Positions 1-48,908 of a DNA stretch of 48,908 bases are shown one piece after another. The stretch is from a virus (lineage: Duplodnaviria > Heunggongvirae > Uroviricota > Caudoviricetes), in IMG/VR virus record IMGVR_UViG_3300028454_000679; one strand, 5' to 3'. A program made the position numbers and the translations under genes. How positions within the stretch are numbered: position 1 is the stretch's first letter; every line of letters starts with the position of its first letter. Below the pieces are notes generated by a model. That model searched no databases, was not told where the DNA came from, and saw only the letters and a program-made list of their open reading frames with translations.

Positions 1-266
1 ACCCCCATCGTGTCCAAGAGTGGTAAAATCATATGGCCAACCCAAATACACTCACCCCTAAAGTACAATCCAAAGTCATCTGTAAGACACTCTGGTGGTG
101 CAAAGTACTTTAGATACTCCTGATTCGGCACAAAGATGCTGTTCAACTCTCGTGGGCTAAACTTTGACCTACGCACTTCAAAAATACTGTTAAAGAAATG
201 AGTCTGGGAAGCAGCGTCCTCATCCCAGACTCTTTTAACAATATCAAAATATCTTGCATCCATCAT
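1..266 (-). CDS. N-terminal part of an ORF running off the window edge; possible DnaG-like primase
   Basis: Not in the ORF track. ATG at 266 overlaps the upstream TGA (ATGA). Open to the edge: MMDARYFDIVKRVWDEDAASQTHFF...DDFGLYFRGECIWVGHMILPLLDTMG. The last segment resembles DnaG 'RFRNRIMFPIRD..G'. Confidence 0.35.
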   Translation of the reverse strand, partial: MMDARYFDIVKRVWDEDAASQTHFFNSIFEVRRSKFSPRELNSIFVPNQEYLKYFAPPECLTDDFGLYFRGECIWVGHMILPLLDTMG

Positions 267-1168
267 AATACAAATACGACCATTTCCTGCTTGAAAATAT
301 CCTTCAGAACTGCTCGACTGTAAGGTACTGCTGGGAAGGATTTAGTTTCGCCTGCTATAGCATATGCCTTACTTTTGAGATTACCATCCTTAAAGGAGCC
401 GGACTTTACAGTAATATCTTCTGCAACACAGAAAACACCTTCCTCCTGTGTGATAGCATTGCGGTTAATAAACAGCATAGGTTTATTGAAAGTAAAGTTG
501 GAACGACTGACTCTATCCAAAAGCATAGCCAACACATTATTGTTAAAGTCAGTATGTACACCCTCAAGAGTGCTGCTCATAAAATTAACAAGTGCTTCCT
601 GTGTGCTAAAGTACACGTAATCAGGACTGATTTGCCTAGCCACCTTCAGCTCCCTATCCTTTGTCCAAGAAGTCAGAAAAGCTCTCTTCACAAAAAGCTG
701 CTCGAAGAACTCATAAGTAGATGCAAACTTAGTGTATGGTGGTAAATCCAGTGATGCTGGTTTATCAATGACAGCATCAATAATAAATGAGCCACCATTA
801 ACAGCCTCTGCAATATCAGCCTCTGGAATACCAAGAGTGAAAGCAACATAAATTGCCAGTGGAGTCAACTGGTCAATATGGATAGCTGTGTTAAGCAGCT
901 CAATCATTGGCACTGTTAGTTTCATATTAGATGTAACAAGTGCATAGGCTATATCCAGAATCTCTCCAAATGCCTGAAAAGTTTCATTATCTATACCCTC
1001 TGCTAGAGCGGAGTCTCTAACCTTTGCAGCTATATTAGCATAAAGGTCAGTGTCATCAGAGACTCCTAACAGCTTTTTATAGTAATCAAAAGCATTCACA
1101 CCTTGATGCAGATTCAAATACATTGGAATGTCATCCCAAACAGACTTTATTTTCTCAAAGTTTCCCAT
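263..1168 (-). CDS. Hypothetical protein (301 aa)
   Basis: Long ORF with SD GGAGGT 4 nt before ATG; no recognisable motif. Confidence 0.8.
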   Translation of the reverse strand: MGNFEKIKSVWDDIPMYLNLHQGVNAFDYYKKLLGVSDDTDLYANIAAKVRDSALAEGIDNETFQAFGEILDIAYALVTSNMKLTVPMIELLNTAIHIDQLTPLAIYVAFTLGIPEADIAEAVNGGSFIIDAVIDKPASLDLPPYTKFASTYEFFEQLFVKRAFLTSWTKDRELKVARQISPDYVYFSTQEALVNFMSSTLEGVHTDFNNNVLAMLLDRVSRSNFTFNKPMLFINRNAITQEEGVFCVAEDITVKSGSFKDGNLKSKAYAIAGETKSFPAVPYSRAVLKDIFKQEMVVFVL

Positions 1169-1177
1169 AACTACCTC

Positions 1178-1792
1178 CTACTGTAAATCCATGAGTTTGT
1201 AAGTTTTCTTGACTGGCTTGAAAATCTCCAAGCTATCATCAGTTACCTGATAGAGTATCTTACCAAAGTTCACTTTAGTGTTCTTAGGTACAGTTAGGTC
1301 AACTCCCATACGCAATTCACGTAAAAGGTTTAAATTCTCCGGCGGGTCAATGATGCTTGCACTTACAAGATATTTCAGGTGCTTCCAGGCATCCGAATTA
1401 TAATAATCTGTCAGTAGGATATCACGCTCTTTAAACTTTGGCATTGCATCACACACTTGAATAACACTCGCAACAAACCTGTGAATAAACTGTTCAGGTG
1501 TGGTAGCAAGACGAGCATCTATATACGCTTCGTTAAACATTGGTACACATCTACCATCGCCTAGCCATACAAGCTTTGCACAATGTTCATGAGTGTTATA
1601 CACATTTGCAATAAGGTCTTCAATACTAGAACCAAGAAACTTTTCAACAACCTTCTCATCCACCTGCTGTCTTGCGGCATACTGAAAGATATTGATAGTT
1701 CCATACTTTGTTGTACGCACTCTGGTAGCTAAGTCATTCAACATAGTGTCCTCAAAGTGACAACTTTCTGTGAATACAGTTGATTTCTTCAT
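1178..1792 (-). CDS. Hypothetical protein (204 aa)
   Basis: SD AGGAG upstream; follows an 89-nt intergenic gap; no recognisable motif. Confidence 0.8.
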   Translation of the reverse strand: MKKSTVFTESCHFEDTMLNDLATRVRTTKYGTINIFQYAARQQVDEKVVEKFLGSSIEDLIANVYNTHEHCAKLVWLGDGRCVPMFNEAYIDARLATTPEQFIHRFVASVIQVCDAMPKFKERDILLTDYYNSDAWKHLKYLVSASIIDPPENLNLLRELRMGVDLTVPKNTKVNFGKILYQVTDDSLEIFKPVKKTYKLMDLQ

Positions 1793-1881
1793 AAACTTAT
1801 CTCCTATCTCTGATAGCTTAAATGCTATAATTGTTAAAAATACGCTTGATTGGTAACTGCTGATTCGCTAACGCAATCACC

Positions 1882-2592
1882 CTAGTGCTTATTTTTAACA
1901 TAATTTAAATGCTCATAGTATAGCTTCTCTGACTGTTTTTCCAACTTGTCAAACAGCTTTGCTAAATTTCTCATATCCCACACAACTCTATCATCCTTGC
2001 ACAGAACAGATTCCCAGTTATTAAGAGATAACAGTGGCATAAGAGTTCTCGCATCCACTGTACGCTTATCCTCAACCTTGCCATCTGAAAAGACGAACAA
2101 AGCTATTTTATAAACCGGTAAATTGCCTTTTACAACAAAAGGTTTTGCCAATGTATCAAGAGTTTTTAAATGTAGCATGTTCTGCTTATAAACATCTGTG
2201 TTCTTGTATACACCCTTGCCTGTTAAAGTATTATTGCCCTTGTAGCTTTTACACTCAAAGAGATAAATACACTGTGGGGTGACAAGAGTTAAGTCCAATT
2301 CAGTTGAAAAGGAATCTGACAGATGCCCACGCTCCTTTAAAATAAGTCCCTTGTAGAGTAACCAATCCTTGCACTTCTCCTTATTCCTTAAGGTGTAATC
2401 CACAATAAGGCACTCCAGAACAACCTCACATACTTCTCCGTTAACCTGAGCTTGTAATTCTTCACCCAGACCAAAATCATGCAACGTTTCAGCTGCTAAC
2501 TTAACAAGAACGTCTATGCCATAATCCAAATAGATCTTAAAAAGGTTATCATGAATAGAATCATGTGTTCGCTTAACTCTATCATCACTCAC
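1882..2592 (-). CDS. NERD-domain (PD-(D/E)xK) nuclease
   Basis: ELDLTLVTPQCIYLFECKSYKG matches the NERD core EIDHL.I...GIFVIETKNY.G; GTG start overlaps the polymerase stop. Confidence 0.75.
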   Translation of the reverse strand: MSDDRVKRTHDSIHDNLFKIYLDYGIDVLVKLAAETLHDFGLGEELQAQVNGEVCEVVLECLIVDYTLRNKEKCKDWLLYKGLILKERGHLSDSFSTELDLTLVTPQCIYLFECKSYKGNNTLTGKGVYKNTDVYKQNMLHLKTLDTLAKPFVVKGNLPVYKIALFVFSDGKVEDKRTVDARTLMPLLSLNNWESVLCKDDRVVWDMRNLAKLFDKLEKQSEKLYYEHLNYVKNKH

Positions 2593-4336
2593 AGATATCT
2601 AACACCTTCACACTTTTAATAGAGTTAATCTCATTCTCTGTCCAATTGTAAACTGGCACCGGAATTTGATTCTTTTGGGCATAAACGTAGTAAGCATAGC
2701 TGTTCAGCATCTGACACCTATCCGGAATATTCTTACATTGAATAAAATCAATAGGTATATCCTCTAAGACAACGGCATCGTCATTAAGCGTCGTGTAAAT
2801 ATAAATTGCATTGTACCCAACCCTCTTCACACCTTGCAGATACTTTGACAACATAGATACTGTATGCTCGAAGACTGGGGTACTTTCTGGAAATGCAAAA
2901 TGAGATGCTCTGTCATTTACTCCGTCATAAAGAGTTGCGATAACAGTGCCATCTAACCGTCGTAAACCTAAAGAGTAAACAGCTGCACAGACTGGTGTGT
3001 AGGTCATCTTACTCTCACTTGGTCGCAGAACATCAACTTGGAATTGACTGCTACTGAACTGAAGCATAAGTTTTGTATCAATATTCTTATACCTTCTGCC
3101 AAAGCAGAAATCTACATGAGGGTAAAGAACCCAATCGTCCACTACAATATCCTCAAAGTTATGCAACCATCCAATAGAATCCATACAGGACTCTTTCAAA
3201 TAAAAGATAGGCTCATCATGTCGTGTTAGGTAAAGTCCAAAGTCCTCTTCTGACAACCCTCTTGAACGTGCCTCTTTTAAGATAGAAGTAACTAAGTTAA
3301 TAATAAGCTCACTTGTTCCTGTCTGTACCGGGGCATTCAAACGATCGTTGACTGTCTCCGATGCACTATACTTAGGTAAACGTAATTGCTCATATCCAAA
3401 GTAACTCCGCAACTTCAGTGGGATATTAGAAGTCTCTTGTAAGAACTTATAATACTTTACATAGTTAGGGCAAGTCATAAGAAACGCAGTGATAAGCTTG
3501 ATAGCTTCATTCTCCTCTTTCACTGTTGATGAACGTGTACCATATACAGTGGCTAAGACAAGCTGTTTGTACATGGCACGATTCTCTTTAAACTTTGCTT
3601 CATCAAACTTAAGACCATTCTTCTCATAGATCATTCTGTAAAGGGCCTCATACTTGTCATCATACCGCCTCATAAGGCGATCGCTTTCCTCACTACGCAT
3701 AAAACAGTTGTATGCTACACGGAAGTCTGACTGCGCGAAGTCTCCCCATACAAGTACATAACCTTCCGGCACAGTAATACTATTTACAAAGTCCCTTGGA
3801 ATCTGTGAAATAATATCACATGACTTGTAATTGTAGCGCAAGTTGACCTGCTGAGACACTTCAAAGGAAAGCTTATAAATCTCTGAGCCGTCTGACAACT
3901 GTAATGGGCTGTGGCAAGACTCAGCAACGGACTTAAGCTTACTGCTAATCGATTTAGCTGACTGCATATCATTGTACATCTCAAGGAACTCATGAGCGTA
4001 GTTATTAGCATAAAGCTTGTCCAAGACTTTACCCCTGTCTAAGGAAAATCCTTGCTTGCCTCGAACCTTAAAGTAATGGGAGGGGCAGTGCTCGTAGTCA
4101 ACAAGAAAGTTGTAAATATCATTTCTGTTCAAGCCAAGTGGCTGGAATCCAGAAGAATAATTCATATAGTTAAGAATAACTTTCTCTGTTGAAGCCTGCC
4201 GTGATTTGTACTCACATGCACCCTGCAAAAGCATATCCCTGTCTACGTAAATAAAACACTTAGAACTTATTGCTTTCTCATACCCATCAATATCGAGTGG
4301 GTAATTATTATTTATTTTGATCATAATACTCTCCAA
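2585..4336 (-). CDS. Family A DNA polymerase, polymerase domain only (no 3'-5' exonuclease), divergent motif A
   Basis: Motif A WGDFAQSDFR, motif B RAMYKQLVLATVYG, RLNAPVQTGTSEL, motif C LTRHDEPIF; no Exo I/II/III motifs. Confidence 0.88.
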   Translation of the reverse strand: MESIMIKINNNYPLDIDGYEKAISSKCFIYVDRDMLLQGACEYKSRQASTEKVILNYMNYSSGFQPLGLNRNDIYNFLVDYEHCPSHYFKVRGKQGFSLDRGKVLDKLYANNYAHEFLEMYNDMQSAKSISSKLKSVAESCHSPLQLSDGSEIYKLSFEVSQQVNLRYNYKSCDIISQIPRDFVNSITVPEGYVLVWGDFAQSDFRVAYNCFMRSEESDRLMRRYDDKYEALYRMIYEKNGLKFDEAKFKENRAMYKQLVLATVYGTRSSTVKEENEAIKLITAFLMTCPNYVKYYKFLQETSNIPLKLRSYFGYEQLRLPKYSASETVNDRLNAPVQTGTSELIINLVTSILKEARSRGLSEEDFGLYLTRHDEPIFYLKESCMDSIGWLHNFEDIVVDDWVLYPHVDFCFGRRYKNIDTKLMLQFSSSQFQVDVLRPSESKMTYTPVCAAVYSLGLRRLDGTVIATLYDGVNDRASHFAFPESTPVFEHTVSMLSKYLQGVKRVGYNAIYIYTTLNDDAVVLEDIPIDFIQCKNIPDRCQMLNSYAYYVYAQKNQIPVPVYNWTENEINSIKSVKVLDICE

Positions 4337-4582
4337 CTAGAACCCAAATGCATTACCTAAAACACCAACTGGATTATCAAGAACGCCATCAGCCTTTAAT
4401 TTGAAGACAAATGCAAGAAAGGCTATAACTGCAATAATCTCAATCCACTCTTTGGTTTTTAGGGAAATTTTAGCACCAAGGTCAGGTTTCTTAAATCCGA
4501 ATTTTTGCGGACTACTAGCTTGCTCTTCAGCACTGCCTTCATCCGTCTGAGGAACCTGTTCCTCCAATTTCTCTTCAGCCAT
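4337..4582 (-). CDS. Small single-pass membrane protein (81 aa)
   Basis: Start moved to MAEEKLEE (SD GGAG, directly after the FtsK stop); acidic N-terminus, hydrophobic IEIIAVIAFLAFVF. Confidence 0.7.
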   Translation of the reverse strand: MAEEKLEEQVPQTDEGSAEEQASSPQKFGFKKPDLGAKISLKTKEWIEIIAVIAFLAFVFKLKADGVLDNPVGVLGNAFGF

Positions 4583-4583
4583 A

Positions 4584-6677
4584 CTAAATTTCTCCATCAA
4601 AATACATCTTTTTGTACTTCTGTAAATCATCACCACGGGAACTGTTCCACAGAGCTGCTAGAGTATCCAACATACTCTCTGGCATAACATCACAACCAAT
4701 TCTACGAACATCACGTTGTGATGGTCTGTCCATAACATACCACAGGAATCCACTCTTTAAATCTGAAAACTCCATCATATTAGTAGTAAACATAAGTACT
4801 CTAACATTCACAAGGCAACAATCTAGAAGAATCTTTCTAAACTGCGCAAGATTCTTACTGCTGGAATCAGTACCGAAACCGATAATTCTATCAGCTGATG
4901 TAATCCACACATAAATCTTCTTAAACTGTGATGCCTGTATTTGCTTATTCTGACACTCTAAGTTCTCCCAAACGTTATAAAGTTCTGTAAAGTAAGCATC
5001 ACAAGCATCCTCAGACATACCACCAATCTCTTTTGAGTATGCTGGGTCATCACTTATGAAAGCGATAAAAGCAAAATAGCGTTGCTTCAGTATCTTGCTA
5101 GCCGGTAACTTAGATGCCACAGAGCTAGAATCCCATAACTCATCAAACCCACTCTCTATAGCACCATTGAAAACTTTCTTGTCAATATCCAGAAGCAATT
5201 TACGTTGATAAACAGTCTTATGCAGTAAAGCGAAACATGTACTATCGTAACTTCTATCATCAAAGAGTAAACCACCTAAGTGTGGTTTCAATAGTGCGTT
5301 CATTTGAGACTCTGGAGCTATACCAATATTCAAAGCATTCTGACGTGTGATAGAGTAAAGAAATGTTTGAGCAGTCCTTCTAAGGTCAACATCATCCTTA
5401 GAGATTGCTAGCACATTCTCAATGCTGTTAGTTCCAAATGGAATAAACACAGCCTGCTCTTCACTACGAATCATATAAGCAGGGTCTCCCATAACAATAC
5501 GGTCGGAAGTGTCAAAAGAGTTTACGAATACTTCGAACTCCTTCTCATGCCTTACAGCTGTCTCATCGTAAAATCGCATAGGCTGAGAGAAGCCAATCTT
5601 ATCAGCCTGCTCTTTAGTGGATTTGTAAATATCCTTAACAGAGGCATCATTACAGAATGGCACTGAAATATTGATATTATCAGCTTTATCACCACGAGTA
5701 ACGTTCTCATTGATAATAAGCTTACCTTTTTGTCCCATATTAGCAGATGCAGCTTCGTTACCAATAACAGCTTGGGATACTTCTGGGAAAGCACCCAGAC
5801 ATGCACGGAATGTAACGTTCTTTAAAAGACCCTTTGGAATATCAGAACCAATCTCCTGCGAGCACATATAAAGGTGGAAACCAGTAGCACGACCCTTACG
5901 TCCTAAGAGGTCAAGCATCTTCGCAATCTTATCAGCTTTTCTTCCGGCATTCATAAACATAGCTTGGAACTCGTCGAACACCATAAGATTACGATGTAGG
6001 GTAAGACCAGTGACTTCATTAAAGTCCATAATATTACGGATAGTCTTACCAAAATGCTTACTAGCAATAGGGAACATCTTCTCTGTTGCTTCCATCTCGT
6101 TGACTTTACACTCTAAGACCGAAATAAGGTAATCTGCATCTCCCGTTGCAGCTACTGCTTCAATATGAGGTAATGGAGTTGTCATCGCAATATTCTTAAA
6201 TTCCAAGACCTTACCATCAGAAAGCGTGTAGTGTAATGCCCAGGGTGGATACTTGTAACATGAACCGAAGATAATAGCATTCAAGGCAACTGATTTTCCT
6301 GAACCTGTTGAACCTGCCATAAGTCCATGAACAAACTTATCACCTAAACCTCCCTCAAACAGTGATGAACTATCTCCGTTAATATACCCAGCCGGTATAT
6401 GAATCTCATCAGTTGTATCACCAATCCACATTGGACCATACTCACCTATCATAGGTTCAGTAATTGTAAACTCGCAGGCTGGTTCAAAATCACCCCTAAG
6501 CATACTGTAAACATCTTTAGGTACTCTTACAGTGTATGGGTAGGTATGATTGTCTGGAGTCTTCGACATCATGTTTTTAATAAAGTCTGCCTCAACAATA
6601 GCAAGTGAGGCAGACTTGTAAGCTTTGTAAAACTCTCTGGTTTGTTTTTCAATATCTTCCTTAGAAACTGTTAACAT
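4584..6677 (-). CDS. FtsK/SpoIIIE-family ATPase of EssC/EccC type (active domain plus degenerate second domain)
   Basis: HGLMAGSTGSGKS (Walker A), SDGKVLEF, LPHIEAVA, LMVFDEFQ (Walker B), GRKGRATGFHLYMCSQ. The C-terminal half keeps the fold pattern without a P-loop. Confidence 0.85.
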   Translation of the reverse strand: MLTVSKEDIEKQTREFYKAYKSASLAIVEADFIKNMMSKTPDNHTYPYTVRVPKDVYSMLRGDFEPACEFTITEPMIGEYGPMWIGDTTDEIHIPAGYINGDSSSLFEGGLGDKFVHGLMAGSTGSGKSVALNAIIFGSCYKYPPWALHYTLSDGKVLEFKNIAMTTPLPHIEAVAATGDADYLISVLECKVNEMEATEKMFPIASKHFGKTIRNIMDFNEVTGLTLHRNLMVFDEFQAMFMNAGRKADKIAKMLDLLGRKGRATGFHLYMCSQEIGSDIPKGLLKNVTFRACLGAFPEVSQAVIGNEAASANMGQKGKLIINENVTRGDKADNINISVPFCNDASVKDIYKSTKEQADKIGFSQPMRFYDETAVRHEKEFEVFVNSFDTSDRIVMGDPAYMIRSEEQAVFIPFGTNSIENVLAISKDDVDLRRTAQTFLYSITRQNALNIGIAPESQMNALLKPHLGGLLFDDRSYDSTCFALLHKTVYQRKLLLDIDKKVFNGAIESGFDELWDSSSVASKLPASKILKQRYFAFIAFISDDPAYSKEIGGMSEDACDAYFTELYNVWENLECQNKQIQASQFKKIYVWITSADRIIGFGTDSSSKNLAQFRKILLDCCLVNVRVLMFTTNMMEFSDLKSGFLWYVMDRPSQRDVRRIGCDVMPESMLDTLAALWNSSRGDDLQKYKKMYFDGEI

Positions 6678-8791
6678 TTCAGTAATATCTCCCTAAATGC
6701 CAGGTATGCTTTAGAAGACTCAAACATTGTTTGTACATTCTTTGCAGTACCAAATAACGCTTGTCTATAGCTAGTTATAACAACTGCCATAATCATACCT
6801 AACGGTACATCTTTGTTGTTTGTAGGATGTGACGTTCCTTCGAGGATTGTGTATCTTACAAACTGCTGTGATGCATCTGGTCCTACACTAAACAGGCTCA
6901 AATCAGCCTGTGCTATAACCTTACCATTGAAAACAATGTTAGCCACATTCTGAAGTGTCGGGGTTCTGTAAATAACAGACTCATCTACAGTAGATGCAGG
7001 TTGTGCCTGAGGCTGTGGTTGTGGTTGAGGCTGTGGTGCAGGTTGTGCCTGGGGCTGTTGTGTAGGCTGTGGCTGTGGTTGAACCTGTGGCTGTGGTGCA
7101 GGTTGTAATACTGAGCCAAATACGCTTGAGGTTCCAACACTTGCCGGTTCAGATTGAGTGACAGGCTCAGGCTGTGGTTGCTGCTGAGGCTCAGGCTGTT
7201 GTGCTGACGCTGGTACTGCACTTTGAGCTGGCTGAATACAACCAATAAACTTAGACAACAGCGGAGCATTAGGTGTAGCCTGATTCTCTGCATAAATCTC
7301 CAAGAATAGCAATTGCAGTTTTGTACCGAAACCAAGTGCAGCTTTGTTATCCAATTCTGCAGCTGTGGAAGAAAGGAGTGAATCCAAAGGAGTGCCACTG
7401 CTAATAAACTGCTGGACGTAATCATTAGACAAAGCGTTCTCGTAAGACAGAGAAGCTGCTTCCTCCTTATTAAGATTAAACACTTCCAAACACTTTTCCT
7501 GCTCAGGAGTCAACTCAATATTCTGGGCACCTGCTGCAATACCACGCTCTTCCTCTGTTACAACACCAAATGCAATAAAACCTGCGTTAAGGTCAAAGAC
7601 AGGGAAGTCCTCTAAATCATCGAAGACTAGATACTGAATTTTACGTTCTCCCCAACGGGCAATATAAATGATTGCCTTTATGATATAAGAACTGTCTGCA
7701 TCGACACTTAGCTTCTTCAAATAGTGCTGCAGAGCAAGTATAGCATTCTGTGCAACTGACTCTTTAGTTGTACCTACACTCCACACATACCTGGAGTCAT
7801 CAGAATCATACATGCTATCACTTTTACCTTGAGTATCATATACTATATTAATTGGCATATTCGTCAGATGTCTATGCCCTTTCATATAAAGTAAAGATGC
7901 TAACTCAAGTAAGTAGTTCTGAGTTATCTCATCATAGTAAACTGCACCGGTCTCCTCATCCAACATACCACCATACTGAACTGCATTGATTGCTGCCCAC
8001 TTTGTTAACTCCTCGTAGTATCTTCTCTCATTATCAAGAATCTCCGGAACAAAGTTATCCTGTGAACCCAAAACCATATCAAGCATTGCCTGGGAACCAT
8101 TACAAGCATAACGGTACTCTGGGCTATTCATAATGTCATTAGGATACTCTGAACCCAGTGCCTCTAAACTTGGGAGCACATACGCATAGTTCCCATCGTA
8201 GGACTCCAAAGCTGCATGTGTAGGAATCTCAAAGAATAACTCATCGACTGGTGTAGTCTGAAAATGATTCTGATTATTCTTGATAACACCTGTTGTGATA
8301 GCAGTTGCATCCTTCATAGTATTAAAAGTCTCAGGGAACTGAGGACTGTAATATGCAGGTAAAGATGGTAAACCATTATGTAAGTCCGGAGCTGTTCTCC
8401 ACATCAGCTCACTTGCAAACATAGCTGTAAAGTCTACACCGGAAATTCCCTCGGATGTAAATATCTCGTTAATGGCTTCTCTAATATCCGGAGAAATATT
8501 TCCTAGGTCTGGAACTATCTCGGTGATAGTGTCAAGCACATTACTCACCTGAATAGTGTTTACACTACTGGCATCATTCAGAATAAGACAAGGCCAACAA
8601 CCCTGTGGGTATGCTATTGAACACTTAAGCCCACTGCCTAAGATGGAATTCAATAACTGATGGTCTTGCATAAATAAAATGGTAGTTGGAACATATTGAA
8701 TTGTCCCATTATTGTCTATACCTACTGCCACCACTAAATTACAGGTGACACCATTTACTTCTCTGGTGTCAATAAAAACATTAGAAATCAT
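6671..8791 (-). CDS. Hypothetical protein (706 aa) with Pro/Gln-rich linker before a small C-terminal domain
   Basis: SD AAGGAG; overlaps the FtsK start; PQPQ low-complexity tract. Confidence 0.8.
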   Translation of the reverse strand: MISNVFIDTREVNGVTCNLVVAVGIDNNGTIQYVPTTILFMQDHQLLNSILGSGLKCSIAYPQGCWPCLILNDASSVNTIQVSNVLDTITEIVPDLGNISPDIREAINEIFTSEGISGVDFTAMFASELMWRTAPDLHNGLPSLPAYYSPQFPETFNTMKDATAITTGVIKNNQNHFQTTPVDELFFEIPTHAALESYDGNYAYVLPSLEALGSEYPNDIMNSPEYRYACNGSQAMLDMVLGSQDNFVPEILDNERRYYEELTKWAAINAVQYGGMLDEETGAVYYDEITQNYLLELASLLYMKGHRHLTNMPINIVYDTQGKSDSMYDSDDSRYVWSVGTTKESVAQNAILALQHYLKKLSVDADSSYIIKAIIYIARWGERKIQYLVFDDLEDFPVFDLNAGFIAFGVVTEEERGIAAGAQNIELTPEQEKCLEVFNLNKEEAASLSYENALSNDYVQQFISSGTPLDSLLSSTAAELDNKAALGFGTKLQLLFLEIYAENQATPNAPLLSKFIGCIQPAQSAVPASAQQPEPQQQPQPEPVTQSEPASVGTSSVFGSVLQPAPQPQVQPQPQPTQQPQAQPAPQPQPQPQPQAQPASTVDESVIYRTPTLQNVANIVFNGKVIAQADLSLFSVGPDASQQFVRYTILEGTSHPTNNKDVPLGMIMAVVITSYRQALFGTAKNVQTMFESSKAYLAFREILLKC
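6995..7215 (-). repeat. Coding low-complexity repeat (PQPQ/QPAPQ)
   Basis: Iterated ggctgtggtt / ggttgtgc units on the plus strand encoding the Pro-Gln linker. Confidence 0.8.
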
Positions 8792-8873
8792 GCTTCACTT
8801 CTCCTTTATCCATTTCTCCTGTTATTTTCTAAGTTTAACTATCTTAGAACCACTAAAGACTGCTTTGGCTCTG

Positions 8874-8893
8874 GTTTTTCATGTATTTATAGG
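8874..8893 (-). promoter_or_regulatory. Candidate promoter motif, copy A (CCTATAAATACATGAAAAAC)
   Basis: 16/20 identical to copy B at 9636-9655; intergenic, just downstream of a terminator; -10-like TATAAA(TA) without a spaced TTGACA. Confidence 0.5.
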
Positions 8894-8932
8894 TCAAAGA
8901 CTGAATTTTCCTAGTATCCGTGTATAACCGCA

Positions 8933-8954
8933 AAAAGGGGCTTACGCCCCTTTT
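8933..8954 (-). terminator. Intrinsic terminator after the two ~100-aa genes
   Basis: Minus strand AAAAGGGGC-GTAA-GCCCCTTTT(T): 9-bp inverted repeat, GNRA loop, U-tract; potentially bidirectional. Confidence 0.85.
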
Positions 8955-8972
8955 CCATTTCAAAACTGCTGC

Positions 8973-9302
8973 TTAGGTTAAGCTTGGCAGAACTGGTTTC
9001 TTGAAATGTGCCTCATTTGCAGCCTTCTTAGTTTCCTCAACCTGATACTTGTTGAAGTGTGCTGCGAATTCCGGAATCTGCTCGGTGAACAGTTTAATAA
9101 GATCTTCCCAAGGTTTGGTAAAGTCATTATACTGTCTCTCTAATTCCTTTGTCTGCTCAAAGACATCGTCAATAAGCTTGTTCTCTCCTGTGTAAGGAAT
9201 ACACAACTCGCCAAGTGCAACAAAGGTATCTAACATATCAGTGTTAGCGATATCTGCTAACTCCTTAGCAACCTGATCTAACTTCTCTTCACTAATTCTC
9301 AT
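8973..9302 (-). CDS. WXG100/ESAT-6-like helical protein (109 aa)
   Basis: N-terminus MRISEEKLDQVAKEL, central YTG at 37-39 (WxG position), C-terminal YQVEE (YxxxE); TAATG-coupled to its partner. Confidence 0.5.
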   Translation of the reverse strand: MRISEEKLDQVAKELADIANTDMLDTFVALGELCIPYTGENKLIDDVFEQTKELERQYNDFTKPWEDLIKLFTEQIPEFAAHFNKYQVEETKKAANEAHFKKPVLPSLT

Positions 9303-9595
9303 TACTGCTCGCCTCCTTCACCTTGCATAGATTCATAGGACTGCATCAAGAACCGTCCACAGTCAATAAGCTGTTCGAAGTATGCTTCATACATCTTCAC
9401 ATTGCTCTCAACTAATGGTTCAGCTGTTTTAGCTGCCTCTACAATAAGTTTGATATCTTCCTCTTTACCAACTTCCTCTACAAGGGAAAGAGCATGACGT
9501 AATTTACTAGGAATAGTTTCTTTCCATTCCTCTCCTTGGCTACGCATCTTCTTCGCAGCTTCATACAATTCTACGGAAACACCCATACTAGCCAT
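9302..9595 (-). CDS. WXG100-like helical protein (97 aa)
   Basis: Perfect SD AAGGAGGT; amphipathic helices with central EVG turn; N-terminus MASMGVSVELYEAAKKM resembles Esx proteins. The W is absent. Confidence 0.4.
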   Translation of the reverse strand: MASMGVSVELYEAAKKMRSQGEEWKETIPSKLRHALSLVEEVGKEEDIKLIVEAAKTAEPLVESNVKMYEAYFEQLIDCGRFLMQSYESMQGEGGEQ

Positions 9596-9635
9596 TTGCA
9601 GCTACCTCCTTATTTGGATTAGTGGACTCTTTTTT

Positions 9636-9655
9636 GTTTAGCACGTAATTATAGG
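9636..9655 (-). promoter_or_regulatory. Candidate promoter motif, copy B (CCTATAATTACGTGCTAAAC)
   Basis: Contains TATAAT; about 40 nt upstream of the 97-aa gene; 16/20 identical to copy A; no -35 at 17 nt. Confidence 0.5.
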
Positions 9656-9691
9656 AGGCATCCACATAAAAAGCAGTATGATTTATTCAAG

Positions 9692-11386
9692 CTATTTAGC
9701 TGTAATCTGACGCTTTATAAAGGTGGCACTACGTGACTGGATTTTATCAGTAGCTAAATAGATACGTTGAAACAGGTCAAGGTCAAGTTCCAAGTTACCA
9801 GAGATAATGTCATCGTAAGCAACAAACTTCATAATGTAGTAACCATACTTTCTACCATTCTTCAAAATCTTGGTTGTAGACTCTTCTAATGGTTCATTAG
9901 TGAAGTCAATGATAACATGGTACGGTATCATTGTTGCATTGATTGACTTCATATGCCCATTGTATTCTGCAATATTCTGACTATCGCTGTTAATAGTCAT
10001 AGAGTTGTTAATCATACTTTGAAGCAGTTCTCCATACTCTTTCTTGATATCCGCTATATCCGTCTTCATATAAAACGTGAACTTTAGGTTATCCTCAGCA
10101 GGTGCAAACTTCTGCAAGTATGTTCCCAAGTATTTCGTATCGAAAACTGAAATTGCAAGACAATGAGGGTCTACTTGTGAACGTATCTGATAGATAATAA
10201 GTGAGATAAGTGACGTCATCTCAAAGTCATCCTTGTAAAGAAACAGGCAGTCCTGATCACCAACATCAAAAGCGGTCACACTATAGTCAGTCATATTCAA
10301 ATCTGCTAAAAGCTTAAAATCATACTTAATGGCAGTGCCAGGGTTTGTAGACATGTAAGTATCCTTAATAGTATTAAAGGCGTTTACTAAATCCTGCTTG
10401 ACTGTTGAGAGATTAGCATTCTCCTTTGTAATCTCCTCCTCAATAAGAGTGCACTCTTGCTTGTTCTTATTCAGTTCTTCCTGCAGGTGCATTATCTCGG
10501 CAGCATACTCTTCCTTAAAGTGACTGCTATCAAATACCTCTGAGTCAGATAGAGCAACAGACTGTAACTCAGATTGCTCCTTAGCAATCTGTTGAGTCAA
10601 CTTAGTACTCCTAGAATCAAACTCTTCCTTTAGACTCTGTTTCTTTTCTAAACGAAACTCATTATACTCCTCATCCAACTTTGCAACTGTGTCAGCTGAA
10701 TTCTCATAAAGATACTTAGCTGCTTCTAAGTACTTAATAAGTGTGCCAGAGTACAAAAATGTAAGCACACCCACAGTTGTTAATGAAATTGTTAAGACAT
10801 AAGGTGCAAGAACAATTACAAGAACAAAAACAACAGCGAGGACAAACGAGTATTTATCAAGCTGATCTAAAAACTCACTTAAGTTGCTCAAAACACGTTC
10901 AAGAAAATTAAACAATCTACTATTATCATACTTCTCAGAGATTTCATTAAACTGGTCAACTGTGTAACTCGCTGGAGTTATATCAATATTCTCTGTAATA
11001 GACTCACGTGACACACCATAGAAGCCCTCTGCTGTACTAAGAAGATTACTGTATACTTCTAGTAAATCCTCTACAATATGAGAGTTATCCATAGAGGCAC
11101 TGTCAAGCGCCTCTACTTCACTACGATACTGTTTTTCCAGACCATCCTTTTCCTGCTGTAAGTCAGAAATCTTTTTCAGATACTTCTGCCGCTTTTGTAA
11201 AAGGATTCCATCTTCAAACTCCTGCTTTGCCTGCACTTCCTTTTGAGTTTGAGAATTCATAGAATCAGTTAGACTCTGTTGCAGCTGCTCGCAAGTCTTC
11301 TTCTGTGCTTCGAGCTTATCCTCTAGATTCTTTATCTCTCGCTCTTTCCTAAGTGCAGCATCAGCAAACTTATTTATATCTAACAT
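9692..11386 (-). CDS. Coiled-coil membrane protein with a C-terminal degenerate FtsK/EssC-like ATPase fold
   Basis: Long heptad coils flank a hydrophobic hairpin (FVLAVVFVLVIVLAPYVLTISLTTVGVLTFLY). The C-terminus (ISVFDTKYLG...IPYHVIIDF...ILKNGRKYGYYI) follows the FtsK motif order without Walker A. Confidence 0.5.
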   Translation of the reverse strand: MLDINKFADAALRKEREIKNLEDKLEAQKKTCEQLQQSLTDSMNSQTQKEVQAKQEFEDGILLQKRQKYLKKISDLQQEKDGLEKQYRSEVEALDSASMDNSHIVEDLLEVYSNLLSTAEGFYGVSRESITENIDITPASYTVDQFNEISEKYDNSRLFNFLERVLSNLSEFLDQLDKYSFVLAVVFVLVIVLAPYVLTISLTTVGVLTFLYSGTLIKYLEAAKYLYENSADTVAKLDEEYNEFRLEKKQSLKEEFDSRSTKLTQQIAKEQSELQSVALSDSEVFDSSHFKEEYAAEIMHLQEELNKNKQECTLIEEEITKENANLSTVKQDLVNAFNTIKDTYMSTNPGTAIKYDFKLLADLNMTDYSVTAFDVGDQDCLFLYKDDFEMTSLISLIIYQIRSQVDPHCLAISVFDTKYLGTYLQKFAPAEDNLKFTFYMKTDIADIKKEYGELLQSMINNSMTINSDSQNIAEYNGHMKSINATMIPYHVIIDFTNEPLEESTTKILKNGRKYGYYIMKFVAYDDIISGNLELDLDLFQRIYLATDKIQSRSATFIKRQITAK

Positions 11387-11970
11387 GTACTCACCAAAAC
11401 AAATTCAACAAATGCATCATAAAGTGCTGTGTGGTATGTATTTTGTGCACCCTTTATTTTAAAGGCATTACATACATCAACAAACACCTCATTCAGAAGC
11501 TTCTTGTCCAGCCCAAAGATAGATGGAGCATTCTCTAACTTCAGCTTACGTTGCCCCACTTGGCTACCAACTAAGGACATAGCATTGCAATAGCCGGAAC
11601 CACCTTTTGGTTTTGTCTCACTACCAAAGTCCCAACGGTCATATCCATTGATAGTAAGTGTCTGATTTATAAGCCGTCTATCAAAACCACCAGATGACCA
11701 ATCAAACCAAATAACATCAGTACCCAGAGCTTCTGCCCACGGTATAAATTGCTGTTCAAAGAAAAGCCCCTTTGACCTAACATTCAAGGTATGCTTGTCA
11801 ATACCATGGACTGCTAAAGCACCCTTGGAAATTGGTTGAGTTGTGTAACAGAAGAAATCAACTACGTCAAGCAGACTATAGTTCTCATCTGTTACCACAG
11901 CCGCAAACTCTATAACCTCATCCTTTGCAGACAAGCCTGTAGTTTCTACATCATAAAATACATACTTCAT
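11380..11970 (-). CDS. DEDDh 3'-5' exonuclease (DnaQ/epsilon-like)
   Basis: Exo I YDVETTGLS, Exo II GGFDRRLI, Exo III YHTALYDA. Confidence 0.9.
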   Translation of the reverse strand: MKYVFYDVETTGLSAKDEVIEFAAVVTDENYSLLDVVDFFCYTTQPISKGALAVHGIDKHTLNVRSKGLFFEQQFIPWAEALGTDVIWFDWSSGGFDRRLINQTLTINGYDRWDFGSETKPKGGSGYCNAMSLVGSQVGQRKLKLENAPSIFGLDKKLLNEVFVDVCNAFKIKGAQNTYHTALYDAFVEFVLVSTC

Positions 11971-13112
11971 TACACTTCCACCTTATATTGAACATCTATT
12001 TGTGCTAACACACCATAAATTGCATCTGCAGAACGAAAGTCTGTCTGCCCATCCGGAGGTACATCCCAAGCCATCTGAGAATTGCGTACATATTCACTTA
12101 TTTTGTAACAGTATGTATGCAATGTCGTCATAGGTCTATACTCATCCAACATAGTAATTAAGTCGCTATCCTTGTATTCCTCTCTTGCCTTCTCATATGC
12201 CTCTGGAGTCATTTCTGTTGAGAAGAAGTCATTATGTCTAGTTGCTCTGTAAACGCTGTCAGACTCATTAGGGAACTTACGGTAAAGAATACTACCCTTA
12301 GCAGTATCTGTTAAAACAGCACCTAGAAAGACTCTTGCCCACTGCTCGGGCTTCATACGGATAAGTTTACGTAGTCCAAGCGCTTTACAAATCTCTTTCT
12401 GTGTCAACATATACCCTTCATACCTCTCAGTACAGTAAACTCTTCGTCCTTTCTCAATAGCTGTCTGGTAGAGTACCGTTTGCTCTAAGAATGGATAAAG
12501 TTGGAGTAATGTTGGGTAAAGGCGCGTAGATACAAACACAGGTACAAAAATATCCTGTGAATTATGATAGAAACTCTGAGACTTCTTTAAGTCAAGGAGT
12601 GCTCTTGTTCTACCAAAGAAGAAAAAGTTCGCGTACTTCCACAGGAATACTGGTTTAGCTGCCTGTAGTATAATATCGACCTCTCTACAGAAATCATCTG
12701 TTACATCAACACCTGGACGTAGACGTAAATAATTGGAAAAGCCATCAGCGTTTTGCCCTACATCATTCTTAAATGACTGGTTCACATAGTAATAATACTC
12801 TGATTGAACAATGGCTAAGTTCATCGTAGAGTTAGCCTCTACAGACATTTCATCATAGTCATAATTAAAAGGTATACTAGTCATAGCACAAATGGCTCTG
12901 AGAGAACCAGTGGCTTTTTCTACAAGGGACATAAAAGCATCATCACTTAACAATTCAGGTTCCTGATTACTTCGTTGGATGAAAACATCACCCTCACAGT
13001 TTATTCTTACCTGAACCTGCTTGTATAAAAGACGTTCACCATCAACCATAACAGGCAATCCATCTTTACCAAAATCCTTTAATCTACTTGCAATCTTTTC
13101 CTTTAAAAACAT
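11970..13112 (-). CDS. Hypothetical protein (380 aa)
   Basis: SD GGAGGT; TAATG-coupled to the exonuclease. Confidence 0.8.
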   Translation of the reverse strand: MFLKEKIASRLKDFGKDGLPVMVDGERLLYKQVQVRINCEGDVFIQRSNQEPELLSDDAFMSLVEKATGSLRAICAMTSIPFNYDYDEMSVEANSTMNLAIVQSEYYYYVNQSFKNDVGQNADGFSNYLRLRPGVDVTDDFCREVDIILQAAKPVFLWKYANFFFFGRTRALLDLKKSQSFYHNSQDIFVPVFVSTRLYPTLLQLYPFLEQTVLYQTAIEKGRRVYCTERYEGYMLTQKEICKALGLRKLIRMKPEQWARVFLGAVLTDTAKGSILYRKFPNESDSVYRATRHNDFFSTEMTPEAYEKAREEYKDSDLITMLDEYRPMTTLHTYCYKISEYVRNSQMAWDVPPDGQTDFRSADAIYGVLAQIDVQYKVEV

Positions 13113-13120
13113 GGTACCTC

Positions 13121-13783
13121 CTACACTGAAAAAGTATTAGATGTTTTAACACTGTGTGCAGCCACCTCGGTATTAGCAGCACCCTCATGAGCTGTAGCGA
13201 TACTCAAGGGTGTAGTGTTGCCATCCATACTCTTTAAAACTTGACTTACAAAAAGTAATGCTGTAACACCATTCAAATCCACAAATGGTTTTGCAGATTC
13301 GTCCTTACTCAGGGACTCTCTCAAACATGGCTCTAGATAACTCAGAAGATCCTCAGAGACTTTAAAATCTGGAAGGAACTTCTTGCTATCCCCTGAGATA
13401 ACATCGAAACAATCGAATCCCTTATTCTTACAGTAAACGGCTGTTATGACATAAAGTGTTTGGGTTCCAAAGTACTCTGAAAGACAAAGTGGGTTCTGCT
13501 TCAACTCAAAGAGTGTAAAGTCACGCTCAACACTAAGACTACTATGCTCTTCATCGCAATCATAGCTATAGTATGGTACATGAATCTTACCTATCTTAAT
13601 GGTGTCACCCTCTAAAGTGAAATTCATAGTTGATGCACCCTCAAGACTACCAAACTCGCTCTGAATAGACTTGATTGAACAATCACGAACAAATGCCAAC
13701 TTAAAACGAACGCTATCCTCTAAAGAGATAGACTTGAAAAAGTAACCATTATGCCAAATACTATCAAGACTGAGTATCTTCAT
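13121..13783 (-). CDS. Hypothetical protein (220 aa)
   Basis: SD AGGAGG; overlaps the upstream ORF. Confidence 0.78.
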   Translation of the reverse strand: MKILSLDSIWHNGYFFKSISLEDSVRFKLAFVRDCSIKSIQSEFGSLEGASTMNFTLEGDTIKIGKIHVPYYSYDCDEEHSSLSVERDFTLFELKQNPLCLSEYFGTQTLYVITAVYCKNKGFDCFDVISGDSKKFLPDFKVSEDLLSYLEPCLRESLSKDESAKPFVDLNGVTALLFVSQVLKSMDGNTTPLSIATAHEGAANTEVAAHSVKTSNTFSV

Positions 13784-14696
13784 AATCCCTCCTAAATTTC
13801 AAAAGTCGGAAAAGGTATAGATTGAAAGAAGCAATAGTAAAACGGTCTAACAATTCAAATAAACATGTCCTTAAATCCTGCTCCTCCGCACTTGTGATAA
13901 CTGCGTAGAAAATAGTCAACATTTGATTGTAAGTAAGGCAGGTATCTGGTGGCGACAATGGATTCTCAACGCACTGCAAAATATACCCTAATGGGTCTTG
14001 GAAGTTTACAATACTAGCAAGAATACTATCAATCTCCTTGACAGTGATAAATGAGCCTATGTACGGATATCTGAAAATAACTTCGGCATTCTTTGCATTC
14101 TTATGTGCCTTATTACTTCCCACCCATTTTATCTTCTTATCACTCTCCGGTTTTGGTAAAACATATTTCAATGTCGTAATAGCCTGCTTCAGTACCACCC
14201 AATCCTGATACACCTTGGATTCCGGCAACATAAGAAGTTCATTAAAGGACAGAGGACCGCCTTGTACATGTACAATTGTTCCTCCCTCCACCTCTGTTGT
14301 GTTGTAGTCGCTTAAGTCCAGATTAGCCCCTGCAGGTATAAATGCATCAAAAGAACAAATACGTAATGCCGGTCTAATAGAGTCCTGGAAGACAGAGCTC
14401 TGAAGTGCGTTATCCTGCTCCAACGATTGGTATGCAATAACAGACTCAGTATGTAACTCCTCACCATCAAGCACTCTAAAGAATACTGTCATAGTGGACT
14501 CACTGAACTGAATTGATTTAAACTCTATATAAATGCCGTCTTTTGATACATATTGTGTATCCGGTGTATTCAACAGCATTGCTATAAGTCTAAGATTCTT
14601 ATCTTCCACAAGAACTGCTTCATCTTTAACAAATTGATAAGGCTGCCCTAACTCGTGCCCCTTTACACTTATTACCTCGCTCATTCCATCATTCAT
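13764..14696 (-). CDS. Hypothetical protein (about 310 aa)
   Basis: Start refined to MNDGMSE (SD GAGGAG) overlapping the upstream stop. Confidence 0.75.
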   Translation of the reverse strand: MNDGMSEVISVKGHELGQPYQFVKDEAVLVEDKNLRLIAMLLNTPDTQYVSKDGIYIEFKSIQFSESTMTVFFRVLDGEELHTESVIAYQSLEQDNALQSSVFQDSIRPALRICSFDAFIPAGANLDLSDYNTTEVEGGTIVHVQGGPLSFNELLMLPESKVYQDWVVLKQAITTLKYVLPKPESDKKIKWVGSNKAHKNAKNAEVIFRYPYIGSFITVKEIDSILASIVNFQDPLGYILQCVENPLSPPDTCLTYNQMLTIFYAVITSAEEQDLRTCLFELLDRFTIASFNLYLFRLLKFRRDYEDTQS

Positions 14697-15207
14697 CCGA
14701 GTGCTCCTCACTTTCTTCATAAGCTAAACCCTGTTTAAATTCATCTAAATTCGTAAGGTAATCAATATCCAAGATATCTGGATTATTCAAGTCAGCTGCC
14801 CAAGAGATAAAATCATCCAAACGCTGCCTGTTCTTTTTGGTACACAGTGGTAAATCATTTGGTAACTCATAACCACAATATGCTCTAAGAACACCTTCGG
14901 AGTCTATGCGCCCCTGATTTACAAGTTTAAAATCCACTTTTATAGCTGGTAACTTTCTGTTGAGATAAGACATCATTGCAATGTACTCTGCAACACCGAA
15001 GATCGAATTATCATCTGTTACAATCTTTTTATTTACGCACAGTACAGTATGTGCTTGTGCTATCTGTGTGTGACCTGAAACATACATTGATTTCTCAGGA
15101 GTGAAAGTAACTAGACCCACTGTATAACCCTCTTCTGTAAATAAATTGACTAACTCCTGAAGTGATTTTCCTTTATTCTGTTCTAAATACAATTCTGAAA
15201 TTCTCAT
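14689..15207 (-). CDS. Hypothetical protein (172 aa)
   Basis: Start refined to MRISELY; SD GGAGGT directly follows the terminator U-tract. Confidence 0.78.
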   Translation of the reverse strand: MRISELYLEQNKGKSLQELVNLFTEEGYTVGLVTFTPEKSMYVSGHTQIAQAHTVLCVNKKIVTDDNSIFGVAEYIAMMSYLNRKLPAIKVDFKLVNQGRIDSEGVLRAYCGYELPNDLPLCTKKNRQRLDDFISWAADLNNPDILDIDYLTNLDEFKQGLAYEESEEHSDE

Positions 15208-15220
15208 AGTTAATACCTCC

Positions 15221-15248
15221 AAAAAGAGTGGCACTCAAGGTGCCACTC
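15221..15248 (-). terminator. Intrinsic terminator after the lipoprotein gene
   Basis: Minus strand GAGTGGCAC-CTTGA-GTGCCACTC-TTTTT: perfect 9-bp stem plus T5. Confidence 0.85.
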
Positions 15249-15253
15249 GTTAA

Positions 15254-17041
15254 TTATTTTTTATTGGTTATAGTGCCTTCAAATTGTGCTTCGTATGTCT
15301 TGTCACCACTCTTAAATTGTGCTGTAATAGAGAAGCTAAGTTCCTTATCCTTTTTCAGTTTTATAAGTCTGTGCAAATTTGACTTACCTTTGCACTTCTC
15401 ACACTTCTTACATAGCTTGTTTGCATTATCTGGATCGAAATAATCCTCAACAGAAGTAAATACTCCAGTACTATCGCCTATAATGTAATTACCACCTTTG
15501 TGTAGCTTCACGTCAATGATCTGTACCTTAAACTCACCCTGTGAAGATCCGTTACCATCTTTTCCCTTTACAGAGTATTTCTTGTCTTTCCATGTCCCAG
15601 GTTTTGCTGGGAAAATAAATTGTTCATCTCCATCAAGCTCTATCTTAATCCCATTATATGTGCCGACGTTTCCTCTTGGGTCTTTATACTGCCTTTCCTC
15701 TACAAACTGGTTGCCATTAAAAATCTCAACTAGTGGGTCTCTTACGCCTGGATGACCTTTAGAGCATGTACTCCGATTCGTTCCATTTATAGGGCTATTG
15801 TTCTCCGACCCTGTATCAGTTCCTACAGTTTCTGAACCATCAGACCATACCATAGTTGGGGTCTCGCTTTGGTAAACACTCTGAATAACAGCATTCAGTA
15901 AAGTGGGTACATCCGAGAACATAGGTACCTTTCCATCAGCACCATTCTTTGTAAAAAGGCTGCCCTTGAGAAAGGCTGCATTACCACTATTACCCGAAGC
16001 ATAGAAATACTGATGGTAGTCCTGATGATTTCCAACCTTCTTATCTGTAATAGTACGCTTTGAATTATCCTCGTAGCTAGGACCAGTGTCGTCTCTGACC
16101 ACCTTCATAAGCTCAACTTGTAGCACATCTAACTGTAGAGACTTAGCTGCCTTATTAAGAGCCTTATCGTAATCACTTGTACCACTCTTATTCTTGTTAA
16201 CACACTTCACGTCATCCTTGAGTGGAAAAACTGATGTAGAATCTCCCTTAATATCATCCACATGTTTCTTAAACTCCTTCGCATTCTTACCATAGGCTCG
16301 AATACGAATGGTCTCTTTTACATCGTCCTCCTCTGCGGAAGATTTATCCTTGTATAATCCAATAGTAAAGAAAACAACGCATGCATACTTGCCTTCCTTA
16401 GCATCTAGTAAAGCGTAGGGGAGTGTGTGACCATCACTCTCATCCCAACGAGTATACTGAGCACCTTTACCTGCCAGTTTACTTGTAACCCTTTCGTAAA
16501 TATCTTTGAGATTCTTAGGGTCTTTCTTCTTCAGCTTACCAGTTGAAAGCGAGTAAAGTTTCTTATTCCAAGCACCTATAGCTGCGGAGTTCTCTGTGTA
16601 CTTGGCATCCTTAGACCAACGGTTATCCTCTTCCTCAAAAGTACTCTTAATAGCTGCTTGGTCATCCTCTTTTGAAATTGCTTCATAAATCTTATCAGCA
16701 TTCTCCTTGTTAAGAGAATTCTTTCCATTCTGCTCTCCAATACCATCACACACTAAAACTTTGTATGAATCCGATTGGGTAACAACTGCATTCTGCTGGT
16801 CGTAATACCCAACGGAAGCTACGCCAGAGAAATCGTAATCTTCGACAACATCCTTGTCATATCTATCTGTGGCTACGGTTACATAGTCGTGGGTAATAGC
16901 TCCCGTACTATTTGCAAAAGAGGAAGTTAAATCCGAAATCATATCATAAATTCCGTCTTTAGCTTCCTCTCCTTCTGGTCCACATCCTGTTAACGCTATA
17001 GCCAATGCTAGTACTGTTGATAATACTTTTACATTTTTAAT
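15254..17041 (-). CDS. Lipoprotein (595 aa), probable ATT start codon
   Basis: AGGAGGT-8 nt-ATT gives (M)KNVKVLSTVLALAIALTG/C, a complete signal peptide II with lipobox LTGC. An in-frame TAG lies 3 codons upstream, and there is no ATG/GTG before the lipobox. Confidence 0.75.
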   Translation of the reverse strand: MKNVKVLSTVLALAIALTGCGPEGEEAKDGIYDMISDLTSSFANSTGAITHDYVTVATDRYDKDVVEDYDFSGVASVGYYDQQNAVVTQSDSYKVLVCDGIGEQNGKNSLNKENADKIYEAISKEDDQAAIKSTFEEEDNRWSKDAKYTENSAAIGAWNKKLYSLSTGKLKKKDPKNLKDIYERVTSKLAGKGAQYTRWDESDGHTLPYALLDAKEGKYACVVFFTIGLYKDKSSAEEDDVKETIRIRAYGKNAKEFKKHVDDIKGDSTSVFPLKDDVKCVNKNKSGTSDYDKALNKAAKSLQLDVLQVELMKVVRDDTGPSYEDNSKRTITDKKVGNHQDYHQYFYASGNSGNAAFLKGSLFTKNGADGKVPMFSDVPTLLNAVIQSVYQSETPTMVWSDGSETVGTDTGSENNSPINGTNRSTCSKGHPGVRDPLVEIFNGNQFVEERQYKDPRGNVGTYNGIKIELDGDEQFIFPAKPGTWKDKKYSVKGKDGNGSSQGEFKVQIIDVKLHKGGNYIIGDSTGVFTSVEDYFDPDNANKLCKKCEKCKGKSNLHRLIKLKKDKELSFSITAQFKSGDKTYEAQFEGTITNKK

Positions 17042-17946
17042 AGCGAACTACCTCCTAAGTTAACTTTTACACCGAACGGCGTATTCTTCATTCTGTATGA
17101 TGTGTTAAGAGTAAACATGGCAACCTTTATAGCATGCGCAACAATAAACGAAGGTAAAGTGCCAGGTTCCTGATTGCTTGCTAATGCACGTACAGTGTCG
17201 ATAACAATAAACCTGCTATCACTATCCTGCAGTTCCATGTCTATTCTAGTTAATATTTTATAATCTTCGAAATCATCTACTTCAGAAAGTTCCTGTCTGT
17301 GCTCCAGCAGGTCGAAGTAGTAATTAGCTGTTTGTAAAAACACAAAAAACAATTCGTCAGCGTTAATACCTGGCAAATCAGTAGCGCCGAGAATTCCTGA
17401 CAAAGCCATATCCATCATCTTCACGTATCCACCAACTCTTCCATTAGCAATACGCTCTAAAGAGACTCCCTTAAACTTTGAGGGGAGGGGCTTGTGAAGA
17501 AGATTATCATAGATTTTGTCTAAGGTTGTTGTATCAACATCAACTGTACCAATAAATCTTGGTAAGAGTTCACCCTGGTTTTGCAATTCCACAAGTTTCA
17601 CAGTTTCTAAGACCAGATTAACATTCCCTTTAAAAATCTGAGATTGAAACTTAATCTCAACAAAATGATGACGCATTGCAGATGACTTCACACCTGACAA
17701 CATAAAGTCAGCTACATTAAAAAGTCTAGCAGTAACAGCATCACCATTAACATCCTTTAAGTAGAATGTAATAAACCCATGGTCGTTCTTCTGCCAACCC
17801 GTGGTGGCGTTTGCAACATAGGCAATCTTTCTGTACTCCCTACCTTCTTCTAACTCGCTCACATTGAGATAGTCACTAGAAGCTGTGCTATCGCCCTGAA
17901 AAACCTCAGAAGTAAAACTATCTTTTCTAATCATAACATACCTCAC
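17029..17946 (-). CDS. YhaM/Cbf1-like protein: OB fold plus degenerate HD domain
   Basis: LNVSELEEGREYRKIAYV...KNDHGFITFYLKDVNGDAVTARLFN matches the YhaM OB fold. The HD region (GGYVKMMDM, DELFFVFLQTA) lacks the metal His/Asp residues. Start may be ATG at 17934. Confidence 0.55.
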   Translation of the reverse strand: MRYVMIRKDSFTSEVFQGDSTASSDYLNVSELEEGREYRKIAYVANATTGWQKNDHGFITFYLKDVNGDAVTARLFNVADFMLSGVKSSAMRHHFVEIKFQSQIFKGNVNLVLETVKLVELQNQGELLPRFIGTVDVDTTTLDKIYDNLLHKPLPSKFKGVSLERIANGRVGGYVKMMDMALSGILGATDLPGINADELFFVFLQTANYYFDLLEHRQELSEVDDFEDYKILTRIDMELQDSDSRFIVIDTVRALASNQEPGTLPSFIVAHAIKVAMFTLNTSYRMKNTPFGVKVNLGGSSLLKM

Positions 17947-18365
17947 TCACGAAATGCTTCATACTGATACTTGGACTGGTCATAAAAAGCATAGCCAGTC
18001 AAGATTGCGTCGATACCGAAAGTAACAACAAGTGCTGGGATTCGATACTTGTGTGATTCCCCCATAACAACAAACAGCATGAAAATCTCAATAACCCTTG
18101 GCATCCACATCAACATAACAGGAACCTTAGTTCTGTAAAGAATATGGTCAGGGTCTACTGCTATCTCTTGCTTGTATACACCGATTGTTCCTAGTAGACA
18201 CACAAAAAACGCGACAATAGAGATGGCATCAAAGATACTCTGAACCATTGTACTGAAAAACACCATAACAGCCAAGGTTATAACGACCTTCAGTACATAG
18301 AGACCAATCGCCACCTTGTTAGTCGCTTTCACATACTTATCATACTTGCGCTCATTGCCCTGCAT
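17943..18365 (-). CDS. Multi-pass membrane protein (140 aa)
   Basis: Four hydrophobic segments. Confidence 0.75.
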   Translation of the reverse strand: MQGNERKYDKYVKATNKVAIGLYVLKVVITLAVMVFFSTMVQSIFDAISIVAFFVCLLGTIGVYKQEIAVDPDHILYRTKVPVMLMWMPRVIEIFMLFVVMGESHKYRIPALVVTFGIDAILTGYAFYDQSKYQYEAFRE

Positions 18366-18837
18366 AAACTTGTTCTCCTACTTGCCTTTTTAGCTTATTT
18401 AAAAGTTTAGAGATATCTTCGGCTTTTGCTCCACCACCATAAGCCGCACTTGCACCTCTAGAACACTCCTGTTCATCTAAATCTGAGTATATATCTACAT
18501 CAGAAAACATACTAACATCTGGGCACTCTGTTAAACCATCCAATTCTGGAATATCGAAATCCTCTACACTATCAGGAATTGACTCCTGCGTTTGGTAAAG
18601 GGCTTGTTCAGCTATATCCTGTTCAGAGGTTGGTGTAGCTAAGCAATCCACAGACGTGTCTGCTGCAACAGCTGAAGCAGTAGGAGTCAGAACAGGCTCT
18701 GACACAGATTGAGGACTGCCCTCCTCTCCTGGACAGTCCTCAATATACATAAGGTCAGATACATCTGGAAACCAGATTGTTGTGTCAATAAAAATAAGTA
18801 ATACTATTGCTAGTAGAAGCACTAACACATACAGCAT
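18352..18837 (-). CDS. Membrane-anchored acidic protein (161 aa)
   Basis: N-terminal hydrophobic helix MLYVLVLLLAIVLLIFI, then an acidic disordered region; TAATG overlap with the upstream microgene. Confidence 0.72.
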   Translation of the reverse strand: MLYVLVLLLAIVLLIFIDTTIWFPDVSDLMYIEDCPGEEGSPQSVSEPVLTPTASAVAADTSVDCLATPTSEQDIAEQALYQTQESIPDSVEDFDIPELDGLTECPDVSMFSDVDIYSDLDEQECSRGASAAYGGGAKAEDISKLLNKLKRQVGEQVYAGQ

Positions 18838-18962
18838 TATGCCGCTGGTGGTGGTGTGCTTCCGCCTCCGCCGCCTTTACTGCCTCCGCCGCCTCTAAGA
18901 CCGCCGATAACAATAAAAGCTATAAGAGCAATCAGACCTAATGTCTTATAAGATATAACCAT
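18837..18962 (-). CDS. 41-aa membrane microprotein with Gly-rich tail
   Basis: Not in the ORF track. SD GGAGGT; MVISYKTLGLIALIAFIVIGGLRGGGGSKGGGGGSTPPPAA; fills the gap exactly, and its TAA overlaps the next ATG. Confidence 0.75.
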   Translation of the reverse strand: MVISYKTLGLIALIAFIVIGGLRGGGGSKGGGGGSTPPPAA

Positions 18963-18971
18963 AATTACCTC

Positions 18972-19307
18972 CTACAACTCAATAAATTTCTCCAACATAT
19001 TAGGATCGTGTACATCCAACTCAAAAGACTCCGTCGGACTCTGATGGTACACTAACTTAATTGCAGGGAAACGAGAAAGGGACAATAGTGTATCAAAATC
19101 CAAATCCATCTTCCCTATATGAATAATACCTCGTGGACCACGACTGAAAACTGGGACTTGGCTATCTGAACGACAAATACGCTTTTGCACAAACATTGCA
19201 ATATAATTATCGCAATCGACTGCCTCTACACACGGATACTCAAGCCCTGATATTTCCGAAGTGTCTACACCCTCTACTGTACTTACTAAATCATTCACTT
19301 CATTCAT
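18972..19307 (-). CDS. Hypothetical protein (111 aa)
   Basis: Start refined to MNEVNDL (SD GGAG). Confidence 0.7.
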   Translation of the reverse strand: MNEVNDLVSTVEGVDTSEISGLEYPCVEAVDCDNYIAMFVQKRICRSDSQVPVFSRGPRGIIHIGKMDLDFDTLLSLSRFPAIKLVYHQSPTESFELDVHDPNMLEKFIEL

Positions 19308-19854
19308 GTGCTCTCTCCGGATAAACAACAAGATTAAGATGACCACCGGCTGTTAAGTAAACTTTATTGATATAATTACTAAACTTAGAGGTCAAGAAAC
19401 CTAACTCAGCAGTAGAAAGGTCATAAGTCTGGTAAACCTCTCCACAGTGTGTAACGGTCATAGTTAAATCCTGGTCGAATGCCATACCTTCAGAGAGTGA
19501 CTCTACAATCTGATTTGTATAGCACTCTATAGCATCCTCTCGAATATTCCGGGACATAGCATATTTGACACCATCGTAAGTTACTAAAGAGTATCTCTGC
19601 AGGAATTCGACCTCTGTTGAAATACTAACAGCAGCAAGTGGTAATGCCACGACATTTAAGGACTGCATAGCAGCATCCAGAATATCACTCAATCTTCCAT
19701 GCTTATCATAAATCTTGTCAACGACTACTTTATCTACATCGTATGATTCCACATCCACAATATCATTATTGCTTTTACCAGGATTCCCGATGTAGGGTGA
19801 TTCTTTGACAACGTCTTTTACAGAAACAATGTCATTTAAATTGAAATTCTTCAT
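19300..19854 (-). CDS. Hypothetical protein (184 aa)
   Basis: SD AGGAG/AGGA; overlaps the downstream start. Confidence 0.75.
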   Translation of the reverse strand: MKNFNLNDIVSVKDVVKESPYIGNPGKSNNDIVDVESYDVDKVVVDKIYDKHGRLSDILDAAMQSLNVVALPLAAVSISTEVEFLQRYSLVTYDGVKYAMSRNIREDAIECYTNQIVESLSEGMAFDQDLTMTVTHCGEVYQTYDLSTAELGFLTSKFSNYINKVYLTAGGHLNLVVYPERAHE

Positions 19855-19869
19855 GCTATTTCCTATCTC

Positions 19870-20490
19870 CTACTCTGTTTCATACTCATAATCTTCACCA
19901 TCGAGGTCATTCTTATCCATAGCTAAAAGTAAAGAAGAGCTAGCATTGTGAATCTGAATAAGCCCAATAACACGAATGACTGGAATACAGAGGAAAATCA
20001 CACTAACCCAGACTGTCTTTAATCCTCGATTGTACTTGTGGAGAAGCTGATTAATCTGTCTAAATACATCAAAGTATCCAATACCGATTGTAATAGATAG
20101 CACGGTGATAAGCAGATACTCAGCAATACCTAAATACTTCGGAAGCATAAGACCAAAATCACTAAATCCGAATGGATTAACATTACCCACAAGTAAAATG
20201 GTATTGATAACGGTGAGTACTAATTCTACTATAGTTGCTATAATGAAGGGTTTCTGAAAAATAGCAACAGTTGAGTACACAGGTATAGGCCAAAGTGAAT
20301 TCTCTTCCCCTGCAATAGCCATAACTTTCTTGCATACAACAGCTGCTACAACAAATTCAACTAATACAACAATAATAGCAATCCAACCTAATGGCAGATT
20401 GCGTGTACCCTTGACACATAAAATAGCAAAGCACACAACAATAAGTGCTGCTACTACTCCTATAAGGGCTGTCTTATCGTTCTTCTCCAT
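19870..20490 (-). CDS. Multi-pass membrane protein (206 aa)
   Basis: Start refined to MEKNDKT (SD AAGGAGGT); five to six hydrophobic segments. Confidence 0.78.
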   Translation of the reverse strand: MEKNDKTALIGVVAALIVVCFAILCVKGTRNLPLGWIAIIVVLVEFVVAAVVCKKVMAIAGEENSLWPIPVYSTVAIFQKPFIIATIVELVLTVINTILLVGNVNPFGFSDFGLMLPKYLGIAEYLLITVLSITIGIGYFDVFRQINQLLHKYNRGLKTVWVSVIFLCIPVIRVIGLIQIHNASSSLLLAMDKNDLDGEDYEYETE

Positions 20491-21466
20491 AATACCTCCT
20501 TGTAAACAGAACCAAATCTTTAACAAGATGGGATAGGAAAATAAAATCCCTGTCCGTTTCAGCATTCTTAGCTAAATCAACAATAAATGCTTTGCACACC
20601 TCTGGTGAAATATCGCTCAAGTAGAGAGCTGTATCATTCTGTTCTTCAGCTGTCAACAACTGACTAGGGTCTAAATCACCTAAATTGACTGAGTTATCAA
20701 ATTCCTTGATGGCATTCAGTAACTCAATAGACTTACCAGCCTTTTCAAATCCAACAAACTTGCCGCTAGTATCAAAGACACGTAGGTACTCCGAGTAACC
20801 TGCTTCAATAGTACTCTTGTAATTATTGATAAAGTCAATAACCTCAGTGATATTACTCATCTTCTTATCGAAGTCAATCATAGTCTGCTGAAATTTCTCT
20901 GTTGCCTCTTCAATCATATGGAGTGAAACAGCACGCGGAATATCTGGAACCTCCTCTTGCTGTTTGATAATAGCACCAAGATTAAACTCAGGCTGCTCCG
21001 GCTGTTCAGGTTCTGGGAATAGTTCCGGTTCCTCTACAGGGAGATCTCCCAACTGGTCAAGCGTAACATACGTAGATGGGTCAGGCTCTGGAACAGGCTC
21101 TGGCTCTGACGTTGACTCTGGTTCTACAACAGGTTGTAGGTAATAGTTAATAAACTCCTCATGACTACTAAAGGAAGCTTCAAGTGCTCTGTAAATATTA
21201 TCATAACCTAACTGCTGCGCAAGAAACTCAGACATCATAGCAGGGTCATCAACAAACAAATCCCCGAAAATATCTTGATTCTCTGTAACAACACTCTTTG
21301 CTGCTTCCACGAGGGAGTCAACTTTCTCCGGTGCAATAGTCACACCATGCTCTCCGTAAATATCATCAGCATTATCATCTGAGCGGTACACAACAATGCT
21401 ACTTGTGTCCGGAGTCAGCAATTCCAGCTGATAATACTCACGTAAATCAATTTTTAATTCGTCCAT
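20474..21466 (-). CDS. Hypothetical acidic protein (330 aa) with Pro/Glu linker
   Basis: SD AAGGAG; PEPVPEPDP and PEPEQPEQPE tracts. Confidence 0.78.
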   Translation of the reverse strand: MDELKIDLREYYQLELLTPDTSSIVVYRSDDNADDIYGEHGVTIAPEKVDSLVEAAKSVVTENQDIFGDLFVDDPAMMSEFLAQQLGYDNIYRALEASFSSHEEFINYYLQPVVEPESTSEPEPVPEPDPSTYVTLDQLGDLPVEEPELFPEPEQPEQPEFNLGAIIKQQEEVPDIPRAVSLHMIEEATEKFQQTMIDFDKKMSNITEVIDFINNYKSTIEAGYSEYLRVFDTSGKFVGFEKAGKSIELLNAIKEFDNSVNLGDLDPSQLLTAEEQNDTALYLSDISPEVCKAFIVDLAKNAETDRDFIFLSHLVKDLVLFTRRYYGEER

Positions 21467-22325
21467 TAGTTTTCTCCTTAATGAATAAAATTAGCCTTAA
21501 ATAGGAACTTTTGTCTGATTTTAAGGTATTCATAAACATCCATACCTCAGTGATGCTTTCCATTGTTGTCTTTTCTAACAATTCTAAGATATTATAAACT
21601 TCCCTCTTGAAAAAGATAGTATCTAGCTGTGAGTAGTTAGAGTAGTTTACTTCCCCTAAACTAGCTAAAGTGCATACATCATAAAAGGCATTGAACACTT
21701 CCACCATTGAATTAACATAGTACTGTCTATGCACTTTGATAAACTTCAGCAATCCATAGCACTCACTCTTGGTAAGGGTTGTAGCACATAGCAGTAGGGG
21801 AAATTGATGCATAGTAACATCATTCTCACTGTAAATACGTCGCAAAATAGCAGGGGTAATTTTTCGTACTGATTTCAGATAATCAACATTCTTATTAAGA
21901 ATATAGAGAGATGACCCTGATTGTCTTACAACATACTCAGCCTCACTTTTGGTACAGTGCAAACACTGTGTAACATAGGCTTGCTTTACCTCTGTTGGAA
22001 CCTTGAAATTATTCAATACCTTTGGTTGTACATTCCCTAACTGCCTGCACGCTTCCTCAAAAGACCCATAGTTATCACAGACCACTAAAACAAGTAGTTC
22101 CTCGCAATTCAATTTCTTAAAATTCTGCATAAACTTTGAATCCCACTGCGTTACGAGTACATAAAACTTGTATAGCAGTGGTTTCGAGTTTAGTAAAGCA
22201 AAGTCAGCCTCCTGTAGACTGGAGACTGACTTTCTTATAATAATATCCTTTGGTACACCTTTAAGTAAAGTGTTCACCTTTGGATTTATCTTGTTGTATT
22301 TGGACTCACCTAAAATAATTACCAT
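21447..22325 (-). CDS. DNA polymerase III delta (HolA)-like clamp-loader subunit
   Basis: MVIILGE N-terminus, SKPLLYKFYVLV, and AEYVVRQSGSSLYILNKNVDYLKSVRKIT matching the HolA lid 'A..LV...G.DL..L.NELEKL..Y...IT'; suitable size. Confidence 0.55.
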   Translation of the reverse strand: MVIILGESKYNKINPKVNTLLKGVPKDIIIRKSVSSLQEADFALLNSKPLLYKFYVLVTQWDSKFMQNFKKLNCEELLVLVVCDNYGSFEEACRQLGNVQPKVLNNFKVPTEVKQAYVTQCLHCTKSEAEYVVRQSGSSLYILNKNVDYLKSVRKITPAILRRIYSENDVTMHQFPLLLCATTLTKSECYGLLKFIKVHRQYYVNSMVEVFNAFYDVCTLASLGEVNYSNYSQLDTIFFKREVYNILELLEKTTMESITEVWMFMNTLKSDKSSYLRLILFIKEKTNGRIKN

Positions 22326-24436
22326 ATCTCACCTGTCTGTAGCTTCAACTCTTCCGCAACAAACTTAGGATTGGAATAACCATACGTTTCTTCGTCAATC
22401 TTCTCTTCAACAAGAATATCAGTAACTAAGGATATTCCAGCTAAGTAGTCAGGTACATTGTAAGCATCGTAAAACTCATTCTCACAGATGGCATGCAGAG
22501 TTGGTGCTATCTCGCTGTAATAGTTCTTACATACTAAGTTAGCTGCCTTTGTTATAGCCTCGATATTCAGATACTGCTTTACACGTACGGCGTAATCCTC
22601 TCTTGCCTCACCAATTGGGTAAGTGCACTCATGTATAGCTAAAGCTGCATAAAGTGGAACACATGAAGGCTTTACACTATCTGCATATGACGAAACAGTA
22701 AGATAGGATTGACTACTCGGCTTCTGACCCATTTGTATGAAGTGCATGTAGTTACGCTTAATATTCTCAGTACCTGATTTTCTCTTGAGAGATTGTAAAG
22801 CTACCTCAATATCCTTAAAGGCTAGAGCTGCTTTATACTTTTCTGTAGAATACAAGCAGTCAGCGTTCTGTAAAATGGTTGCTCGTTTTGCACAAGTGAT
22901 AACAGCATCAATCATATTACCTGGCAGCCACTTCAAGGCTATATCAGCCTGGAGCATATTAGCTGGTCTAACTACTGCTGCAAATGACCAACTACTCCTA
23001 AGGTCATTAACAAACGTTTCTATAGTCAGTGGTTGAATTGGTGCAGGCTTATGCTGTTTCAACTCATCGACATCCTTACATTTAAAGGCATCCAAGACAC
23101 TCTGTAAGTCATTCGCTACAAGGTCGAATGAGTCTATATGGTCAATAAAGTCTATATCACTCTGAACGCCCATAATGTAGCCTGGCGAAATCTCTGAAGT
23201 GCCAAAGTTACTATCCAGTATACGGCAGATTCCATAAACATTCTGCAAGATAGCGGACACAACATCTACATTGCCGTAATCCTCTATCTGTTGTAATACA
23301 ACATCCAAGTTATCGGAGTAGTTTATTCCTTCATACCGATAGTTCTCGAATGCTTCTTTTAAATCCAAGTGCCTAATTCTCCACTTTGATGCTCCCTGCT
23401 TGCTGGACTCAATTAGGAAGTCTTCAGACGTTTCCTTACTATGGCAAATAACTGGGAAACGTAAACGTGGGTTTGAACTCTCCTGAGCCATCTTCTGCAA
23501 TTTGTTATACATAAGAGGGTATGAGACATGCAACCTGCTACCACAGTTACACTTTATAGCCTGCTGAGTAACACGGATAACATCCTCAAAGTAAACTGCT
23601 ACGAATGGTGAATCCTCTAAAGTTATGGTACTACCACAGTCCGGGCACACACAAGTCAGCTTACCATTCACAACGTTAAACTTGGTAACTGGCTTGCTAT
23701 AAGTGTATGGCTCAAATACGTCACTCAGCTTAGCTGCCCAACCATCTCTGTACCGATTCTCTGATTCATCAAAACGTGAAGAGTCTCTCACAGCATCATG
23801 ATTAACACTCAATAGTTTATCATAAGCGTTTAGTACAATTTTTCTAGCAACAGTTTCATCCTCGAAAGCAACACCATGCTTGACTCTTTCTACTGTACTC
23901 TCCAGAATCTCTTCCCTACTTAACCCTGCACGCTCAAGCTCATCAATAATGCGATATACCGGGTCTGAAGCCTCATCCCTTAGATGTGTATCTTTAGCAT
24001 TTCTGTCATTAGGACTAAGGACAAACAACTTACGCATTATAACCTGTTTATGGTCCTCATTACTCTGATTTAACATATCAACAGTTTGATTACCGTTGCC
24101 CTTCTTCTCATCATAGTCCTCTTGTAAGAGTGCCTTAGTTAATTCATCTGAGATACCATTTGTAATGTACCCATTCACTCTGAGATACTCCTTAGCTTCC
24201 TGCATTAAAGCTTCAGGGGATTCTTCCACCTGCACACTCTGTATCTCATAATCCTCAAAAGCGTCAGGCTCCTCCTCTACTTCCTCGTACTCTTCAAACT
24301 CATTAAAGTCTGAGAACAGGGGTAGATTCTGAACATCCAAAATGGACTGTCCCTCTGGCTGACTTTGTTGTAATGTGTTATCCTCTTGCTGTGAGTTTAA
24401 TTCTATGTTGTCTGTGAAGAAATCAGTTGTTTCCAT
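22319..24436 (-). CDS. Hypothetical protein (705 aa) with acidic N-terminus and Cys4 zinc ribbon
   Basis: SD AGGAGGT; CVCPDCG...KCNCG. Confidence 0.78.
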   Translation of the reverse strand: METTDFFTDNIELNSQQEDNTLQQSQPEGQSILDVQNLPLFSDFNEFEEYEEVEEEPDAFEDYEIQSVQVEESPEALMQEAKEYLRVNGYITNGISDELTKALLQEDYDEKKGNGNQTVDMLNQSNEDHKQVIMRKLFVLSPNDRNAKDTHLRDEASDPVYRIIDELERAGLSREEILESTVERVKHGVAFEDETVARKIVLNAYDKLLSVNHDAVRDSSRFDESENRYRDGWAAKLSDVFEPYTYSKPVTKFNVVNGKLTCVCPDCGSTITLEDSPFVAVYFEDVIRVTQQAIKCNCGSRLHVSYPLMYNKLQKMAQESSNPRLRFPVICHSKETSEDFLIESSKQGASKWRIRHLDLKEAFENYRYEGINYSDNLDVVLQQIEDYGNVDVVSAILQNVYGICRILDSNFGTSEISPGYIMGVQSDIDFIDHIDSFDLVANDLQSVLDAFKCKDVDELKQHKPAPIQPLTIETFVNDLRSSWSFAAVVRPANMLQADIALKWLPGNMIDAVITCAKRATILQNADCLYSTEKYKAALAFKDIEVALQSLKRKSGTENIKRNYMHFIQMGQKPSSQSYLTVSSYADSVKPSCVPLYAALAIHECTYPIGEAREDYAVRVKQYLNIEAITKAANLVCKNYYSEIAPTLHAICENEFYDAYNVPDYLAGISLVTDILVEEKIDEETYGYSNPKFVAEELKLQTGEIW

Positions 24437-25437
24437 TCTTCTAACCTCCTAAGAACTAATTCATAGAAATCCTCTACCTGCATAAGAACAGGATGCTCTC
24501 CAAATTCTCCTGAAACACTACCTCGTGAAGAGGCAATCCTAAACTTAGAGCTGCTAGACGGAGTTGAGTAAAGTACAAACTCATTGGAGTTAACTGCGGA
24601 GTTCATTTTAAACTCATAGATTTGTATTCCATCAACACAAGCGGTTTCTGTACACATATCAAGAAACTCCGCTTTTGTCATACGCTTTCCACGAAATACA
24701 ACATTACCGGTCATGCACACAGGTATGGTTTGAATACTAACTGCTCTAAAGGAACCTTGCTTAATGATATAAGCAAACAAAATATGTTTCAATGCTGAAC
24801 GTATCTCATACATCTTACTTGGTGCATAAATGCCATGCTGTACACACCAAGTAATTAAATCGGACTTTTCCATATCTGAAATAATCTGCTCGTAATTGGA
24901 GTAGTCCTTAAAGACTTCTGCAGCTGCAGTATCAATACCTGTCAACCCCAACTTTCCAATAAACTCTGAAAAGGTGACGTTAGCATCTAAAATAGTCTGA
25001 CACGCTTCTGCAAAGTCGTAACCATGCAAATTATTCAAAGACATTGGATACTCCTTGAATGGGATTGTAAGCACCTCAAGATACGTACCAAAATGGAATA
25101 GGGGCTCTTCACCCCTAGACTCCCTGTCATTGCTTAAACGATTTAGCTCTGTCCACACTTTCTTACAGATGCCTGGACCAATATTCTTGATATTAAAATT
25201 TCTAAACATCTTAGCTAAGCGGTAAGGTATCTTCTCAGGGCACTCTGGATTGCAGCACATCATCTGTGTTTTTGAAGATTTGATAATAATATCACTTCCA
25301 CATGTGCACTGCTCCTTAAAAGCTTCATACCCAGGTAAGTCCGGAATAATTGCACGCCGCTTTGCCTCTCGCACAGTTATCCAACCTCTAAAAGCCTCGT
25401 CTGCTTTATACTCTTGCTTAAACTCTTCAAACGTCAT
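24403..25437 (-). CDS. ligA: NAD-dependent DNA ligase, C-terminal half (Zn finger, HhH, BRCT)
   Basis: CTCGSD...MMCCNPECPEK (Cys4 Zn finger), NIKNIGPGICKK and LGLTGIDTAAA (HhH), IPVCMTG...MTKAEF...SAVNSNEFVL (BRCT); no adenylation domain. Confidence 0.8.
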   Translation of the reverse strand: MTFEEFKQEYKADEAFRGWITVREAKRRAIIPDLPGYEAFKEQCTCGSDIIIKSSKTQMMCCNPECPEKIPYRLAKMFRNFNIKNIGPGICKKVWTELNRLSNDRESRGEEPLFHFGTYLEVLTIPFKEYPMSLNNLHGYDFAEACQTILDANVTFSEFIGKLGLTGIDTAAAEVFKDYSNYEQIISDMEKSDLITWCVQHGIYAPSKMYEIRSALKHILFAYIIKQGSFRAVSIQTIPVCMTGNVVFRGKRMTKAEFLDMCTETACVDGIQIYEFKMNSAVNSNEFVLYSTPSSSSKFRIASSRGSVSGEFGEHPVLMQVEDFYELVLRRLEEWKQLISSQTT

Positions 25438-26237
25438 TCTGATTCCTCTTCCGATTGTAAATAAACATCTGAGATTACAGTACCTCCACCTTGCAGCGTC
25501 AGCACTTCTAACTTAACTTTACAAATTCCTGAACGCTCCAAATGTCTAAAGAAATTGAAACTACACTGACAGATATACTTCTTACCTTTATATTTGATAT
25601 CAAGCCAGTATAGCTCCATACCCTCATCAACAATAGAACGGTGTGCGACATAGTTAGCATGATCATCCACATAGTTGATAGCAACAACGGTGTAGTCAGC
25701 TGGTACCTGTGCACCATTCAAATCCTTCACAAAAGTGTACTCAGTGATACGGTTGTCGGTGGTAAAATTTTCTGTGTCATAAGTTGGGTCACCAACCTTT
25801 ATAGCGTCCTTATCTACTGGGTTACCATCTTCATCATAGACCATATTACCGTTCTCGTCATAAAGAGGTTCAGAGCCATCATCCTCCTTGCTGTCCTCAC
25901 CCTGTTGCTCCTGCTGTAACTCTTGCTGTTTTTGTGCTGCAGCTTCTGCTAATCGTGCCTCCTCAGCTTTCTTAGCCTGTTGAGACTTAACAACGAAGAT
26001 TGTGGCTATCACAAAGACAAGGACAAATAAGACAATAATTACAACTGTCTTATCTATTTTCTTGCCTTTAAGTTTCCTTTTACTCTTTTCCTCTTCTGCA
26101 TCCGACTCATCCTCATCGAAGTCGTCAAAGTCATCTTTTTGCGCAGGCTGACTTTTTTGTACAGCCTTTTTGTTTTGTGGAGGAGCAGTCTTTTTCTTCT
26201 GCTTCTGCTGCTCCTCAAAATTAGCACCTAATTTCAT
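25434..26237 (-). CDS. Single-pass membrane protein (267 aa) with charged cytoplasmic N-terminus and external domain
   Basis: TM segment VVIIVLFVLVFVIATIFVV; coiled coil; beta-rich C-terminal domain. Confidence 0.75.
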   Translation of the reverse strand: MKLGANFEEQQKQKKKTAPPQNKKAVQKSQPAQKDDFDDFDEDESDAEEEKSKRKLKGKKIDKTVVIIVLFVLVFVIATIFVVKSQQAKKAEEARLAEAAAQKQQELQQEQQGEDSKEDDGSEPLYDENGNMVYDEDGNPVDKDAIKVGDPTYDTENFTTDNRITEYTFVKDLNGAQVPADYTVVAINYVDDHANYVAHRSIVDEGMELYWLDIKYKGKKYICQCSFNFFRHLERSGICKVKLEVLTLQGGGTVISDVYLQSEEESE

Positions 26238-26247
26238 CTGTTATCTC

Positions 26248-29200
26248 CTAACCTAATGAATCAATATATTTATCCAAATCCTCTATTGGAATATTCTTAT
26301 TTATAAACCCACCATTAACAAGTGTAGTGGCAATCTTAAACTTACATAGGTAACCTGTAGCACCCTTGTAAGGCTCTAGATACTGACGTGCTGCCATTAA
26401 CTGTGAACGATTCCTGATACTGATAAACAACTGATTCTGCCTTATTGCTACATGCTTTGGTGAATAAATTTCTTCCTTAATAGGCTCTTCGTAAGTATCC
26501 TCATCTGACAGATAGAAACCAATATCGTCGTCAATGATATCTTCCAAAATACCATCTAGACTATCATCCTCTGTTGTAGCGTCCTCAAACTCTCCATAAT
26601 CTGAGAAAAGTGCTGGGGTAAAGATTGCGGATTTCTGTACTGTATTTGATGTAGACTTAACTGGTGTAAGAACAGTTCCGTCCTTATCCACATAGTCCTT
26701 TACATGACCGTAGTAAAGTTCTGACCATGTTAACAGTGATGCAAACCACTCAGCATTTGAGAAAGCATCCTCATCATAGACTGGCTCTCCAGTGGTCTTA
26801 TGACTTAGTAGGAAATCCTCTTTGTTCACCTTAAAGTACTTAGGATAGTCCGCAACGTAAGCACGTACCGTGTAGTTATCGAAAGCATCTATAATACGCT
26901 GAGGTTGTAAAGGTGCACTGTCCACATCAGGCTGTATTCCTGCAACCACCTGATGTATTCGTTCTAAGTGGAACTGCTTCATATACGGTTTAATAAAGTC
27001 CATAGGGTGGTCAAACCAGAAGTGCCCATCCTGCTTAAACTCATCAGGCGTATTCTCTAAAGAAAACTCACCTGCATCATACCTATGAACAATATCCTGT
27101 ACCATAAGCACTGGTGCTTCATTAGCATCGTCTTTACACTCACCCCAAGAATCGCCAATATTGATACCAATAAAATAATTAGTATGATTCTTCATAGTAA
27201 TCATACATGCTTCCTTGGCTATCTTGTAAATCTCAAATGGATGAATACTCTTATGGACAGAACAGAGTAACTCATCATGGATAAGCATATGCCAAATAAC
27301 CTTGTCACCATGATGGTAACCTCTCTCCTCACACCCTTTGTAAAACCGCATAAGGATAAGACGGAACAACTCTGCAGCAAACGACTGAATACCATAGTTA
27401 CCTGCGGCTCTTCGAATTGTTGCCTCTGCACCAAAGTAGCGTCCATTTGCACGACGCTGCTTATCCTCTTCCGTCATACCAACCTTGGAAAGGTCAAACA
27501 CACGATAAAATCCATAAGCCGACTGTACACGGGAAACACGTGAGGGAATCTTATTGCCATGCTGGTCTAACTTGTAAACTGGGAGTCCAAGATTATCCTT
27601 TTTGACAACTAACTTACCTTTATCATTCATGACCATCTCTTTCTCCCACGCACCTATATAGTTACGTAACTCTGTAGAGATATTCCATTCCTGCAATGCA
27701 TTATCCCTTGCACTGTTCAGTAAATCCATAACAGGTGCGTTTCCGGCTTTCCATTTAGCAAGCATCTTATCAGTCTCTGCAAGTGTATAGTCGTTAACAA
27801 CACCAAACATAGCCTCACACAGTGCTAACCTACCAAGACCGTAAGGAATACCGAAACCTAAACACTTGGTCTTCTTACGAATATCCTTTGTAACCTTGTA
27901 GGCGGGAATACCATGAACTTCTGAAGCAGTCTCGGTATGATAATCCTTTTCTGGGTCACGCATACGCTCAATAAGCTCTGTGTACCCAGCAAGACTGACC
28001 ATAACACGATACTCAGCCTGAGACATATCGAAGTCGAGTAAATAGTAATCGTCATTGTAAGGTTTAATAAACTTTTTAAGCTTACCTTTCATAGTCTGAC
28101 CGGGGTTAGCAATACGACGTGTTTCAATACGAGCCATATTGTAATTCTTAAAGAGTCTGCCCTCTGAGTTATCCTCAAGAATCGGCTTATAGTATGCAGT
28201 GTACTCCTTATTCAATTCTGAGTACTTCTGAAGAATAATGGAGATTGGATACTCTCTCGAATTGAAGTCCTCTTTAGAGATAAGTACATGAGATTTAGCT
28301 TCTTTTGGATTACTCTCAAGAAGAGCATTGTACTCCTCTCTAGTCGTCCCATAAGTCAGTAAATCGTGTGTTATACCACGTACCTTGCTATTAGGTGATT
28401 TAGGCACTGCAGCCATTTTCTTCAAGACGTACTTATCAAGCTTAGGCTTTGTGGGATCCTTTTCACTAAAGGCAAACTTCTTGTAATGTAATACGTCGTA
28501 AATAATATGGCTTAAGTTAGCAGGGGTGAATTTAAAGTCGTAGAATGCATCGTTATTTACTGTTATGCTGTTAAGACCTTTCTCATAATCCTCATCACTT
28601 AAATCACCTATATTATGGAAATTTTCAAGTTTAAACACCTTGGATTGCAAATCGTAAATCGCACCAACGTAAGACTTGACAAAATTCACCAGAATATCAA
28701 TATTGCCCTTAACTTCTTCTCCAAGGAGTCGAACATTATCAACATCTGCAGTCATACCGTAGTACTCACTGACTGGCAGGACATTCTCTAAAAGGGAGTC
28801 CTGTTTCATGTACATATTATAAAGATCAGGTCCCATAAGATTTTTCAAGGAAAGGTAAATCTGTCTGGCATAGTCAGAGTCGGCACAACCGTAAACACAT
28901 GCAACTTCTTTATCCACAAGCATACGGAACTTATCGGCATTACCTTTACCTAAAATATCCTCTAACTCTGGTGTTTCATGTCCATAAAATCTACGAGTAA
29001 GAGTTTTCAATTTATTGTTACCACGAACCTGTTTAGGGTCTAAACAAAATGCCATCTGTAGAGAGTCACAGTCTACATAAATAGGGAATCCCTCACTGTA
29101 AAAAACTTTACCATCGAACATAATGTTATGCCCTGTCAATAAATAAGCTTTTCTGTCAAGGAAGTGATATTCTCCATCTATCTCAATACCCATAGCATCC

Positions 29201-30114
29201 GCTTTGAAGATTTCCTGGAGTTTCCCTAATGCATACTTTTTATCCACATTAGAGAAAAACTCCATATCGAAGAACACTATAACACCCTGATTGTCCTCCC
29301 AACTAAGCTGTGCGGTAACAATTCTGTCCTTGTCAGCTGTGTTACGTATCTTAAGACCACTGGTCTCCGTATCGAATCCAACTATAACTGGATTCTCTCG
29401 TGTTGCCTTTTCTAAAGTTGAAACAAGTGGTTTTAAAAGATACTGGTTAAAATCAGTGATAGATTCTATTGCACGATAGTCCTTTAGCTTCACGCCATCC
29501 CTACTGTACCAAGACATATCAGAGGTAGCGTAAAGGTCTGACATACGAATAGCTCCAACTGTCAATTCTGAAACACGATTGCTAATAAGTGCAGATACTT
29601 CAGAAAGTGCTACCTTTGGTAGTTTAATCTTTGAAGTAGTTGGCTCCAAAGTTATTGAAAAGTCCTTAATCTGTATTTTCATAGATTCCAACATAGAATT
29701 TACGTAAGAATACTTTACACGGACATCTTGACTAACTGCTTCGAAAACCTGTCTGTCACTATCCCCAATGCATATTTGCTTATCCTGAACAATCTCATCC
29801 TCAGTAAATGGTAATCCTCTTACAGTAGAAAAGACTCTTAGAATTGTTTCGATAACAGAACTACCATATTTTGTATCGGGGACTTTCTTTCCCTGTACAT
29901 AAATCTCCTCAATACACGTGTCGATATCATCCCGCTTAAAATCAGCAGGGTACACCACTGGATTATGCAATGGTTGGATACCATTTTTCATTCGGTCAAT
30001 GTCCTCTGCATTGTACAGATTAGCAAGAACGTAGACTACCTTATTTGAGTAAGACATGACACACATTGTGTATTGCTTATCACTTACTGTACATCTACCA
30101 ATACAAGTTAGCAT
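26248..30114 (-). CDS. polA: Family A DNA polymerase with 3'-5' exonuclease and long N- and C-terminal extensions (1288 aa)
   Basis: Exo I GFDTETSG, Exo II GHNIMFD, Exo III YGCADSD; motif A DFDMSQAEYR, motif B RKKTKCLGFGIPYG, AAGNYGIQSFAAE, motif C LIHDELL. Confidence 0.92.
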   Translation of the reverse strand: MLTCIGRCTVSDKQYTMCVMSYSNKVVYVLANLYNAEDIDRMKNGIQPLHNPVVYPADFKRDDIDTCIEEIYVQGKKVPDTKYGSSVIETILRVFSTVRGLPFTEDEIVQDKQICIGDSDRQVFEAVSQDVRVKYSYVNSMLESMKIQIKDFSITLEPTTSKIKLPKVALSEVSALISNRVSELTVGAIRMSDLYATSDMSWYSRDGVKLKDYRAIESITDFNQYLLKPLVSTLEKATRENPVIVGFDTETSGLKIRNTADKDRIVTAQLSWEDNQGVIVFFDMEFFSNVDKKYALGKLQEIFKADAMGIEIDGEYHFLDRKAYLLTGHNIMFDGKVFYSEGFPIYVDCDSLQMAFCLDPKQVRGNNKLKTLTRRFYGHETPELEDILGKGNADKFRMLVDKEVACVYGCADSDYARQIYLSLKNLMGPDLYNMYMKQDSLLENVLPVSEYYGMTADVDNVRLLGEEVKGNIDILVNFVKSYVGAIYDLQSKVFKLENFHNIGDLSDEDYEKGLNSITVNNDAFYDFKFTPANLSHIIYDVLHYKKFAFSEKDPTKPKLDKYVLKKMAAVPKSPNSKVRGITHDLLTYGTTREEYNALLESNPKEAKSHVLISKEDFNSREYPISIILQKYSELNKEYTAYYKPILEDNSEGRLFKNYNMARIETRRIANPGQTMKGKLKKFIKPYNDDYYLLDFDMSQAEYRVMVSLAGYTELIERMRDPEKDYHTETASEVHGIPAYKVTKDIRKKTKCLGFGIPYGLGRLALCEAMFGVVNDYTLAETDKMLAKWKAGNAPVMDLLNSARDNALQEWNISTELRNYIGAWEKEMVMNDKGKLVVKKDNLGLPVYKLDQHGNKIPSRVSRVQSAYGFYRVFDLSKVGMTEEDKQRRANGRYFGAEATIRRAAGNYGIQSFAAELFRLILMRFYKGCEERGYHHGDKVIWHMLIHDELLCSVHKSIHPFEIYKIAKEACMITMKNHTNYFIGINIGDSWGECKDDANEAPVLMVQDIVHRYDAGEFSLENTPDEFKQDGHFWFDHPMDFIKPYMKQFHLERIHQVVAGIQPDVDSAPLQPQRIIDAFDNYTVRAYVADYPKYFKVNKEDFLLSHKTTGEPVYDEDAFSNAEWFASLLTWSELYYGHVKDYVDKDGTVLTPVKSTSNTVQKSAIFTPALFSDYGEFEDATTEDDSLDGILEDIIDDDIGFYLSDEDTYEEPIKEEIYSPKHVAIRQNQLFISIRNRSQLMAARQYLEPYKGATGYLCKFKIATTLVNGGFINKNIPIEDLDKYIDSLG

Positions 30115-30854
30115 TTAATCCTCTCCTTGTAATCAACATCATACTCACCACGCTTGAATGTTCTGACAGGAACTCGTAAAACAACACCTCTGTCTTTATC
30201 TATAAGTTCTAAGTCGTAATTAACATCATCACTGGTTGAGAAAATTAACTTATTAAATGACCTACTTCTAAGAGTGACTTTGATATCATGTTCTCTCTGT
30301 AGTTGGCTCAACGCAGCCTTAGCTGTATACTTCATAATTTTATTTAGTTCCTCATGTATATCACACAGAACCTCACGAAGTATATCTGAAGGAGCCTTAT
30401 CCTTACTACAGAACTTACTTAAGTATGCCATGACACACGGTAGGTCATCCCTAAAGATAATGTCAAACCTAGAAAAGTCATCCTTGTCTGTGTACATAGA
30501 TGTTAAGCAGTGAGAAATATAAGAGTATTCCCGAATACTTCTGATACGTGCTGGATCCTCTCCAGACTTAATTGCTAGCAACTCTGCCAGACAATCACTA
30601 AAATCAATAATAGCGACTTTAGACCCTGTTGATACTCCCAGTCCCATCTCCTCTTGAATAAAAAGATTGTCCTGCATATTAGGTCCGAAGCTAAGATACT
30701 CTCTTTCCACAGGGAGTAATGTCACATCAACAAAATCATCAGCATTTGGAACATATTTAAATCCACGTGACATAATCTGATTTAGCATACGATTTGAATC
30801 CGCACTGAAACGTCGCGATTCATATAAAACTATCTGTAAACTTGGATAATTCAT
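30108..30854 (-). CDS. Probable inactive family A polymerase palm fragment (248 aa)
   Basis: YLSFGPNMQ resembles RLSSSDPNLQ, followed by GSKVAIIDFSDCLAELLAIKSGED resembling motif A; motif C HDE is replaced by SFNKLIF. By-eye alignment only. Confidence 0.4.
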   Translation of the reverse strand: MNYPSLQIVLYESRRFSADSNRMLNQIMSRGFKYVPNADDFVDVTLLPVEREYLSFGPNMQDNLFIQEEMGLGVSTGSKVAIIDFSDCLAELLAIKSGEDPARIRSIREYSYISHCLTSMYTDKDDFSRFDIIFRDDLPCVMAYLSKFCSKDKAPSDILREVLCDIHEELNKIMKYTAKAALSQLQREHDIKVTLRSRSFNKLIFSTSDDVNYDLELIDKDRGVVLRVPVRTFKRGEYDVDYKERIKC

Positions 30855-31023
30855 CTTGTACTTCCTCTTGCAAAGAGCTTACACTCTGAAGACTGTAAGC
30901 TCTATTTGTTTTAAGATCAAACAACTTATCTTCACTTATACCTTTCGGTAACTCAGATGGTTCTGTACAAATACAAACAGACCTGACAGAGCCATCTGAG
31001 TAAACAACTTTCATTTCTTTCAT
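30820..31023 (-). CDS. Small hypothetical protein (67 aa)
   Basis: Start refined to MKEMKVV (SD AGGGG). Confidence 0.6.
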   Translation of the reverse strand: MKEMKVVYSDGSVRSVCICTEPSELPKGISEDKLFDLKTNRAYSLQSVSSLQEEVQDELSKFTDSFI

Positions 31024-31033
31024 TACAATACCC

Positions 31034-33286
31034 CTAAAGGCCAATAACATCTGCAGGCGTCATATCCATATAAGCGGATTTTAACTCACGTGAGTAACTG
31101 ACTAAACGCCCTGTTCTGTGAACATACATGCCCTTAATTTTTATAAATTTGAAACCATCGAAGGCATATCCCTGTACAAACATAAGCACTTTATGGTCAA
31201 AGTACTCCTGTATAGCAGGGTCTAATTCCTGTGAACCACCAACACTCATCATAAGGTGGTCACTCAAAGTGATTAAATCCTCAGGCAGGTAAGCCATAGG
31301 TTCTAACACATCACCCAAAAGGCATCGGAAGATATTAACAGACTTAAACACATAACTTCCACTAAGTGCTTTTGTACTGTAATTATTACCAGCAACCTCA
31401 AGTAAAGAGTTTAGGTATACTTTACCAAACTTGCCCTCAGACTGTATTCTGCACTCTGCACACAAACTCTGATACTGCTTGAAGATTACATAACTGTATC
31501 TCAGATAAGACAACGTGTTGTAAAGCACTGTCTGCTTAGACACTTTCTCATTTGTAGCAATAGCATCCATAATATCATGTAGATACTCTTTGTAATCTGG
31601 TCTATCTTGACTCTCCTCTGGACTCACTTCAAAAAGTGCTTCCAGACTCGGGTCAAACAACGCTACATTGTCCAAGATTTCTGGAACGCCACAATCATAG
31701 TAAAGTTTGCTCATACGTAAAATAAGCACTGCATAGTCAGAATTAAATGATGCCTCCGAAAGATTTTTATGCATCTCTTCAATTTCAAGTTCTATCTTAG
31801 CTCTGGTTACTTCCTGATTCGCTCCATTCACATCATTAAAAATTCCTAAGACACTCTGCTGCGTGTGATGTACAAGAACTTTATTAGAGACAGGCATAGA
31901 ACGTACTTCACTGACCTTGATATGCTGAATTGCCTGTATAATACTGATAAGGTCATTATTCTGCATAAGAGTTGAAGTAACTGCAGCTGTTGAGTGCAAA
32001 GTGTTTGTAGGGTCAGGTGATGCAGTTACATTACGTTGAATAAGGTCAAAGTCGTAAAACAATGTGTGCTTAGTCTTAATAGCATTAACCCATTCCGGTA
32101 CCTCGAAAACATCAGCAGACAAGAAGATATTATTGTTTGCCTTACAGAAGTTATAAAGAGACCTGATAGAATGTAAACCATCGTAAAGATACTGAAGGAG
32201 CATATCATTGGTTAAGCCATTATGTGTACCTTTAGAACCATCAAATAGACCAAAGCCGCTCTTGGAATCATTCGCTGCTTCGTTAGCAGGAATAGCACCC
32301 TTATAAGCATTTAGCAAATCAAGATAAGTAAAGTTAGAATCACACAGATTTACAAAATACTTGAACAAACCAAGTCTATAAGAATACTTGTTTCTTCTAG
32401 TCTCACTCTCAAATTCTTTATGTCTTTTTATAAAAGGAAAATACATTTCCCGGAATTTCATAATTTCTTCAGAATGTTTGGTATGAATGTAGATACTATA
32501 CGGGTTAGCTGTCTTGTCGAAGAACTTACTGTACAGAGTATTTATACCAATAAGGCATTTACTTATATCACAATCCAAATCAACAGAGTTCATAAGGTCT
32601 TGTTTACTTATACCGTCTGCTAATTCATCGGTAGTAAATGTCTGATTCAAAATCTTTGTGACCTTTGTAATGTCCTTAATATAAAACTCAGTGTAAGTAT
32701 TGAGAATATAAGCTGCTGGGTTACGATCATAAGTGTATGCATCCATTGAGCTTTTGCCATAGCTGAATAACTCATTGATAAAATCATCGATAACATCAGC
32801 CATAACCTCTTTTACACTATTAGTGTTTCTGAATTTATCACTCTTAAGTTCTCTCACTGTAACAGCTTCTAGCTTTTCTTTACAAATGTCCGTTTTAATA
32901 AACAATGGCAGTGCCTTTGAAACATCGTTAGCCACCAACCAATCAATGAATTCTTCAGTATCAATCTGTAACTCTGCCTTAATGATATGCTTAGCATTGG
33001 TAATGGAGTTTAGATGCTCTTTTGGTATAGGTTTTGCTAGCCAATCATAATCCTTAAGGCACTTGTTGTAGTAAGTACAAATCTGTCTACATTCTTCAAG
33101 ACCCACTGTGACTAAGTGTTCATTCGGTCTCATAGTATCACGTAATTCTTCATCAATAGTGATATCACGTATGATCTTGTAACCTGCATATGCATTGTAT
33201 TGATGCATAACATGTACACCTAGCGCAAACTGAGCTGCTCTAGGACTTATCCAATAGGATTGAATTGAACTATCCTCGTTATACAT
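31034..33286 (-). CDS. Hypothetical protein (750 aa); weak sigma region 2-like segment
   Basis: Start refined to MYNED (SD GGAGGT); DVIDDFINELF...YTYDRN...NTYTEFYIK loosely resembles sigma 2.2-2.3. Confidence 0.7.
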   Translation of the reverse strand: MYNEDSSIQSYWISPRAAQFALGVHVMHQYNAYAGYKIIRDITIDEELRDTMRPNEHLVTVGLEECRQICTYYNKCLKDYDWLAKPIPKEHLNSITNAKHIIKAELQIDTEEFIDWLVANDVSKALPLFIKTDICKEKLEAVTVRELKSDKFRNTNSVKEVMADVIDDFINELFSYGKSSMDAYTYDRNPAAYILNTYTEFYIKDITKVTKILNQTFTTDELADGISKQDLMNSVDLDCDISKCLIGINTLYSKFFDKTANPYSIYIHTKHSEEIMKFREMYFPFIKRHKEFESETRRNKYSYRLGLFKYFVNLCDSNFTYLDLLNAYKGAIPANEAANDSKSGFGLFDGSKGTHNGLTNDMLLQYLYDGLHSIRSLYNFCKANNNIFLSADVFEVPEWVNAIKTKHTLFYDFDLIQRNVTASPDPTNTLHSTAAVTSTLMQNNDLISIIQAIQHIKVSEVRSMPVSNKVLVHHTQQSVLGIFNDVNGANQEVTRAKIELEIEEMHKNLSEASFNSDYAVLILRMSKLYYDCGVPEILDNVALFDPSLEALFEVSPEESQDRPDYKEYLHDIMDAIATNEKVSKQTVLYNTLSYLRYSYVIFKQYQSLCAECRIQSEGKFGKVYLNSLLEVAGNNYSTKALSGSYVFKSVNIFRCLLGDVLEPMAYLPEDLITLSDHLMMSVGGSQELDPAIQEYFDHKVLMFVQGYAFDGFKFIKIKGMYVHRTGRLVSYSRELKSAYMDMTPADVIGL

Positions 33287-33740
33287 TCTTACCTCCAACT
33301 AAACTGAACAAACTTATCAATATCACTGCCCAAATAAAAAGTCTGATTATCAGTGGTGACTTAAAAAGAATCCAACTGATAATATTTCCACTAACTAAAA
33401 CAACAGCTGCAACACCATCCTGTGCTTTATACATAACGGTGTCTACAGCTTTAGAAGAATACCCCAAAAGAATCCTTAAATCCTTCTTATCGGATTTAGC
33501 TAAATTACATGGACCACATGCAGCTACTAGGTTGTATGCTTTGTTTCTACCTAAATGTGAATTCAATGGTATAATATGGTCCACTTGCACATCTTTTCTA
33601 AGTAGCGGTCTTTTACAGTACGCACAAAAGTACACCTTACCGAAAAGACCAGGATTCCTCTTGAAATACTCATGTCTGTAATCCAGTTTTTCTCTCTTTT
33701 TCTGACTATACGTCATCTGGGGTTGCTTCTTTTTTGTCAT
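33279..33740 (-). CDS. HNH endonuclease with C-terminal transmembrane segment(s)
   Basis: CAYC...VDHIIP...NLVAACGPCNLAKSDK (Zn-binding HNH); the C-terminus is hydrophobic (VAAVVLVSGNIISWILF, LIIRLFIWAVILISLFSLVGG). Confidence 0.85.
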   Translation of the reverse strand: MTKKKQPQMTYSQKKREKLDYRHEYFKRNPGLFGKVYFCAYCKRPLLRKDVQVDHIIPLNSHLGRNKAYNLVAACGPCNLAKSDKKDLRILLGYSSKAVDTVMYKAQDGVAAVVLVSGNIISWILFKSPLIIRLFIWAVILISLFSLVGGKNV

Positions 33741-33742
33741 AT

Positions 33743-34162
33743 CTATCCTCGGTTTCTCTTACGTAAAAACAAGACCAGTGTAACTGATAAAACAAGAATT
33801 ACCCCGACTGCACAGGCACCAACGACAAATCCACCTTTACCGCCGATACGTGCTGTAACACGAGCAACTGCATCTTGCTTTACCTTAGTTTCTGGGGACA
33901 ACTGAGGGGTTCCTACTAAATTGGTCTCCACCTCAGAGTCATGATCTATTTTATTATAATCTTGTTCATTTTCATTCTTTGTAGCTGGAATAGTCACTTT
34001 TATATCATCTTCATGCACAACGTTCTCTTTCAGAGCGTCATCAATACTTTCATACTTCTCTCCAGTCTTTGCATCCACAATAATTGTGGATGCGCTGGCA
34101 TGATTACACATTAAGAAAGCGGCGGTAAATACTACCGCCGCTGTTGTTAATACTTTCTTCAT
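33743..34162 (-). CDS. Secreted/surface protein with signal peptide and C-terminal membrane anchor (139 aa)
   Basis: Start refined to MKKVLTTAAVVFTAAFLMCNHASA (SD GAGGT); C-terminal TM followed by RKRNRG. Confidence 0.75.
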   Translation of the reverse strand: MKKVLTTAAVVFTAAFLMCNHASASTIIVDAKTGEKYESIDDALKENVVHEDDIKVTIPATKNENEQDYNKIDHDSEVETNLVGTPQLSPETKVKQDAVARVTARIGGKGGFVVGACAVGVILVLSVTLVLFLRKRNRG

Positions 34163-34172
34163 AAAATTACCT

Positions 34173-37100
34173 CTACACATCACTGAAGATATTTGAAGCA
34201 CCAATTGATATATCAAGTAAATCAGCACTTTCATTACCCTCAGTTGATTTTGTGTCTTCTGAGGGTTCCGGTTTATGAATTCCGAAATCCTCATTAGGTT
34301 CATTGTCATCTACAACATCTGAAAAGATATTGGAAATGTCTATCTGTGGTGTTACTGGTTCCACAGATGCAGGCTCTGTCACAGGTACTGGTACAACAGG
34401 TGTAGGCTCTACTACAGGTGCTGGTTTAGGTATCGGTGCAGAAGCTGGTGCTGGAGCTGAGATAGTTGCTGCTGCAACTCTGTCCTTAAAGATATTAGAA
34501 ATATCAATAGTCTTACTCTGTTTAGCAACAATAACTCTCTCAACCTTTTCCAGGCTCTTTGAAGCTTTCTTACGCCGTTCTGCAGCTGTTTCAACTAAGC
34601 GCCCTTCAAATCGTCCAACAAGATTTTTATTCACATTCTCCTTAGTATAGATATTGGAAGAAGTCATAATATTAGACAGCTGAGAATTAGAAGTATTCTG
34701 GAACGTAAGGTCCTTGTACTTCTGTGCACTGATAAGATTACCTGTCTCCTCAACACACCGCTCAAAAGTGATATACGGAATAATACCGGAACACTCTAAA
34801 GTGGTCTCCTGTTCATTTCGAGGCTCCAATACACCATTCATTTGTGCTCTTGCAAGTAATTCCAAATGCTTCTGCTGAATAGAAACACCACTGTTAATAT
34901 ATGCAACGTAATAATTAGTATACCAACGCAATGACTTCTCTAGACTAGTATCAACTTCCTCTGGCATAAACATACAGTCATCCATGTCAGTGGTTGCTGA
35001 TGCTGGCTCAAGGAACACAAGTGCACCTTTAGGTACATACTCTCCGTCCTTAAACATAACATAGCTGGTTGGCAACACCTTTGAGAAGTAGTCAGCCTCT
35101 GCACCCTCAATACTCACCGTAGACATATTGTTAAAAGTCTCAATGTGAGCAAAGCCACCAATTGGCGCACAGTGCCATGGAGAGATGGGTGGATTCTTCT
35201 TAGTGTAGACTCTACCACTCAAAAGACGTTTATACATCTCAGAGATAGGCTGACGCTGAATAACTGTGGAACCACCTGTGTTTACAAGGGAGATAACACC
35301 TTGAGATGTTGGCTCTGCAATAGTCATAGCAGAAGTAATACCTACTTCTGCTCCAACCTCAATAAGTTTATGTGTTCCGTAGTCAAGACCATAACAGTAT
35401 CTGCATACTCCCTTATGATTCTTGCAGTTCAAGAGTATACGAATTTCTGGACTATCAACATGATTATCCTCTATATACTCTAATGTCTCTTCTGTTGTAA
35501 CTTCTGCATCAGCGTTCTTAGCTTTAGCAAGACCAGGAAGATTTCTAGCCACACGTCCAAGTAAAAGTTCTCTCTGACTCTTGTGTATATTGTAAGTAAA
35601 TACAAACTCACCTGCACCGGTTTCAACCTTGTGAATCTTGTACTTCTGTAACAATTTGATCTTATCATGGTCTAAAGGTGCATCAGGGTCAAAGTTATGT
35701 AAGTACAGACGACTTGTTGCATCAGTTGGAACGTAGTCCAACTCGATAATCTTAGAAAGATCAACTACATGACCATTGAAACGTAAAACCTTAACATGAC
35801 CATCTCGATACAGTTCATAGAAGTCCTTACCGATAACATCACGTCCTGTCACAGTAAAGTAATCAGACTCCTTGTCAACCCTCTTACCAACAAGAGAGTC
35901 AATAAAGGTAAGGGTAAAGTCAATAATCTCGCCTGACTCTATCTGTACAAAGGGTAACTTACCAGAAGCAACAAGCTGCTTAACGTCTTGGTCAATAACA
36001 GTCTTTCCTGTCAGCTTGTAGTATTCCGAAGCTGTTGAAACCTTCAAACCTGTAACCAAGTTAACAGTGCTATCAGAAAGTAGCACATAAGAATTCTTCA
36101 GACTTCCCCATCTAATAGGTACAGTCCAATCAGTCTTGCCACAATCCTCGCTGTTATCATCATTATCAGTGGTTATTGTCATGCCACTCAGCATAAATAC
36201 AGACTTTCGTTCACTGTATCCTGTGTCAGGTGTTGACTTCTGTGCTGCCGCAAAGTTTATAACTGTAGACCGACTAGCCTGATGCGATTCAAATGAATTG
36301 AGTCCCTTTAAGTAATTATGCTTTATAGGTGTCTTAATAGAGCCCTTGGAATTCTTCTTAAGTGAACCCACATAGCCAGATACTTGTAAAATCTGGTCAA
36401 ACTTACCCTTAGCACCAGAATCCAAAATAATAAATAAATTACTGTTACGTTGCAACTTCTGTAAAATAGAATCTTCCACACTCTTACGATTATCACTATT
36501 TCCGCTATACAATGATAACATTGCTGCATCAAGGTCCTCTTCGGAGTTCAGACCTGCATAGTAATCCTCATAAAGTTTCTTCTCTATATCAGATGAATAC
36601 TCAGACTCTACACAAACATCATTGTAATCCCAAATGGATATTGAAATTCCAATATTATCACACCAGAAGAAGCCCTGTCTTCTTAGAACATCATAGTATT
36701 TGTAAGCGTCATTGCCAAGGGTTGAGTAAAGGTCTTCACACACATTGGAAATAGAAACACGCTTAAGTGGGTCACCCAACTTACCAGAGCTTCCAGACTT
36801 ACAAACAAGACCATCCCACTTCAATACCTTACACTCTTTCAATCCCTGCACTGTAAAGGATGGCAGACCCATGGTTCCTGTAAAGCCATCAGGGACAAAT
36901 GAGTTGAACATGATACGCCCTGCTGTGTTAACATACCCATTGTAGTTGACTAATTGCCAATGCTTGATATTCTTCATTTCTAAGTCAAAACGCAACTTAT
37001 CAAGACTACTGTAGGCTAAACAATCCTCTACACTGTAACTCGGACTATTAGTGTTGTCCTTAAACATTGTGAGTAAGTAAAGTCCAAGAATCATATCCTG

Positions 37101-44583: not shown

Positions 44584-46929
44584 CTATTCAGTCTCTGTGC
44601 TGTCTGATTCAGAGTCATCATCTGACTCCTCAGTCTCCTCTGTGTCCTCAGAAGTAGAGTCATCAGTTGTTTCTTCCTCTTCAGGTGTATCCTCCTCAAG
44701 CTGTATAGTTCCTGTGTCATCATCCTCTTGCTCTTCAGGCTCTGGCTTAGGTTTATTCACATCCTTGTCCTTGTCCTTCTCAGTGTTCTTGTCATCCTTG
44801 TCGTCCTTGTTATCTTCTAGTTCCTTAGAGGAACTAGAAGAACTGGAAGAATTGGATGATGGAGAAGGGCTTGGGTTAATCTTGACATTCTGAGTAGAAT
44901 GAGTAGGCTCAGAAACGTAACCTGTCTCGCCAACATGAGAAATATCAACGGTCTCATGTGTAGATACTTTACTGTTAATTGCGTAAAGATTAAATGCCTC
45001 TTCTGCTATCGTCTGACACAGATACTCCTGAGTGTCCTGCCAGATAAATTTAGGATAGGTTGCTCCACTAAGTCCTTGAGTCTTCCGACCACTGTCACTA
45101 CCTACGTAAACTGCAACAGAGTACCTAGGCGTGTAACCGCAGAACCAAGCACACTTGTAATCATTGGTAGTACCAGTCTTACACGCAAAGGAAGTCTTAC
45201 TTGAAAGTACAAGTCCCCTTGCAGTACCATTAACGGCAACCCCTTGTAGAATATCTGTCATATACTGTGCAGACTTTTCAGTGTAAACACGCTCTAATTG
45301 GCAACTCTTGTAAATACTTGTGCCTGAACTGTCCAAAATATCTACAATACAAGTAGCTTCAGTAAAGAGACCGTTGTTAGCCAATGTTGAGTAAGCTGCA
45401 GCCATTTCCGTAGTGTTCACACCATGTGTAAATCCACCTAATGCAGATGCTAGATTATAATCCGAAGCGGTAATATGACTAAAATGCATCTTCTCCAGAT
45501 ACTTCATACTACGCTTTACTCCAGTTTGATTAAACACATTCCATGCTACAGCGTTCTTACTTTTCTCAACAGCTGTTCTAAGCGTAATAGAGCCACTGTA
45601 CTGACCATCCGCATTCCTTGGACCATCCTTCACCTTTACATCACTAACCACAGAGTTAGGGCGCATACCTAGCTCGATAGCAGGTGTGTAAACAAGAATA
45701 GGCTTAATGGTAGACCCAGGCTGTAAGTATGACTGGTACGCACGATTGAAACTGTAAAAGTCAGCCTTGTTAGAACGACCACCAACACACGCTACAACCT
45801 TGTGAGACTGATTGTCGACAACAGTTACAGCGCCTTGCATATCATACTGACCATCTTTTGCTTTTTTCTTAAACTCTTTTAATTCTATATCAACATAGGA
45901 TTGTACCTCTTTTTGTACATTCCTATTTATACTCGTTTTAATTGTGTAAGACTGTTTATGTAAAACACTCTCACACTCAGAATACTTCTTATGAAAATGC
46001 TTGTAGTAACTCTCGTACTCTTTATCAGAGTCAAAGCTATACTTAAAATTAAAGCCAGAATTTCGCATAAGTTCCAATACAGCACAATGCACTGCATAAG
46101 ACACCTCGTAGTCATACTTACGTTTCTGCATTTTAGAAATCACAGGCTTCTCATTCAACGCTTGGCAGTACTCTCGTGACCCTATAAATCCACACTCATA
46201 CATTTCATGCAGGATAACGTCTTTTCGTTTTAGAGCATTTTCGTAATTTGTAATTGGATTATAGAGCGTTGGGTTATTAGGCACACCAACCAACAATGCA
46301 ATCTCAGCTAAAGAACAGTTACGTAAAGGCTTATGGTAGTACGACATAGATGCAGACCCTATACCAATATTTAAATTAGCATAGTTAATATTATTGACGT
46401 AATATTCAAGAATCTGCTCCTTACTGTACTTCTTCTCTAAAAGCTGAGCTATAAGAATCTCTTTAGCCTTACGCTCATATGAACGTTCGAAAGACAAGTA
46501 TGTATTCTTTACAAGCTGTTGTGTAATAGTAGAGCCACCACGAGAGCTGTTACCATGTGTCAACACTTCCTCCATTGCAGCTTTAGCAGTTGATTTCCAG
46601 TTAACACCCTTATGCTTGAAGAAAGAATTATCCTCTATTGCTATCGTTGCATTTATAACATCCTTAGGTAACTGTTGATAAGTCAAATACATAGAACTTG
46701 CATCGGAAGAGAGCGTTGCTAATTCTGTTCCGTCTGAGGCATAAACCTTAGACTGACCATCCCTTGCAAAATCAAGAGGTGATGAGTGAAGCACAACATC
46801 TTTTGCTTCTGCTAAATACTTTTGGTATATTGCGTAATACCTGTCAGCCAGTTCGGAGCCAAAGCTGACTCCGAAAACTGCACCGACAAGTAAACACAGT
46901 ACAACCAAGACACTAATTAACCGTTTCAT
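44584..46929 (-). CDS. ponA: Class A bifunctional penicillin-binding protein (PBP1A-like), with Ser/acidic tail
   Basis: N-terminal TM; glycosyltransferase AIEDNSFFKH, GGSTITQQLVKN, RKAKE; transpeptidase GSTIK (SxxK), KSKN (SxN), KTGT. Confidence 0.93.
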   Translation of the reverse strand: MKRLISVLVVLCLLVGAVFGVSFGSELADRYYAIYQKYLAEAKDVVLHSSPLDFARDGQSKVYASDGTELATLSSDASSMYLTYQQLPKDVINATIAIEDNSFFKHKGVNWKSTAKAAMEEVLTHGNSSRGGSTITQQLVKNTYLSFERSYERKAKEILIAQLLEKKYSKEQILEYYVNNINYANLNIGIGSASMSYYHKPLRNCSLAEIALLVGVPNNPTLYNPITNYENALKRKDVILHEMYECGFIGSREYCQALNEKPVISKMQKRKYDYEVSYAVHCAVLELMRNSGFNFKYSFDSDKEYESYYKHFHKKYSECESVLHKQSYTIKTSINRNVQKEVQSYVDIELKEFKKKAKDGQYDMQGAVTVVDNQSHKVVACVGGRSNKADFYSFNRAYQSYLQPGSTIKPILVYTPAIELGMRPNSVVSDVKVKDGPRNADGQYSGSITLRTAVEKSKNAVAWNVFNQTGVKRSMKYLEKMHFSHITASDYNLASALGGFTHGVNTTEMAAAYSTLANNGLFTEATCIVDILDSSGTSIYKSCQLERVYTEKSAQYMTDILQGVAVNGTARGLVLSSKTSFACKTGTTNDYKCAWFCGYTPRYSVAVYVGSDSGRKTQGLSGATYPKFIWQDTQEYLCQTIAEEAFNLYAINSKVSTHETVDISHVGETGYVSEPTHSTQNVKINPSPSPSSNSSSSSSSSKELEDNKDDKDDKNTEKDKDKDVNKPKPEPEEQEDDDTGTIQLEEDTPEEEETTDDSTSEDTEETEESDDDSESDSTETE

Positions 46930-48415
46930 TGCGGATTATCGTCCCCTTAAATACAGGTAACTTTACAGGCAGGTAAGAAAGTGGTGACAATGACTTAACT
47001 TTCATTCTAACACCTGCGAATGCTTCGTTACTGTTGAAGTAATGCTTTCCAGAAAATTGCACATGCATCTTATCCTCTAACTCTCCGATAGAAGATACTG
47101 ACAGTATATGACCTTCCGGAATAGATACTCGTAAACCGAAATCAATCTCCACCTCGGCACCCCTTGGAATCTTGTACTCAAAGGACCTATTCATTTTGAT
47201 AGCATGACCCTTATAGTACACCTTGTAAATTGGTAAGGTGAAGTCGTATACACCTGCCTTCTCAATTCTTCCTAAATGATCATCATACAACTCCAGTTTC
47301 AATTCCTCCTCTGAGAGGCATTTACTGCTTGCACGAGTTGGGTACTCATTATGAAGATTAGTGAGCATAGTGAAAACTGTCTGGGTTTCCTGCTCAGGTA
47401 GTGGTGTTGATTCAGGTTCACACTCTTCTAGTGGGTCTGTCTCTGATAGCTGCTCCGATTCTGTCTCCGGAAGTGGCTCTGTAGAAGGCTCTACGGAAGG
47501 TTCTGAAGAAGTTTCCAAAGGAGGCTCTTCAGGTGACTCCGGTTCAGGAAGTGGTTCTAATTCTGCAAACTCATTGATGGAACCTACCTGTTTTGTCACC
47601 TCTATAGTAACATCAGGCTCTTCTACCTTTGCCGCTTCCTGCACAGCACTGGTATCTGCTGTACCTTCAATAAGAGACTTGATAAAAACATCCTCCTCAC
47701 TCTCTTCAAACATGGAAGTGTCAACATCCTCAGTAGTGACAAGATTGTCTAAATCCATTGAGGTATTCATATCCTGCAAGAATCCCAACTCCATTCCCGT
47801 AGAACCAATAGATGCAATAAAATCATCCTCAGTGGTAATAGGAGCAACTTCCTTTACTCTCCTATGACGAATCTGATGCTCAGCTAAGTTATTGTCAAAC
47901 TCAAAATCATTGGACTGCTGAGGTTCTTCTTGAACTTCCAAGTCAAGGTTGGGTAAATCAAGGTTGGAGGCTAATACATCGTTGACTACATCCTCAGCTG
48001 CTGGTACATCATGTAATGCCTCAATATCCTTACCACGTCTTCCACGTACTGGGCGTTCCTTCTTTTGACGCTCCGGTCTGGTTGGTCTTTCTTTCTTTGC
48101 ACGCTCTGATCTTGCTGGACGCTCTTTCCGAGACCGTTTAGTTTTCTTTTCTTCTTGTGTGCTAGATTCTTCAGGTGCAGTAGATTCCTCAACTGTGTCA
48201 TCTACTGTAGCTTCCTGTTCACGCTTTGGTCTAGCACTACGTGTTGGTCTCTCCTTGCGAGCTGACTTTTCTTTCTTACTACCAAACAAACCCTTTTTAG
48301 CTGTGCCCTTGTCCTCTTCCATTACTGGAGCTTCTGTAACTTCATTAGTCTCTTCGGAATTACCAAGACTCCGTCTCTTTCTTGGTAATTCATTCTTATT
48401 ACCTTTTAAATTCAT
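46913..48415 (-). CDS. Long disordered basic/acidic protein with C-terminal degenerate dUTPase-like domain (500 aa)
   Basis: AGVYDF resembles motif 1 AGYDL; IPRGAEVEIDFGLRVSIPEG resembles IPPG...VPTGIAIAIPEG; motif 2 RSG and motif 3 IDxDY are absent. Confidence 0.55.
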   Translation of the reverse strand: MNLKGNKNELPRKRRSLGNSEETNEVTEAPVMEEDKGTAKKGLFGSKKEKSARKERPTRSARPKREQEATVDDTVEESTAPEESSTQEEKKTKRSRKERPARSERAKKERPTRPERQKKERPVRGRRGKDIEALHDVPAAEDVVNDVLASNLDLPNLDLEVQEEPQQSNDFEFDNNLAEHQIRHRRVKEVAPITTEDDFIASIGSTGMELGFLQDMNTSMDLDNLVTTEDVDTSMFEESEEDVFIKSLIEGTADTSAVQEAAKVEEPDVTIEVTKQVGSINEFAELEPLPEPESPEEPPLETSSEPSVEPSTEPLPETESEQLSETDPLEECEPESTPLPEQETQTVFTMLTNLHNEYPTRASSKCLSEEELKLELYDDHLGRIEKAGVYDFTLPIYKVYYKGHAIKMNRSFEYKIPRGAEVEIDFGLRVSIPEGHILSVSSIGELEDKMHVQFSGKHYFNSNEAFAGVRMKVKSLSPLSYLPVKLPVFKGTIIRNETVN

Positions 48416-48639
48416 TTACTAAATCTCCTACAATACTTTATTGCTAATAAATCAGGTGTACCATTTTTCAAAAGAACCATTTCCTTGCCCCTAAACTTAG
48501 CGGAAATAGTTTTACTCTCTGAGAAGTTTCTAGCTCTCTCTAAACTGATGGATGGTAGTACTATACCATCCGTGCAGAGAATTGGTTGGTTCTGATAAAT
48601 CCAATTCTGAAAAATTCCCATAGCCTCTGTTATTTCCAT
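48412..48639 (-). CDS. Small hypothetical protein (75 aa)
   Basis: SD GGAGGT; TAATG overlap upstream. Confidence 0.7.
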   Translation of the reverse strand: MEITEAMGIFQNWIYQNQPILCTDGIVLPSISLERARNFSESKTISAKFRGKEMVLLKNGTPDLLAIKYCRRFSK

Positions 48640-48908
48640 TACTTTGTCACCTCCACTTTATAAAGTGAACCATCACACTCAACCACAAGTCCACCTTGGG
48701 ATTCTGTAACAGCGTAGGAATCATTGCCTACACTTACGAGATATCCTTCACTGTCCAAAGTTACTGTAACAGGCTCACTGTAATGATTTATGCCCTCTTC
48801 AACATATGCAGTGTCTCCATTGAAAGTAATAGTCTTCTCATCCCCAACAGCAACCTTTAAACCATTAAGGTAAGTTGCAACATCAACCTCAGTAAAAGAA
48901 TGCTGTAA
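48639..48908 (-). CDS. C-terminal part of an ORF entering from beyond the window (beta-rich)
   Basis: Not in the track; frame open from the edge: LQHSFTEVDVATYLNGLKVAVGDEKTITFNG...SLYKVEVTK*; its TAA overlaps the next ATG. Confidence 0.7.
   Translation of the reverse strand, partial: LQHSFTEVDVATYLNGLKVAVGDEKTITFNGDTAYVEEGINHYSEPVTVTLDSEGYLVSVGNDSYAVTESQGGLVVECDGSLYKVEVTK

Follow-up and report, generated by a model that had tools for sequence, protein, structure and literature searches.

A clade of small family A polymerases with an aspartate at the steric gate in giant extrachromosomal elements of gut Clostridia

The 48,908-nt stretch of DNA analysed here (the window; IMG/VR virus record IMGVR_UViG_3300028454_000679) belongs to a giant, plasmid- or phage-like element from gut Clostridia and encodes a small family A polymerase (P0002) in which the steric-gate glutamate is replaced by aspartate and the residue equivalent to Klenow F762 is leucine. 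In family A enzymes, Glu615 of Taq, equivalent to Klenow Glu710, abuts the C2′ position and forms the steric gate, and gate mutants as well as I614K incorporate rNTPs, with I614K doing so 150- to 1500-fold better (PMC6158600, PMC5627062, PMC4215692). Relatives of P0002 share the aspartate throughout a deep clade, and conserved catalytic residues together with a confident structure model indicate that P0002 is very probably an active, DNA-templated polymerase that lacks proofreading. Our overall reading, which we hold tentatively, is of a proofreading-less polymerase of the element's replication and repair module with a remodelled sugar pocket and relaxed discrimination against rNTPs.

Results

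The polymerase gene lies on the minus strand and encodes a complete family A polymerase domain.

2585..4324, minus strand: small family A polymerase gene, 579 aa (P0002; ORF-finder span 2585-4336, minus strand)
3077..4312, minus strand: complete polymerase domain (thumb, palm and fingers), P0002 residues 5-416, superposing on Klenow 523-928

Translation of P0002 likely starts at the ATG at 4324, which is preceded by GGAGAG and agrees with public gene calls (579 aa), and the TTG at 4336 chosen by the ORF finder falls within this ribosome-binding site. An ORF of equal length at 15254-17005 is not a paralogue. P0002 has no match in Pfam, PHROGs or PADLOC; PF00476 fails to match even at E 10, about half of the homologues carry a precomputed PF00476 match, and NCBIfam returns two weak PolA-type matches (best E 1.1e-4, 20.6 bits, curated cut-off 640). 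The phmmer alignment pairs GDFAQSDFRVA of P0002 with ADFSQIELRIA from Aquifex Pol I (8jrb, E 5.7e-4), and a family profile searched against PDB sequences gives a best E of 0.0012, weaker than the single-sequence search. Assignment of the fold required structure comparison. The AlphaFold (AF2) model of P0002 has a pLDDT of 91.4, and its comparison with Klenow, proposed in the initial annotation, superposes residues 5-416 on Klenow 523-928 (VIA-align Z 24.3; Pol nu Z 26.3). Across Pol nu, Pol theta, Klenow and T7, 374-387 residues align with Z 24-26 and rmsd 3.4-4.0, and Foldseek recovers KlenTaq, Bst and Msm Pol1 at E ~1e-14. The polymerase domain begins at residue 5 with no exonuclease domain ahead of it, and the sole extra domain is C-terminal. 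The initial view of P0002 as a second, exonuclease-less family A polymerase agrees with fold, motif equivalence and intact catalytic residues alike.

Motifs A, B, 6 and C of the polymerase domain can be placed on the sequence.

3719..3742, minus strand: motif A, DFAQSDFR, with catalytic D195, Gln198, Ser199 and Asp200
3539..3580, minus strand: motif B (O helix), RAMYKQLVLATVYG, retaining R249, K253, Y261 and G262
3317..3340, minus strand: motif 6, LNAPVQTG, with N330 and Q334 equivalent to the Klenow minor-groove readers N845 and Q849, invariant in the family
3209..3223, minus strand: motif C, RHDEP, with H369-D370-E371 equivalent to Klenow H881-D882-E883

Family profile columns match Klenow D705-Y-S-Q-I709-E710-L-R, R754/K758/F762/Y766, N845/Q849 and H881-D882-E883. 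Within motif A, Ser199 (codon 3728-3730) occupies the Taq I614/Klenow I709 position and Asp200 (codon 3725-3727) the steric gate at Taq E615/Klenow E710, a position five residues past the motif A Asp at which the DNA-specific enzymes conserve Glu. In motif B, Leu257 (codon 3554-3556) stands at Klenow F762/Taq F667, and R249, K253, Y261 and G262 align to Klenow R754, K758, Y766 and G767 in the pattern R-x3-K-x7-Y-G. The initial annotation had given these two motifs, the leucine at the F762-equivalent position and the retention of the catalytic Asps of motifs A and C, and each is exactly where it was claimed, with D195 and D370 aligning to Klenow D705 and D882. Like Klenow, KlenTaq and Bst, P0002 has the complete thumb-palm-fingers fold (~375 residues aligned at Z 23-24) and keeps every catalytic residue of motifs A, B, 6 and C. 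It departs from them in its low identity (14-16%), in the lack of even a vestigial exonuclease, and in the changes E710 to Asp, I709 to Ser, F762 to Leu, V880 to Arg and A757 to Tyr relative to Klenow. Pol theta and Pol nu are the top structural matches (Z 25-26, with Klenow tied within ~2 Z units) and likewise lack proofreading and sit among repair-type genes, whereas they retain a Glu gate (Pol theta E2335, PMC6158600) and an inactive exonuclease-like domain and carry characteristic insertion loops that are absent in P0002. By language-model features the nearest clusters (0.95) are short exonuclease-less phage PolAs of ~435-445 aa in the ESM Atlas, which also consist of a polymerase domain but are without the C-terminal domain of P0002.

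We compared P0002 with 211 full-length relatives at ~30% identity and in an alignment of 85 sequences, within a clade that comprises at least 241 clusters at 50% identity. The initial annotation would have been refuted by homologues that mostly carry the canonical Glu; instead, the gate is Asp in 210 of 210 relatives, and Glu, a conservative change one nucleotide away, is never seen there. The F762 position is Leu in 211 of 211. Conservation of the Q-S-D triplet, also proposed for checking, holds for the Asp and fails for the Ser: the I614-equivalent position is S in 126 relatives, A in 42 and I in 37 (Ile in 18%), and it has changed at least 28 times along the tree. Both Asp codons are in use at the gate and four Leu codons at the 762 position, and because synonymous codons turn over in this way, the two residues themselves are under selection. 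An IMG/VR scan with the pattern D[FY]xQI-E-LR[IV]xA gave at least 119 matches and its Asp version none, and Glu is kept at the gate in every other family A lineage sampled; judged by these sequences, an Asp at the gate is not a variant that PolAs show in general. No relatives of P0002 were found in the plasmid collection or IMG/VR. The clade is deep, its hallmark is the small Asp-gate polymerase, and its members occur solely on giant extrachromosomal elements from Lachnospiraceae and related Clostridia. Cultured carriers include Lachnospiraceae bacterium 47-T17 and Acetivibrio ethanolgignens ACET-33324.

Catalytic and substrate-binding residues are as strongly conserved. D195 and D370 are present in all relatives and E371 in 210 of 211; R249, K253, Y261 and G262 do not vary among the 85 aligned sequences, while in the larger set 206 sequences carry Tyr at the Y261 position, 3 carry Phe and 2 carry Asn; and the minor-groove readers R163, N330, Q334 and H369 are invariant in the family. 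An inactive pseudo-polymerase acting purely as a scaffold, to which extreme sequence divergence and the missing Pfam match might point, is extremely unlikely in the face of this clade-wide invariance.

The same retention of all DNA-polymerase-type residues, including motif C H-D-E and the N845/Q849 equivalents, is an argument for an ordinary dNTP-specific accessory polymerase. On that view the lineage would have acquired its Asp gate and Leu762 as changes that compensate each other and leave substrate choice unaffected. Such an enzyme could serve in gap filling, strand displacement or primer removal with the NERD nuclease, as an analogue of a split Pol I. Further residues that are invariant specifically in this clade, R368 of motif C, Y252 and W193, could provide the compensation, and Taq retains activity with Glu615 changed to Asp (PMC4215692, citing Patel and Loeb 2000). 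If Asp were just tolerated, however, one-step reversion to Glu would be expected somewhere among more than 200 lineages at ~30% identity, and neither this nor any departure from Glu in the other sampled family A lineages is seen. We regard the accessory polymerase as a real possibility, although a somewhat doubtful one. A literature search on E615D and E710D returned unrelated papers only. Patel and Loeb reportedly found, in JBC in 2000, that Taq E615D raises rNTP use.

Leucine at the 762 position, listed in the initial annotation, is not evidence of a special substrate: Leu762 enzymes are common among natural PolAs, outnumber the other types in viromes and extend DNA primers (PMC6302109, PMC9069017). 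Those assayed so far act as DNA polymerases, some of them strand-displacing, which again favours an accessory role (PMC9069017). Phe762 has been called a "steric gate assistant" in a study that poses rNTP addition by Leu-type PolAs as a question (bioRxiv 10.64898/2026.05.20.726624). P0002 shares with the Leu762-type phage PolAs (Schmidt 2014; Nasko 2018, PMC6302109; Keown 2022, PMC9069017) both this leucine and an association with a UvrD-type helicase and a nuclease rather than with ring helicases. The nearest phage PolA, and the only phage match by tblastn (E 9e-4), is that of Bacillus phage vB_BauS_KLEB27-1, with a similar motif B (KVIMLAVAYG versus KQLVLATVYG). These phage enzymes, that of KLEB27-1 included, retain Glu at the gate (DWSQQEYR) and have an exonuclease-type region at the N-terminus (746 aa), whereas the present clade has an Asp gate, no N-terminal domain and a C-terminal RNase H-like fold.

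This C-terminal fold was overlooked in the initial annotation.

2588..3043, minus strand: C-terminal extra domain of ~150 aa, P0002 residues 428-579, probable RNase H-like fold

The RNase H-like superfamily is defined by a topology of three-stranded meander, helix and strand together with a catalytic DEDD/DDE set. The best 50 VIA matches of the domain are all RNase H-like folds (PIWI, integrase, RNase H, UvrC-C; Z <=6.9), Foldseek matches the HIV integrase core (E 6e-4, TM ~0.4), and comparison with the Atlas gives TM 0.5-0.58. The domain is poorly conserved (~15% identity), and none of its acidic residues is invariant; four positions are acidic in part of the family, and two of these are Thr and Val in P0002. 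We rejected an active RNase H or exonuclease for P0002 because a conserved acidic set is lacking.

In single-subunit RNA polymerases the 762 position is aliphatic and precedes a Y-G-[ST]-[KR] pattern, and T7-like members have Gly at the gate, H-D-[SA] in motif C, a promoter-binding domain at the N-terminus and a specificity loop. The resemblance of P0002 motif B to the former could suggest a primer-independent, T7 RNAP-like RNA polymerase or primase derived from PolA, and a polymerase joined to a C-terminal RNase H-like fold recalls the architecture of retroviral reverse transcriptase. Both ideas are very unlikely. The gate of P0002 is Asp rather than Gly and its motif C has the H-D-E of DNA polymerases; it has no N-terminal promoter-binding domain, specificity loop or extra N-terminal or insertion domains, residues 5-416 corresponding one-to-one with Klenow; and the RNase H-like domain is without conserved catalytic acids. 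A Toprim protein is already present in the gene array, and the element already encodes a multisubunit-type RNAP. De novo primer synthesis, one of the initially suggested activities, is unsupported because initiation-specific elements are absent.

Genes around the polymerase form a conserved array, and a second PolA is encoded elsewhere in the window.

1882..2592, minus strand: NERD (PD-(D/E)xK) nuclease gene, its start overlapping the polymerase stop by 8 nt
4584..6677, minus strand: FtsK/SpoIIIE/EssC-like ATPase gene, located upstream of the polymerase gene at all related loci
11380..11970, minus strand: stand-alone DEDDh (RNase_T family) 3′-5′ exonuclease gene, at the head of the polymerase gene array
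3..266, minus strand: N-terminal part of a Toprim-domain protein, truncated at the edge of the window; conserved downstream array member
26248..30114, minus strand: large canonical PolA, 1288 aa, with PF00476 and a weak exonuclease match

The order FtsK-x-Pol-NERD...Toprim recurs in 12 of 12 related loci examined, including relatives at ~30% identity, and this synteny may in part be inherited from a shared ancestor of the elements instead of marking a functional link. The NERD gene, tightly coupled to the polymerase gene even among these distant relatives, matches PF08378 (E 8.2e-9; score 36.4 bits, cut-off 22.1), and its active site is intact, with E98, D100, E113, K115, Q137 and H141 invariant in 20 relatives; conservation of a nuclease partner is a further point in favour of an accessory polymerase. 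Complex prediction for the polymerase with NERD scored 0.00, which counts neither for nor against binding. The DEDDh exonuclease gene is conserved in 6 related loci, and its product is a candidate proofreader in trans. SbcCD-like and UvrD-like genes are also among the module genes of the element. A promoter and terminator scan of positions 1-12000 found no more sites than in shuffled sequence, and no published description of RNAP-encoding giant elements from Lachnospiraceae turned up in a literature search.

The large PolA, presumably the replicase of the element, has the Glu gate and the Phe at 762 that the initial annotation ascribed to it (motif A DMSQAEYR, Phe in KCLGFGIPYG), and in 4 of 5 related genomes its orthologue shares a contig with the small polymerase, while the Pol I of the host is encoded elsewhere. 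This canonical pocket in the presumed replicase would be odd for a modified genome and bears on the idea that P0002 is adapted to base- or sugar-modified dNTPs of an element whose DNA contains a non-canonical nucleotide. A remodelled nucleotide pocket would fit such an enzyme, as would the repeated landing of directed evolution for unnatural substrates on Taq 614/615 (PMC4215692). Yet the altered residues touch the sugar and not the base, and nucleotide-modification genes were not recognised within the 49-kb window, and we consider this adaptation highly improbable.

Discussion

Taken together, the model and the conserved residues describe a polymerase that would be catalytically competent and template-dependent, with neither a proofreading nor a 5′-nuclease domain, and that may fill gaps or extend primers in the element's own replication and recombination-repair module alongside the NERD nuclease, the Toprim protein, the SbcCD-like and UvrD-like gene products and the stand-alone DEDDh exonuclease. 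A gate side chain shorter by one methylene, a mostly small Ser or Ala beside it and a non-aromatic Leu could leave room at the C2′ of the incoming nucleotide and would thereby weaken discrimination, making P0002 less strict against rNTPs than Klenow or Taq, in the manner of Y-family DinB2 or LigD-POL when dNTPs are scarce.

Two laboratory and natural precedents frame this reading of a relaxed pocket. The engineered variants Taq I614K, SFR3 (I614T/E615G) and AA40 (I614M/E615G) alter the identical two adjacent motif A positions and enlarge or polarise the pocket at C2′ (PMC6158600, PMC5627062), but they are laboratory mutants with Gly or Lys, whereas the present clade has a natural Asp beside a variable S, A or I. 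A natural gate-lost clade is known in the Y family, where mycobacterial DinB2 has Leu in place of the aromatic steric gate and is adept at rNMP addition (PMC4176160); DinB2 belongs to another polymerase family and fold, and its function is biochemically shown, whereas that of P0002 is inferred. Against a relaxed gate, Asp keeps the carboxylate and its hydrogen-bond partners R163, Y261 and Q334 are conserved, so that a compensated pocket with normal sugar selection is quite possible; the lability of the I614-equivalent position and its retention of Ile in 18% of relatives also weigh on this side. On balance, sugar selection by P0002 may be measurably relaxed, a proposal that we put forward tentatively. 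That rNTPs are its physiological substrate is improbable. A ribo-tolerant, primer-dependent family A polymerase that lays down RNA or RNA/DNA stretches in replication restart or break repair of the giant clostridial elements is more doubtful still; if it existed, it would be nature's equivalent of the gate mutants engineered in Taq and Pol theta, and would stand as a living intermediate form linking DNA polymerases of the Pol I type with RNA polymerases of the T7 type.

Family A DNA polymerases are taken to share an unvarying Glu gate, which until now only mutagenesis has opened. A deep natural clade with an Asp gate and Leu762 offers a direct test of family A sugar selection and a possible natural source of enzymes for RNA or XNA synthesis, and should its sugar selection prove normal, it would still demonstrate that an Asp can stand in for the Glu at the gate when other changes compensate. 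In giant elements of gut Clostridia that transcribe and replicate themselves, the clade is also a clue to how a canonical replicase and a specialised, nuclease-coupled second polymerase share the work.

A polymerase core lacking an exonuclease domain

The small polymerase P0002 is encoded by a real open reading frame at 2585-4336 (-), whose likeliest start, an ATG at 4324 preceded by GGAGAG, yields a 579-aa product identical to the public gene call. Motifs A and B lie where the initial annotation placed them; motif C is listed with them, and we add a C-terminal domain that the annotation omitted:

3719-3742, minus strand: motif A, DFAQSDFR
3539-3580, minus strand: motif B, RAMYKQLVLATVYG
3209-3223, minus strand: motif C, RHDEP
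2588-3043, minus strand: C-terminal domain, ~150 aa (residues 428-579), RNase H-like fold

Pfam, PHROGs and PADLOC returned no match for P0002, and NCBIfam gave just two weak PolA-type matches, both well under cut-off. A phmmer match to Aquifex Pol I (8jrb, E 5.7e-4) aligned the three motifs without gaps, and the P0002 family profile aligns the same columns with Klenow D705/I709/E710, R754/K758/F762/Y766, N845/Q849 and H881-D882-E883. A confident AlphaFold2 model (85 homologues as input, pLDDT 91.4) matched KlenTaq, Bst and mycobacterial Pol1 in Foldseek (E about 1e-14) and Pol nu, Pol theta, Klenow, apicoplast Pol and T7 in VIA-align (Z 24-26). Residues 5-416 superpose on Klenow 523-928 as the entire thumb-palm-fingers domain, and P0002 therefore has no exonuclease domain, even in vestigial form, as first proposed. 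All 211 full-length family members, most of them sharing 27-45% identity with the query, carry D195 and D370, and 210 carry E371. The proofreading-free core is complete and almost certainly active, and a role for P0002 as an inactive scaffold is unlikely.

Modelled separately, residues 428-579 (pLDDT 92.5) match RNase H-like folds only, including the HIV integrase core in Foldseek (E 6e-4, TM about 0.4), PIWI, integrase, RNase H and UvrC-C in VIA (Z ≤6.9), and likewise RNase H-like entries in AFDB and Atlas. This domain is fast-evolving, with about 15% identity and no invariant acidic residue or conserved catalytic acids across the family, and we read its sequence and model as a putative module with no catalytic role, serving interactions or the binding of nucleic acid.

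The sugar gate is Asp throughout the clade

A word-indexed search recovered 87 homologue clusters, and an exhaustive HMMER search of 1.84 billion representatives recovered 241 with E ≤0.001; the 150 of these matches that were listed include no canonical PolA. The sugar gate (Klenow E710, Taq E615), which is Asp200 in P0002, is Asp in all 210 full-length members covering the position, extending to the homologues a feature first noted in a single protein; Glu, one nucleotide from Asp, is never seen among them. Position F762 (Leu257 in P0002) is Leu in 211 of 211. Across ten loci with DNA the gate Asp is encoded by GAC (6) or GAT (4) and the Leu by four different codons, and because synonymous codons vary, selection must be keeping both residues in place as the underlying DNA changes. 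The clade also retains R163 (TGR-motif Arg), Y261 (motif B Tyr) and Q334 (motif 6 Gln), equivalents of the gate hydrogen-bond partners in Pol theta (PMC6158600). In contrast, the nearest phage PolA shares Leu762 but has a Glu gate, and an IMG/VR scan found the pattern D[FY]xQI-E-LR[IV]xA at least 119 times and its Asp counterpart 0 times. The altered gate is a signature of the clade and no accident.

Several further residues near the active site are conserved in the clade. W193-G194 before the catalytic Asp (3743-3748) and Y252 in the O helix (3569-3571) are each present in at least 90% of members, and R368 (3221-3223), preceding H-D-E, is invariant.

The other two residues highlighted by the initial annotation fared differently. 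Leu at position 762, presented there as unusual, defines the commonest PolA type in viromes (624/1215 and 934/2045 PolAs; PMC6302109), and enzymes of this type carry out DNA primer extension in vitro (PMC9069017); one of three "unusual" residues is thus commonplace. The corresponding Taq Phe-to-Leu mutant is described as slower and more accurate (Suzuki 2000, as cited in PMC9069017), and in a 2026 preprint Phe762 figures as a "steric gate assistant", with rNTP use by Leu-type PolAs described there as still untested (10.64898/2026.05.20.726624). The Taq I614 position, Ser199 in P0002, is labile across the family (S 126, A 42, I 37, V 3, M 2), with at least 28 changes in a FastTree phylogeny. 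The 1288-aa large PolA of the window retains a canonical gate (DMSQAEYR) and Phe762, as described.

Conserved gene neighborhood and carriers

The window is 39% G+C, with genes in a same-strand run, and encodes a fused beta-beta' RNA polymerase, the large PolA, a class A PBP, an FtsK/EssC-like ATPase and a NERD nuclease, alongside many ORFs without assignable family. Further features are:

3-266, minus strand: N-terminal part of a Toprim-domain protein whose gene runs past the window start (counterpart in related locus L001, 13267-14070)
11380-11970, minus strand: stand-alone DEDDh exonuclease (RNase_T family; PF00929, E 3.5e-13), heading the array that ends FtsK-Pol-NERD
33279-33740, minus strand: HNH endonuclease (PF01844, E 1.4e-9), two genes downstream of the fused RNA polymerase gene
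44584-46929, minus strand: full class A penicillin-binding protein (transglycosylase and transpeptidase), on an extrachromosomal element

The polymerase, NERD and FtsK genes lie together in 12 of 12 related loci, all with one order: an FtsK-like ATPase gene, a small gene that varies, the polymerase gene, NERD and, two to four genes past the polymerase, a Toprim gene. Three of the relatives concerned are only about 30% identical and have motif A of the DFSQIDLR or DFPQADWR type. The NERD start lies 8 nt ahead of the polymerase stop in the window, and in relatives the junction ranges from a 1-8 nt overlap to a 2-nt gap. NERD retains E98, D100, E113 and K115, a complete PD-(D/E)xK site, and this nuclease partner gene is deeply conserved. 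The DEDDh exonuclease heads the array in six related loci and could be a candidate in-trans proofreader for the exonuclease-less polymerase. Further downstream, SbcC-like, SbcD-like and UvrD-like genes occur in the one close relative inspected over that distance (L001 and L002, two overlapping copies of its locus).

The FtsK-polymerase interval here holds a sole ORF (4337-4636, minus strand, 99 aa) overlapping the FtsK gene end, and in L001, L010, L011 and L012 an unannotated gene of 227-379 aa; the window may have lost this gene or kept a truncated form of it.

Relatives occur in assemblies of Lachnospiraceae, Clostridium, Wujia and Acetivibrio ethanolgignens, and one named family protein comes from Paraclostridium bifermentans; IMG/VR and PLSDB yielded no relatives. 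A large PolA orthologue shares the small polymerase's contig in four of five genomes and host Pol I (about 885 aa) lies elsewhere, so that a carrier cell has three family A polymerases. Across the family (contigs of P0007, P0033, P0055 and P0060), relatives are found on contigs of 0.5-1.4 Mb and also of 100-300 kb; given the larger sizes, some elements may be much larger, or may be integrated in chromosomes or wrongly binned with them. An Atlas cluster, probably the P0002 family, is 75% labelled "Viruses", on very few records.

A proposed model for nucleotide selection

The conservation pattern shows a sugar pocket remodelled under strong selection. Asp200, Leu257 and mostly Ser or Ala at 199 would together make room for a 2'-OH. 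Patel and Loeb (2000) reportedly counted E615D itself among the Taq mutants able to use rNTPs. The family A gate Glu packs its side chain against C2' of the incoming nucleotide, and in Taq and Pol theta its removal, or a hydrophilic residue in place of the neighboring Ile, leads to rNMP addition, with I614K 150- to 1500-fold better (PMC6158600, PMC5627062). Taq remains active with Glu615 changed to Asp (PMC4215692). With room for a 2'-OH, P0002 may be an rNTP-tolerant polymerase that fills gaps or extends primers within the element's replication/repair module, a tentative reading to which we give nearly even weight, and one that would liken it to the rNTP-tolerant Y-family DinB2 (PMC4176160). 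The main rival, a compensated pocket in an ordinary dNTP-specific accessory polymerase, is a lesser but serious possibility; the clade-specific R368, Y252 and W193 are possible compensators. Modified-base use, de novo RNA synthesis and an RT-like role are each unlikely for P0002.

The fold and chemistry of P0002 are Pol I-like. In the literature we found no natural family A clade described as having a gate residue other than Glu. What is new is the combination of the Asp gate and Leu762 in a polymerase that lacks an exonuclease domain, carries a C-terminal RNase H-like domain and has NERD as its obligate neighbor. The Asp gate is a real and conserved feature of this polymerase family, from which we infer that its members may tolerate rNTPs.

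Follow-up and report, generated by a model that had tools for sequence, protein, structure and literature searches.

To our knowledge, every bacterial mobile element recognized so far as carrying a multisubunit-type RNA polymerase (RNAP) is a phage. The enzymes of the jumbo phages phiKZ and AR9 are resistant to rifampicin, owe their specificity to subunits other than sigma and are active without alpha and omega, and those of the crAss-like phages, together with YonO, are reduced relative to a full beta/beta' pair. In eukaryotes, the killer plasmids of yeast are linear and their enzyme is much smaller and strongly reduced. The crAss-like and YonO sequences escape detection by the cellular beta/beta' profiles COG0085 and COG0086 (PMC7481178). 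A further group, the mReC phage RNAPs (Weinheimer & Aylward 2020, PMC7481178), comes from contigs that carry T4-like capsid and terminase genes (PMC7481178). Fusion of beta to beta' has been met on bacterial chromosomes, and the Helicobacter/Wolinella and Wolbachia cases named in the initial annotation of the present locus are correct, although that list has to be extended to CPR bacteria (Paceibacterota), hemoplasmas and Omnitrophica. Finally, the Hodor conjugative megaplasmids of gut Bacillota (211-389 kb, GC 44.6-47.1%) are often missed or misfiled (bioRxiv 2026, PMC12934698).

The locus described here resembles each of these systems in part. On the minus strand of the window (the whole stretch of 48,908 nucleotides that was analysed), positions 34173..41552 form one ORF of 2459 aa with an ATG start, and its product, P0001, is a single-chain, bacterial (cellular)-type beta-beta' enzyme. 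It shares with the bacterial fused proteins the beta-to-beta' order, the direct joining of the beta C-terminus to the beta' N-terminus and a full-length domain complement, but the bacterial proteins keep the zinc ribbon, the zipper, full clamp helices and the flap tip, are chromosomal and belong inside Bacteria. The likeness to mReC lies in mobile-element beta and beta' that can be aligned with cellular enzymes, in branching outside Bacteria and in a metagenome-only origin; unlike P0001, the mReC entries in one part of the published table have two separate genes (PMC7481178), the order is beta' then beta at the mReC loci examined (anchored loci L019 and L079), which form a separate clade, and the element of P0001 has Rep_3 and ParA and no virion gene in 124 kb. 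Scores against the family HMM are about 200 bits for mReC, as against 400-460 for bacteria. The phiKZ/AR9 enzymes (PMC7598289, PMC7824862) are likewise element-encoded and multisubunit-type, with no recognisable alpha, omega or sigma, but they are split into 4-5 polypeptides and far more divergent, whereas in P0001 a single chain contains both folds, beta and beta', in full; tblastn of P0001 against phages of this type gave partial, weak matches at 22-24% identity. Like P0001, the crAss-like RNAP and YonO are single-polypeptide two-barrel polymerases of mobile elements, but P0001 matches beta and beta' over the whole length of these subunits. As for the yeast cytoplasmic killer plasmid, the accessible portion of its description (bioRxiv 10.1101/320143) presents a plasmid equipped with a non-canonical multisubunit-type RNAP of its own; its host is eukaryotic, and we set it apart by description, not by sequence.

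The explanation that we favour, as on balance the probable one, is that P0001 belongs to a deep, exclusively fused RNAP lineage which is a core gene of 227-612 kb Rep_3/ParA plasmid-like elements of gut Clostridia, and which would transcribe the elements' own genes, insensitive to rifampicin and probably without docking of host sigma-70.

The fused polypeptide and its catalytic core

The features on which the argument relies are the following, all on the minus strand.

34173..41552, minus strand: the whole ORF (P0001), single-chain beta-beta' RNA polymerase, stop codon included
38268..41552, minus strand: beta module, residues 1-~1095 (N-terminal profile, AF2, Foldseek)
34683..38267, minus strand: beta' module, residues ~1096-2290 (AF2, Foldseek, alignments)
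~38253-38300, minus strand: beta/beta' junction, residues ~1085-1100 (alignment with concatenated E. coli beta and beta' and with natural fusions)
38922..38954, minus strand: beta catalytic-lysine motif GDKLAGRIGNK, residues 867-877, read from the sequence and aligning to E. coli 1063-1073
37218..37238, minus strand: beta' Mg-binding motif NADFDGD, residues 1439-1445, read from the sequence and invariant in 34 relatives
35394..36143, minus strand: span with Zn-site II, C1804 (EDCG motif) and C2043/C2050/C2053, cysteines invariant in 34 relatives
34176..34682, minus strand: C-terminal tail beyond RNAP homology, residues ~2291-2459, acidic and proline-rich
41552..42745, minus strand: NAD-dependent DNA-ligase-like gene, 397 aa, directly upstream, its stop overlapping the RNAP start (PHROG 3869, 1e-23; NCBIfam LigA, weak)
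26248..30114, minus strand: family-A DNA polymerase (PolA), 1288 aa, downstream (Pfam DNA_pol_A, NCBIfam)
33279..33740, minus strand: gene for a 153-aa HNH endonuclease, shortly after the RNAP gene, not conserved at the relatives' loci
34118..34142, minus strand: terminator-like GC-rich hairpin, 11-bp stem with 7 G-C pairs, ~30 nt past the RNAP stop

The initial annotation had read colinear beta and beta' motifs in the single 2459-aa ORF, with a junction near 38110-38425, and had pointed to NADFDGD, to GDKLAGRIGNK with both beta lysines and to the second beta' zinc site. These observations hold. P0001 matches seven Pfam Rpb1/Rpb2 domains, those of beta (Rpb2_45 at 520-577, Rpb2_6 at 822-1010, Rpb2_7 at 1015-1050) being followed colinearly by those of beta' (Rpb1_2 at 1310-1462, Rpb1_3 at 1471-1642, Rpb1_4 at 1688-1748 and a weak Rpb1_5). 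In the alignment, whose natural fusions came from Helicobacter, CPR bacteria and one hemoplasma, homology to beta stops at about residue 1091 and homology to beta' begins at about 1096, within the interval first proposed, which makes the fusion direct and essentially linker-free. The motifs are present and invariant in the 34 relatives, including D868, K869, G872, G875, N876 and K877 of the lysine motif, and C1804, C2043, C2050 and C2053 match the E. coli Zn-site II (C814/C888/C895/C898). The annotation had also envisaged that two separate ORFs might emerge; what we find is a single 7.4-kb ORF, unbroken on 6 contigs, from which an identical protein is recorded. Its relatives, all of them fused, fall into more than 50 clusters of proteins of 2400-3300 aa at 28-34% identity, and a search among shorter proteins for a close stand-alone beta' found none. 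Because the identical protein recurs on 6 contigs and the fusion is kept in more than 50 clusters, an artefact of assembly or frameshift does not account for it.

The beta module is made up of N-terminal lobes (1-470) that are divergent, the region of the fork and the Rif pocket, a flap lacking its tip helix, the catalytic double-psi beta-barrel (DPBB) and the C-terminal clamp part. In the beta' module the clamp has no zinc ribbon, its helices are shortened and the trigger loop is divergent; the module also contains the catalytic DPBB, the bridge helix, Zn-site II and the C-terminal region. Divergent as they are, the first 470 residues share homology with the lobes of RpoB, as a profile built on them (A2) matches bacterial RpoB N-termini with an E-value of 3e-23. 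The AF2 model of the beta module (pLDDT 77.7) aligns in Foldseek with full-length bacterial beta at TM 0.65-0.67 (E ~1e-58), and that of the beta' module (pLDDT 75.8) with bacterial beta' at TM 0.60-0.64 (E ~1e-41 to 1e-44). What defines the two-barrel multisubunit RNAP superfamily is all found in this protein, namely a beta DPBB with two lysines, a beta' DPBB with NADFDGD and the beta/beta' fold around them. Compared with the E. coli and Bacillota beta', the Zn-site II span holds a lineage-specific insertion of some 200 residues (~1810-2030), of which residues 1826-1943 are modelled at pLDDT <50.

Is such a protein still a polymerase? Part of the favoured explanation, at the strength given to it as a whole, is that P0001 is catalytically competent in DNA-dependent RNA synthesis. 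A decayed or exapted homologue that has lost this activity would explain why the trigger loop lacks its conserved Arg and His (MRTFH replaced by ISLVN in the alignment), why the bridge helix is divergent and why P0001 sits on a long branch, yet it fits poorly with an ORF of 7.4 kb kept intact on 6 contigs and with metal-binding aspartates, both lysines, Zn-site II and dozens of core positions that do not vary at about 30% identity. We regard decay as very improbable: invariance of these positions over so divergent a clade implies strong purifying selection on catalysis. The trigger-loop change, the long branch and an extra clamp deletion of ~55 residues in P0001 could nevertheless mean that, compared with its relatives, this member works more slowly or in a more specialised way.

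Phylogenetic position and distribution

In a tree computed under a site-homogeneous model, with long branches and without archaeal or eukaryotic outgroup, the family forms a well-supported clade (SH-aLRT 100) apart from Bacteria (99), from mReC and from a second fused group found in IMG/VR. All the named bacterial fused RpoBC nest inside Bacteria in this tree and the P0001 clade lies outside; affiliation to Bacillota is rejected by the AU test (p-AU 4e-6). P0001 also stays well below the NCBIfam equivalog cutoffs, whether for rpoB (TIGR02013, 203.7 bits for a cutoff of 801; NF001616, 222.7 for 896), for rpoC (TIGR02386, 238.7 for 963.5) or for the fused types of Helicobacter (NF007172, 287.8 for 5372) and Wolbachia (NF011417, 257.3 for 4632). 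The suggestion, made at the outset, of a class distinct from ordinary RpoB/RpoC is thus sustained by its place outside Bacteria, by the AU test and by these scores; the comparison with bacterial and mReC enzymes, proposed together with it, gave a separate clade and not a position within a bacterial clade in a chromosomal context. We found no earlier description of this lineage in the literature, and we may take it as a deep, exclusively fused and apparently undescribed one.

The relatives lie on contigs of 227-612 kb, of recurrent sizes. One is in the assembly of a cultured Anaerotruncus colihominis (GCA_002160465.1; contig NFKQ01000002.1, 227,320 bp), another in a Eubacterium MAG, and since A. 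colihominis is a non-pathogenic gut anaerobe in culture, direct testing is possible. Elsewhere the family was not encountered: scanning IMG/VR with a family-specific DNA pattern gave no family member, scanning it with a single protein gave nothing, PLSDB and INPHARED yielded no relative, and 401 sampled species genomes of Oscillospirales contained no family match, which, this being a sample, does not prove absence. The alignment-based scans of IMG/VR and GTDB returned at least 599 matches on universal motifs, of which the best 80 were taken, and do not count as evidence of absence. The second fused group, unrelated to the first, is common among IMG/VR contigs, with CheckV completeness of 91-100%.

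Sigma-contacting modules, rifampicin pocket and host subunits

Three modules that contact sigma or promoter DNA are affected: in beta the flap-tip helix, and in beta' both the tip of the clamp helices and the zinc ribbon together with a portion of the zipper. Of the zinc ribbon (E. coli C70/C72/C85/C88), about 24 residues with all four cysteines are deleted in every aligned member, and part of the zipper and the clamp-helix tip are deleted across the family as well. The flap-tip helix, docking site of sigma region 4 and NusA, which spans approximately 887-920 in E. coli, has no counterpart in the P0001 alignment, and residues 811-850 contain no helix in the AF2 model. As these modules are deleted or trimmed family-wide, the enzyme probably works without canonical docking of host sigma-70. 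A promoter scan gave about as many sigma-70-like matches as chance would, and this says nothing in either direction. The alignment with E. coli also reveals the substitutions H526K, S531F and Q513H in the Rif pocket, and the enzyme is most likely insensitive to rifampicin.

The loss of the first beta' zinc site (ZBD), of the flap tip and of the clamp-helix tip had gone unnoticed in the initial annotation, as had the fact that the last ~170 residues form a tail foreign to RNAP.

That annotation had remarked on the want of any alpha, omega or clear sigma gene in the window and had supposed that the enzyme may do without alpha or borrow that of the host. Indeed, Pfam assigns nothing to alpha, omega or sigma there or in the 124 kb surveyed (53% of the 234-kb source contig, k141_88331 of ENA ERZ27247021, 234,325 bp). 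Such a gene complement would be expected if the fused protein were the catalytic core only, joining host alpha2 (with omega and sigma) in a hybrid holoenzyme, the fusion replacing part of the role of alpha in assembly. The overall bacterial fold is retained in both modules, C-terminal regions of beta and beta' included, and the best structural matches are enzymes of the host phylum, Bacillota, which agrees with a partnership of this kind. Against it stand the family-wide deletion of the sigma docking elements, the ability of the phiKZ and AR9 enzymes to function without alpha and omega, and an identity to the Bacillota beta/beta' of only ~25%, at which the interfaces with host subunits are unlikely to be preserved. 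We think a hybrid holoenzyme rather unlikely; the favoured explanation has the enzyme independent of host alpha, with no more certainty than the explanation as a whole. The phiKZ/AR9 functional model, rifampicin-resistant and with non-sigma specificity, is what we would propose for P0001: it would most likely act as a polymerase dedicated to the element's own genes, and its initiation specificity would come from a factor encoded by the element or from a tethering mechanism.

Nature of the element and the polymerase tail

The gene survey covered 124 kb of the source contig. Plasmid-type genes found in it are a Rep_3 initiator (Rep3_N and Rep3_C; RepM/RepE-like by NCBIfam) and an adjacent ParA-like gene, with an HD nuclease beside them, as well as an FtsK_SpoIIIE (FtsK/VirD4-like) ATPase and a T2SSE ATPase. 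Genes for secretion and the cell wall are represented by TatABC, a trigger factor (Trigger_C), a signal peptidase (Peptidase_S26), a sortase and a PBP, those for replication and repair by PolA, ligase, FEN, clamp loader and UvrD; SecA and HSP70 occur in the relatives' elements. No VirB4, VirB6 or relaxase was recognised in the 124 kb. The ligase-RNAP-PolA block is kept in all three elements compared, and the PolA is 38% identical to that of the P0044 locus. A large ORF lying between RNAP and PolA (750, 1068 and 1330 aa in the three loci) was considered as a possible subunit and dropped, its conservation being undetectable. Two neighbours of 706 aa and 754 aa have protein-atlas models at pLDDT ~0.3, which are uninformative.

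In gene content, as described in the Hodor paper and not by sequence, the resemblance to these megaplasmids, which are similar in size and likewise come from gut Bacillota, extends to Rep_3 beside a sizeable non-coding region, to ParA and an HD nuclease by the replication genes, to a trigger factor in the secretion module, to sortases and perhaps, through the FtsK/VirD4-like ATPase, to the VirD4-type ATPase (PMC12934698). It stops at the RNA polymerase and PolA, neither of which is reported for Hodor (PMC12934698), at a GC content that is higher in Hodor than the ~39% of the present element, and at ParB, ParM, VirB4, VirB6, SecYEG and CRISPR-Cas, which were not seen in the 124 kb, where Tat takes the place of SecYEG. 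Inocle elements were set aside as an identity for this one: their marker gene InoC differs, their host is an oral Streptococcus and they have no reported RNAP.

With Rep_3 and ParA, its secretion and cell-wall genes and no virion gene in 53% of the contig, the element has a plasmid-like rather than viral look. Of the viral or plasmid polymerase announced by the initial annotation, the extrachromosomal part stands, and the viral part appears doubtful. A jumbo phage or phage-plasmid might still keep its virion genes in the other 47% and use the polymerase, virion or non-virion, much as phiKZ/AR9 or mReC do. Genes crowded along a single strand (93% coding, median gap -0.5 nt), an HNH endonuclease next to the RNAP, a majority of ORFs without any known family and contig sizes matching those of jumbo phages would all be natural in a phage, as would the fact that bacterial mobile elements with a multisubunit-type RNAP have so far all been phages (PMC7598289, PMC7481178) and that the second fused group sits on IMG/VR contigs 91-100% complete by CheckV. 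Yet neither Pfam nor PHROGs recognised a capsid, portal, terminase or tail family in the 124 kb, the element has the Rep_3 initiator and ParA, neither the IMG/VR scan nor INPHARED yielded a member of the family, a relative lies within the assembly of a cultured isolate, and the set of secretion, sortase and cell-wall genes parallels that of the Hodor megaplasmids. We hold a phage to be a minor, if real, possibility.

The cell-like genes (TatABC, trigger factor, signal peptidase, PBP, FtsK, UvrD and clamp loader, with SecA and HSP70 in relatives) and the 612-kb contig of one relative (from ERZ27273445) might also evoke the tiny chromosome of a highly reduced bacterium, the ORF being its cellular RNAP. 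A chromosome of this sort would hardly go with a Rep_3 plasmid initiator and ParA, with most ORFs belonging to no family, or with a relative inside a normal A. colihominis isolate assembly that has its own chromosome; moreover, no tRNA was found in ~91 kb (window, L165 and L166), no Rfam match in the 49-kb window and no ribosomal or translation label in the 124 kb. We give this idea almost no credence.

Returning to the plasmid-like element of the favoured explanation, it may be independent of the host in transcribing its genes. Being a plasmid-like replicon, as the evidence favours, would make it the first plasmid-type element of bacteria to possess a whole cellular-type core for transcription together with a PolA, ligase, FEN and clamp loader of its own, and the boundary between plasmid, virus and minimal cell would shift. 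As to how deep the beta/beta' tree reaches outside cells, the family would add to mReC a further lineage of mobile elements, the third or fourth. As a natural bacterial-type core in one chain, without sigma-docking modules, the enzyme also bears on why beta and beta' need alpha and sigma, and a rifampicin-insensitive single-polypeptide bacterial RNAP could serve as an orthogonal transcription tool.

The tail prompts a hypothesis, rather unlikely in our judgement, of how such a polymerase might reach its template: the sliding clamp, in place of a sigma factor, could bring it to DNA via a clamp-binding-like terminal pentapeptide x-[LMI]-[SDNTE]-x-F-COOH. The conserved acidic tail would then hold the single-chain RNAP on beta-clamps that are loaded onto the element as it replicates, a clamp-loader subunit being encoded by the element, and would couple the element's transcription to its replication. 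This would recall the late genes of phage T4 (gp45, gp33, gp55), with the difference that here the polymerase, a cellular-type RNAP on a plasmid-like replicon, would have the tether as part of its own chain. In P0001 the tail has three ISNIF motifs (2350-2355, 2405-2410 and 2453-2456), and F2456 is invariant in the family. Among 34 members, 27 end in Phe and 16 in [LMI][SDNTEQ]xF-COOH, for shuffle means of 1.6 and 0.12, and none of 17 bacterial fused RpoBC ends in Phe; the leading Gln of the QL[SD]LF-type clamp-binding motif is usually absent from the tails. A predicted complex of the tail with the B. subtilis beta-clamp dimer scored 0.31 for a mark of 0.32 without controls, a result that weighs on neither side as to binding. 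As to an element-encoded clamp, a ~360-aa ORF beside the ligase was dropped, since its three candidates could not be aligned and had no Pfam match, and no other DnaN-like ORF was found. A near-C-terminal N-[IL]-F motif is also present on the element's FEN-type exonuclease and on its ligase-like protein, the tail of the latter carrying ...VNIF...

The single-chain polymerase and its relatives

The RNA polymerase gene lies in a co-oriented, tightly packed run of genes with a GC content of about 39%, where the ORF listing places it as follows:

34173-41552, minus strand: RNA polymerase P0001, 2459 aa

The initial annotation had read this ORF as beta followed colinearly by beta', and the listing together with the order of Pfam domains confirms it: Rpb2_45, Rpb2_6 and Rpb2_7 of beta cover residues 520-1050, and Rpb1_2 to Rpb1_5 of beta' follow at residues 1310-2084. 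The motifs then quoted are all present, and none of them varies among 34 aligned relatives: GDKLAGRIGNK (residues 867-877), NADFDGD (1439-1445) and the cysteines of the second beta' zinc site (C1804, C2043, C2050, C2053). Six contigs on record carry an identical P0001, the longest of 234,325 bp.

Relatives of P0001 came up as about 50 clusters when 5.8 billion proteins were searched; they are 2400-2900 aa long and 28-34% identical to it (E down to 1e-227). Beta and beta' domains occur together in every one, and metagenome assemblies are the source of all of them. Their contigs reach 612 kb, and within clusters sizes of about 260-266 kb, 330-400 kb and 612 kb recur. More unnamed fused proteins, of up to 3300 aa, come next in the match list, and the bacterial fused RpoBC of CPR, hemoplasmas, Wolbachia, Helicobacter and Omnitrophica rank after those, at about 300 bits. 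With the beta' core as query, a search limited to proteins under 1352 aa gave no close split form of the family; its best hits were ordinary bacterial beta' at 27% identity. Further members are labelled 'hypothetical protein' in a Eubacterium MAG; none was found in IMG/VR by a family-specific motif scan, in INPHARED phages, in PLSDB plasmids or in 401 sampled Oscillospirales genomes.

A distinct class had been proposed, with phylogeny as its check. Family HMMs served to extract the beta (478-1060) and beta' (1283-1810) regions, whether the genes were fused or split, and the resulting IQ-TREE tree (87 sequences, 1039 columns, LG+G4, SH-aLRT), which has a site-homogeneous model, long branches and neither an archaeal nor a eukaryotic outgroup, places the P0001 family and related unnamed proteins in a separate clade (28 rows, all fused; support 100), apart from the Bacteria (support 99), which include every named bacterial fusion. 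The split phage enzymes called mReC form another group (support 100), whose anchors L019 and L079 match contigs in the tables of PMC7481178, and a second fused group from IMG/VR a further one (support 100; ORFs mostly about 2000-2500 aa, range 1990-2900). The family HMMs score bacterial enzymes at 400-460 and 300-350 bits, and the two other mobile-element groups below them, at about 200 bits; P0001 itself scores far under every curated NCBIfam equivalog cutoff for rpoB, rpoC and their fusion. An affiliation with Bacillota was rejected, since constraining the family to group with the complete Bacillota set lowers the log-likelihood by 119 units (p-AU 4e-6). Among the matches listed, the cellular rpoB/rpoC that these HMMs score highest (456/344 bits) come from uncultured gut Bacilli, on MAG contigs labelled 'uncultured Bacilli' in GTDB; the two genes are split in the ordinary way, and the tree puts them within Bacillota.

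We came across no account of a fused beta-beta' enzyme of cellular type on a phage or plasmid in the mReC paper, where the table entries examined list separate beta and beta' genes throughout and the main text mentions fusion for crAss-like phages only (PMC7481178), nor in a jumbo-phage RNAP review, a comparative jumbo-phage study and further full-text literature. The crAss-like enzymes and YonO, the only ones described as single chains, are far more divergent than P0001, which represents a new lineage and architecture among enzymes of a known kind. Should the element turn out to be a plasmid, it would also be a new kind of carrier for such a polymerase.

Lost modules and the C-terminal tail

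AlphaFold models of the beta module (residues 1-1125; pLDDT 77.7, pTM 0.72) and the beta' module (residues 1095-2290; pLDDT 75.8, pTM 0.69) match bacterial subunits over their whole length (Foldseek TM 0.65-0.67 and 0.60-0.64, respectively), with Bacillota enzymes among the best matches. The N-terminal 470 residues, used as a profile, give almost no Pfam signal but hit ordinary RpoB in its N-terminal lobes (E 3e-23). Aligned with E. coli and natural bacterial fusions, beta homology ends near residue 1091 and beta' homology starts near 1096, so that the junction has no real linker.

Four stretches that all the bacterial sequences have are deleted or trimmed throughout the family. The beta' zinc ribbon is gone, a loss of about 24 residues that takes its four cysteines with it; the coiled coil of the clamp helices is about 11 residues shorter at its tip, and the zipper segment some 12 residues shorter; the beta flap has lost about 25 residues and with them its tip helix, and the AlphaFold model of P0001 has no helix at residues 811-850. 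In bacterial holoenzyme structures these modules are the docking sites for sigma regions 2 and 4 and make contact with the spacer DNA. The clamp of P0001 has lost another 55 residues or so that its relatives keep. In its rifampicin pocket H526 is replaced by K, S531 by F and Q513 by H, all classical resistance sites, and because the substitutions fall there the enzyme is predicted from its sequence to be rifampicin-insensitive. In the trigger loop ISLVN stands in place of the bacterial MRTFH, and a lineage-specific insertion of about 200 residues, modelled poorly, follows the EDCG motif.

Past the last beta' homology, P0001 has a tail of about 170 residues, acidic and rich in proline, in which the ISNIF motif occurs three times; F2456 is invariant across the family. 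Phenylalanine stands at the C-terminus of 27 of 34 family tails (shuffled mean 1.6, maximum 8) and of none of 17 bacterial fusions; 16 of the 34 fit [LMI][SDNTEQ]xF-COOH (shuffled mean 0.12, maximum 2), a pattern resembling the bacterial beta-clamp-binding motif, QL[SD]LF. A near-C-terminal N-[IL]-F motif recurs on three other proteins of the element, listed here with its clamp-loader subunit:

window 41552-42745, minus strand: ligase-like protein
L181:18954-19967: FEN-type exonuclease
L165:11708-13102: 464-aa unknown protein
L183:12404-13489: clamp-loader AAA+ protein (DNA_pol3_delta2 + AAA, above Pfam cutoff)

The motif is absent from the ligases of two relatives, and no sliding-clamp gene was recognised in the surveyed half of the contig, though the loader subunit is encoded there. 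By analogy with phage T4 late transcription, the tail might tether the polymerase to a clamp, a rather doubtful proposal which would fit with the loss of sigma-docking elements.

Nature of the carrier element

Record positions 18,812-143,307 of the longest contig, that is 53% of its 234,325 bp, were surveyed. No gene labelled alpha, omega or sigma occurs there or in the window, which bears out the initial annotation on this point. The main features are these:

L166:6113-8847, opposite strand (sole such genes in 124 kb): Rep_3 initiator, 116-aa ORF, ParA
window 4584-8791, minus strand: FtsK/SpoIIIE ATPase (697 aa) and 706-aa ORF without known family, translationally coupled
L166:1-4761 and L184:2957-3730, 5871-7397, 15992-16552: envelope/secretion kit (two TatA, TatC, trigger-factor-like protein, signal peptidase I, sortase, flotillin)
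window 44584-46929, minus strand: class-A penicillin-binding protein (transglycosylase + transpeptidase), 781 aa
L166:10001-11224: YkuD L,D-transpeptidase, near the former on the contig
window 26248-30114, minus strand: family-A DNA polymerase (PolA), 1288 aa
window 33743-34309, minus strand: ORF downstream of the polymerase, longest reading, overlapping its 3' end by 137 nt

The initiator is RepM/RepE-like by NCBIfam, and an HD-domain gene adjoins Rep_3/ParA. Because the strand switches at Rep_3/ParA, with about 0.5 and 1.1 kb of non-coding DNA on its borders, this is likely the origin region. Replication and repair are represented by PolA, an NAD-ligase-like protein, Toprim, RNase T-like, UvrD and DHH proteins, an SbcCD-like pair and the FEN-type exonuclease. 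The polymerase domain of PolA is recognisable only at about residues 618-994, between long unexplained terminal regions, and the penicillin-binding protein ends in an acidic, Ser/Asp/Glu-rich stretch. Besides FtsK/SpoIIIE there is a T2SSE ATPase; going by position, the 697-aa ATPase and its 706-aa neighbour might form a pair like VirD4/VirB4. The protein encoded downstream of the RNA polymerase has a C-terminal membrane anchor; the public call for its ORF starts later, at 34162, which puts a strong hairpin (34118-34142) within the first codons. Coding sequence makes up 93%, and gene ends overlap; no tRNA was found in about 91 kb (window, L165, L166) and no Rfam family in the window.

By gene content, matched on published descriptions, the closest described class is that of the Hodor megaplasmids, conjugative elements of gut Bacillota, 211-389 kb in size (PMC12934698). 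Both have Rep_3, ParA, trigger factor with a secretion module, and sortases; Hodor has an HD-nuclease relaxase, and the element an HD-domain protein beside Rep_3/ParA. The Hodor paper mentions neither an RNAP nor PolA (PMC12934698). Inocles differ from the element. A jumbo phage or phage-plasmid would be the other reading, yet Pfam and PHROGs give no capsid, portal, terminase or tail family in the surveyed part, and we consider it improbable. Gene content, absences from the catalogues and the likeness to Hodor lead us to favour, with some confidence, a plasmid-like extrachromosomal element.

Two relatives' loci keep the block NAD-ligase, RNA polymerase, variable large ORF, ORF of about 250-300 aa and PolA. 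One, a 612-kb long-read contig, also has SecA, a sortase and an SpaA/TED adhesin, and its locus alone has counterparts of two more ORFs downstream of PolA; NFKQ01000002.1 (227 kb, cultured Anaerotruncus colihominis) also has HSP70.

Other polymerase groups in the same collections

The second, phylogenetically separate fused group is common among the listed IMG/VR matches (loci L002-L081, e.g. L003, L011, L053, L075, L020), on contigs of 167-193 kb rated 91-100% complete by CheckV. One of five records has a marginal Terminase_6N hit, and none has Gp23 or Rep_3. Although IMG/VR was mined for the mReC paper, fused forms are not described there (PMC7481178). In the mReC loci examined (L019, L079 and others) beta' precedes beta, opposite to bacterial rpoB-rpoC, and the beta' ORF has only about 900 aa. 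IMGVR_UViG_3300029491_000146 has an ordinary Bacillota rpoB-rpoC pair, placed within Clostridia, and is probably a cellular contaminant among the viral records; bacterial rpoBC also occurs in several INPHARED 'phage' records.
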